DNA from: Candidatus Omnitrophota bacterium
GTDB lineage: Bacteria; Omnitrophota; Gorgyraeia; Gygaellales; Profunditerraquicolaceae
Direction of reading: 5' to 3'
DNA length: 48,275 nucleotides
Assembly: GCA_043802105.1 (NCBI GenBank)
Contig: JAZDLL010000014.1
Coordinates: forward strand, 1 to 48,275
The position numbers were made by a program, and so were the translations under genes. The notes under the pieces were generated by a model. The model was not told the DNA's origin and ran no database searches. It saw nothing but the letters and a program-made list of their open reading frames with translations. This document shows positions 1 through 48,275 of the stretch, in pieces. Positions within the stretch are counted from its first letter, which is position 1; the number at the start of each line of letters is the position of its first letter.

Positions 1-623
1 CCAAAAATAAAAGGCACCTCGCAAACTTTTCTGTAGCTGCCCATGGCCAAAACTTCTAAAAGAATCTTATACCCCCTGGGACTAAGCTGCTTGCCAAAAA
101 TCACTTCTTTACGTAAGATAAAATACCCTGACATCGGGTCCTTAACTAATTTAAAAATCCTCGGAGCTAAAATTAACCCTAAAAGAATAGCTAACTGAGA
201 CCTAAAGGTTTGCCAAAAACTTTTATTTAAGACGCCTCCTTTAGCTACATACCTACTGGCAACTACAATATCAATTTCTTGGCAATTAATCATCTGGCTG
301 ATCATTACTTCTAAAATTTCAGGAGGATGCTGGAGATCTGCATCCATCACGCCTAAAATTCCACCCCGGGAAACTGCCCAACCGCTAACTACCGCGCTCC
401 CCAGGCCTCTGTCGCTCATCCTACGGATTAGCTTTATTCTTAAATCTTGCTTGGCTAGATCATCGGCAATTCTCCAGGTTCCATCAGGGCTATCATCATC
501 AACAATAATAATTTCAAAATCTAAAGCCATCCCCTCCAAAACATTAATTATCTTTTGGCATAATTCTGCTATATTTAATGCTTCGTTGTAGGTGGGAATT
601 ACCAGCGATAATTTAATTGCCAT
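1..623 (-). CDS. Glycosyltransferase family 2, polyprenol-phosphate mannosyltransferase (Dpm1)-like; C-terminus runs off the window
   Basis: Not in the ORF track because there is no stop in the window. Hand translation from ATG at 623-621 gives MAIKLSLVIPTYNEALNIAEL...FEIIIVDDDSPDGT...GVMDADLQHPPE...VKDPMSGYF. The frame stays open to base 1. These blocks are typical of GT2 Dpm1-type enzymes. Confidence 0.85.
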   Translation of the reverse strand, partial: MAIKLSLVIPTYNEALNIAELCQKIINVLEGMALDFEIIIVDDDSPDGTWRIADDLAKQDLRIKLIRRMSDRGLGSAVVSGWAVSRGGILGVMDADLQHPPEILEVMISQMINCQEIDIVVASRYVAKGGVLNKSFWQTFRSQLAILLGLILAPRIFKLVKDPMSGYFILRKEVIFGKQLSPRGYKILLEVLAMGSYRKVCEVPFIF

Positions 624-891
624 CTTCAACTTCCTGCCCCTGGACATCGATTACCTTGCCCAGTGGTTTATGCTTTTGGTTATTTGAACCAACTGAACTA
701 AACTGTTGAGTAATTCTGGAGATCATCAGCCTGATTTTAAGCATAAAAATTAAAACTAAGACTACCTCCACCCCTAACCAAAGGCCGGCAGAGTTAAAGA
801 TCAACCTGCCAAAAAATAGATTAAAAATAATTAACAGGGGCAACAAGCAACCTGCTCCACCAATCCGCAAATATCCCGTAGAAGGCATCAA
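613..891 (-). CDS. Small hydrophobic (membrane) protein, unknown function
   Basis: 92-aa ORF with two or three hydrophobic stretches (CLLPLLIIFNLFF, LWLGVEVVLVLIFML). It overlaps the nitroreductase stop by 4 nt (ATGA-type) and the GT2 start by 11 nt, so it looks translationally coupled. I recognise no family. Confidence 0.45.
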   Translation of the reverse strand: MMPSTGYLRIGGAGCLLPLLIIFNLFFGRLIFNSAGLWLGVEVVLVLIFMLKIRLMISRITQQFSSVGSNNQKHKPLGKVIDVQGQEVEDGN

Positions 892-1391
892 AATTTCTCC
901 CAGTGCAACAGTTCCTTTAAATCTCTTTTAGCCATAACTTTAAAAACATTCTTTTCTAGCGGATAGCCTAAAGCCACCATACTGATCAACTTCATACCCA
1001 GCGGTGCATTTAACAAGGCGTTTACCTGCTGGCAATAAGGCTTCTTATCTCCGGCAATCCAGCAAGAGCCAATACCCAAAGCCGTGGCCGCTAAAAGAAT
1101 ATTGCAAGTAGCCGCGCTTGCGTCTTCTAAGAAATATTTTGTATCCGCAGAAAAAACCGCAACACAGGCAGCTGCCTGGCCCAGAAATTTGCCGTTTTCC
1201 GCCAAATCCGCCAGCTGACTTAATTTAACCTTGTCCGTGATCACCACAAATTCCCAAGGCTGCAGGTTCCTAGCAGTCGGAGCAAATCTAGCAGCATCCA
1301 CAATTTTCTCCAGCTGTTTTTTAGATATACTTTTGTTTTCAAATAACCTTACGCTACGTCTAGTTTTTAGAAATTCCAGGAAATTATCCAT
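888..1391 (-). CDS. Nitroreductase family protein
   Basis: The N-terminus LKTRRSVRLFENKSISKKQLEKIVDAARFAPTARNLQPWEFVVI is the classic nitroreductase signature. Length is 167 aa. Confidence 0.85.
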   Translation of the reverse strand: MDNFLEFLKTRRSVRLFENKSISKKQLEKIVDAARFAPTARNLQPWEFVVITDKVKLSQLADLAENGKFLGQAAACVAVFSADTKYFLEDASAATCNILLAATALGIGSCWIAGDKKPYCQQVNALLNAPLGMKLISMVALGYPLEKNVFKVMAKRDLKELLHWEKF

Positions 1392-1421
1392 AAATTCACC
1401 TTCAGCATTGAATTAAAGAAG

Positions 1422-1799
1422 TTATGAGATTTTTTTACGCAGATCTTCAGGAATGGCTTGCGGCTTCAAAGTCTTATCAACACAGACCAGAATGGTTTTA
1501 GCTTTAATAATTAACCGCTTATTTTGATTGTAGATTTCATGTAAAAACTCGATACTCACACCGGTTATCTCTCCGACTTGAGTTTGAATATCCAGCTCAT
1601 CGCCATAAGCGGCCGGAAACTTATAATCTATCTCCTGGCGCGAGACCACAAACATAATCCCCGAATCAGACAGCTGCTTAATGGAAGCGTTTTTAAGCGC
1701 AAAATACTCCGTGCGCGCCTCCTCTAGGAAATTAAGATAATTGGCGTAATAAACTACTCCTCCGCAATCCGTATGATGGTAATAAATGCGCTGTTTCAT
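1422..1799 (-). CDS. Acyl-CoA thioesterase, 4HBT/YbgC hotdog-fold family
   Basis: 125 aa. Contains YYHHTDCGGVVYYANYLNFLEEARTEYF, the YbgC/4HBT motif (D..G.V.H..Y), and has the short hotdog length. Confidence 0.8.
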   Translation of the reverse strand: MKQRIYYHHTDCGGVVYYANYLNFLEEARTEYFALKNASIKQLSDSGIMFVVSRQEIDYKFPAAYGDELDIQTQVGEITGVSIEFLHEIYNQNKRLIIKAKTILVCVDKTLKPQAIPEDLRKKIS

Positions 1800-1817
1800 A
1801 TATTTTCAAATATATCT

Positions 1818-3071
1818 TTAAAATTGAGGATTGTCAACATATTCCCCGCTAAAGCTATCCAGCCGAATATTTTTAAGCCTGGCGCCTACCACAACATTTT
1901 TTAGATTGGGCACAAACGGCAATCTTACCTTTAAATAATTGTCCGTTAGGCCCTCCAAATAAGCAGGATGGCCTTTGGCTTCTGTTTCGATTAAAACTTC
2001 AGCTTCCCTACCCAGAAACTCTTGCATAAATTTATTACGGCATTCTTTGGCCACCTGGGCTAATTTATCACAACGGGCGCGGATTACTTTTGGATCCACT
2101 AATCCTTTGAATTTTGCCGCTTTGGTTTGCGGCCGGCTAGAGTAAGGGAAAATATGCACTTTTAACGGCATAATTTTTTTTAACAGATCCACGGTATTGG
2201 CAAAACACTCTGGGGTTTCTCCGGGAAAGCCAACCAGACAATCCGTGGTAATCGCAATCCCGTGAATGCTCGCCTTTAATCCGGCAATTAAATCCGCATA
2301 TTTTTTTTTGCTATATTTGCGATTCATCAACCTCAGAATATGGTCATCACCGCTTTGAATAGGAATATGCAAGTGCCGGCAAAGCTTTTTGCTGCGCTGC
2401 ATGTATTTAACTAACTCGGAGGAAACATCCCCGGCTTCTATCGAACTTAATCTTATGCGGGATAAACCTTTGATTTTCTCTAAACTATCCACCACATCCA
2501 CCAGAGTGGCTTTAACCCCGGAGCTTCTGCCGTAGGCGCCCAGACAAATACCGGTTAAAACGATTTCCTTATATCCGCAGGCAACCAACTGCTTTGCCTC
2601 TTGCAGTATTTCTTTTAATTCTTTGCTGCGTTCCCTTCCGCGAACTAAAGCTACTTTACAATAAGTGCAAAAGTTGCTGCATCCATCCTGAATCTTTAAA
2701 AAAGCCCGCGTATGCTGACTAAAACTGCTAATTTTTTCAGGAAAAAAAGACTTTTTTACAATTAAAGTAATCCCTTTAATACTTTTTAACTGTCGCCAAT
2801 CTTTTTCCGCTAAACATCCGGTCACAATTACCCGCGACCGAGGAGTTGCTTGAATACACCTGCGGATAATATTACGGGATTTCTGGTCAGCTCCGGAAGT
2901 AACCGTACAGGTATTGATCAGAAAATAATCCGCCGGCTTATCTTTCCCGGACTCCACAAAACCCTTACTTATAAATCGCTCACGGATACTCTGGGTATCA
3001 TACTGGTTAGCCTTACAACCGAGGGTGAAGAATTTTATGGTGCGGCCGGGCTGCCGATTAGTGATCTGCAT
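1818..3071 (-). CDS. mtaB: Radical SAM methylthiotransferase, MtaB/MiaB-like (tRNA t6A37 methylthiotransferase)
   Basis: N-terminal UPF0004 Cys triad (TLGCKANQYD...NTCTVT...TGC), radical SAM CxxxCxxC (DGCSNFCTYC) and a C-terminal TRAM-like tail. 417 aa. Confidence 0.8.
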   Translation of the reverse strand: MQITNRQPGRTIKFFTLGCKANQYDTQSIRERFISKGFVESGKDKPADYFLINTCTVTSGADQKSRNIIRRCIQATPRSRVIVTGCLAEKDWRQLKSIKGITLIVKKSFFPEKISSFSQHTRAFLKIQDGCSNFCTYCKVALVRGRERSKELKEILQEAKQLVACGYKEIVLTGICLGAYGRSSGVKATLVDVVDSLEKIKGLSRIRLSSIEAGDVSSELVKYMQRSKKLCRHLHIPIQSGDDHILRLMNRKYSKKKYADLIAGLKASIHGIAITTDCLVGFPGETPECFANTVDLLKKIMPLKVHIFPYSSRPQTKAAKFKGLVDPKVIRARCDKLAQVAKECRNKFMQEFLGREAEVLIETEAKGHPAYLEGLTDNYLKVRLPFVPNLKNVVVGARLKNIRLDSFSGEYVDNPQF

Positions 3072-3795
3072 TAAGCTTAATAAAGCTAACTACAGCAATG
3101 GCCGCCGTATCTACACGCAGAACCTGCTTACCAAGGCTCACCGGCAGAAAACCCGCTGCTTTGGCCAGGGCAATCTCTTGGAGGGTAAAATCACCTTCCG
3201 GACCGATGAGCACCATTATTTTCTTAAGTTGACGGGTCGTTTGATTAAAAATATTTTTGAGAGTTTCTCTCTCTGCCTCCAATGTCGGAATTAATTTTAA
3301 ATCGAAATCCTGCCGGTTGGCAATGGCATCCTTAAAATCAGTTACCGGCTCAATCAGTACAAATTTACTGCGCTGGCTCTGTTTAACCGCACTTTCGGCA
3401 ATCTTCTCCCAGCGCTGGAAACGCTGGATCTTTTTTTGCTTATCTAATTTAACGATTACCCGTTCGGTCTGCAGCGGAATTATACAGGCCACCCCTAATT
3501 GCGTAAGCTTATCAATGATATCATCCATTTTTACTTTTTTAGGAATGGCGCAAGCCACGGTAATTTCAATATCCAAATCATTAGGCGGCCTTTTTTCTTT
3601 TATTTCTAGCCGGGCACCGCTTGAGCCAATCTCTAGAACTTGCGTCACATATTCATTCCCGTCATGGTCAAAAACCGCCACCTTATCTTTGGGCCGAGCT
3701 CTTAACACATCCTTTAAATGGTGCAGCTGGGCGGCATCATTTAAAATAATAATTTTATCGGTTAGATCAATCTTTTCAATCCAGAAACGATTCAC
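3058..3795 (-). CDS. rsmE: 16S rRNA (uracil1498-N3)-methyltransferase RsmE
   Basis: 245 aa. PUA-like N-terminus (RFWIE...HHLKDVLRAR) and a SPOUT C-terminus (VLIGPEGDFTLQEIALAKAAGF..VSLGKQVLRVDTAAI). The start codon is GTG (plus cac at 3793-3795). Confidence 0.85.
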   Translation of the reverse strand: MNRFWIEKIDLTDKIIILNDAAQLHHLKDVLRARPKDKVAVFDHDGNEYVTQVLEIGSSGARLEIKEKRPPNDLDIEITVACAIPKKVKMDDIIDKLTQLGVACIIPLQTERVIVKLDKQKKIQRFQRWEKIAESAVKQSQRSKFVLIEPVTDFKDAIANRQDFDLKLIPTLEAERETLKNIFNQTTRQLKKIMVLIGPEGDFTLQEIALAKAAGFLPVSLGKQVLRVDTAAIAVVSFIKLNADH

Positions 3796-5288
3796 TATTT
3801 TTTTGCTCCTTTTTCAGAAAAAACTTCCGCGCTAAAGATATAAAGCTGAGTATCCTTATCTTTCCAGGCATTGGCGGCCAGACCGGCTTTATGGGCACAG
3901 AGATTATTCAAAAACTCTTCTTTACTCCAGCCGGTTTCCGTGGCTACCTGAGGAAGGAATACCCCGCTCTGACTGCCGCGGCGCACCAATACTCCATGTT
4001 TTCCTAATTCAATCTTTTCGGCAGAAGGCACTTTTTCTAATGGAGACAAAACAGAGATCTCAATTTCTACGTCCTTAAGTTCCGGCAAAGTAAGCGCCGA
4101 AAACCGCGGGTCATCCACTGCCGCTTCAATCGCCATATCGCGCACAGTCAGATAAAGAGGCTGGCTTCCGATGAGATTTCCGATACACCCTCTTAACTCC
4201 TGATGTTGATTAAGTGTGACAAAAGCACCACTCTTTTGATTTAATACCAAGTCAGATTCAGAAACCGGCAGTTTTTTACCGGTTTCCAGATACATCGCAA
4301 TAGATTGGCGCGCAATCTGTAAAAGCTTTTCTTTTTGCCAAGTGGTCAACATGTTTTCTCCTCCCTGCCTAAAAACTGCGCAACTGGCATAACCCACTGT
4401 CCACTCCCCTTTAACTAACTTACCCGTGACTATTGCGGAATTCGTATGATTGAGCACTTCTAACCTTAACATCCCTAATTCTTTAGCAATATTTAAGGCC
4501 ACCACAGTAGCAAATCCTCCACAGGCTTGGGCGCTGCCATCACGCAAAGCATAATACAGCCCCTGGTAATCCATTTTTTTGATTAAATCCAAAGTCAGCC
4601 CATCCACCTCCAGCGCTTCTTTAAAATCATAGCCGTGATACAGATCCGTAGATACTATCAGCAGGACATCTTGGCGTTGGCCAATCGCTTCTTTAAACAA
4701 AAGTACAATTTTTTTACATGCCTCCAGCGAACAATCCCCCACTACTACCGGAACAATTTTAAAATCAGTTAATGCTTTCTGCAAAAAAGGCAACTGTACT
4801 TCTACGGAGTGCTCATTATTGAACGCAGAAGGATTCTCAAAAACTTCAGGATACTTACCCAGAATACTTTTTGTGAATTTCTCATCAACATCAACTTTGC
4901 CTAAACTAGTAGCAAAACTTCCTGCTCCATAAAGAGCAGCTCCGTTAAAAACCTGATGATGGCTAGTCCCCATAATGATTACGGTTTTATAGCTCTTACC
5001 TTTTATAAGTTTGTACCCAAAAGCTGCAGTCTGGCCGGAAAAACCGTAACCCGCGTGCGGGCTAACCAGCATAAAGATCTCATCGGAGGTTTGATCAGGC
5101 GCTGCATTTTCTAACAAATTATCCACCATCCCCGATAGTTCTTCTTTGCCGGCTGGATAAAACTGTCCGCCAAATTCCGGCTGCTTAATCAAAGCCGCAG
5201 AGCAGTTTAGATACGCCAAAAAGATAAAAATATGAATGAAGGGGATAATTTTATAAGGCATTGAATAAATCTTTAGTTTTGACAGCAT
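3795..5288 (-). CDS. Fusion of a Memo-like domain (AmmeMemoRadiSam protein B) and an AMMECR1 domain (protein A), with a hydrophobic N-terminal leader
   Basis: The N-terminal half has GGQFYPAGKEEL...LVSPHAGYGFSGQTAAFGY...STDLYHGY (Memo/extradiol-dioxygenase-like). The C-terminal half has GAFVTLNQHQELRGCIGN...DDPRFSAL...ISVLSPLE...GVLVRRGSQSGVFLPQV (AMMECR1). Residues about 10-32 are hydrophobic (IIPFIHIFIFLAYLNCSAA). Confidence 0.8.
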   Translation of the reverse strand: MLSKLKIYSMPYKIIPFIHIFIFLAYLNCSAALIKQPEFGGQFYPAGKEELSGMVDNLLENAAPDQTSDEIFMLVSPHAGYGFSGQTAAFGYKLIKGKSYKTVIIMGTSHHQVFNGAALYGAGSFATSLGKVDVDEKFTKSILGKYPEVFENPSAFNNEHSVEVQLPFLQKALTDFKIVPVVVGDCSLEACKKIVLLFKEAIGQRQDVLLIVSTDLYHGYDFKEALEVDGLTLDLIKKMDYQGLYYALRDGSAQACGGFATVVALNIAKELGMLRLEVLNHTNSAIVTGKLVKGEWTVGYASCAVFRQGGENMLTTWQKEKLLQIARQSIAMYLETGKKLPVSESDLVLNQKSGAFVTLNQHQELRGCIGNLIGSQPLYLTVRDMAIEAAVDDPRFSALTLPELKDVEIEISVLSPLEKVPSAEKIELGKHGVLVRRGSQSGVFLPQVATETGWSKEEFLNNLCAHKAGLAANAWKDKDTQLYIFSAEVFSEKGAKK

Positions 5289-5390
5289 CTCAAGGCGCTA
5301 ATAACTAGTGGCACTACGCTCGCTACGGCGTCCCTGAAGAGATTCCCTTTGGTCACTTGTCGTGCCGTTTTACGCTCGCTCTAGTATCCC

Positions 5391-5417
5391 AAAAAATTTA
5401 CTTGTCGTAAATTTTTT
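5391..5417 (-). terminator. AT-rich hairpin directly after tRNA-Ala (possible terminator)
   Basis: The minus strand reads AAAAAATTTAC-GACAA-GTAAATTTTTT, an 11-bp stem whose 3' arm is a T-run. It starts 1 nt after the tRNA 3' end. Confidence 0.4.
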
Positions 5418-5418
5418 G

Positions 5419-5491
5419 TGGAGCTGAGGAGGATCGAACTCCTGGCCCCCTCGTTGCGAACGAGGTGCTCTCCCAACTGAGCTACAGCCCC
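5419..5491 (-). tRNA. tRNA-Ala (anticodon CGC)
   Basis: The minus strand reads GGGGCTGTAGCTCAGTTGGGAGAGCACCTCGTTCGCAACGAGGGGGCCAGGAGTTCGATCCTCCTCAGCTCCA. It folds as a cloverleaf with anticodon loop TTCGCAA. It has the G3:U70 alanine identity pair and a GTTCGATCC T-arm. CCA is not encoded. Confidence 0.95.
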
Positions 5492-5537
5492 AATTTTATC
5501 TAACTACTTGATTTTCTAATAATTAAGTAATTTAAGT

Positions 5538-5744
5538 TTATTTTTTTTCATGCAGTTGTTCTAATATTAAAACCAGAAGATACAGGGCAATCGAACAAAA
5601 TAATCCTTTGGCCAGAAAATACCATGATATTGCGTCATTTGTAAATTTACCCTTAAAGAATTCATTTCCCAGCAGAAAAGTATAAACACATATTGATAAC
5701 ACCGTAACTGCAGCAAACATAACCGCCAGCTTTAGTTTTTTCAT
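5538..5744 (-). CDS. Small membrane protein (2 TM), unknown function
   Basis: I trimmed the track ORF 5538..5822 to the ATG at 5744, which is preceded by GAGGAGGAAAG. The upstream extension overlaps repeat R1 and a promoter-like module. The protein starts MKKLKLAVMFAAVTVLSICVY and has a second TM, LFCSIALYLLVLIL. Confidence 0.55.
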   Translation of the reverse strand: MKKLKLAVMFAAVTVLSICVYTFLLGNEFFKGKFTNDAISWYFLAKGLFCSIALYLLVLILEQLHEKK

Positions 5745-5806
5745 CTTTCCTCCTCTTTTCTGTTTTGTCCCAACGAAACCCACTGAATTGTATTCTATCA
5801 CAAATT

Positions 5807-5853
5807 CCAAAATTGTAAGCAAACAAAAAGGGCTAAACGATTAAGTCCAGCCC
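5807..5853 (-). terminator. Repeat R1: conserved Rho-independent terminator module after the ferritin-like gene
   Basis: The minus strand reads GGGCTGGAC-TTAATC-GTTTAGCCC-TTTTTGTTTGCTTACAATTTTGG, a 9-bp stem (including G-U pairs) followed by a T-run. The same module recurs at 6457-6489 and 6786-6832. Confidence 0.6.
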
Positions 5854-5886
5854 AACAGGATATAAGGATTTTACTTAAGCACTCTT

Positions 5887-6330
5887 TTATTTGATAGCAT
5901 ACTTAAGCCATAGTTCTTGAATTTCTTCCCTGTGTCTTTTAGTATCTTGTTCTATCTTAGCAAAAGCATTCTTAATAGTGGGTGAATCACTAGGTATAAC
6001 TTTAAAAAAATATCTCTCAATTAAACTATGCTCGATGTCTCTAGCCATAGATAAAGCATTTATTAAAGTGGAGTTTTCAGCCTTTTGTATTAAATCCTTT
6101 ACAAAAGACATTGTAAGCTCTATGGCCTCTATACTAAATCTATCTTCTTGAAAAAAAGAAGGAGTTTCTTGCTTTATTAACCGCACACTTTCTAATAATT
6201 CAGCGTGTACGTTCTCCTCGGCTGCTTTTTGGAGCCAAAATTCCTTCACTTCAGGAAATTTCTCAGCGTAGATAGTATACAATTTACTAACTAATCTCTC
6301 GTTTTCACTTAACAATCTTAGGCTATCCAT
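5887..6330 (-). CDS. Ferritin-like / rubrerythrin-like four-helix-bundle protein (tentative)
   Basis: 147 aa, predicted all-helical. It has EENVHAE and RDIEHSLIE motifs reminiscent of the ExxH diiron ligands of the ferritin-like superfamily. RBS AAAAGGGG lies upstream of the ATG. Confidence 0.45.
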   Translation of the reverse strand: MDSLRLLSENERLVSKLYTIYAEKFPEVKEFWLQKAAEENVHAELLESVRLIKQETPSFFQEDRFSIEAIELTMSFVKDLIQKAENSTLINALSMARDIEHSLIERYFFKVIPSDSPTIKNAFAKIEQDTKRHREEIQELWLKYAIK

Positions 6331-6456
6331 CGCTACCCCTTTTCTTCTAAACTGAATCTTTTGTTATTTTACCACAAATCCAAAGATTTTACAGTGCTAA
6401 GTAACCATGCGGGACTCCTGAGAATACTAAAATTTACAGATCTAGAGAAGCTGTGG

Positions 6457-6489
6457 AAACAAAAAGGGCTGAACGGTTAAGTCCAACCC
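6457..6489 (-). terminator. Repeat R2: second copy of the terminator module
   Basis: The minus strand reads GGGTTGGAC-TTAACC-GTTCAGCCC-TTTTTGTTTCC. The stem is maintained despite substitutions relative to R1 and R3. Confidence 0.55.
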
Positions 6490-6514
6490 AGTGGTAGTAA
6501 AAGTAGGAAAAGTT

Positions 6515-6730
6515 TTAATCCTTAATGTAAAACTTCCATTTCTTTAACTGCTTGATATAAAGGCTTCTCTGTAATTGCGGAAAATTTAGCCAATAATCTG
6601 ATAGCATCTTATCTTTTCCTGTCCTATTTCTATTGCCAGAGCCTCTTTTATTCATCTCTTTACCTTTTAGAATATCAAATGTGCAATAAAATTTATCATA
6701 TGTGCATAACCATTTCAATACCATTTGCAA
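6515..6730 (-). CDS. Hypothetical small basic protein (weak call)
   Basis: This is the only ORF of 60 aa or more between terminator copies R3 and R2. It has no recognisable family and no convincing RBS. It is kept only because its position mirrors the neighbouring cassettes. Confidence 0.25.
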   Translation of the reverse strand: MQMVLKWLCTYDKFYCTFDILKGKEMNKRGSGNRNRTGKDKMLSDYWLNFPQLQRSLYIKQLKKWKFYIKD

Positions 6731-6785
6731 CCAGTTTTGAAAGCGTTTTCATAAACATACAATCGTTACAATGCGAGCTAAAATA

Positions 6786-6832
6786 CCAAAATTGTAAGCA
6801 AACAAAAAGGGCTAGACGATTAAGTCCAGCCC
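6786..6832 (-). terminator. Repeat R3: third copy of the terminator module, after the 185-aa TPR gene
   Basis: The minus strand reads GGGCTGGAC-TTAATC-GTCTAGCCC-TTTTTGTTTGCTTACAATTTTGG. It is near-identical to R1, including the 14-nt tail. Confidence 0.6.
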
Positions 6833-6856
6833 TTAATAGGGGTGAATAAAATTAAC

Positions 6857-7414
6857 CTACTTATCCCTTCCGGATGCTTCCTTAAGTGCAGCCAGAAATT
6901 CAGGATTAATCGTCGCTCCTAATCCTTCTGCCTCATACACGTCTAACCAGGCCTGGCCATAATCCTTGATCATAAAATAGGTAAACCCGCGATTATAGTA
7001 GGCCAGTGCATAATTAGGGTCTAAGTCAATGGCTTTGTTATAGTCAGCTATGGCTTGAACAAAGTTTCTTTGATTCCCATAAAGAGTGCCCAGATTATGA
7101 TTAGCCTGCCCGCGGTTGTTGTAGGCCGCTGCAAAGTTAGGGTCTAGGGCAATGGCTTTAGTATAGTCAGCTATGGCTTGAATAAAATTGTGTAGCCTGA
7201 AATAGACAAGCCCGCGGTTGTTGTAGGCCGCGGCATAATCAGGTTTTATGGCAATGGCTTTGGTATAGTTAGCTATGGCTTGAGGTAAATTACCTTGATT
7301 GTAGGAAACACACCCATGAGTAAAATATTCTTCTGCGGTTTCTGCATAAACAGAAGACGCACTTAAACATACCACTCCTATCAAAATAAAGATAATTAGC
7401 TTATAGTTTTGCAT
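6857..7414 (-). CDS. Secreted TPR-repeat protein, last gene of the pilus string (possible PilF/PilW-like pilotin)
   Basis: Signal peptide MQNYKLIIFILIGVVCLSASSVYA, then four repeats of the type AIADYTKAIALDPNFAAAYNNRG (canonical TPR). Confidence 0.7.
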   Translation of the reverse strand: MQNYKLIIFILIGVVCLSASSVYAETAEEYFTHGCVSYNQGNLPQAIANYTKAIAIKPDYAAAYNNRGLVYFRLHNFIQAIADYTKAIALDPNFAAAYNNRGQANHNLGTLYGNQRNFVQAIADYNKAIDLDPNYALAYYNRGFTYFMIKDYGQAWLDVYEAEGLGATINPEFLAALKEASGRDK

Positions 7415-7483
7415 CCTCGTTTTTGTTCACCTTTTGTTTTTCCCAAATAAAACTCTTTATCAAGCAGGGTAAAAGAATAAAAC

Positions 7484-8215
7484 TTAAGATGAAGAAGAGC
7501 TGTTGCAGATAATCTTAGTCTTGGCTTCCACCTGAGGATTTACCAGCTTTCCTGAATCAACAGGTTTGGTAGGATCATAGCGACCGACCAAGCCAATCTT
7601 TACCAAGTTGCCTTGATCAACAAGTGGGCTCCCTTGATCATCTATTTCCACATAAAAACCTTTATCAGGATTAACGGGCATCACGCCGTTATAAAAACCA
7701 CTAATAATTTTAGTACTCAATACTTCAGCTTCCGGAACCGCATCCGACCTGCAGCTTAAACTTGTTACGCAATCAGCACCCAGACCAGTCTGGCAGCCAA
7801 CGCTAAGATCATTGCCTGAAAGAGTATAGTAGATCCAAACATCATTGGTTAAATCTGAAGGAGTTTGTGCTTGGGCATCCGCTAGGGTACCGCAATCAAA
7901 CCTAACCTGAAAACCCGTCGGACTTATAGAACTCGGGTATAATTTTATAGGTGGATTACTTACATTTCCGTTTGCCCGCGATATATATTTACTCATATGC
8001 TCTAAACAGTAAGCTAACTGATTTTGCACCTTGGCCCTTTTATCCGCATCAATTACCTGAGTATTAGTAAATGTTTCAAAACCGTAAAACCCCACAATTA
8101 AAAGGCCCACAATCATAATACTCACCAATAACTCAACTAAGGTGAGCGCTTTAGCGTTTTTAGGCCCATAAGCTTTAAAAAACTTAATTCCGCTTAACTG
8201 CATCTTTATATTCAT
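7484..8215 (-). CDS. Prepilin-type N-terminal domain protein (minor pseudopilin)
   Basis: KALTLVELLVSIMIVGLLIVGF is a class III signal and hydrophobic helix with Glu at +5. The exact start within MNIKMQLSG... is uncertain. Confidence 0.7.
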   Translation of the reverse strand: MNIKMQLSGIKFFKAYGPKNAKALTLVELLVSIMIVGLLIVGFYGFETFTNTQVIDADKRAKVQNQLAYCLEHMSKYISRANGNVSNPPIKLYPSSISPTGFQVRFDCGTLADAQAQTPSDLTNDVWIYYTLSGNDLSVGCQTGLGADCVTSLSCRSDAVPEAEVLSTKIISGFYNGVMPVNPDKGFYVEIDDQGSPLVDQGNLVKIGLVGRYDPTKPVDSGKLVNPQVEAKTKIICNSSSSS

Positions 8216-8222
8216 TTAGATT

Positions 8223-8660
8223 TTAAAGGGATGGTTCTGTCCAGGAAACTTTGGTGACAACCCGGCGTAAATCCGTACCGGCTATAGCTGTAGCGCGGAC
8301 TCCATCATATATTTCGTACTCAGCAGAAAAAAAACTATTATTAATCTTTCGCTCAGCGCTGGGAGGACAATTTTTATTTTGCGTGTGCCCACCCACACTA
8401 TCGCAATAAACAGGAAAACCTGGGGCGGTAAGGGTAAGCGCGTTGCTTGCCACTCCCGCTGCCCAGGTATCTGCGCGCACATCCATTTGTAAGGGGTCAA
8501 TAAAAAGCTTGCCAATTTCCGCGCTCATCATGCGTTCACGAGAATGCAGGATTTGCCCCTTAGCGGCAATAAAAACACTAACCAATCCCAACATAACCAG
8601 GGAAAAAATAGCCGACGCCACCAAAATTTCAACCAGTGAAAATCCCTTTTTATTACGCAT
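8223..8660 (-). CDS. Prepilin-type minor pseudopilin (PilV/GspI-like)
   Basis: MRNKKGFSLVEILVASAIFSLVMLGLV is a canonical G|FSLVE prepilin cleavage/methylation motif. Confidence 0.75.
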   Translation of the reverse strand: MRNKKGFSLVEILVASAIFSLVMLGLVSVFIAAKGQILHSRERMMSAEIGKLFIDPLQMDVRADTWAAGVASNALTLTAPGFPVYCDSVGGHTQNKNCPPSAERKINNSFFSAEYEIYDGVRATAIAGTDLRRVVTKVSWTEPSL

Positions 8661-8663
8661 ATT

Positions 8664-9074
8664 TTACGGGCAGGCTGCGGAACCAGAACAAACAGCCTTG
8701 TCTCCCGGAAAATTAATTGTCCATTGCCTTCCATCTGCGCCAACACCGGTGCGCGTAGCGGTACTGTGTTCAACAGTATTACCGTCTAAATCCATGGTCC
8801 ACATCCGGGTAGCACTTTCAGGCAAGCTTAACTTCAAAAAACTATTAATATTGGCAATCACGTTAGTAGTAGTCAGATACGGATAATAATATCCCTGTTC
8901 CATTTTGTAAATCTTTTCAGCTGCCCGAATAAGCGCCAAGCTGGCGTTAGCTTCCTTATTCAAGGCCTTTTCTTTAATCGCCGAGTAATTGGGCCAAGCC
9001 AAAGCCGCTAAAGTACCGATAATCACCACGACCACTAGTATTTCCGCTAAAGTAAAGCCTCTTGTCTTAAACAT
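8664..9074 (-). CDS. Type IV pilin-like protein / GspG-like pseudopilin
   Basis: MFKTRGFTLAEILVVVVIIGTLAALAWPNY is a prepilin motif. A C-terminal Cys pair (CSGSAAC) resembles the pilin D-region. Confidence 0.75.
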   Translation of the reverse strand: MFKTRGFTLAEILVVVVIIGTLAALAWPNYSAIKEKALNKEANASLALIRAAEKIYKMEQGYYYPYLTTTNVIANINSFLKLSLPESATRMWTMDLDGNTVEHSTATRTGVGADGRQWTINFPGDKAVCSGSAACP

Positions 9075-9090
9075 AAATTAGCTTCCTTCT

Positions 9091-9492
9091 TTAGTACCCC
9101 GCAGTTCCGCCCCAGGAACCATTAATAGCCAAAGTTTTAGTATAGCCGCCAGTCATCGACGGTAGTTTTCCGCCAGAGGTACACCTGGTAGCTGTACATA
9201 GGCCATCAGCAGTTGCACAACTGTAAGAGAAATAATGCGCAGTGCCTGTACAGTCAGTGGGAGCACCTACGCCTAAGTTGGCCACTGTTGCATAAGTCCC
9301 ATCTTCAAAGTAATCGGCAACTTCGGCACCTCTTAAGGTACCCAAGATCATCCTGGCTTCCGCCGCCCGGCTTTTTTCTACTACCTTATTATATTGGGTT
9401 AAACCGATCGACGCCAATATCCCAACGATGATAACCACGATAACTAATTCTACAAGCGTAAAACCTTTTATCCTGGACATCATATAGATCAA
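9091..9492 (-). CDS. Type IV major pilin, paralog 2
   Basis: SRIKGFTLVELVIVVIIVGILASIGLTQYNKVVEKSRAAEA is a prepilin motif followed by the alpha1 helix. The C-terminal globular part is Cys-rich. It is a tandem duplicate of 9502..9885. Confidence 0.8.
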   Translation of the reverse strand: MIYMMSRIKGFTLVELVIVVIIVGILASIGLTQYNKVVEKSRAAEARMILGTLRGAEVADYFEDGTYATVANLGVGAPTDCTGTAHYFSYSCATADGLCTATRCTSGGKLPSMTGGYTKTLAINGSWGGTAGY

Positions 9493-9501
9493 CTTCTTTC
9501 T

Positions 9502-9885
9502 TTAGTACCCTGCAGTCCCGCCCCAGGCACCATTAATAGCCAAAGTTTTATTATAGCCGCCAGTCATCGACGGTAGTTTTCCGCCAGAGGTACACCTGGT
9601 AGCTGTACATAGGCCATCAGCAGTTGCACAACTGTAAGAGAAATAATGCGAAGTGCCTGTACAGTCAACTGGAGCTCCTACGGCTAGGTTAGCTACTGTA
9701 ACATAAGCACCATTTTCATTAAACTCGGCAATTTCAGCGGTTCTACACGTACCCAAGATCATCCTGGCTTCCGCCGCCCGGCTTTTTTCTACTACCTTAT
9801 TATATTGGGTTAAACCAATCGACGCCAATATCCCAACGATGATGACCACGATAACTAATTCTACAAGCGTAAAACCTTTTCTCAT
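9502..9885 (-). CDS. Type IV major pilin, paralog 1
   Basis: MRKGFTLVELVIVVIIVGILASIGLTQYNKVVEKSRAAEA. It has a strong RBS (AAGGAGGAG) and its own promoter-like TTGACA/TATAAT just upstream. Confidence 0.85.
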   Translation of the reverse strand: MRKGFTLVELVIVVIIVGILASIGLTQYNKVVEKSRAAEARMILGTCRTAEIAEFNENGAYVTVANLAVGAPVDCTGTSHYFSYSCATADGLCTATRCTSGGKLPSMTGGYNKTLAINGAWGGTAGY

Positions 9886-9939
9886 CTTACTCCTCCTTAT
9901 ATTATCATATTATCCAAATTCAACCACTCTTGCTAATAA

Positions 9940-9969
9940 ATTATAACACTTATTTTCAATCATTGTCAA
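9940..9969 (-). promoter_or_regulatory. Sigma70-like promoter for the pilin genes
   Basis: The minus strand has TTGACA (9969-9964), an 18-nt spacer and TATAAT (9945-9940). It lies between the pilC stop and the pilin start. Confidence 0.5.
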
Positions 9970-9972
9970 TAA

Positions 9973-11211
9973 TTATCCTGAAATTTTCGCCAGCTCAAAT
10001 ATAGGTAAAAACATCCCTAAGACCATCACCCCGATAATCCCACCGATAAAAATCAAAACAAACGGTTCAAATATAGAAACAAACCGCGTAAGGAAAGTAT
10101 CGCAATACTCCTGATAGAAAGAATTGATCCTTTTAAACATCTGGGGAAGCTCTCCGATCTCTTCTCCAATACTGACCATTTGGATAACCATGGGTTCAAA
10201 AAAACCGCTGCGTTCAAGGGAATCCCGCATCGGCTTACCATCCCGCACATCATCCTTAATTTTACGAATAATATCCGCCATGATAAGATTATTCACGCTG
10301 CGCCCGGATATTTCCAAAGAATAAAGAATCGGAACTCCCGATTCTAAAAGAGTAGCCATTTCCGATGAAAATTTTTCTATATTAAACGCCAGGAAAAATT
10401 CTCCAAAAAGCGGTAACTTAAATTGAAGTTTTTCAAAGTTTAATCTGCCGCCCTTAGTATGTAAGTACTGGCGAAAAAGAAAAATACCTACCCCGATAAA
10501 AAAAAGTAACAGAAAAATATTTTTTTTAAGAAAATCACTGATGTTCACCAACACCTGGGTAAGCCAGGGCAAGCTAATATTAAAACTTTTAAATATTTCC
10601 GCAAATGAAGGTATTATTTTTAACGACAAGAATAACAGGGCACCAAACCCCGCACAGGTTAAAATTATCGGATAGACTAATGCCGAGATTACCTTATTTC
10701 TAAACTGCGCTTCTTTTTCTAAATAGGCGGCCAGCCGATTTAACACCACGGCAAGATTGCCGCTGGCCTCCCCGCTTTCCACAAGATTAATCCAAAGATC
10801 GGAAAAAATTCTAGGATGGGCAGCCAAGGCTTCATGAAAACTTAGGCCCGCCTCCATACTCTTTTTCAAATCCAGGCTTACATTATAAAGCTTCCTACTG
10901 GCTACCTGTTTAGAAATAATCTCCAGGCTTTTGAGTATGGTTACCCCGGCTCCGATTAAAGTCGATAGCTGCCGGCAATAAAGCATCAGATCTTGGCTAG
11001 TCACCCTGCTATGCTTAGGCTTAAATCTAATTTTTACAAAGGTGTCGGCGGAAGAATCACCAAAGACCTCCGATCCTTCGGGTATAACATTGACTACGAT
11101 TAATCCTTTGGATTGAACTTTGGTTATTGCATCTTCTTGAGTTAAAGCTTCCTCAATCCCGGTTTCCTTAACACCCGCGCGATTCCTGGCAATATAATAA
11201 AACTTAGGCAT
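9973..11211 (-). CDS. pilC: Type IV pilus / T2SS platform protein, GspF/PilC family
   Basis: 412 aa with two GspF-type repeats (LSTLIGAGVTILKSLEI... and LATLLESGVPILYSLEI...) and three TM segments. Confidence 0.9.
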   Translation of the reverse strand: MPKFYYIARNRAGVKETGIEEALTQEDAITKVQSKGLIVVNVIPEGSEVFGDSSADTFVKIRFKPKHSRVTSQDLMLYCRQLSTLIGAGVTILKSLEIISKQVASRKLYNVSLDLKKSMEAGLSFHEALAAHPRIFSDLWINLVESGEASGNLAVVLNRLAAYLEKEAQFRNKVISALVYPIILTCAGFGALLFLSLKIIPSFAEIFKSFNISLPWLTQVLVNISDFLKKNIFLLLFFIGVGIFLFRQYLHTKGGRLNFEKLQFKLPLFGEFFLAFNIEKFSSEMATLLESGVPILYSLEISGRSVNNLIMADIIRKIKDDVRDGKPMRDSLERSGFFEPMVIQMVSIGEEIGELPQMFKRINSFYQEYCDTFLTRFVSIFEPFVLIFIGGIIGVMVLGMFLPIFELAKISG

Positions 11212-12926
11212 TATTCTGCTCCCATGGTAGTGGAAATAATTTCTTCCAGAGAAGTTATGCCGCTTTCTACCTTTTTAATCCCTGATTCATAAAGCGTTTG
11301 CATCCCCGAGGCTCTGGCTACTTCGCGTATCTTTTGGAAAGAAGCTCTTTGATTAATTAAATCCTGGATTTCCAAAGTAATGGGCAGAACTTCCACGATA
11401 CAGGTCCGACCCTTATATCCGGCACTATTGCACTTTGGGCATCCTTTGGGGCCATAAATTAGCTCCGCTTTTATCGCCGCGCCCTTAATCTGAGCGCTCG
11501 TCGGCTCATAAGCTACTTTACAGTCCGGACATAATTTACGCACCAGCCGTTGAGCAATAATCGCCAACAAAGAAGGCGCCAGCATATACGGTTCAATTCC
11601 GATATCCATCAGCCGGCTTACCGCCGAAGGTGCATCATTAGTATGCAGGGTACTTAAAACTAAGTGCCCGGTAAGCGCTGAACGAATGCATATCTGGGCG
11701 GTTTCCAAATCCCTAATCTCTCCGACCAGCATGATATCCGGATCCTGCCGCAAAAAACTACGCAAAGCTGCGGCAAAGGTCAGCCCAATTTCCGGCTTGA
11801 CCTGTACCTGATTAATCTCGTCCATCTTATATTCAACCGGATCTTCTACGGAAACAATATTTTTAGATGGGCCCTTTATTTCATTTAGAATAGCATAAAG
11901 CGAAGTAGATTTGCCGCTTCCGGTCGGGCCGGTAATTAAAACTAATCCGTAAGGAGCAAAAATTGCCTTGCGGACATGTTCAAGCTGAGGTCCATCGAAT
12001 CCCAAATAGTCCAAATTCAGGGTAACCCCACCGCGGTCTAAGATTCGCAGGACCGCCTTTTCTCCGTAAATAGTCGGAATCATAGAAACGCGAATATCTA
12101 TCGGGCGATCGTCAATCCTCACTAAAATCGCACCATCCTGAGGTAATCGCTTCTCCGCAATATCAAGTTTAGCTAGAATCTTTACGCGGGAGACCAGCGG
12201 TAAATGCAAGTGTTTAGCCGGCGGAGGTATCTCATAAAGCTTGCCGTCAATTCTATAGCGCAATGAAATTCTATCTTTAAAGGGTTCAATATGTATATCT
12301 GAAGCCCGCTCTCCAATAGCCTGGCGAATAATTAAATCCACTAATTTTACCACCGGGGCTTCTTCTGCCCGGGCAATCAACTTGTCCAAACTAAGTTCCT
12401 GCCCTAGATCCTCGTTTTTTTGAGTGAAGGAAGAATCTATATCATAACTAGAATCAACTACATCCTTAAGCATCGAAGATTTGCCATAGAATTCTTCAAT
12501 GGCTTTTAAAATATCCGAACGCGTAGCAATCACCGGATTGATTTCACTTCCGGTTAACTTTCTAAGGCTATCGATCAGAAGAATATCCAGAGGATCGGAC
12601 AAAACAACCGTTAAAGACCTAAGCATGCGGGAAAGAGGTAAAACAGCGTTCTTAAAAGCAAACTCGTGGGGGATCAGATTGTCTAAACCCTGATCCATCG
12701 CCGGCTTGAGCATCCCGGTTCCCAATGAAAAATAGGGCATGTTCAGCTGCTTACATAGGGCGGCCAAAACCTGTTCTTCTTTAACCGCCCCCTGCTTGAT
12801 CAATATTTCGCCTAAGCGCCCGCCCTCCTGCCTTTGTGCGGTAACCGCTTTTTCCAGCTGGCTGGCAGTGATAATACCTTCTCTCAATAAAAAATCGCCT
12901 AATCTTAAATAGTTATCTTTTACCAT
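11211..12926 (-). CDS. pilB: Type IV pilus assembly ATPase, GspE/PilB family, with an N-terminal MshEN-type domain
   Basis: Walker A GPTGSGKST, Asp box, Walker B and His box (TGHLVLSTLHTN), and a tetracysteine CPDC...CPKC. The N-terminus carries two tandem RLGxx... motifs. Confidence 0.92.
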   Translation of the reverse strand: MVKDNYLRLGDFLLREGIITASQLEKAVTAQRQEGGRLGEILIKQGAVKEEQVLAALCKQLNMPYFSLGTGMLKPAMDQGLDNLIPHEFAFKNAVLPLSRMLRSLTVVLSDPLDILLIDSLRKLTGSEINPVIATRSDILKAIEEFYGKSSMLKDVVDSSYDIDSSFTQKNEDLGQELSLDKLIARAEEAPVVKLVDLIIRQAIGERASDIHIEPFKDRISLRYRIDGKLYEIPPPAKHLHLPLVSRVKILAKLDIAEKRLPQDGAILVRIDDRPIDIRVSMIPTIYGEKAVLRILDRGGVTLNLDYLGFDGPQLEHVRKAIFAPYGLVLITGPTGSGKSTSLYAILNEIKGPSKNIVSVEDPVEYKMDEINQVQVKPEIGLTFAAALRSFLRQDPDIMLVGEIRDLETAQICIRSALTGHLVLSTLHTNDAPSAVSRLMDIGIEPYMLAPSLLAIIAQRLVRKLCPDCKVAYEPTSAQIKGAAIKAELIYGPKGCPKCNSAGYKGRTCIVEVLPITLEIQDLINQRASFQKIREVARASGMQTLYESGIKKVESGITSLEEIISTTMGAE

Positions 12927-14439
12927 TAATGCTCTTATCGAATTTATTCATATTAGAATTAATTGCATAATCCCGGCTGGCTACTGAAACGCCCTGTTCT
13001 CTAATCGGCAGCTGGATATTTTGCAGTTGAGTCAATTTAACATCCATCTTATCCCTAATAATACGCGGAGTAATAAAAACTATTAGCTCGCGCTCAATTC
13101 CTTCGGTTTGCTCTTTGTGCCTAAAAAGGAGGCCCAGCAAAGGAATATCTCCCAAGATCGGTATTTTCCTTATAGCAACCTTACTATCATGATGAATAAG
13201 ACCGCCTAAAATTACGGTTTCTCCGTCTTTAACCTTAACAATCGATTTCGTACTTCTTACTTCCACATTGGCCTGCTGATTAGTGAGAGTACTTAATTCG
13301 CTGATACTGGTAACGCTTGATTTTGGATAAAGTACCATGGTAATCTCGTTAGTGTCTAAATTAATTTGCGGGGTTACCCGAAGGAAAATCCCGGTTCCCT
13401 CTTTAGTCAGTTGCAGATCTGTCGATCTTTTAAATATACTAGTGGTGGTTGTGCCGCTAGTCGTTATATTTACCGTATCTTCCCTACCCACTATTTCATC
13501 TTTGGTAATCGCAATCTCGGCGGACTCATTATTTAAAGTAAGCAGCTTAGGCCGGGCTAAAAATTTAGTATCGGTATCTGTTCTCATTAAATCCAACTGC
13601 ATATCATATCCATCGCCGGGATTAATAGAGAGTAACCCTTTGCCCACATCCATAACCTTGCTCCAATCACCATAAGGATACCCCAGAGAGGCGGTAGCCC
13701 CGGTTACAACCGCAGTAAAAGGCGTATCGCCGAATCTAAGCCCCATTTTATCTACCATCGCCTTGCTTACATCCAGCATCTCCACCTCCAGCATTACCTG
13801 TGGCACAGCTACATCCAATGAGGCAATTACCTGGGTGATCACTTTCATTCTCATGGGTGTATCCGTAACAATAAGACTGTTAGTCCGAAAATCTTCCATC
13901 ATCGAACCTACGCTGGAAAGCAATTTTTTAACTGCGCTAGAAATCCCGCCTTCAACTTCCTCTTTAAACTTACTCCGGGTGCTGGCCACCGAACCGCTGC
14001 TCACAATGCTTATAGATTTAGCTAATTCGTCTTTTAAAGAGGCGGTGGAAACCGTAGCGTTTTTCAGATAAAAAACTTTAGTTACCGTTTCAGTGCCCAT
14101 CATTCCCCACTCTTTAACCACAAAAATATTCGCTTCGCTGTCTAGCTCGTAAGAAAGATTGTTGGCGCTAAAGATCTTATCCATCGCTTGGCTCAAGGGG
14201 ACTTTATCCAGATAAAGAGTAATCTTTCTATCCTGCACCGCTTCGGAGGAAATAAAGTTCATTCCCGCCTGCATAGAAAATACCTTTAGGATATCTTTGA
14301 GGTTAGCATCTTTAAAGTCCATGGAGATAGTCGGCTCCGAGCCGGCCAACGGAGGCAGTTCCTCAGCATTTAACCGCGCAATAAAAAAAGCAAACATTAA
14401 AAGAAAAATAGCCACGGTAGTTACAAATATTTTTTTCAT
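12913..14439 (-). CDS. pilQ: Secretin (PilQ/GspD family outer-membrane channel)
   Basis: Signal peptide and N-domains. The C-terminal secretin signature is VILGGLIHHDSKVAIRKIPILGDIPLLGLLFRHKEQTEGIERELIVFITPRII. Confidence 0.9.
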   Translation of the reverse strand: MKKIFVTTVAIFLLMFAFFIARLNAEELPPLAGSEPTISMDFKDANLKDILKVFSMQAGMNFISSEAVQDRKITLYLDKVPLSQAMDKIFSANNLSYELDSEANIFVVKEWGMMGTETVTKVFYLKNATVSTASLKDELAKSISIVSSGSVASTRSKFKEEVEGGISSAVKKLLSSVGSMMEDFRTNSLIVTDTPMRMKVITQVIASLDVAVPQVMLEVEMLDVSKAMVDKMGLRFGDTPFTAVVTGATASLGYPYGDWSKVMDVGKGLLSINPGDGYDMQLDLMRTDTDTKFLARPKLLTLNNESAEIAITKDEIVGREDTVNITTSGTTTTSIFKRSTDLQLTKEGTGIFLRVTPQINLDTNEITMVLYPKSSVTSISELSTLTNQQANVEVRSTKSIVKVKDGETVILGGLIHHDSKVAIRKIPILGDIPLLGLLFRHKEQTEGIERELIVFITPRIIRDKMDVKLTQLQNIQLPIREQGVSVASRDYAINSNMNKFDKSINGKR

Positions 14440-14473
14440 TTAATTCCTCCTTTAAGTTTCATCCAGCATAATT

Positions 14474-14887
14474 TTATCGGGGAGCAGGTAAATCAAATAC
14501 CGCTCCATAATAACTTAGAGTAATTCCTTTTTTCTCTATACTGACAATTTGAGCGCCTTCAATTAAATCGCCGATCGTCAAAACCTTATCATTAATAATT
14601 GCTTGGGGAATCTTGGCTCCCCAGATTATTCCTTGCACTTTAAGCTTATTTAGATCAAATTCCGGCCTGCTTAAATCCGTGCTCTCCGGCAAAACTTCTT
14701 TAATTTCTTCTTTTATAAAATATGTTTTAAAAGGGTCGCGTAATTTACCAGATTTATATTCTACTACCGGACGCACAATCAACCCCTCGGGGGTAACAAC
14801 TTCTTCTGCCCAAGCCAGGGGGTTCTGCCCGATTAAGCCGGCTAGCAAAAAAACAAGTAGTATATTTTTACATTTTCTGCTCATCAT
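14474..14887 (-). CDS. PilP-like / GspC HR-domain-like periplasmic protein
   Basis: Signal peptide. The C-terminal beta-rich block is LKVQGIIWGAKIPQAIINDKVLTIGDLIEGAQIVSIEKKGITL. It sits between PilO and the secretin, as PilP does. Confidence 0.5.
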   Translation of the reverse strand: MMSRKCKNILLVFLLAGLIGQNPLAWAEEVVTPEGLIVRPVVEYKSGKLRDPFKTYFIKEEIKEVLPESTDLSRPEFDLNKLKVQGIIWGAKIPQAIINDKVLTIGDLIEGAQIVSIEKKGITLSYYGAVFDLPAPR

Positions 14888-15457
14888 TTATAAGTAAGCG
14901 ATAGTGTTAATTTTTAAAGTAACGTTCAAATCAACATCCGCGGCTGCTGGATTAACCTCCGTGGCTGTTGAACGAAGATTAGTAGGTTCTGTATTAGCAT
15001 TAGCTGTTGAGGAATTAATTTTAACCTCACTAACCAAGCAAATATCCTGATTATTCTCAATTTTGCTAATAAAATCGCCCAGAGCGTGATAGCTAGGGGC
15101 ATTCAAAGTGATTAAAAACGAAGAGTTAAAGTAGTTCTCCATCGCTTCCTCAGTGTTGGGTTTTACAGAAATAATCTTAACGGAAGCGTTTTTAGCAATA
15201 CTGGATATAATATCCATAACCGAAGCCAAATCCTTTCTAACAAAAACTTTCTTGTAGACTTCAGCCTTATTCTCAAGGGAGGCAATTTCTTCAACTACTT
15301 TATTTTTCTCTAGCTCACTATTCTGTTGTTGGATTAAAGAGTTTACTTGATTACTAGAGGAGTTATAAAAATGCCAGGCAAGAATTAACGCCAGAATAAT
15401 TATTACGACATTCACAATTTTACTCTTATTCCTTTCAATTAAGCTGTAATTAATCAT
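14888..15457 (-). CDS. pilO: PilO-like pilus alignment protein
   Basis: Single N-terminal TM (VVIIILALILAW), a coiled-coil, then a ferredoxin-like C-terminal domain. It follows the PilM-PilN gene. Confidence 0.6.
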   Translation of the reverse strand: MINYSLIERNKSKIVNVVIIILALILAWHFYNSSSNQVNSLIQQQNSELEKNKVVEEIASLENKAEVYKKVFVRKDLASVMDIISSIAKNASVKIISVKPNTEEAMENYFNSSFLITLNAPSYHALGDFISKIENNQDICLVSEVKINSSTANANTEPTNLRSTATEVNPAAADVDLNVTLKINTIAYL

Positions 15458-15458
15458 G

Positions 15459-17012
15459 CTATTTATTCTCCGGAGAATTCTTGCAGGTAATTTTAAAGAC
15501 CGCTATATTTTTATTCTGCACATTCTTTTGATCAATAAAACCTATGGTAATTTCTTTAAAATAGCTGGAAAACACAGGATCTTTTTTTAAATTTGTAAGA
15601 AAAATATTTACCGACTCAAACTCCTGCTCGCTATTTCCAAGGTAAACCTGTCCATTAAGAACAAGCTCCATCGGCACTCCTTTGGTTTGGGTGAGATTGA
15701 AAGATTCCAGCCACACTCCTTTTGGCAAGGCGCGGGGAATACTACTAAGCAAAGGAGTAACATACATTTGATTTTTCACCAAATTATCTAACGCCGTAAT
15801 TTTCCTTTTAAATTTAGAGCTTACATTGGTCAGCTCTTGAAAATCATCACTAGCCAAAACAGTACTGATTTTTACGCGCTTATTTTTAATCGCCGCCAGT
15901 TCATCCTGCTTGGCTTGCGTACGCATAAACCCATGGCCAAAAACCGCTGCGCACACAACCAATCCTAAAAATATATACTTTAAATCTATTCTAACGCCTT
16001 CAAACAAAGCAAAGGGATTTCCAGCGGCCGCCGCGGCAGCCGCCCGAGTGGCTTTGAGCCTTGAACCAATCAGGTTTATTCTAATTTTAAGAGGCGCGGA
16101 CTTAAATAAAGCCACGGCATAACTTTTAACCAGAATCGATGAATAACTGACCGTCTTACCCAAAACTTTTTGAGTATCCACGAACTTAACCGGTATCGAT
16201 GTTTCCGCAAAAAAAGGTTTGAGCCCCGGATGACTCCCCTTATCTGAAACAACAAAAATATTTTTTACCTCTTTATCCGGAAACTTACGATTATAGTAAT
16301 CAAAAGAAATCCGGATTTCCTTTTTTAATTTATCCTGCTTTTGCGCCAGATCTGATTCAGCGGTCTGCTCAAACCCCGCTGGCTCTCCGGCAAAATCAAA
16401 ATCACGGCTAAACAAAGAAAATCCGTTTTCAAAAACTGTAAAGTTTGCTTCGTCTTCATTATTTAAATCAAAACAGAGGCTGGCCATTACTCCGGCGTCG
16501 CTTAAACCTGAAAGTTTTAAAAAACGTAAAACGCTAAAAGCTGAATATTCTAAAGCGTTAATCTTAAGATTAAGCTGCTTGGCAAAAGAAATATAATTAG
16601 CCAAAATTTCCTTTTTTATCCCCACAAAAAGAACCAGACTGGTTTTATTCTTCTTATTAAAAACCAGCTGAAAATCATAGTCCAGGTCCTCAAGTTTAAA
16701 AGGTATATATTTTTTCGCTTCAAAGCTAACCCCGCCCCTTAGTTCGCTCAGGGGCAAAAGCGGAATTTCAAAAGTGCGGATAACCAAATCCTGTCCGGAA
16801 ATACAAAAAGTAACTTCACCGGCATTTATCCGGTAGCTGCGAAAAGCATCTTTAAGTAAAGCCATTATTTTTACATCCGTAGGAACCTTCTCTTCTAATT
16901 CGGATATTTCCAACTTAGGGTGCGGCAGGCGAATATTGTTTAAGATCTTATTACCGCTAGTTTCTACCAGGTTAATATCCTTAATCCCAAAATATATACC
17001 TAAAGAATTCAT
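15459..17012 (-). CDS. pilM: PilM-PilN fusion protein (actin-like ATPase fold + TM + PilN-like periplasmic domain)
   Basis: The first roughly 320 aa resemble PilM/FtsA-like proteins. Then come a poly-Ala linker (RAAAAAAAGN), a TM helix (YIFLGLVVCAAVFGHGF), a coiled-coil and a PilN-like domain. 517 aa in a single ORF. Confidence 0.7.
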   Translation of the reverse strand: MNSLGIYFGIKDINLVETSGNKILNNIRLPHPKLEISELEEKVPTDVKIMALLKDAFRSYRINAGEVTFCISGQDLVIRTFEIPLLPLSELRGGVSFEAKKYIPFKLEDLDYDFQLVFNKKNKTSLVLFVGIKKEILANYISFAKQLNLKINALEYSAFSVLRFLKLSGLSDAGVMASLCFDLNNEDEANFTVFENGFSLFSRDFDFAGEPAGFEQTAESDLAQKQDKLKKEIRISFDYYNRKFPDKEVKNIFVVSDKGSHPGLKPFFAETSIPVKFVDTQKVLGKTVSYSSILVKSYAVALFKSAPLKIRINLIGSRLKATRAAAAAAAGNPFALFEGVRIDLKYIFLGLVVCAAVFGHGFMRTQAKQDELAAIKNKRVKISTVLASDDFQELTNVSSKFKRKITALDNLVKNQMYVTPLLSSIPRALPKGVWLESFNLTQTKGVPMELVLNGQVYLGNSEQEFESVNIFLTNLKKDPVFSSYFKEITIGFIDQKNVQNKNIAVFKITCKNSPENK

Positions 17013-17218
17013 GAGTTATCTCCCTCAAGCCGCGAAGGCGGCGTAGTCGTTTCGCGCTTCTTAGACCTTAACCAATTATCAATGTCCTTACGGTCAAACC
17101 TCCAAACTCCCCCCACCTTAATCCCGGAAATCTTACGTTGATTAAGCCAGTTATAGATAGTCTGCTTCTTTAATTTTAGGTACTCCGCCAATTCATCAAT
17201 ATCGATTAATCTTGACAT
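17009..17218 (-). CDS. Excisionase-family (MerR-like) helix-turn-helix DNA-binding protein
   Basis: IDELAEYLKLKKQTIYNWLNQRKISGIKVGGVWRFDRKDIDNWL matches the Xis-type HTH pattern (..y..i..G.ip..k.Gr.wrf....i..wl). Its stop overlaps the pilM start (ATGA). Confidence 0.75.
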   Translation of the reverse strand: MSRLIDIDELAEYLKLKKQTIYNWLNQRKISGIKVGGVWRFDRKDIDNWLRSKKRETTTPPSRLEGDNS

Positions 17219-17257
17219 AAGTGTTACTTCCTTTAGTTATAAACTACTGCAGAGTCA

Positions 17258-17286
17258 ATTAAAACATAATATTCTTATTCTGTCAA
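17258..17286 (-). promoter_or_regulatory. Sigma70-like promoter for the HTH-pilMNOPQBC string
   Basis: The minus strand has TTGACA (17286-17281), a 17-nt spacer and TTTAAT (17263-17258), about 40 nt upstream of the HTH start codon. Confidence 0.5.
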
Positions 17287-17413
17287 GTGTTTTTTTTCCT
17301 AGACTTACTCAAACTTACTTATAGAAATGATAGCGACGAGGAATATAACATGATAGACTATTATAAACTTACTTAGATTATAATAATCTATTAACTAACT
17401 TAATTTTGATATA

Positions 17414-17851
17414 TTAAGGAGTGTAGGTATAAACGGCACTGGCAGTTACCTTTTGAGAACCTTCGAGACCTTGATTTGGAGCAGCAGCAGCGGGGCCATA
17501 GACAGTAATTTTCACACAGTTTATGGAATTAGGCAAGCTGGATTCAGTAATATCGGGTGCGCTACAGTTACATTCTGAGGTCGCGGCAGCTACTTTTTGA
17601 CACATATTTTTTACCACAGAACCATTGGGAAGGGCGGGAATCCAGGCGGCATCATTCTTACGCAGCTTATCCAACGCCAAAAGAATCCCGGCTTTAGCAG
17701 CATACTGAGCCTGGATCCTAGTTACTTGGTGGTGGGTTAAGCGGGCATGCACAGTTGTGACTCTGAGGATGACCGTGCTTAAAATCACCACGACCATGAT
17801 TATCCCTATAACAATAAAAAGTATTATTCCCCTTTTATCGCAGTTAGGCAT
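17414..17851 (-). CDS. PilX N-terminal-domain protein (minor pilin-like)
   Basis: KRGIILFIVIGIIMVVVILSTVILRVTTVHARLTHHQVTRIQAQYAAKAGI follows the PilX_N pattern: a hydrophobic helix followed by a ...A.yaAeAG... segment. Confidence 0.6.
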   Translation of the reverse strand: MPNCDKRGIILFIVIGIIMVVVILSTVILRVTTVHARLTHHQVTRIQAQYAAKAGILLALDKLRKNDAAWIPALPNGSVVKNMCQKVAAATSECNCSAPDITESSLPNSINCVKITVYGPAAAAPNQGLEGSQKVTASAVYTYTP

Positions 17852-18050
17852 CTTTCCTTAAATAAATTCGGTAGTCATTGTTTACTTGCACTAAAACCAC
17901 ATGGCCTTCCCGGGCCAACCAGCCTAAACTCATCAAAATATTCTCAGGAGTACGGTCAATGCCCTTAATTAAATCTTGTAAGTTTACCTCTCCTTTTTGG
18001 TCCAGAAAATGCCAAATTTCCCCTGCAGTAATACCTATTTCAATAATCAT
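17844..18050 (-). CDS. Small winged-helix protein (DUF2582-like)
   Basis: 68 aa. GEIWHFLDQKGEVNLQDLIKGIDRTPENILMSLGWLAREGHV is typical of the small wHTH DUF2582 family. RBS GGAGGGAG is present. It overlaps the PilX-like start by 8 nt. Confidence 0.55.
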   Translation of the reverse strand: MIIEIGITAGEIWHFLDQKGEVNLQDLIKGIDRTPENILMSLGWLAREGHVVLVQVNNDYRIYLRKDA

Positions 18051-18071
18051 AGCTCTCCCTCCATTTAACTC

Positions 18072-18099
18072 ATTTTATAAACATTCGACAATAAGTCAA
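18072..18099 (-). promoter_or_regulatory. Sigma70-like promoter for the wHTH/PilX-like pair
   Basis: The minus strand has TTGACT (18099-18094), a 16-nt spacer and TAAAAT (18077-18072). Confidence 0.45.
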
Positions 18100-18108
18100 C
18101 TAGTTTTT

Positions 18109-18160
18109 TGAGCACCCATAAAAATCCAGCGAAATCCTTGACCGCTTCGCGGTCAAGGAT
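18109..18160 (+). repeat. Family C element, copy C1
   Basis: TGAGCACC-N11-AGCGAAATCC, followed by a perfect 12-bp hairpin ATCCTTGACCGC-TTC-GCGGTCAAGGAT. The same architecture occurs at 41619-41680 (+) and 37183-37240 (-). Confidence 0.6.
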
Positions 18161-18257
18161 CTTTCCTTATACCACATAAAGTAAGAAATTAAGCTTCAAA
18201 AAACAAACCAAAAATTTGGTACAAATTTTTTATGGTTATGAGATGGTACCGTTCCTT

Positions 18258-18284
18258 AGCCTTAACCGCGGAGCGGTCAAGGCT
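18258..18284. repeat. Hairpin related to the C1 stem, overlapping the TPR gene stop codon
   Basis: AGCCTTAACCGC-GGA-GCGGTCAAGGCT has 11 of 12 bp paired. The stem sequence is nearly the same as the C1 hairpin 100 nt away. Confidence 0.5.
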
Positions 18285-20757
18285 ATCTTCCCGAATCAAT
18301 CCCCTCAATTCTCTCCTGAGCAAACCCTGCCTCTGACGCCAAAGGCGCTTTCTCAATAATCCGCTTATAAATCTTTAGCGCTTCTTTAAAATTTTCTTTA
18401 TCTTCATAAATCTTAGCTACCCGTAAAAGAGAACGCGCATATAGCGCTGGGTCTTGAGCGTAAAGATCGGCGGCTAAAAAATACTGCTGGATGGCTGCCT
18501 CCGGCTCCGAGTTAGCTTCCAATACTTCGGCTAAACTAAACCGAAGATCCCCAATCTCTGCGAAAGCCGCCACCCCCAGGCTCTTTAAATAGAATACTTT
18601 TGCCTGCGCATAGTTTCCTACCTTATAATAAGCCTGAGCAATCCGGGGGAAAATCGAGCTGGCTAACTCTGGGGCCTCCGGGATTATTTCATTATACTGC
18701 TCCAAAGCCTCTTCGGGCTTACCCTGGCGGCTATAAATATCCGCCAAAGCTACTGCCGCTTGAATCTTTAAATCCGCCTGGCCGAATTTAATGGCCATTT
18801 TAAAATTATCCACGGCCTGCGTGAATTTATTCTCATCGCTAAAAGTTAAACCCAGGGCATAAAACGCATCCGGGGCCAACTGGCTATTTGAAAAATCTTT
18901 AGTTACGGAACTAAAATACCTGCGCGCAAGATTTAAATCTTTGCTCCGGTAATAATACTGGCCCAGCCACCACATAATATCCGGGGCAAGTTTAGAATCG
19001 GGATATTTAGTCCGCAAGAGTTTGAATCGGCTAACCGCTTCATTCTCCTGGCCCAATTTATAATAACAATCTGCGATCTCATATTCTATCCTTTGTTGCA
19101 ATTCAATATCTAAAGCCTCTCGCTTGGAGATATTTTTAAAAACACCCAGCGCTTCATTAACCTTTCCTAAACTAATCAAAGATGTCCCCAGCATATATAA
19201 AGCCTGGGCGCAAAATGGGCTATCCTTAAATTCATCCTGAAATTTTGTAAAAATTTCACAGCTTCTGACATAATCTGCCTGCTGAAAATATGCCTCCCCT
19301 AAAGCGTACGTAGCGTCCGGGTAAAGCTTAGATTGCGGATATTTTTTTAACATTAACTTAAAAGAAACAACCGCTTGATCATAATCCAATCTTTTTAACT
19401 GCACAGAACCTAGCTGATATTGCGCATTATCGGCGCAAGAGGCATCCGGATATAATTCTAGAACTTTTGCGTAAGCCTCTTGGGCCTTTAGCAATTCGCC
19501 GGCCTCTTCATAAGCCTGGCCGATTTGAAAAAGCCAGTTGATCTTAGCCGCCGGATCATCCCCCTGGCCGGCAAGACGATTAAAAAGATCCCAGCTTAAA
19601 TTAACCTGCCCCTGTTTAATATAAGCTAATCCTAAATTGTAACGCAACTTATCGATTAACTCTGGCGGCACGCCCCCGGGAAGCTTTTCTTGATCAATTT
19701 TATTCAGACCCTCTTTATAAACATTTACTGCCTGGTCGTATTCAGCTAAATTATAAAGGGCATCCGCTTTACCTAAATAAGCCTGAAAAGATATTAAAGG
19801 ATCGTTGCTTAAATCAATCAACTGCTCATACAGTTTTTTGGCCTCGAAAACCCGGTTAGTCGCAGACATGAGCGTCGCCTGGCCCAATAAAAGAATCTCT
19901 AAACTTTTTCTATCTAAAGTTGCGGGTTTTATATCCGCCAGCACCTCCTCGGCTTCTTTATATTTTGCAAGTTTAAGATAACTCCAGCCCAAGCCCAGCT
20001 TAGCTAACGCCTGAACTTTGGGGTCTTTAAAAGCCTGCGCTGACTTAAGATAGTCTTTAGCCGCCTCATCAAGATTATCCAAATAATATTCCGACTCCGC
20101 CAAATAAAAATATAAATAAGGCAAACGTAAAACGTCGTTACCATAAAGCTTAAAAACTGGCTTAATTTTAGATTTTAATTCAGAATATTCTTTGAGATTG
20201 TATAAGCACTCAATTAATTTAAAAGCGGCATCTTTACTTTGTGGCTCCGCAGGGAAATTTTCCATCAAGCTCTTAAAAGCTTCCAGGGCCTGATTAAATT
20301 TACCCAGCTGAGAAAGTGACCAGCCTAAAGAATAATAGGCCGCCGGAACAAAAGATGACTGGGGAAAATTATCAATTAGTTTCTGATAAAACAAAGCTGC
20401 CTTTTCAAAATTATTGCCCTTGAAATGCACCTCCCCCATCCAAAAATAAAGAGCATCCTTAAAATCGCCGGCCTGCGGATTATTGGCCAGAGTTTCAAAA
20501 ATATTTAGTGCCTCCAGGTAGCGGCCCTGATTAAAATAGCACTGGCCGCTGAGCAGGGTGGCCTGCAGGATTTTAGCTGAATCTTTATATTTTTTTTCAA
20601 ATCTCTCCAGCATCCCCAGGCTAACTTCATAGAACCCGTCTTCGTAGGCCTTCTTAGCCATAAAAAGCAGTTCGGTTTCCTTAGGGTCTTCATAAGCTAA
20701 AACCCTAGAGGCAAGGAAAAAGATTAAGATCCCAAAAGCGACAGTTTTTATTTTCAT
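18283..20757 (-). CDS. Large secreted tetratricopeptide-repeat protein
   Basis: 824 aa. Signal peptide MKIKTVAFGILIFFLASRVLA, then many TPR / YbgF-like repeats (A.Y.LG..Y...........F..........YP.S....A). The start overlaps the uvrA stop (ATGA). Confidence 0.8.
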   Translation of the reverse strand: MKIKTVAFGILIFFLASRVLAYEDPKETELLFMAKKAYEDGFYEVSLGMLERFEKKYKDSAKILQATLLSGQCYFNQGRYLEALNIFETLANNPQAGDFKDALYFWMGEVHFKGNNFEKAALFYQKLIDNFPQSSFVPAAYYSLGWSLSQLGKFNQALEAFKSLMENFPAEPQSKDAAFKLIECLYNLKEYSELKSKIKPVFKLYGNDVLRLPYLYFYLAESEYYLDNLDEAAKDYLKSAQAFKDPKVQALAKLGLGWSYLKLAKYKEAEEVLADIKPATLDRKSLEILLLGQATLMSATNRVFEAKKLYEQLIDLSNDPLISFQAYLGKADALYNLAEYDQAVNVYKEGLNKIDQEKLPGGVPPELIDKLRYNLGLAYIKQGQVNLSWDLFNRLAGQGDDPAAKINWLFQIGQAYEEAGELLKAQEAYAKVLELYPDASCADNAQYQLGSVQLKRLDYDQAVVSFKLMLKKYPQSKLYPDATYALGEAYFQQADYVRSCEIFTKFQDEFKDSPFCAQALYMLGTSLISLGKVNEALGVFKNISKREALDIELQQRIEYEIADCYYKLGQENEAVSRFKLLRTKYPDSKLAPDIMWWLGQYYYRSKDLNLARRYFSSVTKDFSNSQLAPDAFYALGLTFSDENKFTQAVDNFKMAIKFGQADLKIQAAVALADIYSRQGKPEEALEQYNEIIPEAPELASSIFPRIAQAYYKVGNYAQAKVFYLKSLGVAAFAEIGDLRFSLAEVLEANSEPEAAIQQYFLAADLYAQDPALYARSLLRVAKIYEDKENFKEALKIYKRIIEKAPLASEAGFAQERIEGIDSGR

Positions 20758-23552
20758 TTATCGATTAAAACTTGTTTAAGAAATTTGGCCGTGTAGGAGG
20801 CCTTGATCTTAATTAATTCTTCCGGGCTACCGGCAGCCACCAAATATCCACCTTTATCTCCCCCCTCGGGGCCTAAATCAATAATATAATCTGCGCACTT
20901 AATCACTTCCAGGTTATGCTCAACCACCACCACCGTATTTTTACGATCCACCAGCCTCTGAAGAACCGCGATCAGCTTAGCCACATCCGCAAAATGCAGG
21001 CCGGTAGTAGGTTCATCTAATAAATAAAGCGTCCTGCCGCTTGAACGTTTACATAGCTCCGAAGAAAGTTTAACCCTTTGCGCCTCTCCGCCGGAAAGAG
21101 TAGTAGCGCTCTGGCCAAGCTGCAGATACCCTAAGCCGACATCGGCTAAATACCCCAGGGTATTCTTTATTTTTGGTATATTATTGAAAAGCTCTAAGGC
21201 CTCTTCTACCGTCAGATTTAAAACATCCGCAATGGATTTGCCTTTATACTTAACCTCTAAGGTCGCCTGATTAAACCGTAAACCTTTACATAAATCGCAT
21301 TTTACATAGACATCCGGAAGAAAATGCATTTCAATTTTTTTTATCCCATCGCCGCCGCAGGCCTCGCAGCGGCCGCCTTTAACATTAAATGAAAATCTCC
21401 CCGGCTGATATCCCCGCAGGCGCGCTTCCGGAAGCTGGGTGAATAAATCCCGGATATGGCCGAATACTCCGGTGTAAGTAACCGGATTAGAACGCGGAGT
21501 CCTGCCGATCGGAGATTGATCAACTACAATTACCTGGTCAATTTCCGCGATACCGCTAATGGAAGAAAAGACTCCGGGTTTTTCTTTAGATTTATAAAGC
21601 CTCTGGGCTAAAGCCGGATAAAGAATATCGCTAATTAATGTGGACTTGCCTGATCCGGATACTCCGGTAACACAGATAAAGGTGCCTAGCGGAAAATTCA
21701 AATCAATATTTTTAAGGTTATGTTCGCTGGCCCCTTTAATTTGAATAGCTTTGCTCAAACGCCAGTTGCGTCGATTAACCGGGGCCGGTATACAAAGATC
21801 TTGACGTAGATATTTTGCCGTTAAGGAATCCTGGTTTTTTAGTAGCTGCGCTTGCTTTCCGGAAAAAATAACTTCCCCTCCATGCCGGCCGGCTCCCGGC
21901 CCTAAGTCTACCACGTAATCCGCAGCCAGGATAGTCGAGGCGTCATGTTCTACCACCACCAAAGTATTGCCCAAATCCCTCAACGCCTTTAAAGTCGCCA
22001 ACAATTTTTCATTATCTCGCTGATGCAAACCAATACTGGGCTCATCCAAAACATACAAAACCCCTACTAAACCCGAGCCCACCTGAGTAGCCAAGCGGAT
22101 CCGCTGCGCTTCTCCTCCGGATAAAGTTGAACTTTTACGGTCTAAAGCCAGATAATCCAATCCCACATTTACGCAAAATTTTAATTTTTGAATTATCTCT
22201 TTTAACGCCTGATAGCTGACTAATTTCTCTTTTTCGGTCAAGGTCAACTGCGAGAAAAAAACCAGCGCTTCTTTGATGGGCATCGCCGTAATTTGGCTGA
22301 TATTTTTTTGATTGATCCTTACCGATAGGCTCTGCGGATTAAGCCTGGTTCCCCGGCACGCCGGACAGGCCAGCGTAGACATAAATTTACTGATCTCTTC
22401 TTTTAAGTAATCGCTATCCGTTTGGCGAAATAACCTTTCTAAATGCGGGATCACTCCTTCAAAAGGCTTGTTGCCGACGACCTGCTTAGTCCCATAAAAA
22501 ATCGCCTTTTGTACAGGCTTGGGCAATTTATTAAACGGGGTATCCAAATCAAACTTTAAACAGTAGCTTAACTCTCTAATAAGCCAACGATAATAAAGAA
22601 TGTAGCCTCGGCCGCCGCGTTTCCAGGGGACCAGGGCTCCACCATTAAGGCTTTTGGTTTTATCCGGAATAATTAAATCCGGGTCAAATTCAAACTTCGT
22701 GCCCAAACCATTACACTCAGAGCAGGCCCCGTAAGGAGAATTAAACGAAAAATTACGCGGCTGAATCTCTGCGTAGTTTATCCCGCAATTTAAGCAAGCA
22801 TACTGCTCGCTAAAGATCAGATCTTTAGCTTTTCCCTGGCTGATGATAATTGTGCCGGAACCTGCGCCCAGAGCAGTTTCAATGGAATCCGTAAGCCGCT
22901 TAACCGCTGGCGGCTTAACCGTTAAGCGGTCAACCACCACCTCAATATTATGAATTTTATATTTGGCTAATTTTATCTCTGCCGGAAGCTCGTAAATTTT
23001 CCCATCTACTCTTGCACGTACAAATCCAGATTTCTGCATCTGCAGAAAAATATCCCGATGCTGGCCTTTTTTCCCTTTAATTAAAGGAGCCAAAATTGCA
23101 ATATCCTGATCAAGATAGTTACTGATAATTGTTTGAACTATCTCTTGAGCGCTTTGGCTCCTGATGGGCTGGCCGCATTTATAGCAATAAACTTTGCCGA
23201 TCCTGGCAAATAACAACCTTAAATAATCATAAATTTCGGTTTGGGTGGCCACCGTAGAGCGGGGATTACCACCCGCAGAACGCTGCTGGATGGCAATCGC
23301 CGGAGACAACCCGGATATAAAATCTACATCCGGCTTCTGCAGCTGCTCCAAGAACTGCCGGGCGTAGCTGGAAAGGCTTTCCACAAATCTACGCTGGCCT
23401 TCGGCATAAAGCGTATCAAACGCCAAACTGGATTTACCTGATCCGGACAAACCGGTGACTACGATTAAATTATTCCTGGGCAGAACCAGATTGATATTTT
23501 TAAGATTGTGTTCGCGGGCTCCGCGAATAATAATCTGCTGTTGATTTTCCAT
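20754..23552 (-). CDS. uvrA: Excinuclease ABC subunit A
   Basis: IIIRGAREHNLKNI..., two ABC ATPase modules (GLSGSGKSSLAFDT and GVSGSGKSTLI), zinc-finger Cys clusters and LSGGEAQR signatures. 932 aa. Confidence 0.97.
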   Translation of the reverse strand: MENQQQIIIRGAREHNLKNINLVLPRNNLIVVTGLSGSGKSSLAFDTLYAEGQRRFVESLSSYARQFLEQLQKPDVDFISGLSPAIAIQQRSAGGNPRSTVATQTEIYDYLRLLFARIGKVYCYKCGQPIRSQSAQEIVQTIISNYLDQDIAILAPLIKGKKGQHRDIFLQMQKSGFVRARVDGKIYELPAEIKLAKYKIHNIEVVVDRLTVKPPAVKRLTDSIETALGAGSGTIIISQGKAKDLIFSEQYACLNCGINYAEIQPRNFSFNSPYGACSECNGLGTKFEFDPDLIIPDKTKSLNGGALVPWKRGGRGYILYYRWLIRELSYCLKFDLDTPFNKLPKPVQKAIFYGTKQVVGNKPFEGVIPHLERLFRQTDSDYLKEEISKFMSTLACPACRGTRLNPQSLSVRINQKNISQITAMPIKEALVFFSQLTLTEKEKLVSYQALKEIIQKLKFCVNVGLDYLALDRKSSTLSGGEAQRIRLATQVGSGLVGVLYVLDEPSIGLHQRDNEKLLATLKALRDLGNTLVVVEHDASTILAADYVVDLGPGAGRHGGEVIFSGKQAQLLKNQDSLTAKYLRQDLCIPAPVNRRNWRLSKAIQIKGASEHNLKNIDLNFPLGTFICVTGVSGSGKSTLISDILYPALAQRLYKSKEKPGVFSSISGIAEIDQVIVVDQSPIGRTPRSNPVTYTGVFGHIRDLFTQLPEARLRGYQPGRFSFNVKGGRCEACGGDGIKKIEMHFLPDVYVKCDLCKGLRFNQATLEVKYKGKSIADVLNLTVEEALELFNNIPKIKNTLGYLADVGLGYLQLGQSATTLSGGEAQRVKLSSELCKRSSGRTLYLLDEPTTGLHFADVAKLIAVLQRLVDRKNTVVVVEHNLEVIKCADYIIDLGPEGGDKGGYLVAAGSPEELIKIKASYTAKFLKQVLIDK

Positions 23553-23561
23553 TTTTAGCTA

Positions 23562-23648
23562 CGAGGAAACATTGGCGCAATTTGCGCTACCTAGCGCACG
23601 CCAACGTAATTCCTTTCGGCGTTGGGCGCTATTAAGCGCCAGGTGTCT
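23562..23648 (+). repeat. Family A element, copy A1 (orientation given for the consensus as written on the plus strand)
   Basis: The base stem CATTGGCGC / GCGCCAGGTG, with a bulged G, encloses two inner hairpins (GCGCAATTTGCGC and TAGCGC..CCAACG/CGTTGG..GCGCTA). It is homologous to the ACACCGGCGCAATT...AGCGCCGGGTGCC elements at 35951-35986 and 47917-48000. Confidence 0.55.
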
Positions 23649-24866
23649 TTAGTTAAAATGCGGTATAATATTCCAGAAGGATAGAAGGCCAAAACTTACC
23701 GGGTCATAGACTCCTGCCCAAACAAAAATTCTTATAAAATTCACCAATTCCATAACGCAAATAAGCATAACTACGGCCAAGGCAAATGTAAACGCGGAAT
23801 ACTTGCTGCGGACAGAATGAACGCTTAAGATAGCCATCGCCGTAAAAATGCGCAGCGGATAATCAATCACACTAACGTACCGAAGGTTCTTGGAGAAGAA
23901 AGAAAAGGTAAAAATCGTGAAAATTATAAATAACGCCAGCGCTAAATCCTCTTTCTTGGTTTTATGGATTAAAACATATAGGATATAATAAATACCCAAG
24001 ATCATCACCCACGGGGAGACCAGAATAAAATCTATCAAATAACGAAACCACGGCCCGGACTGAAATTGCAACACATAGCTATGGGATCCAGCGGAGGGCA
24101 GGAAAAAAAGAGCCTTAAAGATATCTGCGATATTTCCGAATAGAAATTTATAAATAATAAAAATCGCACCCACCGGTACAGCATAGATGACTACCCAAGA
24201 CTTTATCAGTTGCCGGAAGCCTTTTTCGGGTAGAAACGCCAGCGAAGAAACGGCCAGCGGAAAGATAAATAAAATATTGGTTTCTCTAAACGCCAGCGCC
24301 AACAGCAAAACTGCTGCCAAAGACCATTTTTTCCAACGCCGGCAACCTGAAGTAAAATAATCGATTTGCCACAAAACTGCCGTCAATAACAAAAAATTCG
24401 AAGCGCTATCCGAAAGCGCCCTGCGGGAAAGAGCCAGGGCTAGGGGTGATGATAAAAAAAACAGCCCTGCCAAAAAAGCTACATCCCGGCCAAAAACCTT
24501 GCGGGAAAGCCAGTAAGTAAAAAATACCGCGCAAAAAAAAGAAAACAGAGAAAGGAAGGCAATCGAGATAAAAGAAAAACCGAATAGCCGGCAAAAAAAC
24601 GCTCCGCAGATAATAAACCCGCAGCGCACCGGAACCGGGAACCCCCAATAGTTACTATCGGCAATATAGGTAACCAGAAGATCCTTAAAAGCCGGCAGCC
24701 CTTTATCCAGCACTTCTTTGGTATAACGTAAATAACACCCTTCATCTGCTCCGGGTAAAAAAACAATCGATGAGAAAGAAGTGATAATTAACCAAGCGAT
24801 CATCGCGGCAAAAATTATCAGGATTGCCTCTCTGAGGAATTTAGTTTTCATGCCAAAAATCATCAT
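23649..24866 (-). CDS. Polytopic membrane protein, GT-C fold glycosyltransferase family 39 / ArnT-like (tentative)
   Basis: 405 aa with roughly 10 or more TM helices. An N-terminal loop with GADEGCYL after TM1 resembles the acidic-loop motif of PMT/ArnT-type enzymes. Confidence 0.5.
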   Translation of the reverse strand: MMIFGMKTKFLREAILIIFAAMIAWLIITSFSSIVFLPGADEGCYLRYTKEVLDKGLPAFKDLLVTYIADSNYWGFPVPVRCGFIICGAFFCRLFGFSFISIAFLSLFSFFCAVFFTYWLSRKVFGRDVAFLAGLFFLSSPLALALSRRALSDSASNFLLLTAVLWQIDYFTSGCRRWKKWSLAAVLLLALAFRETNILFIFPLAVSSLAFLPEKGFRQLIKSWVVIYAVPVGAIFIIYKFLFGNIADIFKALFFLPSAGSHSYVLQFQSGPWFRYLIDFILVSPWVMILGIYYILYVLIHKTKKEDLALALFIIFTIFTFSFFSKNLRYVSVIDYPLRIFTAMAILSVHSVRSKYSAFTFALAVVMLICVMELVNFIRIFVWAGVYDPVSFGLLSFWNIIPHFN

Positions 24867-24932
24867 TTTTGCGCCGGGGTTATTTTCGCTTAAACTTTAT
24901 TTTTTTACTCTATAAGAATGGAGTATTATAAC

Positions 24933-24982
24933 AAAAAAATTAACCCCTGTAAACATAGCAATACCATGCCTACAGGGGTTAA
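24933..24982 (-). terminator. Rho-independent terminator after the Lys-rich small gene
   Basis: The minus strand has a 12-bp stem TTAACCCCTGTA / TACAGGGGTTAA with a 19-nt loop, followed by TTTTTTT. Confidence 0.6.
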
Positions 24983-24998
24983 TTTTTAATCAGCAGCG

Positions 24999-25250
24999 TT
25001 ATTTCTTTTTCTTTTTTCCGCCTCTTTTCATCTTGGCGCAAGAAACATCGCCCTTTTTATCCAAGAAATAAAGGTATCCGACTTTCCTTTTGATACCGCA
25101 CTTGGCTACTTTCTTGGGGCTACCTCCCTTTTTCGCACCTCTTGCCATTTTAGCGCAAGAGACATCGCCCTGCTTGTCAATATAATAGAGGAACCCTTTT
25201 TCTCTCTTGACTCCTACCTTCAGTACTTTATCTGCCATTTTTTGATTCAC
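24999..25250 (-). CDS. Small lysine-rich protein built from two tandem ~38-aa repeats
   Basis: KVGVKREKGFLYYIDKQGDVSCAKMARGAKKGG is repeated as KCGIKRKVGYLYFLDKKGDVSCAKMKRGGKKKKK. RBS AAAGGGGG is present and a terminator follows. Confidence 0.6.
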   Translation of the reverse strand: MNQKMADKVLKVGVKREKGFLYYIDKQGDVSCAKMARGAKKGGSPKKVAKCGIKRKVGYLYFLDKKGDVSCAKMKRGGKKKKK

Positions 25251-25279
25251 CCCCTTTCTTTGTGTTTAATTTTATTTAA

Positions 25280-26128
25280 TTACGTTCCGATTTTTATCGG
25301 CTGCAAAATTTGCTTCAAAGTCGCAATTGCCGAAAGCACCGCTAAATAAGAAGTTTTAGGATTCTGCGGGTGCAAAATATTTTCGGTACGCGTAAAAATC
25401 TTAGCCGCCTTAGATTCAATTAGTATTTCATGAATATTTTTGGAAACGCTGGGGCTGGCGATGATCCGGACTTTGGTTTTCTCCATGCCAATACCGGCTA
25501 ACCCTAGAACCGCAGCCACATTAATATTCTGCGGAAAATATTTTACTGCCCGGGCAGCCGTTCCCAAGAACAAAACCTTATCTTTTTTTAAACCGGCAAG
25601 GTTAAAATTCTTTTCCACATATTCAACCCCGCTAAATGAATTCGGGTGCTTGCGCGTAGTCAAAACTATCCTTTGCACCCCGGCGATATTGGCCGCTTTT
25701 AAACCATCAATCCCGGCAATCGCTCCGCTGGGAAAATACGCTTGCGCATTATGCTTAGCGGCTAATAAAAATAACTGATCCAAGTGGCCAACCATCCCCC
25801 CTACGCTCATCACCATCACTTTGCGGCCGCCAGTCAAAGATTTACGCGCAATCTCCCAAGCAGCTTTGGCGCAAGAGGCCTCAATTACCAGATCAGATTT
25901 TTTAATTAAAGCCTCTAAATTATTTACACAAAATTTAGTACTCCCGGTTAATCGTTTAGAAAGTAACTGCGACTTTTCTGGTTTAATATCATAAAGAGCG
26001 GCTAAACAAGCAGAACCGCGCAAACCCACCACGATCTCTTTAGCCAGAGAACTACCGATTGCCCCGCAACCGACAATGCCAATTTTAAGTTTCGTATTTT
26101 TAACCACCGGCAATCTCCAAATTATCAA
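25280..26128 (-). CDS. nadX: L-aspartate dehydrogenase-like (NadX family) oxidoreductase
   Basis: Rossmann motif KIGIVGCGAIGSSLAKEI and a DUF108-like block (FPSGAIAGIDGLKAA). The start is more likely GTG at 26107, preceded by GGAGA and overlapping the panC stop by 8 nt. Confidence 0.6.
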   Translation of the reverse strand: MIIWRLPVVKNTKLKIGIVGCGAIGSSLAKEIVVGLRGSACLAALYDIKPEKSQLLSKRLTGSTKFCVNNLEALIKKSDLVIEASCAKAAWEIARKSLTGGRKVMVMSVGGMVGHLDQLFLLAAKHNAQAYFPSGAIAGIDGLKAANIAGVQRIVLTTRKHPNSFSGVEYVEKNFNLAGLKKDKVLFLGTAARAVKYFPQNINVAAVLGLAGIGMEKTKVRIIASPSVSKNIHEILIESKAAKIFTRTENILHPQNPKTSYLAVLSAIATLKQILQPIKIGT

Positions 26129-26948
26129 TCAGCCGCGTTTTACCGAATTTTACTGCCAAACAAATCAGACAAGTTTGATTTATCCTTTTAACCGGCTTAA
26201 GCTTCTCTAAATCGACAATCGCAATATAATCAATTTTGGCTTGCTTCTTTTTACCAACCAACTCTTTCATCCTGCTGATAATCCTGCTGGCATCGCGCTG
26301 ACCGTGATCAATCAGTGCTTTTGCCAAACCTAAAGCTTTGGACAGAACTGGCGCCTGGAGTTTCTGCTTTTGGTCTAAGTAAATATTGCGCGAACTTAAA
26401 GCTAGCCCGTCTTTTTGACGGCAAATAGGCAGAACCTTAACCTTAACCGGGAAATTTAAATCTTTAATCATTCTAGTAATGATCACTGACTGCTGCGCAT
26501 CTTTCTGCCCCAAATAAAGCACATTGGGCCCAACAATATTCAGCAACTTAGCTACCACGGTAGTCACTCCGCGAAAATGTCCCGGCCGTGCGGCCCCGCA
26601 AAGCAGATTGCTTAATCCTTCCACGTTGACAAAAGTAGCATAACCTTGCGGATACATAATTTTTTGATCGGGTAAAAAAACCACATCTACTTTAGATTTA
26701 CGGCACAGAGCAAGATCATTTTTAAGCGGACGGGGATATTTATGCAAATCTTCTTGCGGAGCAAATTGTAGAGGATTAACAAATATGCTCACCACCGTTA
26801 TATCGTTGTCTTGGGCGGCTTGCGCAATTAAGCTCAAATGTCCGCAATGTAAAGCCCCCAGCGTAGGAACAAAACCAATACTTTTACCGCCACGGCTTAG
26901 CCCTTTAAGTAATTTATTTAACCTTTCCGGAGCACGGATAACCTTCAT
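26100..26948 (-). CDS. panC: Pantoate--beta-alanine ligase
   Basis: IGFVPTLGALHCGHLSLI (HIGH-type motif), VSIFVNPLQF and GHFRGVTTVVAKLLNIV are classic PanC blocks. Confidence 0.93.
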   Translation of the reverse strand: MKVIRAPERLNKLLKGLSRGGKSIGFVPTLGALHCGHLSLIAQAAQDNDITVVSIFVNPLQFAPQEDLHKYPRPLKNDLALCRKSKVDVVFLPDQKIMYPQGYATFVNVEGLSNLLCGAARPGHFRGVTTVVAKLLNIVGPNVLYLGQKDAQQSVIITRMIKDLNFPVKVKVLPICRQKDGLALSSRNIYLDQKQKLQAPVLSKALGLAKALIDHGQRDASRIISRMKELVGKKKQAKIDYIAIVDLEKLKPVKRINQTCLICLAVKFGKTRLIDNLEIAGG

Positions 26949-27346
26949 AGTACCTCAGTTAACGGTTTAATCACAAAATCCCGGTTAAACATGCGCAGAT
27001 GGGGAACCGTCAAAACCTTGCTGCGTATCCGTTTATCCCCATAAAGCAATATATCCAAATCCATGACTCGGGGGCCGAAACGTACAGTCGGCGTCCGGCC
27101 GATTTTATTTTCAATTTTTTTTAGTTTTTGCAATAAACTTAACGGTGAAAAATTAGTGCTAATTTTTAAGGCGGCGTTTAAATACTTCGGTTGTCCAGCC
27201 GGCCCGCCGCAAGGAGAAGATTCCAACAATTTGGAGGCTTTAATTATTTTGGTGTCTTTCAAAGCCCCGATCAATTTAACTGCCAATTTTATGTTCTTTC
27301 TGCGCTGGCCCAGATTCGAACCCACGCCAAGATAACAAATAGCCAT
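26945..27346 (-). CDS. folK: 2-amino-4-hydroxy-6-hydroxymethyldihydropteridine diphosphokinase (HPPK)
   Basis: YLGVGSNLGQR...YLNAALKI...GPRVMDLDILLY...LTVPHLRMFNRDFVIKPL matches the HPPK signature. Confidence 0.9.
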   Translation of the reverse strand: MAICYLGVGSNLGQRRKNIKLAVKLIGALKDTKIIKASKLLESSPCGGPAGQPKYLNAALKISTNFSPLSLLQKLKKIENKIGRTPTVRFGPRVMDLDILLYGDKRIRSKVLTVPHLRMFNRDFVIKPLTEVL

Positions 27347-28506
27347 TAAGAGATCTTCTTGATCCGTGCCAAAGCCTCTTTAATTCTTTCGCTGCTTACC
27401 GTCAAAGCCATCCGGATATAACCCTGGCCGTATTGGCCAAATCCTACTCCGGGAGTGGCCACAATATTAGCCTCCTTTAAAAGATGCGCGGCAAAACTTA
27501 TTGCCTGCGTCTTCGGGGGAATCTTTATCCAAACATAAAACGTAGCTTTAGGTTTTAGAGCATTCCAACCTAAAGCATTTAACCCGTCAACTAAAATATC
27601 TCGCCTTTCCTGATAAAGTTGGCACATACTTTTTAAATAATCTGGCGAACCCCGCAGGGCAGCCACGGCAGCTAACTGAATGGCCGAAAAAATCCCGGAA
27701 TCAATATTACTCTTAACTTTGGCTAACGCTAAGACTAATTGCCCATTACCGCAGGCCCATCCCACTCGCCAACCGGTCATATTATAAGTTTTAGATAAAG
27801 AATGGAATTCGATAACCACCTCTTGGGCGCCGGGAAATTCCAAAAGGCTACGCGGTTTATATCCGTCATAAGCCATCTCAGAATAAGCTAAATCCGAAAT
27901 AATGATCAGCTTGTTTTTAGTCGCAAATTCAATCAGCCGGGTATAAAAATCGTCGCTAGCACAGGCCCCGGTAGGATTATTTGGGTAGTTGATAAATATA
28001 AGCTTGGCCTTTTTACGCGCGGCTAACGGAATTTTCTTTAAATCCGGCAGGAAAGAATTTACTGCGTATAAAGGCATCAGATACGGCTGACCACCGGCAA
28101 GGATTGTCCCGCCTTTATAAGGCGGATAGCAGGGGTCAGGAACCAGAGCAAGGTCTCCGGAGTTTAAAAAAGCCAAAGGAAAATGCGCAATGCCTTCTTT
28201 GGAACCGATTAACGGCAATATTTCAGTTTCGGGATTCAAATTAACCTGGAATCTGTTTTTATACCAATCACCGATTGCTTTGCGCAATACCGGCATCCCC
28301 TGGTCTAAAGCGTAACGGTGATTAGCCGGGTCCAACGCCGCCTGGCTTAAACAGTCAATAATAAACTTGGGAGTAGGCTGGTCAGGGTCTCCGATCCCCA
28401 GATCAATAATATCTCTGCCTTGCGCGCGGGCAAGACGTTTAGCCTTATCAATCTCCAAAAACAGATAAGGCGGCAAAGCTTGAACTTTTTTAGACAATTT
28501 AAACAT
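27346..28506 (-). CDS. dapL: LL-diaminopimelate aminotransferase (DapL-type class I aminotransferase)
   Basis: LPPYLFLEIDKAKRLARAQGRDIIDLGIGDPDQPTP and SLSKTYNMTGWRVGW (PLP lysine). The operon context with dapB, dapA, dapF and lysA supports the DapL assignment. Confidence 0.75.
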   Translation of the reverse strand: MFKLSKKVQALPPYLFLEIDKAKRLARAQGRDIIDLGIGDPDQPTPKFIIDCLSQAALDPANHRYALDQGMPVLRKAIGDWYKNRFQVNLNPETEILPLIGSKEGIAHFPLAFLNSGDLALVPDPCYPPYKGGTILAGGQPYLMPLYAVNSFLPDLKKIPLAARKKAKLIFINYPNNPTGACASDDFYTRLIEFATKNKLIIISDLAYSEMAYDGYKPRSLLEFPGAQEVVIEFHSLSKTYNMTGWRVGWACGNGQLVLALAKVKSNIDSGIFSAIQLAAVAALRGSPDYLKSMCQLYQERRDILVDGLNALGWNALKPKATFYVWIKIPPKTQAISFAAHLLKEANIVATPGVGFGQYGQGYIRMALTVSSERIKEALARIKKIS

Positions 28507-28508
28507 GC

Positions 28509-29225
28509 TTATCCTTTTAAAACATCCTGCATAGAATATAATCCAGCAGGTTTACCGAAAATCCATTTGACGGCTTTTAAAGCTCCCACTACAAACAAGT
28601 CGCGAGAATGCGCCTGATGCTTAATCTCAATCCGCTCGGAATTTCCGCAAAAAACTATTTGATGATCGCCAAAAATATCTCCCAAGCGGATAGAATGCAT
28701 CGGAATATCCTTTTTGGTAATCTGGGTAATAACTTCCGCTAACTTTTTAGCTGTCCCGCTGGGAGCATCCTTCTTAGCCTTATGATGCGCCTCAATAATC
28801 TCTACGCTATAATCCGGCCCCAATTTTTTAGCAATTTCAGGTAGGATAGAGAATAAAACATTCATTCCCACGGACATATTCGGGGTAAATACTACCGGCA
28901 CAATTTTAGAGATCTCCTCAACCTTGCTTTTCTGCGCATCGCTTAAGCCCGTCGTCCCCAAAACATAGGCTTTTTTATATTTAGCCACATAATCCAAATG
29001 CGCATCCACTGCTTCCGGTAAAGTAAAATCCACTAAAACATCCACCAAGAACAAACCGTCCAGATTGGATGAAACTTTTATTCTGCCCAGATCCTTGCCA
29101 ATTAAAGGCGTGCCCTTCTTTTCTAAGGCCAGGGCGACTTCCAGATCTTTATCCAAACCGGCAAGCTCATAGATACGCCTGCCCATTTTTCCGCAAGCAC
29201 CGGTAATCCCTAATTTAATCATCAA
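28509..29225 (-). CDS. dapB: 4-hydroxy-tetrahydrodipicolinate reductase
   Basis: IKLGITGACGKMGRRI (Rossmann), GTTGL and EIIEAHHKAKKDAPSGTA (the E-x-HH-x-K-x-DAPSGTA signature). Confidence 0.93.
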   Translation of the reverse strand: MMIKLGITGACGKMGRRIYELAGLDKDLEVALALEKKGTPLIGKDLGRIKVSSNLDGLFLVDVLVDFTLPEAVDAHLDYVAKYKKAYVLGTTGLSDAQKSKVEEISKIVPVVFTPNMSVGMNVLFSILPEIAKKLGPDYSVEIIEAHHKAKKDAPSGTAKKLAEVITQITKKDIPMHSIRLGDIFGDHQIVFCGNSERIEIKHQAHSRDLFVVGALKAVKWIFGKPAGLYSMQDVLKG

Positions 29226-29250
29226 TACTCTCCTCTATTGTAATAAATAT

Positions 29251-30129
29251 TTATTTCAAAAGACCGTAATCTTTTAAAGCTTTTTTTAGTTTACCTAAAT
29301 TATCATCCGACATACTGCACATCGGCAAACGCAACCCCGGATCGCACATCCCCAATAAGCCCATCGCAGTTTTAACCGGAATAGGATTAGTCTCTAAAAA
29401 CACTGCCTTAATTAAAGGCAATAATTTATAATGCAGATCTTTAGCCTTTTTAAAGTCGCCTTTGGCAAAAGCCGAAACTAAATTTGCTACGTCCGCCGGC
29501 ACAATATTAGCGACCACAGAAATTATCCCAATCCCACCGATGCTCAGTACCGGCAAAGTTAAGCTATCATCACCTGAAATTAAATCAAATTCTAAAGGGC
29601 AAAGTTGCTTGATGCGCGACATCTGATCCAGGCTTCCGGAAGCCTCTTTTACCGCGACAATATTTTTACAATCTTGGGCTAACTTAGCAATCGTCTCCGG
29701 CTCAATATTCACCCCGGTACGTCCGGCAATATTATAAAGAATGATCGGGATCTTAACGGACTGGGCGATCGCTTTAAAATGCTCGTATAAACCTCTCTGC
29801 GTGGGTCGATTGTAGTAGGGGCTGACTTGTAGTGAAGCGTCCGCTCCAGCCTTGGCTGCTTGCTGCGTAAGCACAATCGCTTCCTGAGTGGAGTTGGAAC
29901 CTGTTCCGGCAATTACCGGAACCCGCTTTTTTACCTGCTCAATGGTAATGCGAATTACCGCCTCATGTTCCTGGAAATCCAGGGTCGCAGATTCTCCGGT
30001 TGTCCCGCAAGGCACAATACCGCGGGTACCGTTATTAATCTGAAAATCGATTAACTCCCGCAATTTATCTTCATCAATCTTTCCGTTTTTAAAAGGCGTA
30101 ACCAAAGCCACAATCGAGCCATCAAACAT
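29251..30129 (-). CDS. dapA: 4-hydroxy-tetrahydrodipicolinate synthase
   Basis: GSIVALVTPF...GTTGESATL...YNRP...ILYNIAGRTG...VAVKEASG (active-site Lys). Confidence 0.95.
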   Translation of the reverse strand: MFDGSIVALVTPFKNGKIDEDKLRELIDFQINNGTRGIVPCGTTGESATLDFQEHEAVIRITIEQVKKRVPVIAGTGSNSTQEAIVLTQQAAKAGADASLQVSPYYNRPTQRGLYEHFKAIAQSVKIPIILYNIAGRTGVNIEPETIAKLAQDCKNIVAVKEASGSLDQMSRIKQLCPLEFDLISGDDSLTLPVLSIGGIGIISVVANIVPADVANLVSAFAKGDFKKAKDLHYKLLPLIKAVFLETNPIPVKTAMGLLGMCDPGLRLPMCSMSDDNLGKLKKALKDYGLLK

Positions 30130-30907
30130 AGTATTCTCCTTTATAAACTATTCTGGCGCTGCCCGCTAACCAAACCTGCTTAAATTTGCCAGCTTCTTTC
30201 TGAAAATAGACTTTTAGGGTTTCACCGCTTTGGGTCTGAACTCTGACTAAATTATTTATTCCGCTCTTTAAAGCAAAGATTAAAGCTGCTGCCGAACTGC
30301 CGGTTCCACAGGCCAAAGTCTCATCCTCCACCCCTCTTTCATAAGTGCGGATTTGGATAAGATTATTTTCTTTTTCTTGGATAAAATTTACATTTGTCCC
30401 GCGCGGATAAAACTTCTGATGGTTCCTGATACTGGCGCCCAGATATTTTAGGTCAATACCCTCAAGACCATTTACAAAAATTACCACATGCGGAACACCG
30501 GTATTAATAAAATTTACCTTAAGCGGCCTGCCATTCACCATTAATGGAATATCTAATTTTATATCTTGCGGATCGGTAAGCTGAATTTTTACCTGAGTGC
30601 CGTAAACTTGGGTACTGATCAAGCCGGCGGCAGTGCGCAGCCTGGCTTTTGGCCTGCCGCTAAAAAGAGCAGCACAGCGCGCCCCATTTCCGCACATCTC
30701 TGCCTCTGAGCCATCAGCATTAAAAATACGCATGCTTAAATCTGCATCTTTACATTTATCCAATAGAAGCAAGCCGTCAGCACCGATACCGAATTTTCTA
30801 TCACACAATAATTTAGCTAATTTTGGCAAATTACCGGAAGGTTTACCCACCATCACGATAAAATCATTTCCGGAAGCCACCATTTTAGTAAACTTGAGCT
30901 TTTTCAT
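30122..30907 (-). CDS. dapF: Diaminopimelate epimerase
   Basis: FTKMVASGNDFIV, NADGSEAEMCGNGARC and TLACGTGSSAAA give both catalytic Cys motifs. Confidence 0.93.
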   Translation of the reverse strand: MKKLKFTKMVASGNDFIVMVGKPSGNLPKLAKLLCDRKFGIGADGLLLLDKCKDADLSMRIFNADGSEAEMCGNGARCAALFSGRPKARLRTAAGLISTQVYGTQVKIQLTDPQDIKLDIPLMVNGRPLKVNFINTGVPHVVIFVNGLEGIDLKYLGASIRNHQKFYPRGTNVNFIQEKENNLIQIRTYERGVEDETLACGTGSSAAALIFALKSGINNLVRVQTQSGETLKVYFQKEAGKFKQVWLAGSARIVYKGEYYV

Positions 30908-30908
30908 C

Positions 30909-32168
30909 TTATAACCTATTAAAATTGTTCACCATAACTTCATTGCGCACTAAATCCTGTAAAGATTCTCTTTTTCTAATCACTACCGCCTTGGCTTTAG
31001 CCACCAATACCTCGACGGCTCGCCGGCGTGAATTATAGTTGCTGGACATGCTAAATCCGTAGGCCCCGGCGCTCATCACCGCCAGATAATCACCTTCTTT
31101 AACCTTAGCCATTAAACGCTCTTTGGCTAAAAAATCACCGCTTTCGCAAATGGGGCCGACCAGGTCAGCTTTTTCGGTTTTTGCGTTTTTTACCAAAGGC
31201 CAGACATTATGAAAGGCAGAATATAGCGCCGGACGGATTAAATCATTCATCCCGCCATCCACAATAATAAACTTTTTTTTCGGCGTCTGCTTGATATAAA
31301 GAACTTTGACTACCAGGATCCCGGCATTGCCCACAATAAACCTGCCCGGCTCCATAATTATCTTAAGCCCGGTTTTTTTCAAAAGCGGGATAATTTCATT
31401 GGCATAAATTTCAGCGGTCTGCGGAGACTCCTGGTCATAAATAATCCCCAGCCCGCCTCCGATATTTAAATATTCCAGCGCAATCCCCTTAACTTTTAAA
31501 CGCTGGATGAAATTTGAAACTTTTTTAATCGCCTCCACAAAAGGCGCACTCTGGGTAATCTGTGAGCCAATATGAATATGTAAACCACAAATATTTAGAT
31601 TGCTGAATTTAGCCCGCAGCAGCAAAATCTTATAAGCACTATCTAAATCAATACCAAACTTATTGGTAATTTTACCGGTAGAGATATATTTATGAGTTTT
31701 GGCTTCCACATCCGGATTAATCCGGATAGCCACACGGGTAATTTTATTTAAATACTTAGCAATCCGGTTAATGTTTTTAAGCTCCGCTAAAGATTCCACA
31801 TTAAAAAACAAAATTCCTCGCTTAATAGCCGCGGAAATTTCCTGATCGGTTTTTCCGACGGAAGCGTAAACTATTCTTTGCGCAGGGCAGGCAGCTTTGG
31901 CCGCCCGGAATAACTCTCCTCCGGAAACAATATCCAACCCGGCGCCTTTAGCAATCAAGGATTTTAATATCGAAAGGTTGGAATTAGCTTTTACTGAATA
32001 GCAGATCAACGGGTTAATTTGGCAAAATGCGGATTTTAATTTTAAGTAGTGATCAATCAGCGTGTGGTAGCTATAAACATAAAGCGGAGTACCGAATTTT
32101 TTCGCCAAATCCTCTACTTTTAAATTTTCACAATAGAGTTTATTTTTTTTGTATTTAAAATCGTGCAT
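30909..32168 (-). CDS. lysA: Diaminopimelate decarboxylase
   Basis: YSVKANSN (PLP Lys), HIHIGSQI, GGGLGI, CESGD and SAGAYG are the fold-type III decarboxylase blocks. Confidence 0.93.
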   Translation of the reverse strand: MHDFKYKKNKLYCENLKVEDLAKKFGTPLYVYSYHTLIDHYLKLKSAFCQINPLICYSVKANSNLSILKSLIAKGAGLDIVSGGELFRAAKAACPAQRIVYASVGKTDQEISAAIKRGILFFNVESLAELKNINRIAKYLNKITRVAIRINPDVEAKTHKYISTGKITNKFGIDLDSAYKILLLRAKFSNLNICGLHIHIGSQITQSAPFVEAIKKVSNFIQRLKVKGIALEYLNIGGGLGIIYDQESPQTAEIYANEIIPLLKKTGLKIIMEPGRFIVGNAGILVVKVLYIKQTPKKKFIIVDGGMNDLIRPALYSAFHNVWPLVKNAKTEKADLVGPICESGDFLAKERLMAKVKEGDYLAVMSAGAYGFSMSSNYNSRRRAVEVLVAKAKAVVIRKRESLQDLVRNEVMVNNFNRL

Positions 32169-33554
32169 TTATTTTTTATTTAATTGTTTGCTCCATCTGC
32201 CTAACTGCCCGGCCACCAGCTTAGGATTAGTACTGCCGTAAGAAGATTTCAGATTTACCGAAGCCCAAGCATTCAGGATATTTCTGAGGTCCGGGGTAAG
32301 CTTATCCGAATATTTTTTAAGCTGGCTATTGGATAAACCGGATATTTTCTTACCCTTATCCAAACAATCAACCACCATCGAGCCTACAATATCGTGCGCT
32401 CTGCGGTAGGAGAGACCTTTCTTGATCAAATATTCCACAATATCCACTGAAAACAAAGATTCATCTTTGACCTTGCTGGCCAGGGCCTCTTTTTCAATTA
32501 CGATATTTCCAAATAGCGCCATAAAGATCTCTAAAATATCTTTCATCGTATCCACGGCATCAAAAAGCGGCGGTTTATCCAATTGTAAATCCCGATTATA
32601 AGATGACGGCAGCCCCTTCATTAGGATCATCACGCTGGATAGGTCCCCATGGATTTTGCCGACCGAACCCCGGATCAGTTCTAAAATATCGGGATTCTTT
32701 TTATGCGGCATAATGCTTGAGCCGGTGCAAAAAGAAAAATCAATATCGATAAAATTAAATTCATGCGTGCTCCAGAGAATCAGATCCTCGGCAATCCGCG
32801 ACAAATGCACAGAAAGTATGGTCAAAGCAGACAGTGTTTCCAAAATAAAATCCCGGTCACTGACGCTATCAATACTGTTGGCGGTCAGGGTGGCAAACTT
32901 TAGTTCTTTTCTGACAAACTCCCGGTCAATGGGTAAACCCGTACCGGAGAATGCGCCAGCGCCCAAAGGCATCGCGTCAATCCGTTGTTTAGCACCTAGG
33001 AGGCGAGCTTTATCTCTTTCCAAACCCTCGATATAACTTAACAAGTGGTGGCTCATCAATACCGGCTGAGCAATTTGCAGATGCGTATGGCCGGGGATAA
33101 TTACCTGGGTATTAAATTTAGCAAATTTCAGGATGGATTTTTGCAACCCAACAATACCCTGGGCCAACTCATCAATCTCGCTTTTTAAATACATCCTGAT
33201 ATCCAAAGCCACCTGATCATTGCGGGAACGCGCTGTGTGCAATTTATACGCCGGTTCTCCGATTTTCTTAACCAACAACTCCTGGATATTGGAATGGATA
33301 TCTTCAGCCCTCAGGTCAAATTTAAACTTACCGCTTTGCACATCTTTAAGCATCAGGTTTAAACCTTTAACTATCGCTTGAGCATCTTTAAGCGGAATAA
33401 TCTTCTGTTTACCCAGCATCTTGGCATGGGCAATACTGCCTAAAATATCATACTTAGCCAACCGTTGATCAAAAGCTATGGAAGAGGTAAATTTATCCGT
33501 AAGCGCGTGCGTTATTTTGCTAAATCTTGTACCCCACAATTTTTTTGCCATCAT
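32169..33554 (-). CDS. argH: Argininosuccinate lyase
   Basis: KLWGTRF...TARSRNDQVA...GHTHLQIAQP...GSSIMPHKKNPD (fumarate lyase signature). Confidence 0.95.
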   Translation of the reverse strand: MMAKKLWGTRFSKITHALTDKFTSSIAFDQRLAKYDILGSIAHAKMLGKQKIIPLKDAQAIVKGLNLMLKDVQSGKFKFDLRAEDIHSNIQELLVKKIGEPAYKLHTARSRNDQVALDIRMYLKSEIDELAQGIVGLQKSILKFAKFNTQVIIPGHTHLQIAQPVLMSHHLLSYIEGLERDKARLLGAKQRIDAMPLGAGAFSGTGLPIDREFVRKELKFATLTANSIDSVSDRDFILETLSALTILSVHLSRIAEDLILWSTHEFNFIDIDFSFCTGSSIMPHKKNPDILELIRGSVGKIHGDLSSVMILMKGLPSSYNRDLQLDKPPLFDAVDTMKDILEIFMALFGNIVIEKEALASKVKDESLFSVDIVEYLIKKGLSYRRAHDIVGSMVVDCLDKGKKISGLSNSQLKKYSDKLTPDLRNILNAWASVNLKSSYGSTNPKLVAGQLGRWSKQLNKK

Positions 33555-33584
33555 TCTCCTTATGAATAATTACAGAAAATTACT

Positions 33585-33658
33585 GTTTAAGCGGGTCCTG
33601 TCTTGGGTATTTTCTAGCGCTGACGCGCTGCGAAAACACCCAAGCCACCCGCTTAAAC
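33585..33658 (+). repeat. Family B hairpin element, copy B1
   Basis: The outer 12-bp stem GTTTAAGCGGGT / ACCCGCTTAAAC encloses an asymmetric internal loop (CCTGTC vs CC) and a long imperfect distal stem (TTGGGTATTTTCTAGCGC / GCGCTGCGAAAACACCCAA). It lies between the argG stop and the argH start. Confidence 0.65.
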
Positions 33659-33662
33659 ATCG

Positions 33663-34844
33663 TTATCTTTTGTAAGGCATCCCCCAAAGCTTAATGAATC
33701 CTTCTGCTAACTTCTGGTTAAATTTATCTTCTTTGCCATAAGTACTTAATTCTTTTTTATAAAGAGACTGTGAGGATTTTCTCCCCACGGCAACGCAGGT
33801 CCCTTTAGACAATCTTAATTTGATCGTGCCGCTGACAAACTTTTGAGTCTTATTAACGAAACCATCCAAAGCCTCTTTAAGGGCAGAAAACCACAAACCA
33901 TAATAAACCAGCTCCGCATATTTAAGGCTGATCATTTCCTTAAAATGCGCCAGTTCCCGATCCAGGACCAAAGTCTCCAATTCTTTATGTGCAGTATAAA
34001 GAATGGTGGCCGCCGGAGCTTCGTAAACCTCCCGGGACTTAATCCCCACCAGTCTATTTTCCACCATATCGGTCCTGCCCACTCCAAACTGTCCGCCTAC
34101 TTCATTCAAATGATTAATCAAATTTTTAATTTTAAATACCTTGCCGTCAATCTTGGTCGGTACGCCCCGGGCAAAAGTTATCTCAATATACCGGGGGTAA
34201 CTTACGGATTGCGTTGAGCTTTTAGTAATCAGATAGGCATCTTCCGGCGGCTCCTGCTCCAAATTCTCCAAGACCCCCGCCTCGATACTTATCCCCCAAA
34301 TATTACGGTCGATACTGTAGGGCTTCTTCTTAGTTACATCAATCGGAATATTATATTTTAATGCATATTCAATCTCTTCTTCCCGGGATTTAAACTCCCA
34401 CTCTCTAACCGGAGCAATAATCTCCAGCCGGGGATCGAGTATGCCTACCGCCACCTCCAAGCGCACCTGATCATTGCCTTTGCCTGTGCAGCCATGGGCA
34501 ACCGCCGTAGCTTTCTCTTTATGCGCAATTTGCACCAGATATTTAGCAATTAATGGCCGGCCTAATGCGGTGGCCAAAAGATATTTACCTTCATAAACCG
34601 CGTTAGCCTTTAAAGCCGGAATAATAAAATCATTAATAAATTCTTCCTGCAGGTCTCGGATATAAACTTTAGATGCCCCGGCCGCCAAAGCCCGCTTTTC
34701 AATGGCTTCAAAGTTTTCACCCTGCCCTAAGCCCTGGCCAAGATCCGCTACAAAACAGACCACTTCATAGCCTCTTTCTTTAAGCCAGCGCACAATGCAG
34801 GAGGTATCTAACCCGCCTGAATATGCCAATACCACTTTCTTCAT
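33663..34844 (-). CDS. argG: Argininosuccinate synthase
   Basis: KKVVLAYSGGLDTS (PP-loop), GCTGKGNDQVR and SIDRNIWG. Confidence 0.96.
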   Translation of the reverse strand: MKKVVLAYSGGLDTSCIVRWLKERGYEVVCFVADLGQGLGQGENFEAIEKRALAAGASKVYIRDLQEEFINDFIIPALKANAVYEGKYLLATALGRPLIAKYLVQIAHKEKATAVAHGCTGKGNDQVRLEVAVGILDPRLEIIAPVREWEFKSREEEIEYALKYNIPIDVTKKKPYSIDRNIWGISIEAGVLENLEQEPPEDAYLITKSSTQSVSYPRYIEITFARGVPTKIDGKVFKIKNLINHLNEVGGQFGVGRTDMVENRLVGIKSREVYEAPAATILYTAHKELETLVLDRELAHFKEMISLKYAELVYYGLWFSALKEALDGFVNKTQKFVSGTIKLRLSKGTCVAVGRKSSQSLYKKELSTYGKEDKFNQKLAEGFIKLWGMPYKR

Positions 34845-34876
34845 CTTTTCTCCTGATTTAAATAAAATTTATATTA

Positions 34877-34952
34877 GATTAACGGGTGGCTTGGGTGTTT
34901 TCGCGAGCCGCGTTAAAGCGCTAGAAAACACCCAAGACAGGACCCGTTAATC
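34877..34952 (-). repeat. Family B hairpin element, copy B2 (inverted relative to B1)
   Basis: The plus strand reads GATTAACGGGTGGCTTGGGTGTTTTCGCGAGCCGCGTTAAAGCGCTAGAAAACACCCAAGACAGGACCCGTTAATC, which is approximately the reverse complement of B1. It abuts the argF stop codon. Confidence 0.65.
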
Positions 34953-35900
34953 CTAACTTAATAGTTTTATTAAGATCGCCTTCTGCACGTGCATCCGGTT
35001 TTCTGCCTGATCAAAAACTACGGAGTTCTTACTATCCATAACCTCATCGGTTATCTCTTCGCCCCGATGCGCAGGCAAACAATGCATTACTAAAACCCCG
35101 GCCGCAGCGTTAGATAAAAGTTTAGCATTAATCTGAAAATCTTTAAAGGTAATTTTTCTTTTACTAATCTCCTCTTCCTGCCCCATGCTCGCCCAGACAT
35201 CCGTATAAACAATCTGAGCGCCATTTACTGCGCTTAACGGATCTTCGGTAATTTTTATCTGGCTGCCGGATTCTTTAGCCAGCTCTTTTGATTCTTTAAC
35301 TACTCCGGTATCCGGAGCGTATCCGGCAGGAGTAGCTACGGCAATGTTCATTCCGGTTTTGGCCGCCGCATATAGTAAAGAATTGCAAACATTATTCCCG
35401 TCACCAACATAAGCCAAGGTTAGGCCTTTGAGCTTACCCCCCACCTTTTTGGAGGGCTGATCTAGGCGTGAAAATTTTTCCCCGATGGTAAAAAGGTCAG
35501 CTAAGGCCTGGCAAGGATGCGAAAAGTCACTTAAACCATTAATTACCGGAACTCCTGCGGCCTGGGCCATATCCAAACAATTTTTATGATCAAAGGTTCT
35601 TAAAACAATCCCATCAACATACCGGGAGATGGTCTTAGCGGCATCTTTAATCGTTTCTCTCACCCCTAAATTAATCTCACTAGGTGACAAATAAATCGAA
35701 TTGCCCCCCAACTGATACATCCCAACCTCGAAAGATACCCGCGTTCTATTTGACGGCTTCTGAAAAATTAAAGCCAGGGTCTTACCGGCCAGAACCTTGT
35801 TAAATTTAGATTTATTCCTCTTCACTTTAATCGCCAGATCAAATAATTCCGCAATTTCCTGAGAAGTTAGGTCTTTAATCGAAATCAAATCTTTTTTCAT
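34953..35900 (-). CDS. argF: Ornithine carbamoyltransferase
   Basis: SNRTRVSFE, HPCQALAD and HCLPA motifs. I trimmed the start to the ATG at 35900 (RBS AAGGAGCGAAG). The 15-aa extension in the track is a read-through of a GC-rich repeat. Confidence 0.93.
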   Translation of the reverse strand: MKKDLISIKDLTSQEIAELFDLAIKVKRNKSKFNKVLAGKTLALIFQKPSNRTRVSFEVGMYQLGGNSIYLSPSEINLGVRETIKDAAKTISRYVDGIVLRTFDHKNCLDMAQAAGVPVINGLSDFSHPCQALADLFTIGEKFSRLDQPSKKVGGKLKGLTLAYVGDGNNVCNSLLYAAAKTGMNIAVATPAGYAPDTGVVKESKELAKESGSQIKITEDPLSAVNGAQIVYTDVWASMGQEEEISKRKITFKDFQINAKLLSNAAAGVLVMHCLPAHRGEEITDEVMDSKNSVVFDQAENRMHVQKAILIKLLS

Positions 35901-35950
35901 CTTCGCTCCTTGCCCACAAGGGCACACCGCCGCAATTTCCTCCACAGGGA

Positions 35951-35986
35951 GGACACCGGCGCAATTCCAATAAGCGCCGGGTGCCT
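35951..35986 (+). repeat. Family A element, copy A2 (minimal version)
   Basis: GGACACCGGCGCAATT-CCAA-TAAGCGCCGGGTGCCT. The base stem is CACCGGCGC / GCGCCGGGTG with a bulged G. Small GC hairpins flank it (CCTCCACAGGGAGG, GCCCACAAGGGC), as does a direct-repeat half-copy ACACCGCCGCAATTTCC at 35926-35942. Confidence 0.6.
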
Positions 35987-36003
35987 GGTCAGCGCGGGGT
36001 GCC

Positions 36004-37182
36004 TTACTTAACGCTTTGCAATACCCCTTTTAATATCTCGATTGCCTGATCAACCTCTTTTTTAGTAACATTCAATGCCGGCATCAATCTTAAGACTTTA
36101 TCATGCGTACAATTAATTAATAAGCCTCTCTCCAGAGCTGCCTGCACAATCTGCTTTCCCGGAATATTTAATTCTATCCCCAGCATTAAGCCTAAGCCTC
36201 TTATTTCTTTGATTACCGGATAAACATCTTTAAGGAGAATTAATTTTTCTAAAAGGTACTTGCCTATATTCTGGCAATTACTTAAAATTTTCTCCTCCTG
36301 CATGGCCTTAAAGACCCCCAAAGCCGCCCTACAGATTACCGGGCCGCCCCCGAAAGTAGAGGCATGCATACCAGGAGCCAGGATGTCACTGAGTTCTTTT
36401 TTAGCAATCATCACCCCGATAGGTAAGCCTCCGCCCAAAGCCTTAGCTAAGGTCATTACATCAGGAATAATGCCATAATTCTGATAGCAAAACATCTTGC
36501 CTGTCCGGCCGATCCCGGTTTGCACCTCATCAATAATTAAAAGTAATTTTTTCTCATCGCATATCTTTCTTAAAGACAGAACAAAATCCCGGCTAGCGAC
36601 ATTAACCCCACCCTCACCCTGGACCAGTTCCAGCATAATCGCTACTGTTTTATCAGTAATCGCTTGTTTAACCGCAGCCAGATCATTAAACTTAACCTGT
36701 CTAAAACCTTCCGGCATCGGCTCAAAACCACTCTGATATTTTTCCTGGCCCGTAGCCGCCAAAGCCGCCAAAGTTCTACCGTGAAAAGCATTACCAAAAG
36801 TAATTATTTCATACCTGCCCTGGCCGAACTTCCTGGCTAATTTAATTGCCGCTTCATTGGCCTCGGCTCCGGAGTTGGCAAAAAATACTTTACCCGGAAA
36901 ACTTAAATAAATCAGCTCGCGAGCTAACTTGGCTTGAAAGGGATGATAATAATTATTCGACACAAAGATCAGCTTGCTGATCTGGTCCCGCACCCCTTGC
37001 ATGACCTTAGGATGACAGTGCCCTAAACTACCCACTCCCCAGCCCGGGAAGAAATCCAGATAAAGCTTACCGTGAATATCCCAAAGCCGCGAACCTTTCC
37101 CTTTAACAAAGATCAGCGGCACCTTGTTATAGGTGGGCATGATATTATCTTGATAAACTTTAAAGATTTCGTCTACCTTCAT
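36004..37182 (-). CDS. argD: Acetylornithine aminotransferase
   Basis: Class III aminotransferase blocks: FANSGAEANEAAIKLARK, LIIDEVQTGIGRTGK and TLAKALGGGLPIG (PLP Lys). Confidence 0.9.
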   Translation of the reverse strand: MKVDEIFKVYQDNIMPTYNKVPLIFVKGKGSRLWDIHGKLYLDFFPGWGVGSLGHCHPKVMQGVRDQISKLIFVSNNYYHPFQAKLARELIYLSFPGKVFFANSGAEANEAAIKLARKFGQGRYEIITFGNAFHGRTLAALAATGQEKYQSGFEPMPEGFRQVKFNDLAAVKQAITDKTVAIMLELVQGEGGVNVASRDFVLSLRKICDEKKLLLIIDEVQTGIGRTGKMFCYQNYGIIPDVMTLAKALGGGLPIGVMIAKKELSDILAPGMHASTFGGGPVICRAALGVFKAMQEEKILSNCQNIGKYLLEKLILLKDVYPVIKEIRGLGLMLGIELNIPGKQIVQAALERGLLINCTHDKVLRLMPALNVTKKEVDQAIEILKGVLQSVK

Positions 37183-37240
37183 TCATCCCCTTTCGCGAAG
37201 CTTCGGGGGATTTCGCTAGATAAAAACATTAGGGTGCTCA
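37183..37240 (-). repeat. Family C element, copy C3 (occupies the entire argB-argD gap)
   Basis: The minus strand reads TGAGCACC-CTAATGTTTTTATCT-AGCGAAATCC-CCCGAAGCTTCGCGAAAGGGGAT-GA-ATG. The TGA of the motif is the argB stop. The 3' arm GGGGAT of the hairpin ATCCCC/GGGGAT is the argD Shine-Dalgarno. Confidence 0.6.
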
Positions 37241-38092
37241 TTTTATAATCTCAGTTCCGATCCCGTGATCCGTAAAAATCTCTAGGAGTAGGCCATGCGG
37301 CGTGCGCGCATCTATAATATGCGTCTTCTTTACCCCGCCGGCTAAGGCTTCCACACAAGCCATCACCTTGGGGATCATCCCCTGCTGAATAATCTTATTA
37401 GCAATCAATCCCTTTACCTCCTCCACCGTCAAAGTCGAGATAAACGAATGCGCATCTTCCGGATTGCGCATAATTCCTTTAACATTGGTTAATAAAACAA
37501 GCTTTTCTGCCTGCATCTTGGCGGCCACGCTGGAGGCTGCCTCATCGGCATTTACATTATAAGTTTTTTTATCTTTTCCGCACCCCAAAGGCATAACCAC
37601 CACCACCCTATCTTTCTTTAACTCATCAGTCAATAACTCTGTATTAATGCCTTTAATTTGCCCCACCAAACCAATATCCACCTTGCTTTTCTTCTTCTCA
37701 ACCTGGATCAAATCATTTTCTTTGCCGTTTAAACCAACCGCCTTAGCACCTAAGAAATCTAATTCTTTTATAATTAACTTATTAAGCAATAGCAATTCCT
37801 CTTCTACTAACTGTAAGGTTTCTTCATCCGTAACCCGGATGCCTTCCACAAACTCCGCCTTCTTACCGGCTGAACGCATGCGTTCACTAATATTCGGGCC
37901 GCCGCCGTGCACCAGGATCGGCCGCAATCCCATAAAATTCAAAAATACAATATCCTCTAAAACACTATTGCGGATCTTCTCATCTCCCAAAATACTTCCG
38001 CCGTATTTAATGATAATTACCTTCTTATGAAACCTTTTAATATAAGGTAATGCCTCAATCAAAACATCTGCTTTTCTAATTGCGTCTTTCAT
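37238..38092 (-). CDS. argB: Acetylglutamate kinase
   Basis: IIIKYGGS, LVHGGGP and NVNADEAASSVAA are amino-acid kinase family blocks typical of ArgB. Confidence 0.93.
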   Translation of the reverse strand: MKDAIRKADVLIEALPYIKRFHKKVIIIKYGGSILGDEKIRNSVLEDIVFLNFMGLRPILVHGGGPNISERMRSAGKKAEFVEGIRVTDEETLQLVEEELLLLNKLIIKELDFLGAKAVGLNGKENDLIQVEKKKSKVDIGLVGQIKGINTELLTDELKKDRVVVVMPLGCGKDKKTYNVNADEAASSVAAKMQAEKLVLLTNVKGIMRNPEDAHSFISTLTVEEVKGLIANKIIQQGMIPKVMACVEALAGGVKKTHIIDARTPHGLLLEIFTDHGIGTEIIK

Positions 38093-38116
38093 TAGTCTCC
38101 TTACAACCTTGGCTGC

Positions 38117-39253
38117 TTAGTTATAAGCGGCATTAATTTTTACATACTCCAAAGAAAGGTCACAGGTATAGATTGTGCACTTGGCCTTACCTCGGGACAA
38201 ACTAACCGCCAGCCTGACTTTTTTCCCTTTTAGCGTACTGAGTTTTATTTTTAATTGTTCTTCTTTAATCCCCAGTCCGCTGGCGCCAACTGCCTGGGCT
38301 ATCCGGCCAAAATTCGGGTTTTCTCCAAAAACAGCAGTCTTAAAAAGCACGGAGTTGGCAATCTCCAAAGCTACTTTTTTTGCCTCCTCTGCGTGCTTAG
38401 CCTGATAAACATCAATCTGAATAAATTTAGTCGCTCCCTCAGCATCTGAAACCACCATTTTGGCTAAAACCATACAGATTAATTCCAGGGCTTTGGTGAA
38501 TTTCTCTAGATCTGCTCCGGCAGTAATAATTTTGTTGCCGGCTGCGGCGTTAGCCAACACCAAAACCGTATCATTAGTACTCATACACCCATCCACAGAG
38601 ATACAGTTAAAGGATTTATCGACTGCACCTGCTAAAGCTTTATTCAAAACCCGCTTGGAGATTACCGCATCCGTCATAATGAAACAAAGCATGGTCGCCA
38701 TATTGGGAGCAATCATACCGGCTCCTTTGGCGATCCCGCAGATGTGCACCAACTTATCCCCGATCTTTATTCTTAAGGTTACTTCTTTAGGAAAAGTATC
38801 CGTGGTCATAATCGCCATTTTAGCCTTGTGAATACCGGAACCGGATAATCCAGAAACTAATTCCGGTATCCCTTCTTTAATCTTTCCTAGATCCAGTCTC
38901 TTGCCGATAATTCCCGTAGAACTAACCAAGATACTATTTTTGTTTATCCCTAACGCCTGCGCAACGTAGGAAGCTGCCTCTTGGGCATCCTTAATGCCGG
39001 ATTTACCGGTAAAACAATTCGCATTGCCGCTATTCACCAATACTGCCCGGAATCTCTTAAAAGTTTTTAAACGTTCTTGGCAAACAACCAAAGGCGCGGC
39101 AATTATACTATTGGTGGTAAATTTTGCGCAAGCCAAAGCCGGAAATCGCGAATAAATCAAAGCTAAATCCGGTCTACCGGATTTCTTTAATCCGCAGGCT
39201 ACCCCGCTAGCCTTAAATCCTTTAGGTAGAATGGCGTTCAAAATTTTCTTCAT
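38117..39253 (-). CDS. argJ: Bifunctional ornithine acetyltransferase / N-acetylglutamate synthase
   Basis: GFKASGVACGLKKSG, the autoproteolytic site ATMLCFIMTDA (A|TML) and TNDTVLVLAN. Confidence 0.93.
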   Translation of the reverse strand: MKKILNAILPKGFKASGVACGLKKSGRPDLALIYSRFPALACAKFTTNSIIAAPLVVCQERLKTFKRFRAVLVNSGNANCFTGKSGIKDAQEAASYVAQALGINKNSILVSSTGIIGKRLDLGKIKEGIPELVSGLSGSGIHKAKMAIMTTDTFPKEVTLRIKIGDKLVHICGIAKGAGMIAPNMATMLCFIMTDAVISKRVLNKALAGAVDKSFNCISVDGCMSTNDTVLVLANAAAGNKIITAGADLEKFTKALELICMVLAKMVVSDAEGATKFIQIDVYQAKHAEEAKKVALEIANSVLFKTAVFGENPNFGRIAQAVGASGLGIKEEQLKIKLSTLKGKKVRLAVSLSRGKAKCTIYTCDLSLEYVKINAAYN

Positions 39254-40284
39254 AATAATCCGGATGCCTCCGGTAGCTTATACATAATATTCATGTTCTG
39301 CACCGCTTGAGATGAGGCGCCTTTTAATAAATTATCAATCACCCCGATGGCGATAATATTCTTTCCAAAATCCTTAATTCCAATATCGCAGAAATTAGTC
39401 TTAACCACATCCTTGATCCTGGGAAAAACGCCCTCTGGCTTAATCCGGATGAAAGGTTCACCCTTATAAAACTTCTTATATAAATCTAGCAGGCCCTTGG
39501 GTTTTAACTTGGCACCGGGAACTTTCTTTAGATAAATCGTACAAAGGATTCCCCGCTCAATAGGTAAAAGATGCGGCACAAAGGTTACCTGAACTTTCTT
39601 GCCGGATAGCTTAGAAAGCAACTGATCTATTTCCGGAGCGTGCTGATGTACATTAACTTTATAAGCCCGAAAATCACCCTGGATCTCAGAAAATAAATAT
39701 TCGTTTTCCAGCTTCTTGCCGGCGCCGCTTACTCCGCTTTTGGCATCAATAATTATGGAATCGGTATCCACTAAATTTAGCGCCAGTAACGGGGCCAGCG
39801 ACAAGATCGCGCAAGTCGGATAACATCCCGGATTTGCTAAAAGCGAAGCCGTTTTTATTTTTGCCCGATTTAGTTCCGGTAGCCCATAAATTGCCTCTTT
39901 TAAGTTGCCTTTATCCTGATGAGTTACCTTATAGAATTTTTCATAAACCAAATGGTTCTTAATCCGGTAATCCGCGCTCAAATCAATAACTTTCTTTCCT
40001 AAACTTAAAAGCTTGGGTGCAAATTTCATGGAGACAGTGTGCGGCAGAGCCAGAAACACCAAATCACAATCTTTTTTTATTTCTGCCCAATCCGGTTTTT
40101 TGCAAATCAGATCAAGCCGATTTTTGAATTTGGGGAAAACATCTGAAATAATCTGAGCGCTGGGCGAGTTTCTACCGCTATTATAAAGATGGCAGATTTT
40201 TACGTTAGGATGGTTAAGCAAAAGCTCAATCAGCACCTCTCCGGTATGCCCGGTTGCCCCGATTATTCCCACATTGATCAACAT
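39250..40284 (-). CDS. argC: N-acetyl-gamma-glutamyl-phosphate reductase
   Basis: VGIIGATGHTGEVLIELL, the active-site block NPGCYPT and DAKSGVSGAG. RBS GAGGAGGAAG is present. Confidence 0.94.
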   Translation of the reverse strand: MLINVGIIGATGHTGEVLIELLLNHPNVKICHLYNSGRNSPSAQIISDVFPKFKNRLDLICKKPDWAEIKKDCDLVFLALPHTVSMKFAPKLLSLGKKVIDLSADYRIKNHLVYEKFYKVTHQDKGNLKEAIYGLPELNRAKIKTASLLANPGCYPTCAILSLAPLLALNLVDTDSIIIDAKSGVSGAGKKLENEYLFSEIQGDFRAYKVNVHQHAPEIDQLLSKLSGKKVQVTFVPHLLPIERGILCTIYLKKVPGAKLKPKGLLDLYKKFYKGEPFIRIKPEGVFPRIKDVVKTNFCDIGIKDFGKNIIAIGVIDNLLKGASSQAVQNMNIMYKLPEASGLL

Positions 40285-40319
40285 ACTTCCTCCTCGACGC
40301 TTAAGCTGATAATTGCTTT

Positions 40320-40348
40320 ATAATAGAATAAAATTAAACTTCCGTCAA
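40320..40348 (-). promoter_or_regulatory. Sigma70-like promoter for the arg-lys string
   Basis: The minus strand has TTGACG (40348-40343), a 17-nt spacer and TATTAT (40325-40320), about 35 nt upstream of the argC ATG. Confidence 0.45.
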
Positions 40349-40384
40349 GGTTTTTTCTCGTCGGAATAAAGATATAACTATTAC

Positions 40385-40560
40385 GTGTCTGTCTTGTCTT
40401 GTTTCTCGCAGGGACGCTGGTTGCGGCCCAGCGTGCCGCAACTGCGCTCGGGTCGGCTGCGTCGCTCTGCCTTGCTTCGTAATAGCCGGGCAACCGTGCC
40501 CGCTCCTTGCCTCCACGCCCTGCTCGAAATCAAGCCAAGCCAACCGCTGAAAATGTTACT
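40385..40560. other. Unclassified GC-rich structured island (candidate ncRNA or nest of GC hairpin elements); strand unresolved
   Basis: A sharp GC-rich block in AT-rich surroundings. Local hairpins are TTGCGGC-CCAGCGT-GCCGCAA (40421-40440) and GCCGGGCA-ACCG-TGCCCGC (40485-40503). A longer-range pairing is GCAGGGACGCTGG (40408-40420) with CCACGCCCTGC (40512-40522). Four mutually overlapping ORFs here look like GC artefacts. Confidence 0.4.
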
Positions 40561-40611
40561 AAGTGCCAAGCAAAAGACGGAAAACTAGCAGAAACGTAAT
40601 GCTCTATAAAC

Positions 40612-40640
40612 AAAAAATCCCGCTTTTACTAGAGCGGGAC
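40612..40640 (-). terminator. Rho-independent terminator after rpsI (bidirectional-looking)
   Basis: The minus strand reads TCCCGCT-CTAGTAAA-AGCGGGA-TTTTTTG. The plus strand also has CTTTTTG after the stem. Confidence 0.7.
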
Positions 40641-40676
40641 TTTTTGAAAAAGATTATATTTAAAAAAATCTTTAGC

Positions 40677-41072
40677 TTACCTCTTGGTCCACTGGAAGCG
40701 TTTACGCGCGCCTTTTAAGCCGTACTTCTTGCGTTCCTTCATCCGCGAATCACGGGTCAAATATCCATTCTTACGGAAAATTTCCTTAAAATTCTCATCC
40801 GCGATTAATAAGGCCCGGGAAATACCTAAACGCAAGGCACCGGCTTGGCCGGTCATTCCGCCGCCGGTAAGATTAGCGGTGATGTTAAATTTTCCGCTGC
40901 TTTCGGTAAGCGCTAAAGGCTGCAAAACAATAATCCGGTCAGTTTCGCGCAAGAAATATTTCTCAAAAGGCCGGCCATTAACCACTATCTTGCCGCTGCC
41001 CGCTTCCATCCGCACTCTAGCTGTTGATTCCTTACGCCTGCCTAACGCGTTATATTTAGTTAATTCACCCAT
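40677..41072 (-). CDS. rpsI: 30S ribosomal protein S9
   Basis: [12 protein letters not shown]...[19 protein letters not shown]...[29 protein letters not shown]. Confidence 0.97.
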
Positions 41073-41510
41073 TTAACTCTTAACCTCCAAAACAAGCGGC
41101 TTTATGCCCGTCAGATCATGTTTATCATCAGCATAAACCCTTAATTTCTTAATTAAATCTCTGCCTAATGGGCCGATCGGAAGCATCCTCTCCACCGCTA
41201 AATGTATAACGGTAGTCGGCTTTTTCGCTAAAAGCACCTCTAATTTTACCTCACGCAATCCTCCGGGGTAACCGGAGTACCTGCGATAAACCTTTTGCTT
41301 AAGTTTACGCCCGGTGACTTTAATCTGGCTGGCATTAATTACAATTACCCCATCACCGGTATCCAGGTGTGGCGTAAATATAGGCTTATGCTTGCCCCTT
41401 AAGATAGCGGCAACCTTAGCCGCCAATCTTCCCAGGATCTGGCCCTTGGCGTCAACAATATACCATTTCCTTTTGATGTCTTCTGGTTTAGCTGTATAGG
41501 TCCTTTTCAT
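41073..41510 (-). CDS. rplM: 50S ribosomal protein L13
   Basis: KWYIVDAKGQILGRLAAKVAAILRGKHKPIFTPHLDTGD.VIVINA and GYPGGLR. Confidence 0.97.
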   Translation of the reverse strand: MKRTYTAKPEDIKRKWYIVDAKGQILGRLAAKVAAILRGKHKPIFTPHLDTGDGVIVINASQIKVTGRKLKQKVYRRYSGYPGGLREVKLEVLLAKKPTTVIHLAVERMLPIGPLGRDLIKKLRVYADDKHDLTGIKPLVLEVKS

Positions 41511-41519
41511 AGAAACGTA

Positions 41520-41547
41520 AGTATACCAGAATAAGAAACAAAGTCAA
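41520..41547 (-). promoter_or_regulatory. Sigma70-like promoter immediately upstream of rplM
   Basis: The minus strand has TTGACT (41547-41542), a 16-nt spacer and TATACT (41525-41520). The -10 ends only 9 nt before the rplM ATG, and no Shine-Dalgarno is visible. Confidence 0.4.
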
Positions 41548-41569
41548 ACTATTTTTTCTAATTTAATGA

Positions 41570-41612
41570 GGGCATAACTTATGGAGGCGTAGCCGACATA
41601 AGTTATCTGCCC
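41570..41612. repeat. Long hairpin (element D)
   Basis: GGGCA-TAACTTATG-[GAGGCGTAGCCGA]-CATAAGTTA-(TC)-TGCCC gives 14 bp with a 2-nt bulge. It sits 6 nt from family C copy C2. Confidence 0.5.
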
Positions 41613-41618
41613 GAATTT

Positions 41619-41680
41619 TGAGCACCTTGGTTCTAAATACAGCGAAATCCTTGCGAGCACAGCGAGCAAGGAAATCCCCC
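41619..41680 (+). repeat. Family C element, copy C2
   Basis: TGAGCACC-N14-AGCGAAATCC, then the hairpin TCCTTGC-[GAGCACAGCGA]-GCAAGGA. It lies between the truA stop and the rplM promoter. Confidence 0.55.
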
Positions 41681-41685
41681 GCAAT

Positions 41686-42447
41686 TTAATATATTACCTT
41701 GATCAAACAGAGGCCTTTGGCCGGAAGAGTCGGGCCAGCCAGCTTGCGATTACGCATTTTTAGGATTTTTTTCATACTCCCCTGGGGGAATCTTCCCCTG
41801 CCTATTTCTAATAACGTACCGGCGATACTTCTAACCATATTATACAAAAAACTATCTGCCTGAATGTCAATCTGCAACAGATCTTTAACCTTACTGACCT
41901 TGATCCGTTTAATCGTACGCACAGGGTTGCGCGTCCTGGTATCCGCTGCCTGAAACGAGGTAAAATCATGCCTGCCTAAAAGCGCCTTGGCTTCCCGGCG
42001 CATTAGGCCTAGATCAAGATGATGATGAAAGAAATACACGCGATTGGCCAGCAGGGCTGAAGAATATTTACGGTTTAAAATTGTATAACGATAAAGCTTA
42101 GATTTAGCACAGAAACGGCTGTTAAAATCTAAACCTACATTTTTAATTTGGGTTACTTTAATATCCTGCGGTAACAGGCAATTAATAGCCCAGCGTAATC
42201 TTTCAAAAGGCATCCGGGATGAACTTTTAAAATTGGCAACCTGGGAAAGAGCGTGCACCCCGGAATCTGTACGCCCGGCAACGGTAAGCTTAATATTCTC
42301 CTGGAGAATTTTTCTAAGGACCGCTTCTAAAACCTGCTGAATAGTCTGGCTGTTGCGGTAAATCGACCTGGCCTTTTTACCATTTTGCACCTGCCAACCA
42401 TAATAATGCGTGCCATCATACTCTATTTGGAGCTTGAAATTACGCAT
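41686..42447 (-). CDS. truA: tRNA pseudouridine(38-40) synthase
   Basis: KLQIEYDGTHYYGWQVQ, the catalytic Asp in VAGRTDSGVHA, and FLYNMVRSIAGTL. Confidence 0.93.
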   Translation of the reverse strand: MRNFKLQIEYDGTHYYGWQVQNGKKARSIYRNSQTIQQVLEAVLRKILQENIKLTVAGRTDSGVHALSQVANFKSSSRMPFERLRWAINCLLPQDIKVTQIKNVGLDFNSRFCAKSKLYRYTILNRKYSSALLANRVYFFHHHLDLGLMRREAKALLGRHDFTSFQAADTRTRNPVRTIKRIKVSKVKDLLQIDIQADSFLYNMVRSIAGTLLEIGRGRFPQGSMKKILKMRNRKLAGPTLPAKGLCLIKVIY

Positions 42448-43451
42448 TCAGCAATTTGAACAGCATTGGTGGCGGCACCTTTACGTAAATTATCCGCCAC
42501 TACCCACAACCATAACCCTTTTTTATTAAAAGCGTCCTGACGAATACGGCCGACAAAAGTTTCATCCGTGCCTTCAGCGTCTTTAGGCATAGGATATACA
42601 TTATTCTTCGGATCATCCATCACCACTACTCCCGGAGCGCCGGCTAATATTTTCCTGGCCTGCTGCGGGGTTACGGGTTTAACCGTTTCAATATAAATTG
42701 ACTCAGAATGCCCGGTTCTCACCGGCACACGCACAGTAGTGGCGGAAATTTTAATCTTTGGCGCATGCATAATTTTATGCGTCTCCTTAACCAATTTCCA
42801 CTCTTCATTAGTATAATCGCCATCCACAAAACTTCCGATATGCGGGAAACAATTATAAGCTAACTGCTGCGGCATATGCTTATGCGCAGCCTGAACGTGC
42901 AGGTTATTAAATCCGCCCAGGGCGATTAAATTCGTTTCTTCTTTTAACTGCTCCACCGCCCCGATACCTGCGCCGCTGGAAGCCTGCAAAGTAGTCACAA
43001 TAATCTTTTTTATTCCGAATTTCTTATGCAACGGATTAAGCGCCACCACCATCTGGATAGTAGAACAATTAGGATTAGCAATAATCCCTTTATGTTTCTT
43101 GACGTCCTTGGCATTAACTTCCGGAACCACCAAAGGAACTGCCGGATCCATCCGGAAATCCGCGCCATTATCAATAACGACTGCCCCTCTTTTTACTGCC
43201 TCGGCAGCATAAGTTACGGCAGCGCCCTTTTCGCCTTCGGTTCCGGCAAATAAAGCAATGTCTACTGCGTTAAATCCATCAGGAGTAATCGCTTGAACCG
43301 AATACACCTGGCCGTCAACATTAATATCGCGCGTAGAGCGCGCAAAAACCTTTAAAGTATTGATGGGAAAATCCCGCTGCTTTAAAACCCGCAGCATTTC
43401 TATCCCCACCACTCCTGCTCCAATTACCACTACATTATATTTTTTCATCAA
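42423..43451 (-). CDS. asd: Aspartate-semialdehyde dehydrogenase
   Basis: VVVIGAGVVG, the active-site Cys in IANPNCSTIQM, SSGAG and RVPVRTGHS. Confidence 0.93.
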   Translation of the reverse strand: MMKKYNVVVIGAGVVGIEMLRVLKQRDFPINTLKVFARSTRDINVDGQVYSVQAITPDGFNAVDIALFAGTEGEKGAAVTYAAEAVKRGAVVIDNGADFRMDPAVPLVVPEVNAKDVKKHKGIIANPNCSTIQMVVALNPLHKKFGIKKIIVTTLQASSGAGIGAVEQLKEETNLIALGGFNNLHVQAAHKHMPQQLAYNCFPHIGSFVDGDYTNEEWKLVKETHKIMHAPKIKISATTVRVPVRTGHSESIYIETVKPVTPQQARKILAGAPGVVVMDDPKNNVYPMPKDAEGTDETFVGRIRQDAFNKKGLWLWVVADNLRKGAATNAVQIAECVISSSK

Positions 43452-43476
43452 ACTACTCCTCTGTTAAAACATTTAG

Positions 43477-43551
43477 ATTAGCGGGTGGCGATGACTGATT
43501 CCGAGGCCGGTAAATGCGGCCGAGGAACAGTCATCGACAGGACCCGCTAAT
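43477..43551 (-). repeat. Family B hairpin element, copy B3 (same ends, different distal stem)
   Basis: The plus strand reads ATTAGCGGGTGG-CGATGACTGATTCCGAGGCCG-GTAAATG-CGGCCGAGGAACAGTCATCG-ACAGGACCCGCTAAT. The GCGGGTGG...ACAGGACCCGC ends match B2, but the about 20-bp distal stem is unrelated in sequence and still pairs. It starts 2 nt after the leuB stop. Confidence 0.65.
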
Positions 43552-43553
43552 AG

Positions 43554-44603
43554 TTATAAATTTTTAACTACCAGGTCCCCGACTTCAGTAGTAGAGTAAC
43601 CCATTTTGCCGGCAGCCAGCGATTTTAAGTCTTTATTTACAATCCCGATTACCGCTTTTTCAATGGCTTGGGCTGCTTTTACCTCGCCTAAATTTTCCAG
43701 CATCATTCCGGCAGCGCAAATCGCAGCCAAAGGGTTAATTACATTTTTACCGGTATATTTCGGAGCGCTTCCACCGATGGGCTCAAACATGGAGACACCG
43801 TGCGGATTAATATTTCCTCCGGCAGCGATACCCATCCCACCCTGAATCATTGCCCCTAAATCCGTAATAATATCCCCAAATAAATTGTCTGTAACAATTA
43901 CATCAAACCATTCCGGATTCTTCACAAACCACATGGTGGTCGCATCAACATGGGCATAATCCGTGGTGACATCCGGATATTCCTTGGCTACTTCGTTAAA
44001 TGTCCGCTGCCAGAGATCCCAGGCATAAGTCAATACATTGGTTTTACCGCAAAGAGTCAGCTTTTTCTTTTTATTGCGCTGACGGGCACACTCAAAGGCG
44101 TAACGGATACAACGCTCCACTCCCTTGCGCGTATTATAAGAAATCTGAATCGCCACCTCTTGCGCCGTTCCCTTATCCTTAAACTCCCCCATACCTTTAT
44201 ATAGCCCTTCGGAATTCTCACGCACTACCACAAAATCAATATCTTCCGGCCGCTTGTCTTTTAAAGGGCAATACGCAGAGTTATAAAGCTTAACCGGCCG
44301 CAGGTTGATATACTGATCAAGAGCAAACCTTAGCTTAAGCAATACTCCTGTTTCGATAATCCCGGGTTTTACATCAGGATCCCCCACCGCACCGAGATAA
44401 ATGGCATTATATTTCTTTAATTCCTCAACATCATTGTCATCGACAAGCTTGCCAGTCTTCAAATACCGCTTACCGCTGAAATCAAAACTCTTAGTCTCAT
44501 ATTTAAAACCGAATTTTTTACCGGCAACTGCCAAAACTTTTAAACCTTCATTAACTACTTCTGGTCCGGTACCGTCACCCGGTATTACTGCGATTTTGTA
44601 CAT
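43554..44603 (-). CDS. leuB: 3-isopropylmalate dehydrogenase family (isocitrate/isopropylmalate/tartrate dehydrogenase superfamily)
   Basis: [33 protein letters not shown] and [13 protein letters not shown] trimmed the start to the ATG at 44603; the track start at 44615 is TTG. The leuB assignment rests on the leuCD context. Confidence 0.8.
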
Positions 44604-45079
44604 TTTTTCACCCAATTAATTAGGCCTCCACTTTGGACAATTTGTTGTAAAAATTCCGGAAAAGCTTGTGTTTTATAATCTTTATCCTGCGTCAAATTTT
44701 TAATTACTCCGCTGGTCAGGTCAATCTCAATCAGATCACCATGATTAATTTTATCTACATCAGCCGACTCTAAAAACGGCAAGCCGATATTGATGGCATT
44801 TCTAAAAAAAATAGCCGCAAAACTCTTGGCAATTACCGCAGAAACTCCGCAGCCCTTAATCGCCAAAGGCGCGTGCTCCCGGCTTGAACCGCAGCCAAAG
44901 TTCCTGCCGGCCACAATTATATCGCCCCGGCTAACCGCCTGAGAAAAATCTGGGCTAATCGTTTCCATACAATGTTTGCCCAATTCCTGCGCATCGGTAG
45001 AAACTAAATATTTAGCCGCAATAATATCATCGGTATTAATATCGTCACTAAATTTATGGACCTTACCTTTAATGATCAT
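44585..45079 (-). CDS. leuD: 3-isopropylmalate dehydratase small subunit (short, type-2 LeuD)
   Basis: 164 aa with [11 protein letters not shown] and [16 protein letters not shown] blocks. Confidence 0.88.
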
Positions 45080-46335
45080 TTTATCCGTCCCGGATGCGTA
45101 ATTTTACCGGTAATTGCGCTAGCGGCGGCCACTGCCGGATTAGATAAATAGACAAAAGATTTAGGGCTGCCCATGCGCCCTAGAAAATTCCTATTGGTGG
45201 TAGCAATGGCCACCTCGCCTTCAGTTAAAATCCCCATATGCCCGCCAAGACAGGGCCCGCAAGTGGGTGTCGAAAAAACGCCTCCGGCCTTAACAAAAAT
45301 TTCCGCCAACCCTTCTTTGACTGCTTGCAAATAAATTTTTTGCGTAGCCGGAAATACAATTAATTTTACTCCGCGCGCCGCTTGCTTACCTTTAAGCAAA
45401 GAAGCCGCGATACGCAAATCCGAAATCCGGCCATTAGTACATGAGCCGATTACTACCTGATCAACTTTTATATCTTTGAGGCTACTGGCCGGCTTAACGT
45501 TACTGGGAAGATGCGGGCAAGCCACCAAAGGCTCCAGTCCCGTAACATCCCATGCATAGGTTTTTTCATAGGAGGCGTCAGGATCGGAGTAATAAAACTT
45601 AGGCTTACGTTTAAACCCGGCGACAAATTTTTTTGTAATTGCGTCCGGCTCAATTAATCCGGCGCGCGCTCCGGCTTCAATGGCCATATTACACATCGAA
45701 AAACGCCCGTCCATGCTTAATTTCTTAATTACCGGGCCGCAAAACTCCATGGCTTTATATAATGCGCCGTCTACGCCAATCTGGCCAATAGTAAAAAGAA
45801 TCAGGTCTTTACCGCCGACCCATTTATTCAGCTTGCCTTTATAGGTAAATTTATGCGTGGCCGGGACCTTCAACCAGCACTTACCATCAATATATGCCCG
45901 GGCCAGATCCGTAGACCCCATTCCGGTAGCATAAGCGCCCAGGGCTCCGTAAGTGCAAGTGTGGGAATCGGCGCCAATGATTAAATCCCCCGGCATGACA
46001 ATTCCGGCTTCCGGCAGGAGCGCATGTTCAATTCCCATCTGCCCGACTTCAAAATAATTTTTTATCTTCTGCTCTTTGGCAAAATCCGCCAGAATTTTAC
46101 ATTGATTGGCGCTTTTGAGGTCTTTAGCCGGAGCAAAATGGTCCGGAACCAAAACAATCTTATTTTTATTAAAAACTTGCGCAAAACCCGATTTTTTAAA
46201 TTCGGCAATCGCCAAAGGAGCAGTAATATCATTAGCCAAAGCCACATCCACATCCGCCTGGATAAACTCCCCCGGCTTAATGGTTTTCTGGCCGCAATGC
46301 GCTAATAGTATTTTTTCGGCAATGGTATAACTCAT
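45076..46335 (-). CDS. leuC: 3-isopropylmalate dehydratase large subunit (type-2 LeuC / aconitase family)
   Basis: TIAEKILLAH, GADSHTCTYGA, VIGSCTNGR and the Fe-S ligand block TPTCGPCLG. 419 aa. Confidence 0.9.
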   Translation of the reverse strand: MSYTIAEKILLAHCGQKTIKPGEFIQADVDVALANDITAPLAIAEFKKSGFAQVFNKNKIVLVPDHFAPAKDLKSANQCKILADFAKEQKIKNYFEVGQMGIEHALLPEAGIVMPGDLIIGADSHTCTYGALGAYATGMGSTDLARAYIDGKCWLKVPATHKFTYKGKLNKWVGGKDLILFTIGQIGVDGALYKAMEFCGPVIKKLSMDGRFSMCNMAIEAGARAGLIEPDAITKKFVAGFKRKPKFYYSDPDASYEKTYAWDVTGLEPLVACPHLPSNVKPASSLKDIKVDQVVIGSCTNGRISDLRIAASLLKGKQAARGVKLIVFPATQKIYLQAVKEGLAEIFVKAGGVFSTPTCGPCLGGHMGILTEGEVAIATTNRNFLGRMGSPKSFVYLSNPAVAAASAITGKITHPGRIK

Positions 46336-46341
46336 GAGGAT

Positions 46342-47583
46342 TTATTTAAACTTCTTTACAATAAGAGAGGCATTGTGTCCGCCAAACCCGAGAGAGTTGG
46401 ACATGCAGGCGCTAACTTGCGTCTTACGCGCGATATTGGGCACGTAATCCAAATCACAATCCGGATCAGGATGATCATAATTAATGGTAGGAGGAACAAC
46501 TCCGTCTTTAATTGCCAAACAACAAGCCACAAACTCTACTCCTCCGGCCGCACCTAAAAGATGCCCGGTCACCGATTTTGTCGAAGAAACCATCACCTTC
46601 TTACTATATTTTCCAAATGCCTTTTTCATGGATAAAGTTTCGATTTTATCATTAAGTTTAGTAGAAGTTCCATGTGCATTTATATAAGTGATTTGCTCCG
46701 GGTTCATCTGTGCGTCTTTCAAGGCCGCCGTCATCGCCGCCGCCGCCCCCGCTCCATCAGGATCAGGCGCAGTGATATGGTAAGCGTCACAGGTCATGCC
46801 AAAACCAACGATCTCGGCAATAATATTAGCCTTTCTTTTTTGCGCATGCTCTAAGGTTTCTAGAATCACCAAACCGCATCCTTCAGCCATCACAAAACCA
46901 TCACGGTCCCGTTCAAACGGCCGGCTGGCCTTTTCCGGAGCGTCATTCCTGGTGGTAAGTGCTCTTAAAGCGCAGAAACCACCCACCGCAGTCGGAACAA
47001 CACAGGCTTCAGTACCTCCGGCAACCATTAAATCGGCATCCCCGTAAAGAATAGCCCGGTAAGCGTCCCCGATAGCGTGAGAACCTGAAGCGCAAGCAGT
47101 AGCCACGCAGGTATTCGGGCCCCTTAACCCATGAACAATCGCCACCAAACCTGCGGCTTCATTTACGATCAGCATAGGAATAAGAAACGGTGAAAGCCTG
47201 GAAGGCCCCTTGTTCAGCAAAATTTTATGCTCTTCTTCAATCGTATGCAAACTACCTATACCGGAACCGATAATTACGCCGATGCGATCTCTATTTTCCT
47301 GATCTAAATTAAGCCCGGAAGAGGCAACTGCCTGCTTAGCAGCAGCTACGGCATATTGCGCAAATTTGGCCGTACGTTTAATTTCTTTAAGAGAAATTCC
47401 GTGCTGGGTAGGGTCAAAATTTTTTATTTCTGCGGCAATCTTGGAATCGAAAGCTGACGCATCAAAGCTGGTGGTTAATGCAGTTGCGCTTTTACCCTCT
47501 TTTAGGGACTCCCAGAAACTGGCAACATCATTGCCCACCGGACTAATTATTCCTAAACCCGTGATCACGACTCTCTTTTTCAT
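46342..47583 (-). CDS. fabF: Beta-ketoacyl-ACP synthase II
   Basis: RVVITGLGIISPVGN, the active-site Cys in TACASGSHAIG, INAHGTSTKLND and SLGFGGHNASL. Confidence 0.95.
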   Translation of the reverse strand: MKKRVVITGLGIISPVGNDVASFWESLKEGKSATALTTSFDASAFDSKIAAEIKNFDPTQHGISLKEIKRTAKFAQYAVAAAKQAVASSGLNLDQENRDRIGVIIGSGIGSLHTIEEEHKILLNKGPSRLSPFLIPMLIVNEAAGLVAIVHGLRGPNTCVATACASGSHAIGDAYRAILYGDADLMVAGGTEACVVPTAVGGFCALRALTTRNDAPEKASRPFERDRDGFVMAEGCGLVILETLEHAQKRKANIIAEIVGFGMTCDAYHITAPDPDGAGAAAAMTAALKDAQMNPEQITYINAHGTSTKLNDKIETLSMKKAFGKYSKKVMVSSTKSVTGHLLGAAGGVEFVACCLAIKDGVVPPTINYDHPDPDCDLDYVPNIARKTQVSACMSNSLGFGGHNASLIVKKFK

Positions 47584-47600
47584 AGTTAGACTAATATAAA

Positions 47601-47632
47601 TTTACCCCGCAAAAGCTAAATTGCGGGGTAAA
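47601..47632 (-). terminator. Stem-loop between acpP and fabF (partial terminator or processing hairpin)
   Basis: The minus strand reads TTTACCCCGCAA-TTTAGCTT-TTGCGGGGTAAA followed by TTTATATT. It is a 12-bp stem with only a weak U-tract. Confidence 0.5.
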
Positions 47633-47657
47633 TTGATTATTTGCTATTAATTATATC

Positions 47658-47894
47658 TTATTTGGTGCTTTTTTCATCAATATACTTGATGGCATCGCCA
47701 ACAGTAGCGATCTTTTCCGCGTCCTCATCAGGAATCTCAATACCAAATTCTTCCTCTAAGGCCATAACTAACTCCACGGTATCTAAGGAATCCGCCCCTA
47801 GGTCATCCACAAATGACGCCTCAGGAGTTACCTCTTCGGGTTTTACACCCAACTGTTCAGCAATAATTGATTTTACTTTCTCTTGTGATGCCAT
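47658..47894 (-). CDS. acpP: Acyl carrier protein
   Basis: [17 protein letters not shown]...[33 protein letters not shown], with DSLD as the phosphopantetheine site. The start is trimmed to the ATG at 47894, preceded by AAGGAGGATAAAAGA. The 23-aa extension in the track reads through repeat A3. Confidence 0.95.
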
Positions 47895-47916
47895 TCTTTT
47901 ATCCTCCTTGTGTACG

Positions 47917-48000
47917 GACACAACACCGGCGCAATTTTCGCCACGTGGCGAACGCTGGCCCAATACCTATCTGGGCCAAGCGCCTTAGCGCCGGGTGCCT
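47917..48000 (+). repeat. Family A element, copy A3 (expanded version)
   Basis: GGACACAACACCGGCGCAATT-[TTCGCCACGTGGCGAA][GCTGGCCCA-ATACCTATC-TGGGCCAAGC]-CTTAGCGCCGGGTGCCT. The base stem matches A2, with two extra hairpins inserted in the loop. Confidence 0.6.
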
Positions 48001-48053
48001 TTGCCCATCATATAAAATCCGAAAATATTAACAACCCAAGGCGGACCACGCAT

Positions 48054-48086
48054 AAAAAAAACCCCTATGCCAACTGCATAAGGGTT
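48054..48086 (-). terminator. Intrinsic terminator forming the expression platform of the TPP riboswitch
   Basis: The minus strand reads AACCCUUAUGC-AGUUG-GCAUAGGGG-UUUUUUUU, a 9-bp stem with one G-U pair followed by eight U. Confidence 0.7.
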
Positions 48087-48099
48087 AAAATGACTACAC

Positions 48100-48192
48100 A
48101 TCTTTTCCTCCGCTGGCATTATCCAGATCAGGTGATTAGGGTAATCTGCTCATTACGCAGAACTCTCAGGCCGCTTTAGCGACCTCCCCACT
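48100..48192 (-). promoter_or_regulatory. TPP (THI-box) riboswitch aptamer
   Basis: The minus strand reads AGUGGGGAGGUCGCUAAAGCGGCCUGAGAGUUCUGCGUAAUGAGCAGAUUACCCUAAUCACCUGAUCUGGAUAAUGCCAGCGGAGGAAAAG. It contains GGGG...CUGAGA...ACCC and the near-invariant ACCUGAUCUGGAUAAUGCCAGCG.AGG.AA block. P3 (GGUCGC/GCGGCC) and a P3a insert (UCUGC/GCAGA) are both base-paired. Confidence 0.9.
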
Positions 48193-48206
48193 AATTTATT
48201 TTCTGT

Positions 48207-48235
48207 ATTAAACCATGATTACCAATAATTGTCAA
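48207..48235 (-). promoter_or_regulatory. Sigma70-like promoter driving the TPP riboswitch
   Basis: The minus strand has TTGACA (48235-48230), a 17-nt spacer and TTTAAT (48212-48207). The aptamer begins about 15 nt downstream. Confidence 0.55.
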
Positions 48236-48275
48236 TAACCAACTAAAAACTAACGCAATATGGCAAAATGAAGTA

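Follow-up and report, generated by a model that had tools for sequence, protein, structure and literature searches.

Inverted hairpins on either side of argG in a Candidatus Omnitrophota genome as likely members of a structure-defined interspersed repeat

The window, by which we mean the whole stretch of 48,275 nucleotides that was analysed, carries the arginine genes argF, argG and argH on its minus strand, with a hairpin in each of the two gaps between them (B2 and B1, in the order of transcription) and a third, related hairpin (B3) elsewhere. The features are as follows.
34953..35945, minus strand: argF, ornithine carbamoyltransferase (TIGR00658, 419 bits), the gene upstream of B2
34877-34952 (covariance-model limits 34872..34957), minus strand: hairpin B2, in the argF-argG gap (model R1, 92.5 bits)
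34850..34854, minus strand: Shine-Dalgarno sequence AGGAG of argG, found by sequence inspection, outside B2 and about 17 nt 3' of the hairpin in the mRNA
33663..34844, minus strand: argG, argininosuccinate synthase (NF001770, 579 bits), between B2 and B1
33585-33658 (covariance-model limits 33581..33662), plus strand: hairpin B1, in the argG-argH gap (model R1, 89.9 bits)
32169..33554, minus strand: argH, argininosuccinate lyase (TIGR00838, 535 bits), the gene downstream of B1
43471..43557, minus strand: hairpin B3, between a putative leuB-like gene and asd (model R1, 66.4 bits)

B1 and B2 are inverted copies, about 90% identical, of a hairpin of about 80 nt. An earlier sequence-only reading of this DNA had described them as reverse complements that fold into hairpins and fill both arg gaps, and all three statements were confirmed. 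The complementary arms match over 30 nt at 97% and over 22 nt at 100%, and BLAST aligns the two copies at 89-91% identity across 64-74 nt with a single 4-nt indel at the apex; about 27 nt are left ahead of each next start codon. Whichever strand is folded, each copy forms a single long hairpin (-43 to -50 kcal/mol, z = -7 to -10) that none of 200 shuffles equalled, with -45.4 kcal/mol on the plus strand and -50.0 kcal/mol on the minus strand for B1 (z about -9.8) and -43 kcal/mol for B2 (z -7 to -8). In the fold, a basal stem of 12-13 bp leads through an asymmetric internal loop to a distal stem of 13 bp topped by a small apical hairpin; on its CCTGTC strand, the internal loop reads as a 3-nt CCT bulge followed by a G-C pair, a T.C mismatch and a C-G pair. 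The bulge-bearing strand, which we call F, is the plus strand in B1 (5'-GTTTAAGC GGGTCCTGTC...GCCACCC GCTTAAAC) and the minus strand in B2; because the arg mRNA corresponds to the minus strand, it contains the reverse (R) form of B1 and the F form of B2. The outer stems are site-specific, TTTAAGC/GCTTAAA in B1 and TTAGGATTAAC/GTTAATCTAA in B2, and the argF stop codon TAG (34953-34955) lies inside the 5' arm of the latter.

No match to B1 or B2 was found in Rfam 15, either in a gathering scan of the whole window or in a permissive scan of the region, where the best chance match reached 24 bits against a threshold of 82. One tRNA and one TPP riboswitch were the only Rfam matches in the window. 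A K-turn reading of the 3-nt bulge was rejected, as the sequence of both strands lacks the tandem G.A pairs after the bulge. Our scan for promoter-like or terminator-like sites at B1 and B2 returned none. On either strand the foot has an A-rich 3' arm, no U-tract directly follows the GC-rich stem, the hairpin has no terminator tail, and the next ribosome-binding site is left free.

The same element recurs well beyond the arg genes. In the genome to which the window belongs (a MAG of 1.13 Mb, 85% complete), family B occupies 17 loci on 14 contigs, several of them at contig ends and all of them intergenic; the B1/B2 sequence itself is present at 15 other loci of unrelated function, as expected of a dispersed family. 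Within the genus, matches were found in 31 of 36 sampled genomes, with 1 to 47 per genome when both strands are counted. All 67 stretches with canonical copies come from Candidatus Omnitrophota MAGs, and the viral contigs that were searched contained no copy. Most canonical copies lie between co-directional genes (54 of 62, comprising 34 F and 20 R, counts that include many orthologues and hence are not independent events), about two thirds of these sitting 1-30 nt past the upstream stop; convergent and divergent gene pairs account for four each. Orientation relative to transcription is 7:7 in the window's own genome. As a measure of replication-strand bias, GC skew was taken along the F strand and is positive for 51 of 80 copies; this proportion equals that of the transcription bias, so the two are confounded. 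A search for a recurrent neighbour gene found only housekeeping clusters next to family-B copies, and in the literature we found no paper connecting Omnitrophota with REP-type repeats. Complete genomes of Omnitrophota, 176 in number, have been reported (bioRxiv 10.64898/2026.06.07.730766).

Each family-B copy consists of three parts. At the foot is an AT-rich, site-specific outer stem of 5-9 bp; next comes a bulged base that is invariant (C-GGGT-[CCT]-G-T-C ... G-C-C-ACCC-G), and beyond it lies a distal hairpin that varies in sequence and is always paired. Covariation was seen at 13 of 26 pairs among 15 own-genome copies. Across 100 matches, 94% of cells pair, compared with 23-47% when the partners are slid, and double changes occur at 19 of 26 pairs; none of 500 shuffles reached the observed values. 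The asymmetric features of the core are equally constrained. Among 119 distinct copies, apex and bulge share one relative orientation by 84:0, and the A.C mismatch outnumbers its reverse, G.T, by 82:1; of 100 aligned matches, 78 have the A.C mismatch, whatever the direction of transcription. The three asymmetric marks of the core therefore stay linked, and the core behaves as one indivisible unit, an observation new in this work. Bacteria of the other families of the order retain only the bulged base, CGGGTCCTGTC...GCCACCCG, which in them encloses distal parts of 14-90 nt. B3 has the bulged base of B1 and B2 (GCGGGTCCTGTC...GCCACCCGC) with a different, fully paired distal stem, and this sub-type was also found at G000:C23:2348-2434.

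Comparison of the argFGH junctions among relatives revealed how the element behaves over time. Depending on the species, a gap is empty, contains the element whole or partly deleted, or holds a hairpin of another family; a search for such presence/absence polymorphism had been proposed by the sequence-only reading. Orthologues of B2 in the F orientation were found in six genomes (G026, G024, G010, G022, G030 and G008) and remnants at the B2 site in three (G009, G013 and G062). At the gap orthologous to that of B1, the core is inverted in G034, G018 and G024, whereas the flanks are the same. Between G000 and G034, for example, the right flank of this second gap matches at 34 of 40 positions in the same orientation, while the core matches at 54 of 59 as the reverse complement against 43 of 62 directly; mixed core orientation within one conserved outer stem was seen at at least five orthologous sites. 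Family B is therefore spread through the genus and passed on at orthologous sites; its copies appear in intergenic gaps, disappear from them and decay there, and operons tolerate them. A host function would also fit the long retention at orthologous sites and the order-wide conservation of the base.

Also new in this work are the homogenisation of cores within genomes and the finding that one conserved outer stem may enclose the core facing either way. The apical edit distance is 3.27 within genomes and 5.09 between genomes, and none of 2000 shuffles was as low. The copies seen in G018, including both of those flanking argG, share a 22-nt insert, and the other G018 matches among those listed have an equal length of 102-104 nt. 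Neither the argFGH gaps nor the G000-specific C73 site, where the gap of each relative holds a different hairpin family, provided a clean filled-versus-empty pair that fixes the insertion boundaries. Target-site duplications of the MITE type, a check proposed at the outset, were not found: there is no excess of odd-length direct repeats at any offset, and the excess of even-length ones arises because the foot is palindromic.

The idea that the inverted pair makes argG a composite or MITE-bounded unit found no support in this comparison. The gene is present in 40 of 41 genus genomes, and the argF-argG-argH order is constant in all 30 genus loci inspected (scoring only the flanking genes present on the fetched contig), with the gaps empty or filled; argG is a core gene, not cargo. 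Around argG the two copies are oriented F,R in the window, R,F in G018 and F,F in G024, and individual cores are found flipped in place. Because the pair orientation varies, the bracketing of argG is a coincidence, and the inverted arrangement has no meaning of its own. The sequence-only reading had rated a DNA-level origin at least as likely as an orientation-specific RNA function, and the DNA-level origin is the better fit to an element that is dispersed, present or absent at the junctions of relatives and found in both orientations.

Among the known systems closest to family B are the REPINs and REP-BIMEs of Pseudomonas and Enterobacteria, which are associated with RAYT (TnpA-REP) transposases; in REPINs, conserved ends in inverted orientation enclose a variable spacer that folds into a hairpin and shows compensatory changes, and the target site is not duplicated (PMC3116915). 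Like them, family B is short, palindromic and extragenic, with tens of copies; a spacer constrained only to form a hairpin separates two conserved, inverted end modules, inheritance is vertical, with retention at orthologous sites and tolerance inside operons, and target-site duplication is lacking. It differs in that its arms (CGGGTCCTGTCTTGGGT...) are not self-complementary and so are not REP palindromes, in that its foot sequences differ from site to site and include no GTAG-type tetranucleotide, in its absence within about 250 nt to 1.5 kb of all 43 RAYT/TnpA loci inspected, and in its asymmetric base (the CCT bulge and two fixed mismatches), its site-specific outer stem and its inverted whole cores. 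Like family B, the ERIC/IRU elements of enterobacteria are imperfect palindromes of about 70-127 bp that occur only in transcribed intergenic regions and in either orientation, with high conservation between species, internal insertions at fixed points and presence/absence at orthologous sites; TA duplications have been reported for them in Yersinia. To our knowledge, no transposase is known for ERIC and in-place core inversion has not been described. Family B is unrelated to ERIC in sequence, belongs to a different phylum and lacks target-site duplications. Like family B, MITEs such as Correia in Neisseria and RUP in Streptococcus are gene-less, fold into hairpins between inverted termini, lie near gene ends and are co-transcribed. 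MITEs also duplicate their target site and have a parent insertion sequence whose ends match their own; for family B, no such duplication was found, nor any same-ended parent in the 2 Mb of sequence scanned. The attC sites of integrons are recognised by structure more than by sequence; like family B, they form hairpins with a variable terminal structure in which extrahelical bases distinguish one strand from the other, and they follow stop codons. Their outermost R boxes are conserved and their interior is variable, and they bound cassettes in one-way arrays next to intI. In family B, by contrast, the inner base is the conserved part and the outer stem is variable (TTTAGC/GCTAAA, TTTTGC/GCAAAA, TTTTAC/GTAAAA and similar, with a GTT start in only some), and copies are dispersed over 14 contigs in both orientations. 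In non-coding chloroplast DNA, as in family B, segments between short inverted repeats flip recurrently at orthologous sites, with any loop and any stem. In family B the apical loop is fixed relative to the bulge and only the whole core flips relative to the flanks; this suggests that a specific process acts at the core's base, and it speaks against generic hairpin-mediated inversion.

The search for a mobilising enzyme gave no partner. The reported lack of a transposase or RAYT-like gene in the window held for Y1 transposases and extends to the whole of its assembly, which is 85% complete (HMM search and tblastn of 13 proteins). Y1_Tnp genes are present in 45 of 47 other genus genomes, at 1-8 per genome. 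None of the 33 genus RAYT/TnpA genes whose flanks were read has a B base motif within 250 nt, each having its own type of flanking hairpin, and ten further RAYT/TnpA loci from bacteria of other families have no B copy within about 1.5 kb; the count thus stands at 0 of 43 loci within about 250 nt to 1.5 kb, its strength limited by MAG incompleteness. The nearest case, G024:C47, has two B copies 0.3-0.8 kb away with other genes intervening. G040, which is 94% complete, contains 11 family-B matches, several with near-identical stems and base, and no Y1 gene. A RAYT acting in trans is possible and finds no support here. A GIY-YIG nuclease was rejected as a partner, with a weak copy about 410 nt away at only 1 of 22 loci, and a scan of 2 Mb of sequence gave no copy split around a gene.

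On balance, we lean towards regarding B1 and B2 as ordinary copies of an interspersed repeat of Candidatus Omnitrophota that contains no gene and is defined by its structure. In this view the repeat is a REP/REPIN-like DNA element that is non-autonomous, and a putative structure-specific enzyme acts on its bulged base. The hairpin would be recognised through this base, as folded single-stranded or cruciform DNA, by a nuclease or recombinase that may copy, swap or re-insert whole cores at existing stems. By analogy with E. coli REPs, which act in mRNA as stability or processing barriers, the hairpins in the arg mRNA probably serve as such barriers between cistrons as a by-product. We offer more tentatively the idea of a RAYT-independent hairpin 'cassette', in which the order-wide bulged base would be where the putative enzyme recognises and cleaves the element, whole cores would be exchanged or re-inserted, facing either way, into fixed site-specific docking stems, and hairpins would border accessory-gene inserts in some lineages. 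A cassette of this new kind would account for asymmetries that stay linked, for cores that flip in place and are homogenised genome by genome, and for the absent target-site duplications.

Rather unlikely, in our judgement, is the proposal that the hairpins are host-selected cis-acting RNA modules (stabilisers, barriers to 3'-exonucleases or RNase III-type sites) that uncouple argF, argG and argH, with dispersal being secondary. The very stable hairpins in co-directional pairs, mostly 1-30 nt after the stop, the free ribosome-binding site, the missing terminator tail, the strong covariation of stem pairs and the retention of hairpins in orthologous gaps across species with ArgG 89-96% identical all agree with it. 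However, the element is used in both orientations (34:20, and evenly in its own genome) and flips at the same orthologous sites, so that the transcript has either a CCU bulge and an A.C mismatch or an AGG bulge and a G.U pair; the asymmetric marks track the element rather than the direction of transcription, copies also lie between convergent and divergent genes, the same gaps lack the element in many relatives, and a plain double-stranded RNA function leaves the order-wide invariant bulged base unexplained. The proposal that the gaps are argG-specific regulatory leaders or attenuators, conserved because they sense arginine status, has next to no credibility: hairpins do lie directly upstream of argG and argH, likewise in several relatives, but the 15 unrelated own-genome loci have the same sequence, at least eight relatives lack the element in the same gaps, its orientation depends on the species and no Rfam family matches it. 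The genome-wide census refutes it.

It is improbable, although less so than an arginine-sensing leader, that family B is a classical REPIN population whose cognate RAYT (a Y1 HUH transposase) was left unassembled or unsampled. MAGs often lose repeat-flanked genes, Y1_Tnp genes abound in the genus, where other hairpin families flank their own RAYT genes, and the layout agrees with published REPINs (PMC3116915). Set against this are the 43 RAYT/TnpA loci without a nearby B base motif, the 11 matches in G040 at 94% completeness with no Y1 gene, the arms that are not REP palindromes, the foot without a GTAG-type tetranucleotide, and the differences in open-frame length and profile span of the match among B-bearing single-RAYT genomes. 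We give still less weight to the idea that the elements resemble attC and serve as structure-specific recombination sites at the borders of exchangeable gene cassettes, which generalises the bracketed argG unit of the sequence-only reading. The extrahelical bases near the hairpin base, the variable terminal structure and the position right after the stop are reminiscent of such sites; in G043, two inverted B-like copies surround a cassette of a STAND-NTPase and a gene of unknown function, and a third lies at the edge of a series of small ORFs of unknown function; in five genomes argH has been swapped at the argG junction for a homologue of 44% identity. Nevertheless, family-B copies are scattered among core operons in mixed orientation rather than arrayed, their outer stems do not fit RYYYAAC/GTTRRRY boxes, the argFGH order is invariant with or without elements, and a conserved centre with variable ends is the reverse of attC.

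The uncultured Omnitrophota have small, tightly packed genomes, yet these hold several hairpin-repeat families and many domesticated Y1 transposases. Family B is distinctive among them in that its partner enzyme is missing and its indivisible cores flip and homogenise inside fixed stems. We read this pattern as the trace left by a site- or structure-specific DNA reaction, which long-read population data could capture directly. The hairpins also have practical consequences, as they break MAG assemblies at contig ends and are open to misreading as riboswitch-like leaders or operon regulators, an error that the family model prevents. If these hairpins also shape mRNA decay in biosynthetic operons, they would provide streamlined genomes with a cheap means of tuning gene ratios.

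B1 and B2, the two inverted family-B hairpin copies beside argG, are mutually reverse complementary at 33585-33658 and 34877-34952 when the region is read directly, and the sequence-only reading proved accurate on their pairing, their folds and their position in both arg gaps. The repeat finder recovered 30-nt arms that are 97% complementary and 22-nt arms that are 100% complementary, BLAST gave 89-91% identity, and the pairwise alignment placed the single 4-nt indel between the copies at the apex. On either strand each copy forms one long hairpin of -43 to -50 kcal/mol (z between -7 and -10); out of 200 shuffles, not one folds equally well. All genes, identified with NCBIfam equivalog models as argB, argD, argF, argG, argH and lysA, are on the minus strand, and the coordinates put B2 in the argF-argG gap (gap 1) and B1 in the argG-argH gap (gap 2):

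32169-33554, minus strand, argH
33585-33658, B1, gap 2
33663-34844, minus strand, argG
34877-34952, B2, gap 1
34953-35945, minus strand, argF
43471-43557, B3, the third family-B copy in the window
argB, argD and lysA, minus strand

The outer stem of B2 contains the argF stop codon, and about 27 nt, including the Shine-Dalgarno sequence, are left free ahead of the start codon that follows each copy. The promoter/terminator scan reported neither signal at B1 or B2, on both strands the 3' arm of the outer stem is rich in A, the reverse of a terminator tail, and no Rfam family matches the hairpins.

The genome-wide count proposed in the sequence-only reading showed that the family is not unique to the arg gaps. 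BLAST, nhmmer and a covariance model from 15 copies found 17 good loci on 14 contigs of the source assembly (1.13 Mb, 120 contigs, 43% G+C, 85% complete); because several lie 150 nt or less from a contig end, the true copy number is probably higher. RNAalifold gave 26 pairs, and compensatory double changes occur in 13. In 100 model matches from many genomes, aligned by fitting to the covariance model and with some rows reverse-strand, 94% of cells pair, compared with 23-47% when partners are slid by 1-3 columns, and double changes occur in 19 of the 26 pairs; no shuffle of 500 reaches the observed values. All genomes compared are MAGs, and copy counts throughout are not independent, as many copies are orthologous. 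Described on the strand that reads 5'-GGGTCCTG (F; its reverse is R), a copy has four parts:

outer stem, or foot: mostly 5-9 bp, AT-rich, variable between sites yet paired (TTTAGC/GCTAAA, TTTTGC/GCAAAA, TTTTAC/GTAAAA, ATTAAC/GTTAAT, GGATAAY/RTTATCY)
invariant base: C-GGGT paired with ACCC-G, then a CCT bulge, a G-C pair, a T.C mismatch and a C-G pair
distal stem: 13 bp with a fixed A.C mismatch, a position unpaired in 78 of 100 rows
apical hairpin: small

On the opposite strand the same positions give an AGG bulge, a G.A mismatch and a G.T wobble, so that strand folds somewhat better. Model matches occur in 31 of 36 sampled genus species (1-47 per genome, both strands counted) and in four genomes from three other families of the order, where the base module alone survives and the distal parts vary between a 7-bp stem capped by a triloop and branched structures about 90 nt long. 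An exact-pattern scan of the genomes of about 186,000 species returned 67 stretches, every one in a lake or groundwater MAG of Candidatus Omnitrophota (some of these MAGs were submitted as Planctomycetales); no viral contig carried a copy.

Of 41 genus genomes, 40 yielded an ArgG, and in the 30 loci fetched argF lies upstream and argH downstream wherever present on the contig. Comparison of these junctions, as the sequence-only reading had suggested, revealed gaps that are empty, filled, reduced to remnants or replaced. Gap 1 is empty (10-25 nt) in eight genomes, holds an F-orientation copy in seven (one degenerate, two with a different distal stem) and an R-orientation copy in one or two, and keeps only ...GCGGGTCCTGT in three; in the relative G012 an R-side stub ...AGCGGGTGG adjoins another hairpin, and other genomes hold hairpin families unrelated to family B. 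Gap 2 shows the same variety. The pair around argG, given as gap 1 then gap 2, is F,R in the source genome, R,F in G018 and F,F in G024, and the inverted layout in the window is one of several equally frequent configurations. Family B is therefore not a leader specific to argG, nor does it bound a mobile argG unit, and the earlier picture of argG as a composite or MITE-bounded unit is not upheld, gaps and pair orientation varying around a constant gene order. The gene after argG is about 44% identical to the window ArgH in G012, G029, G024, G062 and G064 (loci L015, L017, L021, L033 and L036) and 77-91% identical in other relatives; from this comparison, argH seems to have been replaced in those five genomes by a distant homologue exactly at the hairpin-filled junction.

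The core, that is, everything inside the foot, behaves differently from its site. In gap 2 it is R in the source genome and F in G034; the 40 nt to its right match at 34 of 40 positions in the same orientation, and the two cores match at 54 of 59 positions as reverse complements versus 43 of 62 directly. With copies grouped by orthologous neighbour genes, at least five orthologous sites combine the same foot with mixed core orientations:

argG-argH gap
phosphorylase-like/MtnA-like gap
downstream of an lpxB-like gene
511-aa/320-aa gap
site on contig C55

Thus, the foot belongs to the site and is stable through speciation, and the core turns over. Apical edit distance is 3.27 within genomes versus 5.09 between them, a value as low in none of 2,000 label shuffles. 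In G018, the copies seen, among them the two that flank the orthologous argG (contig C21; L018 831-932 and 2128-2229), have a palindromic 22-nt insert at the apex, GCCTGCCTGCCGGCAGGCAGGC, and further listed G018 matches have the same length of 102-104 nt; this is either concerted evolution or a sub-family particular to that species. When 119 distinct copies are oriented by their bulge, apex polarity is the same in 84 and opposite in none, and the A.C mismatch outnumbers the reverse G.T by 82:1, so that the three asymmetric marks of the core stay together. If generic hairpin-mediated inversion were at work, or gene conversion ending at arbitrary points in the palindrome, the apex alone would often be flipped, and no such flip was seen; this absence points to a process acting on the whole core at the foot-core junction.

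Among the 62 canonical copies that could be classified, 54 are flanked by co-directional genes (the mRNA carries the F strand in 34 and its reverse in 20), four by convergent and four by divergent genes; the source genome has seven F, seven R and two convergent. About two thirds of the co-directional copies begin 1-30 nt past the upstream stop codon, a placement that an RNA-level host role as the primary function could accommodate. Because orientations interchange at one site and the marks ignore transcription direction, however, the base is most simply seen as something recognised in folded DNA rather than in RNA, and we consider a primary RNA role unlikely. A GC-skew test for replication-strand bias was confounded with gene orientation. 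The neighbouring genes are ordinary biosynthetic or housekeeping genes, and no accessory or transposase-like gene recurs among them. A cassette boundary of the attC kind, which the inverted pair around argG might recall, appears very improbable. One source locus, in which a 351-aa MtnA-like gene comes after a family-B copy, was assembled twice with a few flank differences (C91:1-2483 and C69:5700-6961); either the bin mixes strains or the duplication is genuine.

Family B resembles REP/REPIN/ERIC-type repeats in form and habits (PMC3116915). However, a REPIN is defined by a cognate RAYT, none of which was found for family B, and by REP-type arms with a GTAG tag, which the family-B arms lack; a MITE is defined by a target-site duplication and a parent insertion sequence, and neither was found for family B. 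Both kinds of sign had been singled out beforehand: target-site duplications were looked for at the copies and none is present, and no RAYT or IS200 gene occurs in the source assembly (85% complete). Y1_Tnp genes number 1-8 per genome in 45 of 47 other genus genomes. Among 33 such loci inspected in the genus and 10 in other families, each RAYT clade is flanked by its own hairpin type wherever flanks were read (GGGACGGTTCT..., CCTACGTAGACC..., GGGGACAGCTACC..., GTTATCCACAGAGTAG...), the GGGACGGTTCT... type also occupying the arg gaps of G017, G012 and G029, and the family-B base motif is absent from all 43 within about 250 nt to 1.5 kb. In the nearest case (G024:C47), a RAYT gene with its own GTAG-type hairpins lies between two B copies, other genes intervening. 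In single-Y1 genomes bearing B, the Y1 matches differ in open-frame length and profile span, and G040, 94% complete, has no Y1 gene but 11 B-like matches, several of them near-identical in stems and base. A conventional REPIN with an unsampled RAYT is decidedly improbable in our view. Among 22 loci of small GIY-YIG nuclease genes, one had a weak copy about 410 nt away and the others none, and no copy split by an inserted gene was found in 2 Mb of sequence.

Many genus RAYT genes share a conserved upstream leader, GTTAGATTT...CTGCGTC...TTATAGTAGGAGG (L156, L167, L149, L153, L157, L150 and L161, from G012, G018, G024 and G029), possibly serving as a shared promoter, 5'-UTR or regulatory site. 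At G024:C7, about 43960-44110 (L056 7960-8110), IS200-type ends without tnpA lie between two family-B copies, and an intact IS200-like tnpA with the same ends lies 5 kb upstream (L043). The distal stem of the source copy C113:579-697 holds a complete nested hairpin of another repeat family, GCACCCCGCGC...GCGCGGGTGTCC, indicating that one hairpin element inserted into another; its motif has 41 matches in the source genome, and its appearance suggests that it may be the 'family A' of the sequence-only reading. In G043:C2:22954-25429, two inverted B-like long hairpins (L147 3955-4071, plus; 6313-6430, minus) surround a 2.2-kb cassette that adjoins pgk; its products are an NTPase of the nSTAND1 type and an unknown protein of 175 aa. 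After cysS there is a third copy, at the edge of a series of small unknown ORFs. The C73 gap of the source genome (L169 740-1230) and its counterparts (L175-L179) hold a different hairpin family in each of five close species (family B, GGGGACGGTTCT, GTAGGGGAGGTTTAAACCTCCCCTAC once or twice, GACGCTGTTGATAA); a sixth, G026, has no such hairpin, and a conserved terminator-like hairpin stands beside this position in G000 (the source), G018 and G026. No clean empty-site comparison was obtained, as intergenic gaps evolve too fast.

On balance, we lean towards family B being a non-autonomous DNA element, in which a putative structure-specific enzyme would copy or exchange whole cores at existing stems. 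In the arg mRNA the hairpins would probably also serve as barriers that affect stability or processing.

Follow-up and report, generated by a model that had tools for sequence, protein, structure and literature searches.

The G+C-rich island between rpsI and the arginine genes of the window (the whole stretch of DNA that was analysed, 48,275 nt) holds a full-length copy, E1, of an uncatalogued repeat family found across phyla, and this family is neither a 6S-like RNA gene nor an arginine-operon leader. The copy lies at 40389-40552, with the minus strand as its sense strand, as delimited by nhmmer (E=1.7e-40; the boundaries in the initial annotation were 40385-40560), and the covariance model R1 scores it at 150.5 bits (E=4.5e-36) over 40375-40565, which includes flanking sequence. 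We think, with moderate confidence, that E1 is one copy of a non-autonomous, mobile-looking, MITE/REPIN-like repeat in which selection acts on the folded single strand.

The rpsI-argC island and known RNA families

On the minus strand, the genes and signals of this locus follow one another in the order rplM (41073-41510), rpsI (40677-41072), a terminator, ∼290 nt of non-coding DNA, a promoter, and argC (39250-40284), after which come argJ and argB. The intrinsic terminator hairpin of rplM-rpsI (40611-40646, minus strand) is bidirectional in form and lies outside E1. Its 14-nt arms are 93% complementary and it has T-runs on both strands, including the plus-strand run pointed out by the initial annotation; a homologous hairpin is seen in about all relatives. 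On the other side, and likewise outside E1, the argC promoter (40320-40364, minus strand) is sigma-70-like, with TTGACG at -35 (40343-40348) and TATTAT at -10 (40320-40325) separated by 17 nt, a 10/12 match, and is preceded by a conserved box (CCGACGAGAAAAAACC, 40349-40364, minus strand). Promoter and box are kept in ∼70 Omnitrophota loci, whether the element is present or not. The island had been described as lying between this terminator and this promoter (40348-40320 on the minus strand), and these flanks were found as described. Between the terminator and E1 there is also a solo terminal fragment (TTTTCCGTCTTTTGCTTGGC, 40565-40584, minus strand) of a second, unrelated repeat family, E2, full copies of which, with ends TTTCCGTCTTTT.C...GCAAAAG.CGGAAA, adjoin E1 elements in three relatives (loci L011, L019, and L022).

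The 150 nt at 40400-40549 have a G+C content of 66%, the top 150-nt value of the entire window and ∼4.3 standard deviations above its mean (42.6%, sd 5.5%), and the only ORFs in the island are short, overlapping, and spread over four frames. The description of the segment as a G+C-rich, gene-free block therefore holds, and the local hairpins, the long-range closing pairing, and the direct repeat CGCTCTGCCTTGC / CGCTCCTTGCC that had been noticed by eye are all present. The direct repeat represents two copies of the family's invariant GAGCG motif (GGCAAGGAGCG / GCAAGGCAGAGCG), read as their reverse complement. When the island was folded as a single sequence, it was weakly better than its shuffles (z of -1.9 for the plus strand and -1.35 for the minus strand). 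Since these values are weak, the lone island sequence establishes no structure, and the z values were not used as evidence; the structure is taken as real because of covariation among ∼85 relatives.

To place the island among known RNAs, cmscan was run with the 4227 models of Rfam 15 on the whole window at gathering thresholds and on both strands of the island at E<=10, as well as on two other family members (E<=10) and on eight member-bearing loci (gathering thresholds). Elsewhere in the window, a tRNA-Ala and a TPP riboswitch were matched. Within the island, Rfam 15 gave no match on either strand at E<=10, and the weak matches in its vicinity came from the neighbouring terminator alone, both strands of which fit the terminator part of the Thr_leader model. 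The two other members and the eight loci, at the same respective thresholds, were also without an Rfam match, and the stray scores within the element were far under threshold (ATPC reached 13.8 bits, where the gathering score is 45). These scans bear out the earlier statement that no RNA family is recognisable here. The 6S guess made at the same time, for which an Infernal search of Rfam was proposed, fared differently, as RF00013 was without a match on both strands at E<=10. The element does resemble 6S RNA in being ∼180 nt long and G+C-rich and in having a long closing stem, but 6S RNA is a single, vertically conserved gene, whereas the E1 family is multi-copy, variable in orientation, and sporadic at the orthologous locus; furthermore, the fold supported by covariation is a three-way junction, not a rod with a central bubble.

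Nothing beyond size and G+C richness speaks for a known family overlooked by eye (6S, SRP, RNase P, tmRNA, or a riboswitch), and with no Rfam 15 match in the island or the other members scanned, we regard this as next to inconceivable. The multi-copy, sporadic spread is moreover incompatible with such single-copy housekeeping RNAs. At this level, 6S, SRP, RNase P, tmRNA, riboswitches, and the catalogued ribozymes are excluded for the island. Several other structured elements were compared with the core by eye. Its covariation-supported architecture was unmatched by HDV-like, hammerhead, and twister ribozymes, it did not fit group II intron domain 5, the K-turn, or the 11-nt GNRA receptor, and it differed from plasmid sso CS-6, attC, and retron msr-msd. 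An integron attC site was rejected also on the grounds that the ends are TTAGCGGGT...ACCCGCTAA, not R''/R' (RYYYAAC...GTTRRRY), and that neither a cassette array nor intI is present in the vicinity. Searches of the literature with words and with sequence strings returned no description of the family.

Conserved fold and sense strand of the element

Read on the minus strand, E1 is closed by a long, imperfect stem, P1, whose 5' arm (GGCTTGGCTTGATTTCGAGCAGGGCGT, 40515-40541) pairs with the 3' arm (GCGTCCCTGCGAGAAACAAGACAAGACAG, 40389-40417); covariation is seen in this stem, with nearly all of its pairs compensatory. Within P1, a tandem G.A motif that is conserved across phyla (UUCGAGC/GCGAGAA) is formed by TTCGAGC in the 5' arm (40522-40528) and its partner GCGAGAA in the 3' arm (40403-40409), and a U-G pair is invariant in the Omnitrophota alignment (45/45) and found in 70 of the 85 sequences of the multi-phylum alignment. 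The next helix, P2 (GGAGGC, 40509-40514, with GCAGCC, 40455-40460), flanks an internal loop and covaries across the family. The junction strand GAGCGGGCACGG (40494-40505; family consensus GAGCGGGCAYGG) shows no variation among the Omnitrophota copies (45/45) or among those of other phyla (30/30), and the sequence that faces it, AGAGCGA (40462-40468), is invariant in Omnitrophota and other-phyla copies as well. The P3 hairpin (UGCC...GGCA, 40468-40492) is variable in length, all four of its base pairs covary, and its tip, CGAAG (40475-40479), is of a kind that recurs in the family. In the P4 hairpin (GTTGCGGC-ACGCTGG-GCCGCAAC, 40420-40442), the stem covaries freely, whereas the loop, NCGCNGG (40428-40434), is conserved. 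The length of P3 varies by non-multiples of 3, and conservation tracks base pairing, not codons.

For the covariation analysis, 45 distinct Omnitrophota copies were aligned by structure-blind MAFFT, and RNAalifold returned from this alignment the closing stem and three inner helices; pair statistics were taken on a hand-refined structure of 41 pairs. In the MAFFT alignment, 93.3% of cells were in standard pairs, and 34 of the 41 pairs showed compensatory change, compared to 16.6+-2.3 in shuffled alignments (0/500). Control structures made by sliding the pairing partners reached at most 50% pairing and at most 19 compensatory pairs. The multi-phylum alignment of 85 distinct sequences, which was fitted with the covariance model and leans toward it, gave 37 compensatory pairs out of 41. 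Covariation, which the initial annotation had named as a check, is accordingly strong, and its proposal of a genuinely structured non-coding element is borne out.

Mismatches in the paired columns were not distributed evenly between the two strands. There were 162 G.U against 47 A.C (92 against 47 when the invariant U-G is left out), and 225 G.A/A.G against 16 C.U/U.C. This asymmetry indicates that selection on the structure is confined to a single strand, the window's minus strand, which settles the question of strand that had been left unsettled earlier. Selection on one strand in turn indicates that a single-stranded form, either RNA or ssDNA, is selected, rather than a duplex site for protein binding. 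Inert repeat debris, the reading named earlier for the case that no support was found, does not fit an element whose sequence and strand-specific structure are clearly under selection.

If the selected form is RNA, E1 could belong to a structured ncRNA gene present in many copies, such as one for a self-cleaving ribozyme of a new kind, a scaffold RNA, or an RNA that binds protein. The core would then be the functional RNA and P1 would merely close it, with dispersal by expansion of a gene family or by RNA-driven mobility. The junction nucleotides that are invariant across phyla, the strong covariation in all helices, the strand-specific G.A and G.U pairs, which are typical of RNA, and the conservation of the P1 tandem G.A across phyla are all consistent with such a gene, as is the finding that copies at orthologous sites are conserved at or above the level of neighbouring genes. 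However, promoter-like sites were found upstream of the sense strand in only 3 of 48 copies, no better than antisense (4/48), and the window copy, which sits behind an intrinsic terminator, has no promoter-like site ahead of its sense strand. In co-directional spacers, orientation was untied to flanking transcription (19 sense, 12 antisense). Decayed and coreless copies are numerous, the Rfam ribozyme models give no score, and the P3 tips are rich in C-GAA-G. We consider an ncRNA gene family the less likely reading, but a serious rival.

C-GAA-G is an unusually stable mini-hairpin in DNA and is not a favoured loop in RNA. Together with the scarcity of promoters and the lack of orientation bias, these tips lean toward ssDNA over RNA as the selected form, although they are not decisive. 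Element orientation showed no bias relative to local GC skew.

Dispersed copies and the orthologous rpsI-argC spacer

Family members were collected by scanning a single genome of each species with a pattern (GAGCGGGCANGG-N(12-42)-GAGCGA-N(9-16)-GARGYG; at least 120 matches listed), and the matches were confirmed by nhmmer and covariance model R1, with taxon labels of the metagenome-assembled genomes (MAGs) used as deposited. Omnitrophota MAGs contained at least ∼50 full-length copies, which were scattered over many unrelated loci and, within a MAG, over several contigs. At least ∼35 further copies that share the core were found in MAGs labelled Aminicenantes, Saccharibacteria, Paceibacterota, Sungbacteria, Desulfaltia, 'Eubacteriales', and others; what they have in common with the Omnitrophota copies is a core of ∼100 nt, and the terminal arms are specific to lineages. 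Elements of the family are 165-190 nt long, and all copies are intergenic, many of them 3-30 nt past a stop codon. It follows that the alternative mentioned in passing by the initial annotation, G+C-rich repeat elements, was nearest to the truth, since the element is multi-copy and dispersed.

The window itself carries four members of the family, the full copy E1 and three hairpins of ∼70 nt that are coreless. One of these, which consists of the P1 arms and a small tip, lies in the argG-argH spacer (33587-33656, minus strand) and is scored by model R1 at 30.6 bits (E=3.3e-5), with model positions 1-187 spanned within 87 nt. The second, upstream of argG (34879-34950, plus strand), is near-identical to the first and opposite in orientation. 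The third is in the spacer between a leuB-like gene and asd, upstream of asd (43478-43550, plus strand), a site at which two other loci, L115 and L130, have full-length copies. BLAST returned no further copies inside the window, and the short forms surfaced through profile and covariance-model searches and the terminus motif.

In environmental metagenome contigs, the depth of the element was 10-100x that of flanking genes, and many different flanks were attached to it. Four sequencing runs of unknown kind gave a depth of 10-100x that of the flanks for an element of the L180 type, which could be explained by copy number or by expression. No RNA run was found to contain the window or the SPRUCE Aminicenantes locus. 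A phage origin was not indicated, since the five pattern matches in IMG/VR were all rejected by the covariance model, and blastn gave no match in plasmids.

To compare the orthologous spacer in relatives, 80 loci, mostly labelled Candidatus Omnitrophota, were retrieved by an ArgC search. Nearly all of them keep the rpsI-argC arrangement. In its basal form the spacer measures 145-230 nt and the terminator adjoins the promoter: the terminator's T-run directly meets the conserved box, (T)TCCG(A/T)CGAGAAAAA-CCTTGACGG, beyond which the promoter follows. The closest relatives (ArgC 84-91% identical) carry this basal, element-free spacer, whereas the spacer is expanded, G+C-rich, and element-bearing in ∼12 of 65 genomes, so that ∼80% of relatives are without the element. 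Profile searches found it in sense orientation in L011, L013, L022, L039, L040, and L049, and in the opposite orientation in L014, L019, and L037; L022 has two copies, one in each orientation, and decayed or truncated elements are present in L020, L030, and L035. Locus L019 has TTAACGGG|ACCCGTTA where L013 carries the full copy, and a metagenome contig joins 40364 to 40678, at less than 95% identity and from distant relatives only. A stand-alone ncRNA specific to this locus, as first proposed, is not supported by these comparisons, given that the element is missing from the spacer in most relatives, the closest included, that it is dispersed elsewhere, and that it is inverted in some relatives and has no promoter-like site upstream.

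The copies in this spacer represent at least two subfamilies and have their best matches at other loci; the copy in L011, for example, is less close to the window copy than to one at a different locus in a different MAG (identity 0.89). The presence of different subfamilies indicates that the rpsI-argC spacer has been hit more than once, by repeated insertion. Among the 80 argC-centred loci (∼560 kb), however, all full-length copies are in this one spacer and there are none in ∼480 others, so they could also be ancient insertions that were retained, rather than the result of frequent movement.

The position of E1 also raised the possibility of a function in cis: it could insulate rplM-rpsI or give it a second terminator, or it could serve argCJB as a long leader or upstream regulator. 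The element sits precisely in the gap that separates the rpsI terminator from the arg promoter, in sense orientation for read-through, and further members in the window adjoin arg genes. A long structured arg leader had been suggested earlier, but the conserved arg promoter is downstream of the element, which places the element outside any leader, and in basal relatives the terminator runs straight into that promoter. Since the promoter is downstream and the element is dispensable and invertible, an arg leader is excluded, and a conserved local ncRNA gene is unlikely. As for a cis-acting role in general, the element is absent from the spacer in the majority of relatives noted above and inverted in three, its sense strand is not followed by a U-run, and elsewhere it is beside unrelated genes (147 Pfam families among the neighbours), making this very improbable.

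The occurrence of both orientations is what might be seen if the element were an invertible DNA segment, switched by site-specific recombination between its inverted repeats. Opposite orientations are found at rpsI-argC (L011/L013 against L014/L019, and L039/L040 against L037) and in L120 against L132, where flanks that are 88% identical enclose oppositely oriented elements that are 80% identical. The terminal 9 bp are a perfect inverted repeat, and the Correia elements of Neisseria (CREE/NEMIS), the transcripts of which fold into hairpins, are reported to invert (PMC10969869). On the other hand, inverted copies at the same site are equally diverged or belong to other subfamilies, with no recent flip documented; the interior is without promoter-like sequence, no recombinase gene is linked, and a double-stranded DNA switch needs no strand-specific fold. 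We judge such a switch to be improbable.

Signs of movement and resemblance to known repeats

The favoured reading, a mobile-looking repeat, draws in part on the ends of the element and on the relationships among its copies. The P1 arms, 25-35 nt long, form terminal inverted repeats, and their outermost 9 bp, TTAGCGGGT/ACCCGCTAA, are the perfect inverted repeat in most Omnitrophota copies; in the window copy this outermost repeat is degraded. Among 19 copies with parsable ends, TA was present at the 5' flank in ∼15 and at the 3' flank in ∼11, above the expectation from composition, although this flanking TA is indistinguishable from a palindromic TTA...TAA extension of the element ends. Median identity was 0.79 between copies within a MAG and 0.675 between MAGs, and in multi-copy MAGs the closest copy was mostly one at a different locus of that MAG (88-96% identity). 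From such sequences we infer that the element may have spread by transposition, possibly with duplication of a TA target.

A mobilising enzyme was sought among the neighbours. Clustering of neighbouring ORFs by BLAST gave no recurrent family beyond synteny, and a Pfam scan of 150 flanking ORFs, which fell into the 147 different families mentioned above (led by GGDEF, peptidase M48, and tRNA synthetases), contained no transposase, HUH protein, or reverse transcriptase and no recurring recombinase. No gene for a RAYT (Y1 transposase) was beside the copies in the fetched loci, and no cognate autonomous IS with the same ends was found among ∼130 loci. The 15-nt terminus, when scanned for, was matched mainly by chance and led to no autonomous element. 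A long pair of termini was seen in L207 alone, with 2.5 kb between the two; since the genes inside it, lpxB and one for an oxidoreductase, are housekeeping genes, the pair represents two separate elements.

Like MITEs, elements of the E1 family are small and non-coding, have terminal inverted repeats, are dispersed, and are present or absent at orthologous sites. However, prokaryotic MITEs are typically AT-rich (PMC10969869), whereas the E1 family is G+C-rich in an AT-rich genome. The family also fits poorly with a routine MITE in that its interior is conserved across phyla and its termini are variable, the reverse of the conserved ends and variable interior that are usual. Correia elements and other TA-flanked MITEs are similar to the family in their size of 100-200 bp, long terminal inverted repeats, and TA-flanked ends, and Correia elements also in their many gene-near copies and size classes generated by internal deletion. 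In contrast to the E1 family, where no promoter-like or IHF-like feature was seen, Correia elements are AT-rich with promoters and an IHF site, and they share neither its conservation of interior over termini nor the strand specificity of its stem mismatches.

ERIC sequences, which Hulton in 1991 and Wilson and Sharp in 2006 are said to have described, are reportedly intergenic and multi-copy and form a stem-loop. These elements (also IRU) are 127-bp imperfect palindromes of Enterobacteriaceae and Vibrionaceae that occur between genes in many copies and in both orientations, with a single strand that folds into a long stem-loop and a sequence unusually conserved across species (PMC10969869). 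The E1 family is similarly variable at orthologous sites and similarly has shorter and longer size variants. It differs in having no sequence similarity to ERIC, in being G+C-rich in an AT-rich genome, and in its branched core, a three-way junction whose invariant nucleotides recur in several phyla; ERIC is limited to one class of Proteobacteria.

REP and REPIN sequences are G+C-rich extragenic palindromes that are mobilised by RAYT, a Y1 HUH enzyme, and are recognised as folded single strands. Similarities to these include the location of E1 family copies after stop codons or between convergent genes, their occurrence in both orientations, and their long persistence at orthologous sites, and the ∼70-nt hairpins of the window at 33587-33656, 34879-34950, and 43478-43550 have a REPIN-like look. 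REP units, however, are 20-40 nt long without a branched core, and their GTAG-type 5' motif is absent from the E1 family.

Taken as a non-autonomous repeat of this MITE/REPIN-like kind, the element would depend for its copying or movement on an enzyme that is encoded at another place, acts in trans, and recognises the folded single strand, either ssDNA or RNA. It would land in AT-rich spacers beside terminators and stop codons, where it might persist or decay to a coreless hairpin, as the three short members in the window may have done. The rpsI-argC copy would then be a passenger, providing at most an extra hairpin barrier to read-through, and expression of the arg genes and rpsI would not be expected to depend on it.

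That an invariant core of ∼100 nt is shared across phyla while the arms differ suggests that the core has a function of its own. It is tentatively possible that the three-way-junction core, which Omnitrophota, Patescibacteria, and Aminicenantes-type genomes have in common, is a new functional nucleic-acid module. It could work as RNA, being a new ribozyme or recruiting a protein, or as folded ssDNA that signals to an unrecognised mobilising enzyme. If this is true, the module would drive a non-autonomous family across phyla, and uncultured bacteria would have a structured mobile element of a new type.

The present findings add a structured nucleic-acid family that is missing from Rfam 15 and from the literature searched, with the support of ∼85 distinct members and compensatory change in 34-37 of 41 base pairs, and that spans several uncultured phyla, including Patescibacteria with reduced genomes and Omnitrophota. 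With the covariance model, annotators can mask or label such G+C-rich islands, rather than recording them as orphan sRNAs or spurious ORFs. In host organisms that are not yet culturable, the combination of a conserved interior with variable termini, and of a strand-specific fold without a link to transcription, offers an entry to an unknown mobilisation or RNA-based mechanism.

Short hairpins and catalogued RNAs in the window

Three short hairpins of ~70 nt belong to the same family as E1, the structured repeat element between rpsI and argC, and all are G+C-rich and carry terminal arms that are the same as those of E1, without its core (33587-33656, minus strand; 34879-34950, plus strand; 43478-43550, plus strand). 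The first two are near-identical and bracket argG in opposite orientations, and the site of the third is occupied by a full-length copy in other genomes. Across the window, Rfam and ARAGORN returned no matches besides a TPP riboswitch (48088-48200, minus strand), which at 56.5 bits was barely over the gathering score, and tRNA-Ala(CGC) (5418-5491, minus strand).

Although the rest of the P3 hairpin varies, its tip carries the pentamer CGAAG in many E1-family members from different phyla, often as GCGAAGC or CCGAAGG; in the window copy the pentamer occupies 40475-40479. CGAAG is also present within the conserved junction strand CCGAAGCG.

The region upstream of argC

The argC promoter region (40320-40366, minus strand) is very strongly conserved across Omnitrophota, being found at the same position in ~70 loci. 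It includes a conserved box, (T)TCCG(A/T)CGAGAAAAA, directly upstream of the -35 element TTGACGG, and an AT-rich spacer, ATTTTATTC, which could be an ArgR-type operator.

A second repeat family, E2, is unrelated to E1, measures ~210-230 nt, and has the ends TTTCCGTCTTTT(A/G)C...GCAAAAG(A/C)CGGAAA. E2 adjoins E1 in several relatives, in both orientations (L011:2500-2735; upstream of argC in L019 and L022), and the whole E2+E1 block appears to be inverted in the argC loci L011 and L019. The window keeps only a terminal fragment of E2 (40565-40584). Locus L019 also contains a palindromic remnant, TTATTAACGGG|ACCCGTTATAGC, upstream of argC (L019:2850-2900), at the exact site of the full element in the related locus L013. 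This remnant could be the footprint of an excision or deletion, or else an empty palindromic target.

Core copies around housekeeping genes

In 'Eubacteriales'/Aminicenantes-type MAGs, single housekeeping genes are flanked by near-identical copies of the core element, as at 660-798 and 2382-2520 in locus L180; locus L127 holds three such copies within 8 kb. Spurious ORFs run through the copies in these MAGs and give rise to recurring pseudo-peptides, which could be contaminants of protein databases.

Follow-up and report, generated by a model that had tools for sequence, protein, structure and literature searches.

The element at the end of the window, by which we mean the whole stretch of DNA that was analysed and which is a complete MAG contig of 48,275 bp, is already known in kind: it is a standard TPP riboswitch, and the control of thiazole-synthesis genes that it exerts in its lineage is a textbook arrangement. 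Judged by comparison of its sequence with that of relatives, the promoter-aptamer-terminator unit is a regular 5' leader belonging to a thiazole-synthesis gene of an Omnitrophota lineage, its native place being just downstream of feoB. In the window this native thi-gene leader is joined to acpP at a repeat. On circumstantial grounds we lean slightly towards reading the join as an assembly chimera, in which a short tip of the feoB-riboswitch locus was fused to the acpP contig and in which the riboswitch would be unrelated to acpP, fabF and the leu genes. Whether the join is a chimera or a real junction, the adjacency of riboswitch and acpP is no evolved arrangement.

The TPP aptamer (THI-box) that a preliminary description had placed on the minus strand was recovered by cmscan with RF00059, the match at 48200-48088 covering the full model (1-105) at 56.5 bits (gathering score 54.3) with an E value of 1.6e-8. 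The conserved CUGAGA and ACCUGAUCUGGAUAAUGCCAGCG cores as well as the P2-P3 and P4-P5 arms are present. For comparison, metagenomes were scanned with a 29-nt THI-box word, which yielded 120 loci, and 11 metagenome loci aligned with window positions 48236-48038 at 78-86% identity, from the promoter to the post-terminator motif GCGYGGYCCGCC. The sensor arms P2, P3, P3a and P4/5 were paired to 81.5-98.2% in 11 sequences and showed compensatory pairs in P3 (n = 1) and P3a (n = 3). Counting aptamer helices and terminator together, changes on both sides of a pair occurred at eight pairs in the 11 sequences; the covariation score was matched by no shuffle, and slid-register controls were paired to 38-49%, compared with the 85% observed. 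All 11 sequences carry a G after GCG instead of the usual U, which leaves the base of P4 with a G-G mismatch. Furthermore, no decay of the window riboswitch was detectable, as it has no private change at any position that is invariant in ten orthologues.

The first helix departs from this picture of well-paired arms. In the Rfam register P1 was paired to 30% across the 11 sequences, and it is this poor pairing that leaves the score of the window just over the threshold. Duplex folding gave, in most orthologues, an alternative weak AU-rich helix (-1 to -2.5 kcal/mol) in which the A-rich 5' leader pairs with the U-rich stretch ahead of the terminator, and that pairing is likely to be P1. A P1 so weak and AU-rich would explain why the scores of the family lie near the threshold, with seven of the 11 orthologues passing the RF00059 gathering score (54.6-65.4 bits) and four falling under it. 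The aptamer of locus L200, which is under the Rfam gathering score, has its variable P3a stem extended by an inserted G+C-rich palindrome of ~42 nt (TCCGCCACAAGCCGTGGCGGACCCGCCAAGATTTGTGGCGGGTG). The sole other Rfam match in the window was a tRNA gene at 5419-5491 on the minus strand (RF00005, 65.4 bits).

The aptamer is preceded by the promoter that had been proposed for it, a sigma-70-type element on the minus strand consisting of TTGACA (48235-48230), a 17-nt spacer and TTTAAT (48212-48207). It was read from the sequence and had been missed by our consensus promoter scanner because that program accepts a -10 hexamer only with A as its second base. TTGACA is aligned in ten of the 11 orthologous units, the sequence of L114 stopping short of that point, and -10-like hexamers (TTTAAT, TTAAAT, TCTAAT) are aligned in the orthologous units as well. 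From this promoter transcription would start near 48200. At the other side of the aptamer the terminator scan identified an intrinsic terminator (48086-48054, minus strand) composed of AACCCUUAUGC and GCAUAGGGGUU followed by a U run (U8), its stem at 48086-48060 containing 11 pairs, five of them G-C, ahead of the T run. This hairpin was 97.5% paired over the 11 orthologues, three of its pairs being compensatory, in keeping with the stem-plus-U8 terminator that the preliminary description had taken as the OFF platform.

The unit would be expected to act in the usual manner of its class, switching transcription OFF. Once TPP is bound, the aptamer would keep the GGGG strand (48189-48186) in P2, and the hairpin formed by AACCCUUAUGC and GCAUAGGGGUU together with its U run would stop transcription near 48054. 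If TPP is lacking, GGGG would pair instead with the CCCUU of the terminator 5' half (CCC at 48084-48082), and RNA polymerase would read into the thi gene. The terminator 5' half (AACCCUUAU) resembles the 3' strand of P2 (UUACCCUAAU), and in nine of 11 folds of a transcript ending before the terminator 3' half the CCCUU was paired with the invariant GGGG of P2. At the level of predicted structure, these folds suggest a strand-swap antiterminator (GGGG/CCCUU); duplex folding returned no conserved strong duplex between aptamer and terminator.

The gene that such a switch would serve becomes apparent from the orthologous units. Downstream of them we found thi4 in nine of the 11 loci and thiS-thiG-thiH in the other two, one of which contains thiF too, and in every orthologue an SD and the thi gene stood 25-250 nt past the unit. 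The Thi4 proteins of these loci match PF01946 with E values of 1e-67 to 5e-81, and their NCBI homologues are labelled as sulfide-dependent ADP-thiazole synthase of Candidatus Omnitrophota. Hence the unit occupies the position of a thiamine-gene leader in 11 of 11 orthologous loci; in the window it does not, the next gene being acpP. The missing cognate gene would most likely be thi4, coding for the sulfide-dependent ADP-thiazole synthase, and less likely thiS-thiG-thiH. In line with the earlier statement that the unit has no thiamine gene and that the next supportable ORF is acpP, tblastn with Thi4, ThiG, ThiF and FeoB gave no match in the window, and ThiH gave a weak radical-SAM match alone. 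The thiamine gene is missing after the aptamer because the locus switches at 47997-48010. Among the 19 Thi4 clusters that contain NCBI sequences, none held a Thi4 with an accession near that of the window FabF (MFH0917644). Thiamine biosynthesis is encoded by more than 75% of Omnitrophota species representatives (PMC10066038). For the phylum, 176 complete genomes are reported in a preprint of 2026. Literature on TPP riboswitches and Thi4 in bacteria and on Omnitrophota and thiamine offered nothing bearing on acpP. As an observation on the thi4 loci themselves, c-di-GMP-I or c-di-GMP-I-GGC riboswitches above gathering (60-65 bits) lie a short distance 3' of thi4 in L170 (1643-1723), L148 (8612-8690) and L162 (304-381).

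The upstream side of the unit is native, too. In three loci feoB lies just upstream of the riboswitch, its product ending in ...LLHFAVLR (L187), ...LNFLILR (L098) or ...LNFVILR (L200), and the FeoB Pfam domains were confirmed in the L187 protein. Translation of the window in frame at 48273-48250 (minus strand) gave the last seven codons of feoB with their stop codon (LHFAILR), cut by the contig end. Since the last 24 bases of the window thus encode the FeoB C-terminus as it occurs in L187, L098 and L200, the riboswitch has its native neighbour on the upstream side. In L162 this place before the riboswitch is taken by an ABC transporter and not by feoB.

Past the terminator, the remainder of the thi-gene 5' leader (48053-48005, minus strand) is homologous to the leaders of L162, L148, L098 and L147, the homology reaching 48038-48040 of the window by BLAST and extending by eye through GTTAATATTT. 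The conserved motif GCGYGGYCCGCC (48050-48039, minus strand) follows straight after the U run and takes the same position in all four of these leaders; a search for a covarying partner of this motif found none. In L162, L148, L098 and L147 the SD and the ATG of thi4 come next. The window leader is normal for ~50 nt past the terminator, and then the repeat and acpP stand where this SD and the thi4 start are expected, both of which are absent.

Within this leader region a 22-codon ORF (48053-47985, minus strand) had been pointed out before and left without support as a gene. The ORF exists, and we rejected it as a gene: its ATG is absent in L162, L098 and L147, that is in three of the four leaders with this region, and its 3' end lies inside the repeat. 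These same features weigh on the reading of the unit as a stand-alone TPP-sensing short transcript (sRNA) or as a regulator of the 22-codon ORF, for which the completeness of promoter, aptamer and terminator and the ATG after the U run would speak. However, every orthologue runs on into a thi gene with its SD at the distance given above, and with the ORF so poorly conserved we consider either version very improbable.

The genes on the far side of the repeat belong to a fab cluster. The first gene past the junction is acpP (47894-47658, minus strand), which has the SD AAGGAGG at 47909-47903 and encodes a product of 78 aa that is 100% identical on at least 24 other contigs; the Pfam domain PP-binding is recorded for the identical protein. 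It is followed on the same strand by fabF (47583-46342; identical to NCBI MFH0917644.1), leuC (46335-45076) and leuD (45079-44585), all taken from the ORF list, and by leuB (44615-43554), asd (43451-42423) and truA (42447-41686), which were assigned by their order in relatives. The window FabF leads to Candidatus Omnitrophota, the best species representatives being 87-89% identical. Its cluster record lists one contig, of 48,275 bp, which shows that the window is an entire contig. Ten contigs with a 100% identical AcpP all have the order recG-rsmD-coaD-yceD-rpmF-plsX-fabH-fabD-fabG-acpP-fabF-leuC-leuD-leuB-asd-truA, and relatives with 91% FabF identity show it as well, so that the series fabF-leuC-leuD-leuB-asd-truA given earlier for the window agrees with its relatives. 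The accompanying remark that no strong terminators follow acpP can be kept with a caveat. Between acpP and fabF there is a 14-pair hairpin (47634-47599, ACCCCGCAA...UUGCGGGGU), which occurs with one loop difference in L011 too and which may be a partial terminator or a processing site separating acpP from fabF.

What is missing in the window is everything before acpP. In Omnitrophota, fabG was found directly upstream of acpP in 80 of 80 informative copies, not all of them independent since some contigs were retrieved twice, 79 being detected by tblastn at a distance of 22-197 nt and one (L013) by the translated FabG C-terminus. Among these copies are the ten contigs with identical AcpP and the relatives with 91% FabF identity. 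The 11 other loci without fabG upstream of acpP came from non-Omnitrophota at the end of the match list, mostly cyanobacteria. In the window none of fabG, fabD, fabH and plsX was found, and the otherwise constant neighbourhood of fabG and acpP fails there. A regular-expression search for the THI-box pattern in the 80 fabF loci of relatives gave no true match; the riboswitch is therefore no conserved neighbour of the fab genes.

With these comparisons at hand, the suggested coupling of thiamine status to fatty-acid and leucine synthesis did not survive. An evolved control of the fatty-acid and leucine genes by TPP via the riboswitch would draw on the adjacency seen in one contig alone and on the region between terminator and acpP, in which no canonical promoter was found besides a promoter-like TTGTTA-16-TATGAT (48034-48007) with a 9/12 match. 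The arrangement, however, occurs in no relative, the riboswitch is orthologous to the leaders of thi4 and thiS, and the junction coincides exactly with a repeat and lies beside a contig end. We regard such control as hardly credible.

The repeat in question, listed before as A3, is a REP-like palindromic element at 47923-48000 that shares its terminal inverted repeats (ACACCGGCGCAATT / GCGCCGGGTGCC) with further, tandem copies at 35924-36003 and has internal palindromes besides. Weaker motif matches lie at 11171 and 23569. The terminal motifs occur five and three times in the window, compared with 0.37 and 0.18 expected from shuffles, and the motif density amounts to 3.4-7.4 per 100 kb in Omnitrophota loci as against 0.26 in unrelated THI-box loci. 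In relatives the family appears on both sides of the junction. On the fab side, the spacer between fabG and acpP of L087 has the same element in the same place, and compact forms are present in L212 and L213; the element before acpP is therefore ancestral, and it is fabG and all before it that are missing. On the thi side, L114 and L200 have members of the family after the terminator and ahead of thiS or thi4. A copy can thus be present at each of the two parental sites. In the fabG-acpP spacer the repeat varies among relatives in presence, size and orientation (27-nt versus 74-152-nt spacers), which on sequence grounds suggests that the family is mobile.

Two loci from the same JGI metagenome deserve mention here. 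L213 (Ga0182027_10015369) has the order fabH-fabD-fabG-REP-acpP-fabF with a FabF of 91% identity, and L162 (Ga0182027_10037763) is a thi4 locus, in which the terminator region of the riboswitch is the one most similar to that of the window and is followed by thi4. The two may come from one relative in which both loci are canonical. Apart from the REP-like family, the window contains direct repeats, namely a 300-nt pair (9073-9372 and 9484-9783, 88% identity, spaced 411 nt) and, at 6950-7300 and 5802-6832, three 126-nt units and three 52-nt units, the latter ending in a GGGCT...AGCCC hairpin; coding or intergenic, these resemble small genes that were duplicated and terminator-like units that recur.

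The position of the junction follows from the ends of the two homologies. Homology to the thi leaders stops at ~48005-48010, and homology to the fabG-acpP spacer starts at ~47996-48000; the fabF loci take up the window sequence at ~47913-47936, ~20-40 nt upstream of the acpP start, and L087 does so at ~47996. The switch of loci (~47997-48010) thus lies within ~13 nt of the outer edge of the REP-like element. From the contig end it is separated by 275 nt, the aptamer starting 75 nt from that end and everything upstream of acpP being contained in the last 380 nt. This bears on the proposal that the riboswitch is a relic whose thi gene was lost. One part of it stands, as the orthologous units do precede thi4 or thiSGH; the other does not, the riboswitch being undecayed and its gene missing through a locus switch at the repeat.

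REP- and BIME-type repeats are recombination substrates and a cause of assembly breaks, and for the window we favour the assembly chimera on the basis of the repeat family at both parental sites, the position 275 nt from the contig end and the undecayed riboswitch taken together. The 275 nt correspond to about one read-pair length, and no relative shows an interruption of the fab order. In the closest relative, L211 (FabF 96%), the contig has its start within this same REP terminus at 32 nt before acpP, which indicates that this site fragments assemblies. Structural artefacts also occur at the fab locus in such MAGs, as is evident from a related Omnitrophota MAG contig (JAPLLY010000056.1, containing L002 and L003), in which 15,676 nt (1540-17215) are 100% identical to their own reverse complement. 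This fold-back holds two inverted acpP-fabF copies, has 75-nt repeats (97% identical) flanking its centre and is almost certainly an assembly artefact.

Two properties of the repeats speak against a chimera. The visible REP copies share exact matches of 14-16 nt, which is under the k-mers of common assemblers, so that a mis-join in a de Bruijn graph would require two copies of unusual similarity; and the junction contains one copy of the element only, which is well formed. The limit of 16 nt on exact repeats argues at the same time for the alternative that the junction is real and very recent, REP recombination having moved acpP-fabF-leuCDB-asd-truA behind the native feoB-riboswitch leader. 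A deletion between REPs was rejected as the origin of such a junction, as it would remove the essential genes in rpmF-plsX-fabHDG, and so was a tandem duplication, which predicts feoB at the other contig end, where tblastn did not find it. A real junction therefore needs an inversion or a translocation. A single inversion, for which the two loci would have to lie on opposite strands, would join the REP of the thi leader to that of the fabG-acpP spacer, and its reciprocal product would be thi4 behind fabG. Inversion between repeat copies on opposite strands would yield exactly the observed product, REP copies are found in relatives at the one parental site as well as at the other, and the REP cluster at 35.9 kb posed no difficulty to the assembler.

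Should the junction be real, the riboswitch would be an accidental neighbour of acpP, whose transcription would come from read-through at low TPP or from the weak promoter-like site in the leader. That site lies 3' of the terminator and could drive acpP, but it matches in 9 of 12 positions and has no conserved counterpart in the orthologous leaders. With a real junction acpP, an essential and highly expressed gene, would be left without its operon promoter and behind a strong terminator. Moreover, a break between fabG and acpP is seen in none of the 80 Omnitrophota relatives, the contig stops 275 nt beyond the junction, which is unexpected for a fixed junction in unique sequence, and a riboswitch without any relaxation would require that the event be very recent. 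Taking both sides together, a real junction appears possible and somewhat doubtful. Its most far-reaching form, in which one Omnitrophota population has acpP-fabF-leuCDB-asd-truA dependent on read-through of the TPP terminator and thi4 unregulated behind fabG, we regard as improbable; if true, the read-through-dependent acpP block would be a natural case of riboswitch re-wiring via a repeat-mediated rearrangement. The gene-position index contained no exact match to the window FabF, LeuC or LeuD, to the junction-spanning 89-aa ORF or to P0001.

The apparent novelty of a thiamine sensor before fatty-acid genes vanishes on comparing relatives. The case calls for caution in general: an orphan riboswitch by an unexpected gene, near the end of a MAG contig and with a repeat in between, should be considered as a possible mis-join before a regulatory reading is attempted. 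A minor gain is the description of the Omnitrophota thi4/thiS leader family, whose weak P1 brings it to the edge of the Rfam threshold, and of the REP-like family in its leaders.

Among known systems, the unit is closest to the terminating type of RF00059 represented by the tenA and thiC leaders of Bacillus subtilis, with which it has in common the full-length model, an intrinsic terminator directly after the aptamer and, in the orthologues, thiamine genes downstream. It differs from that type in its weak AU-rich P1, its marginal score, the G-G mismatch at the base of P4 and the absence of the cognate gene from the contig. In a comparative genomic study of prokaryotic thiamine regulons, Rodionov and colleagues reportedly described in 2002 THI elements that precede genes for thiazole synthases of the thi4 type. 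The present family resembles these in that nine of its 11 orthologous units precede a Thi4-family gene (PF01946), whereas its position next to feoB and the frequent insertion of REP-like elements in the leader set the Omnitrophota units apart. The repeats themselves are similar to REP and BIME elements in being short (~35-80 nt), intergenic, bounded by terminal inverted repeats, multicopy and sometimes tandem (35924-36003), but they form a sequence family specific to this Omnitrophota group, and their part in the junction is a deduced one. Finally, compared with the canonical cluster rpmF-plsX-fabH-fabD-fabG-acpP-fabF, the relatives are identical in order and continue with leuC-leuD-leuB-asd-truA, whereas in the window all genes before acpP are absent and a thi leader takes their place.
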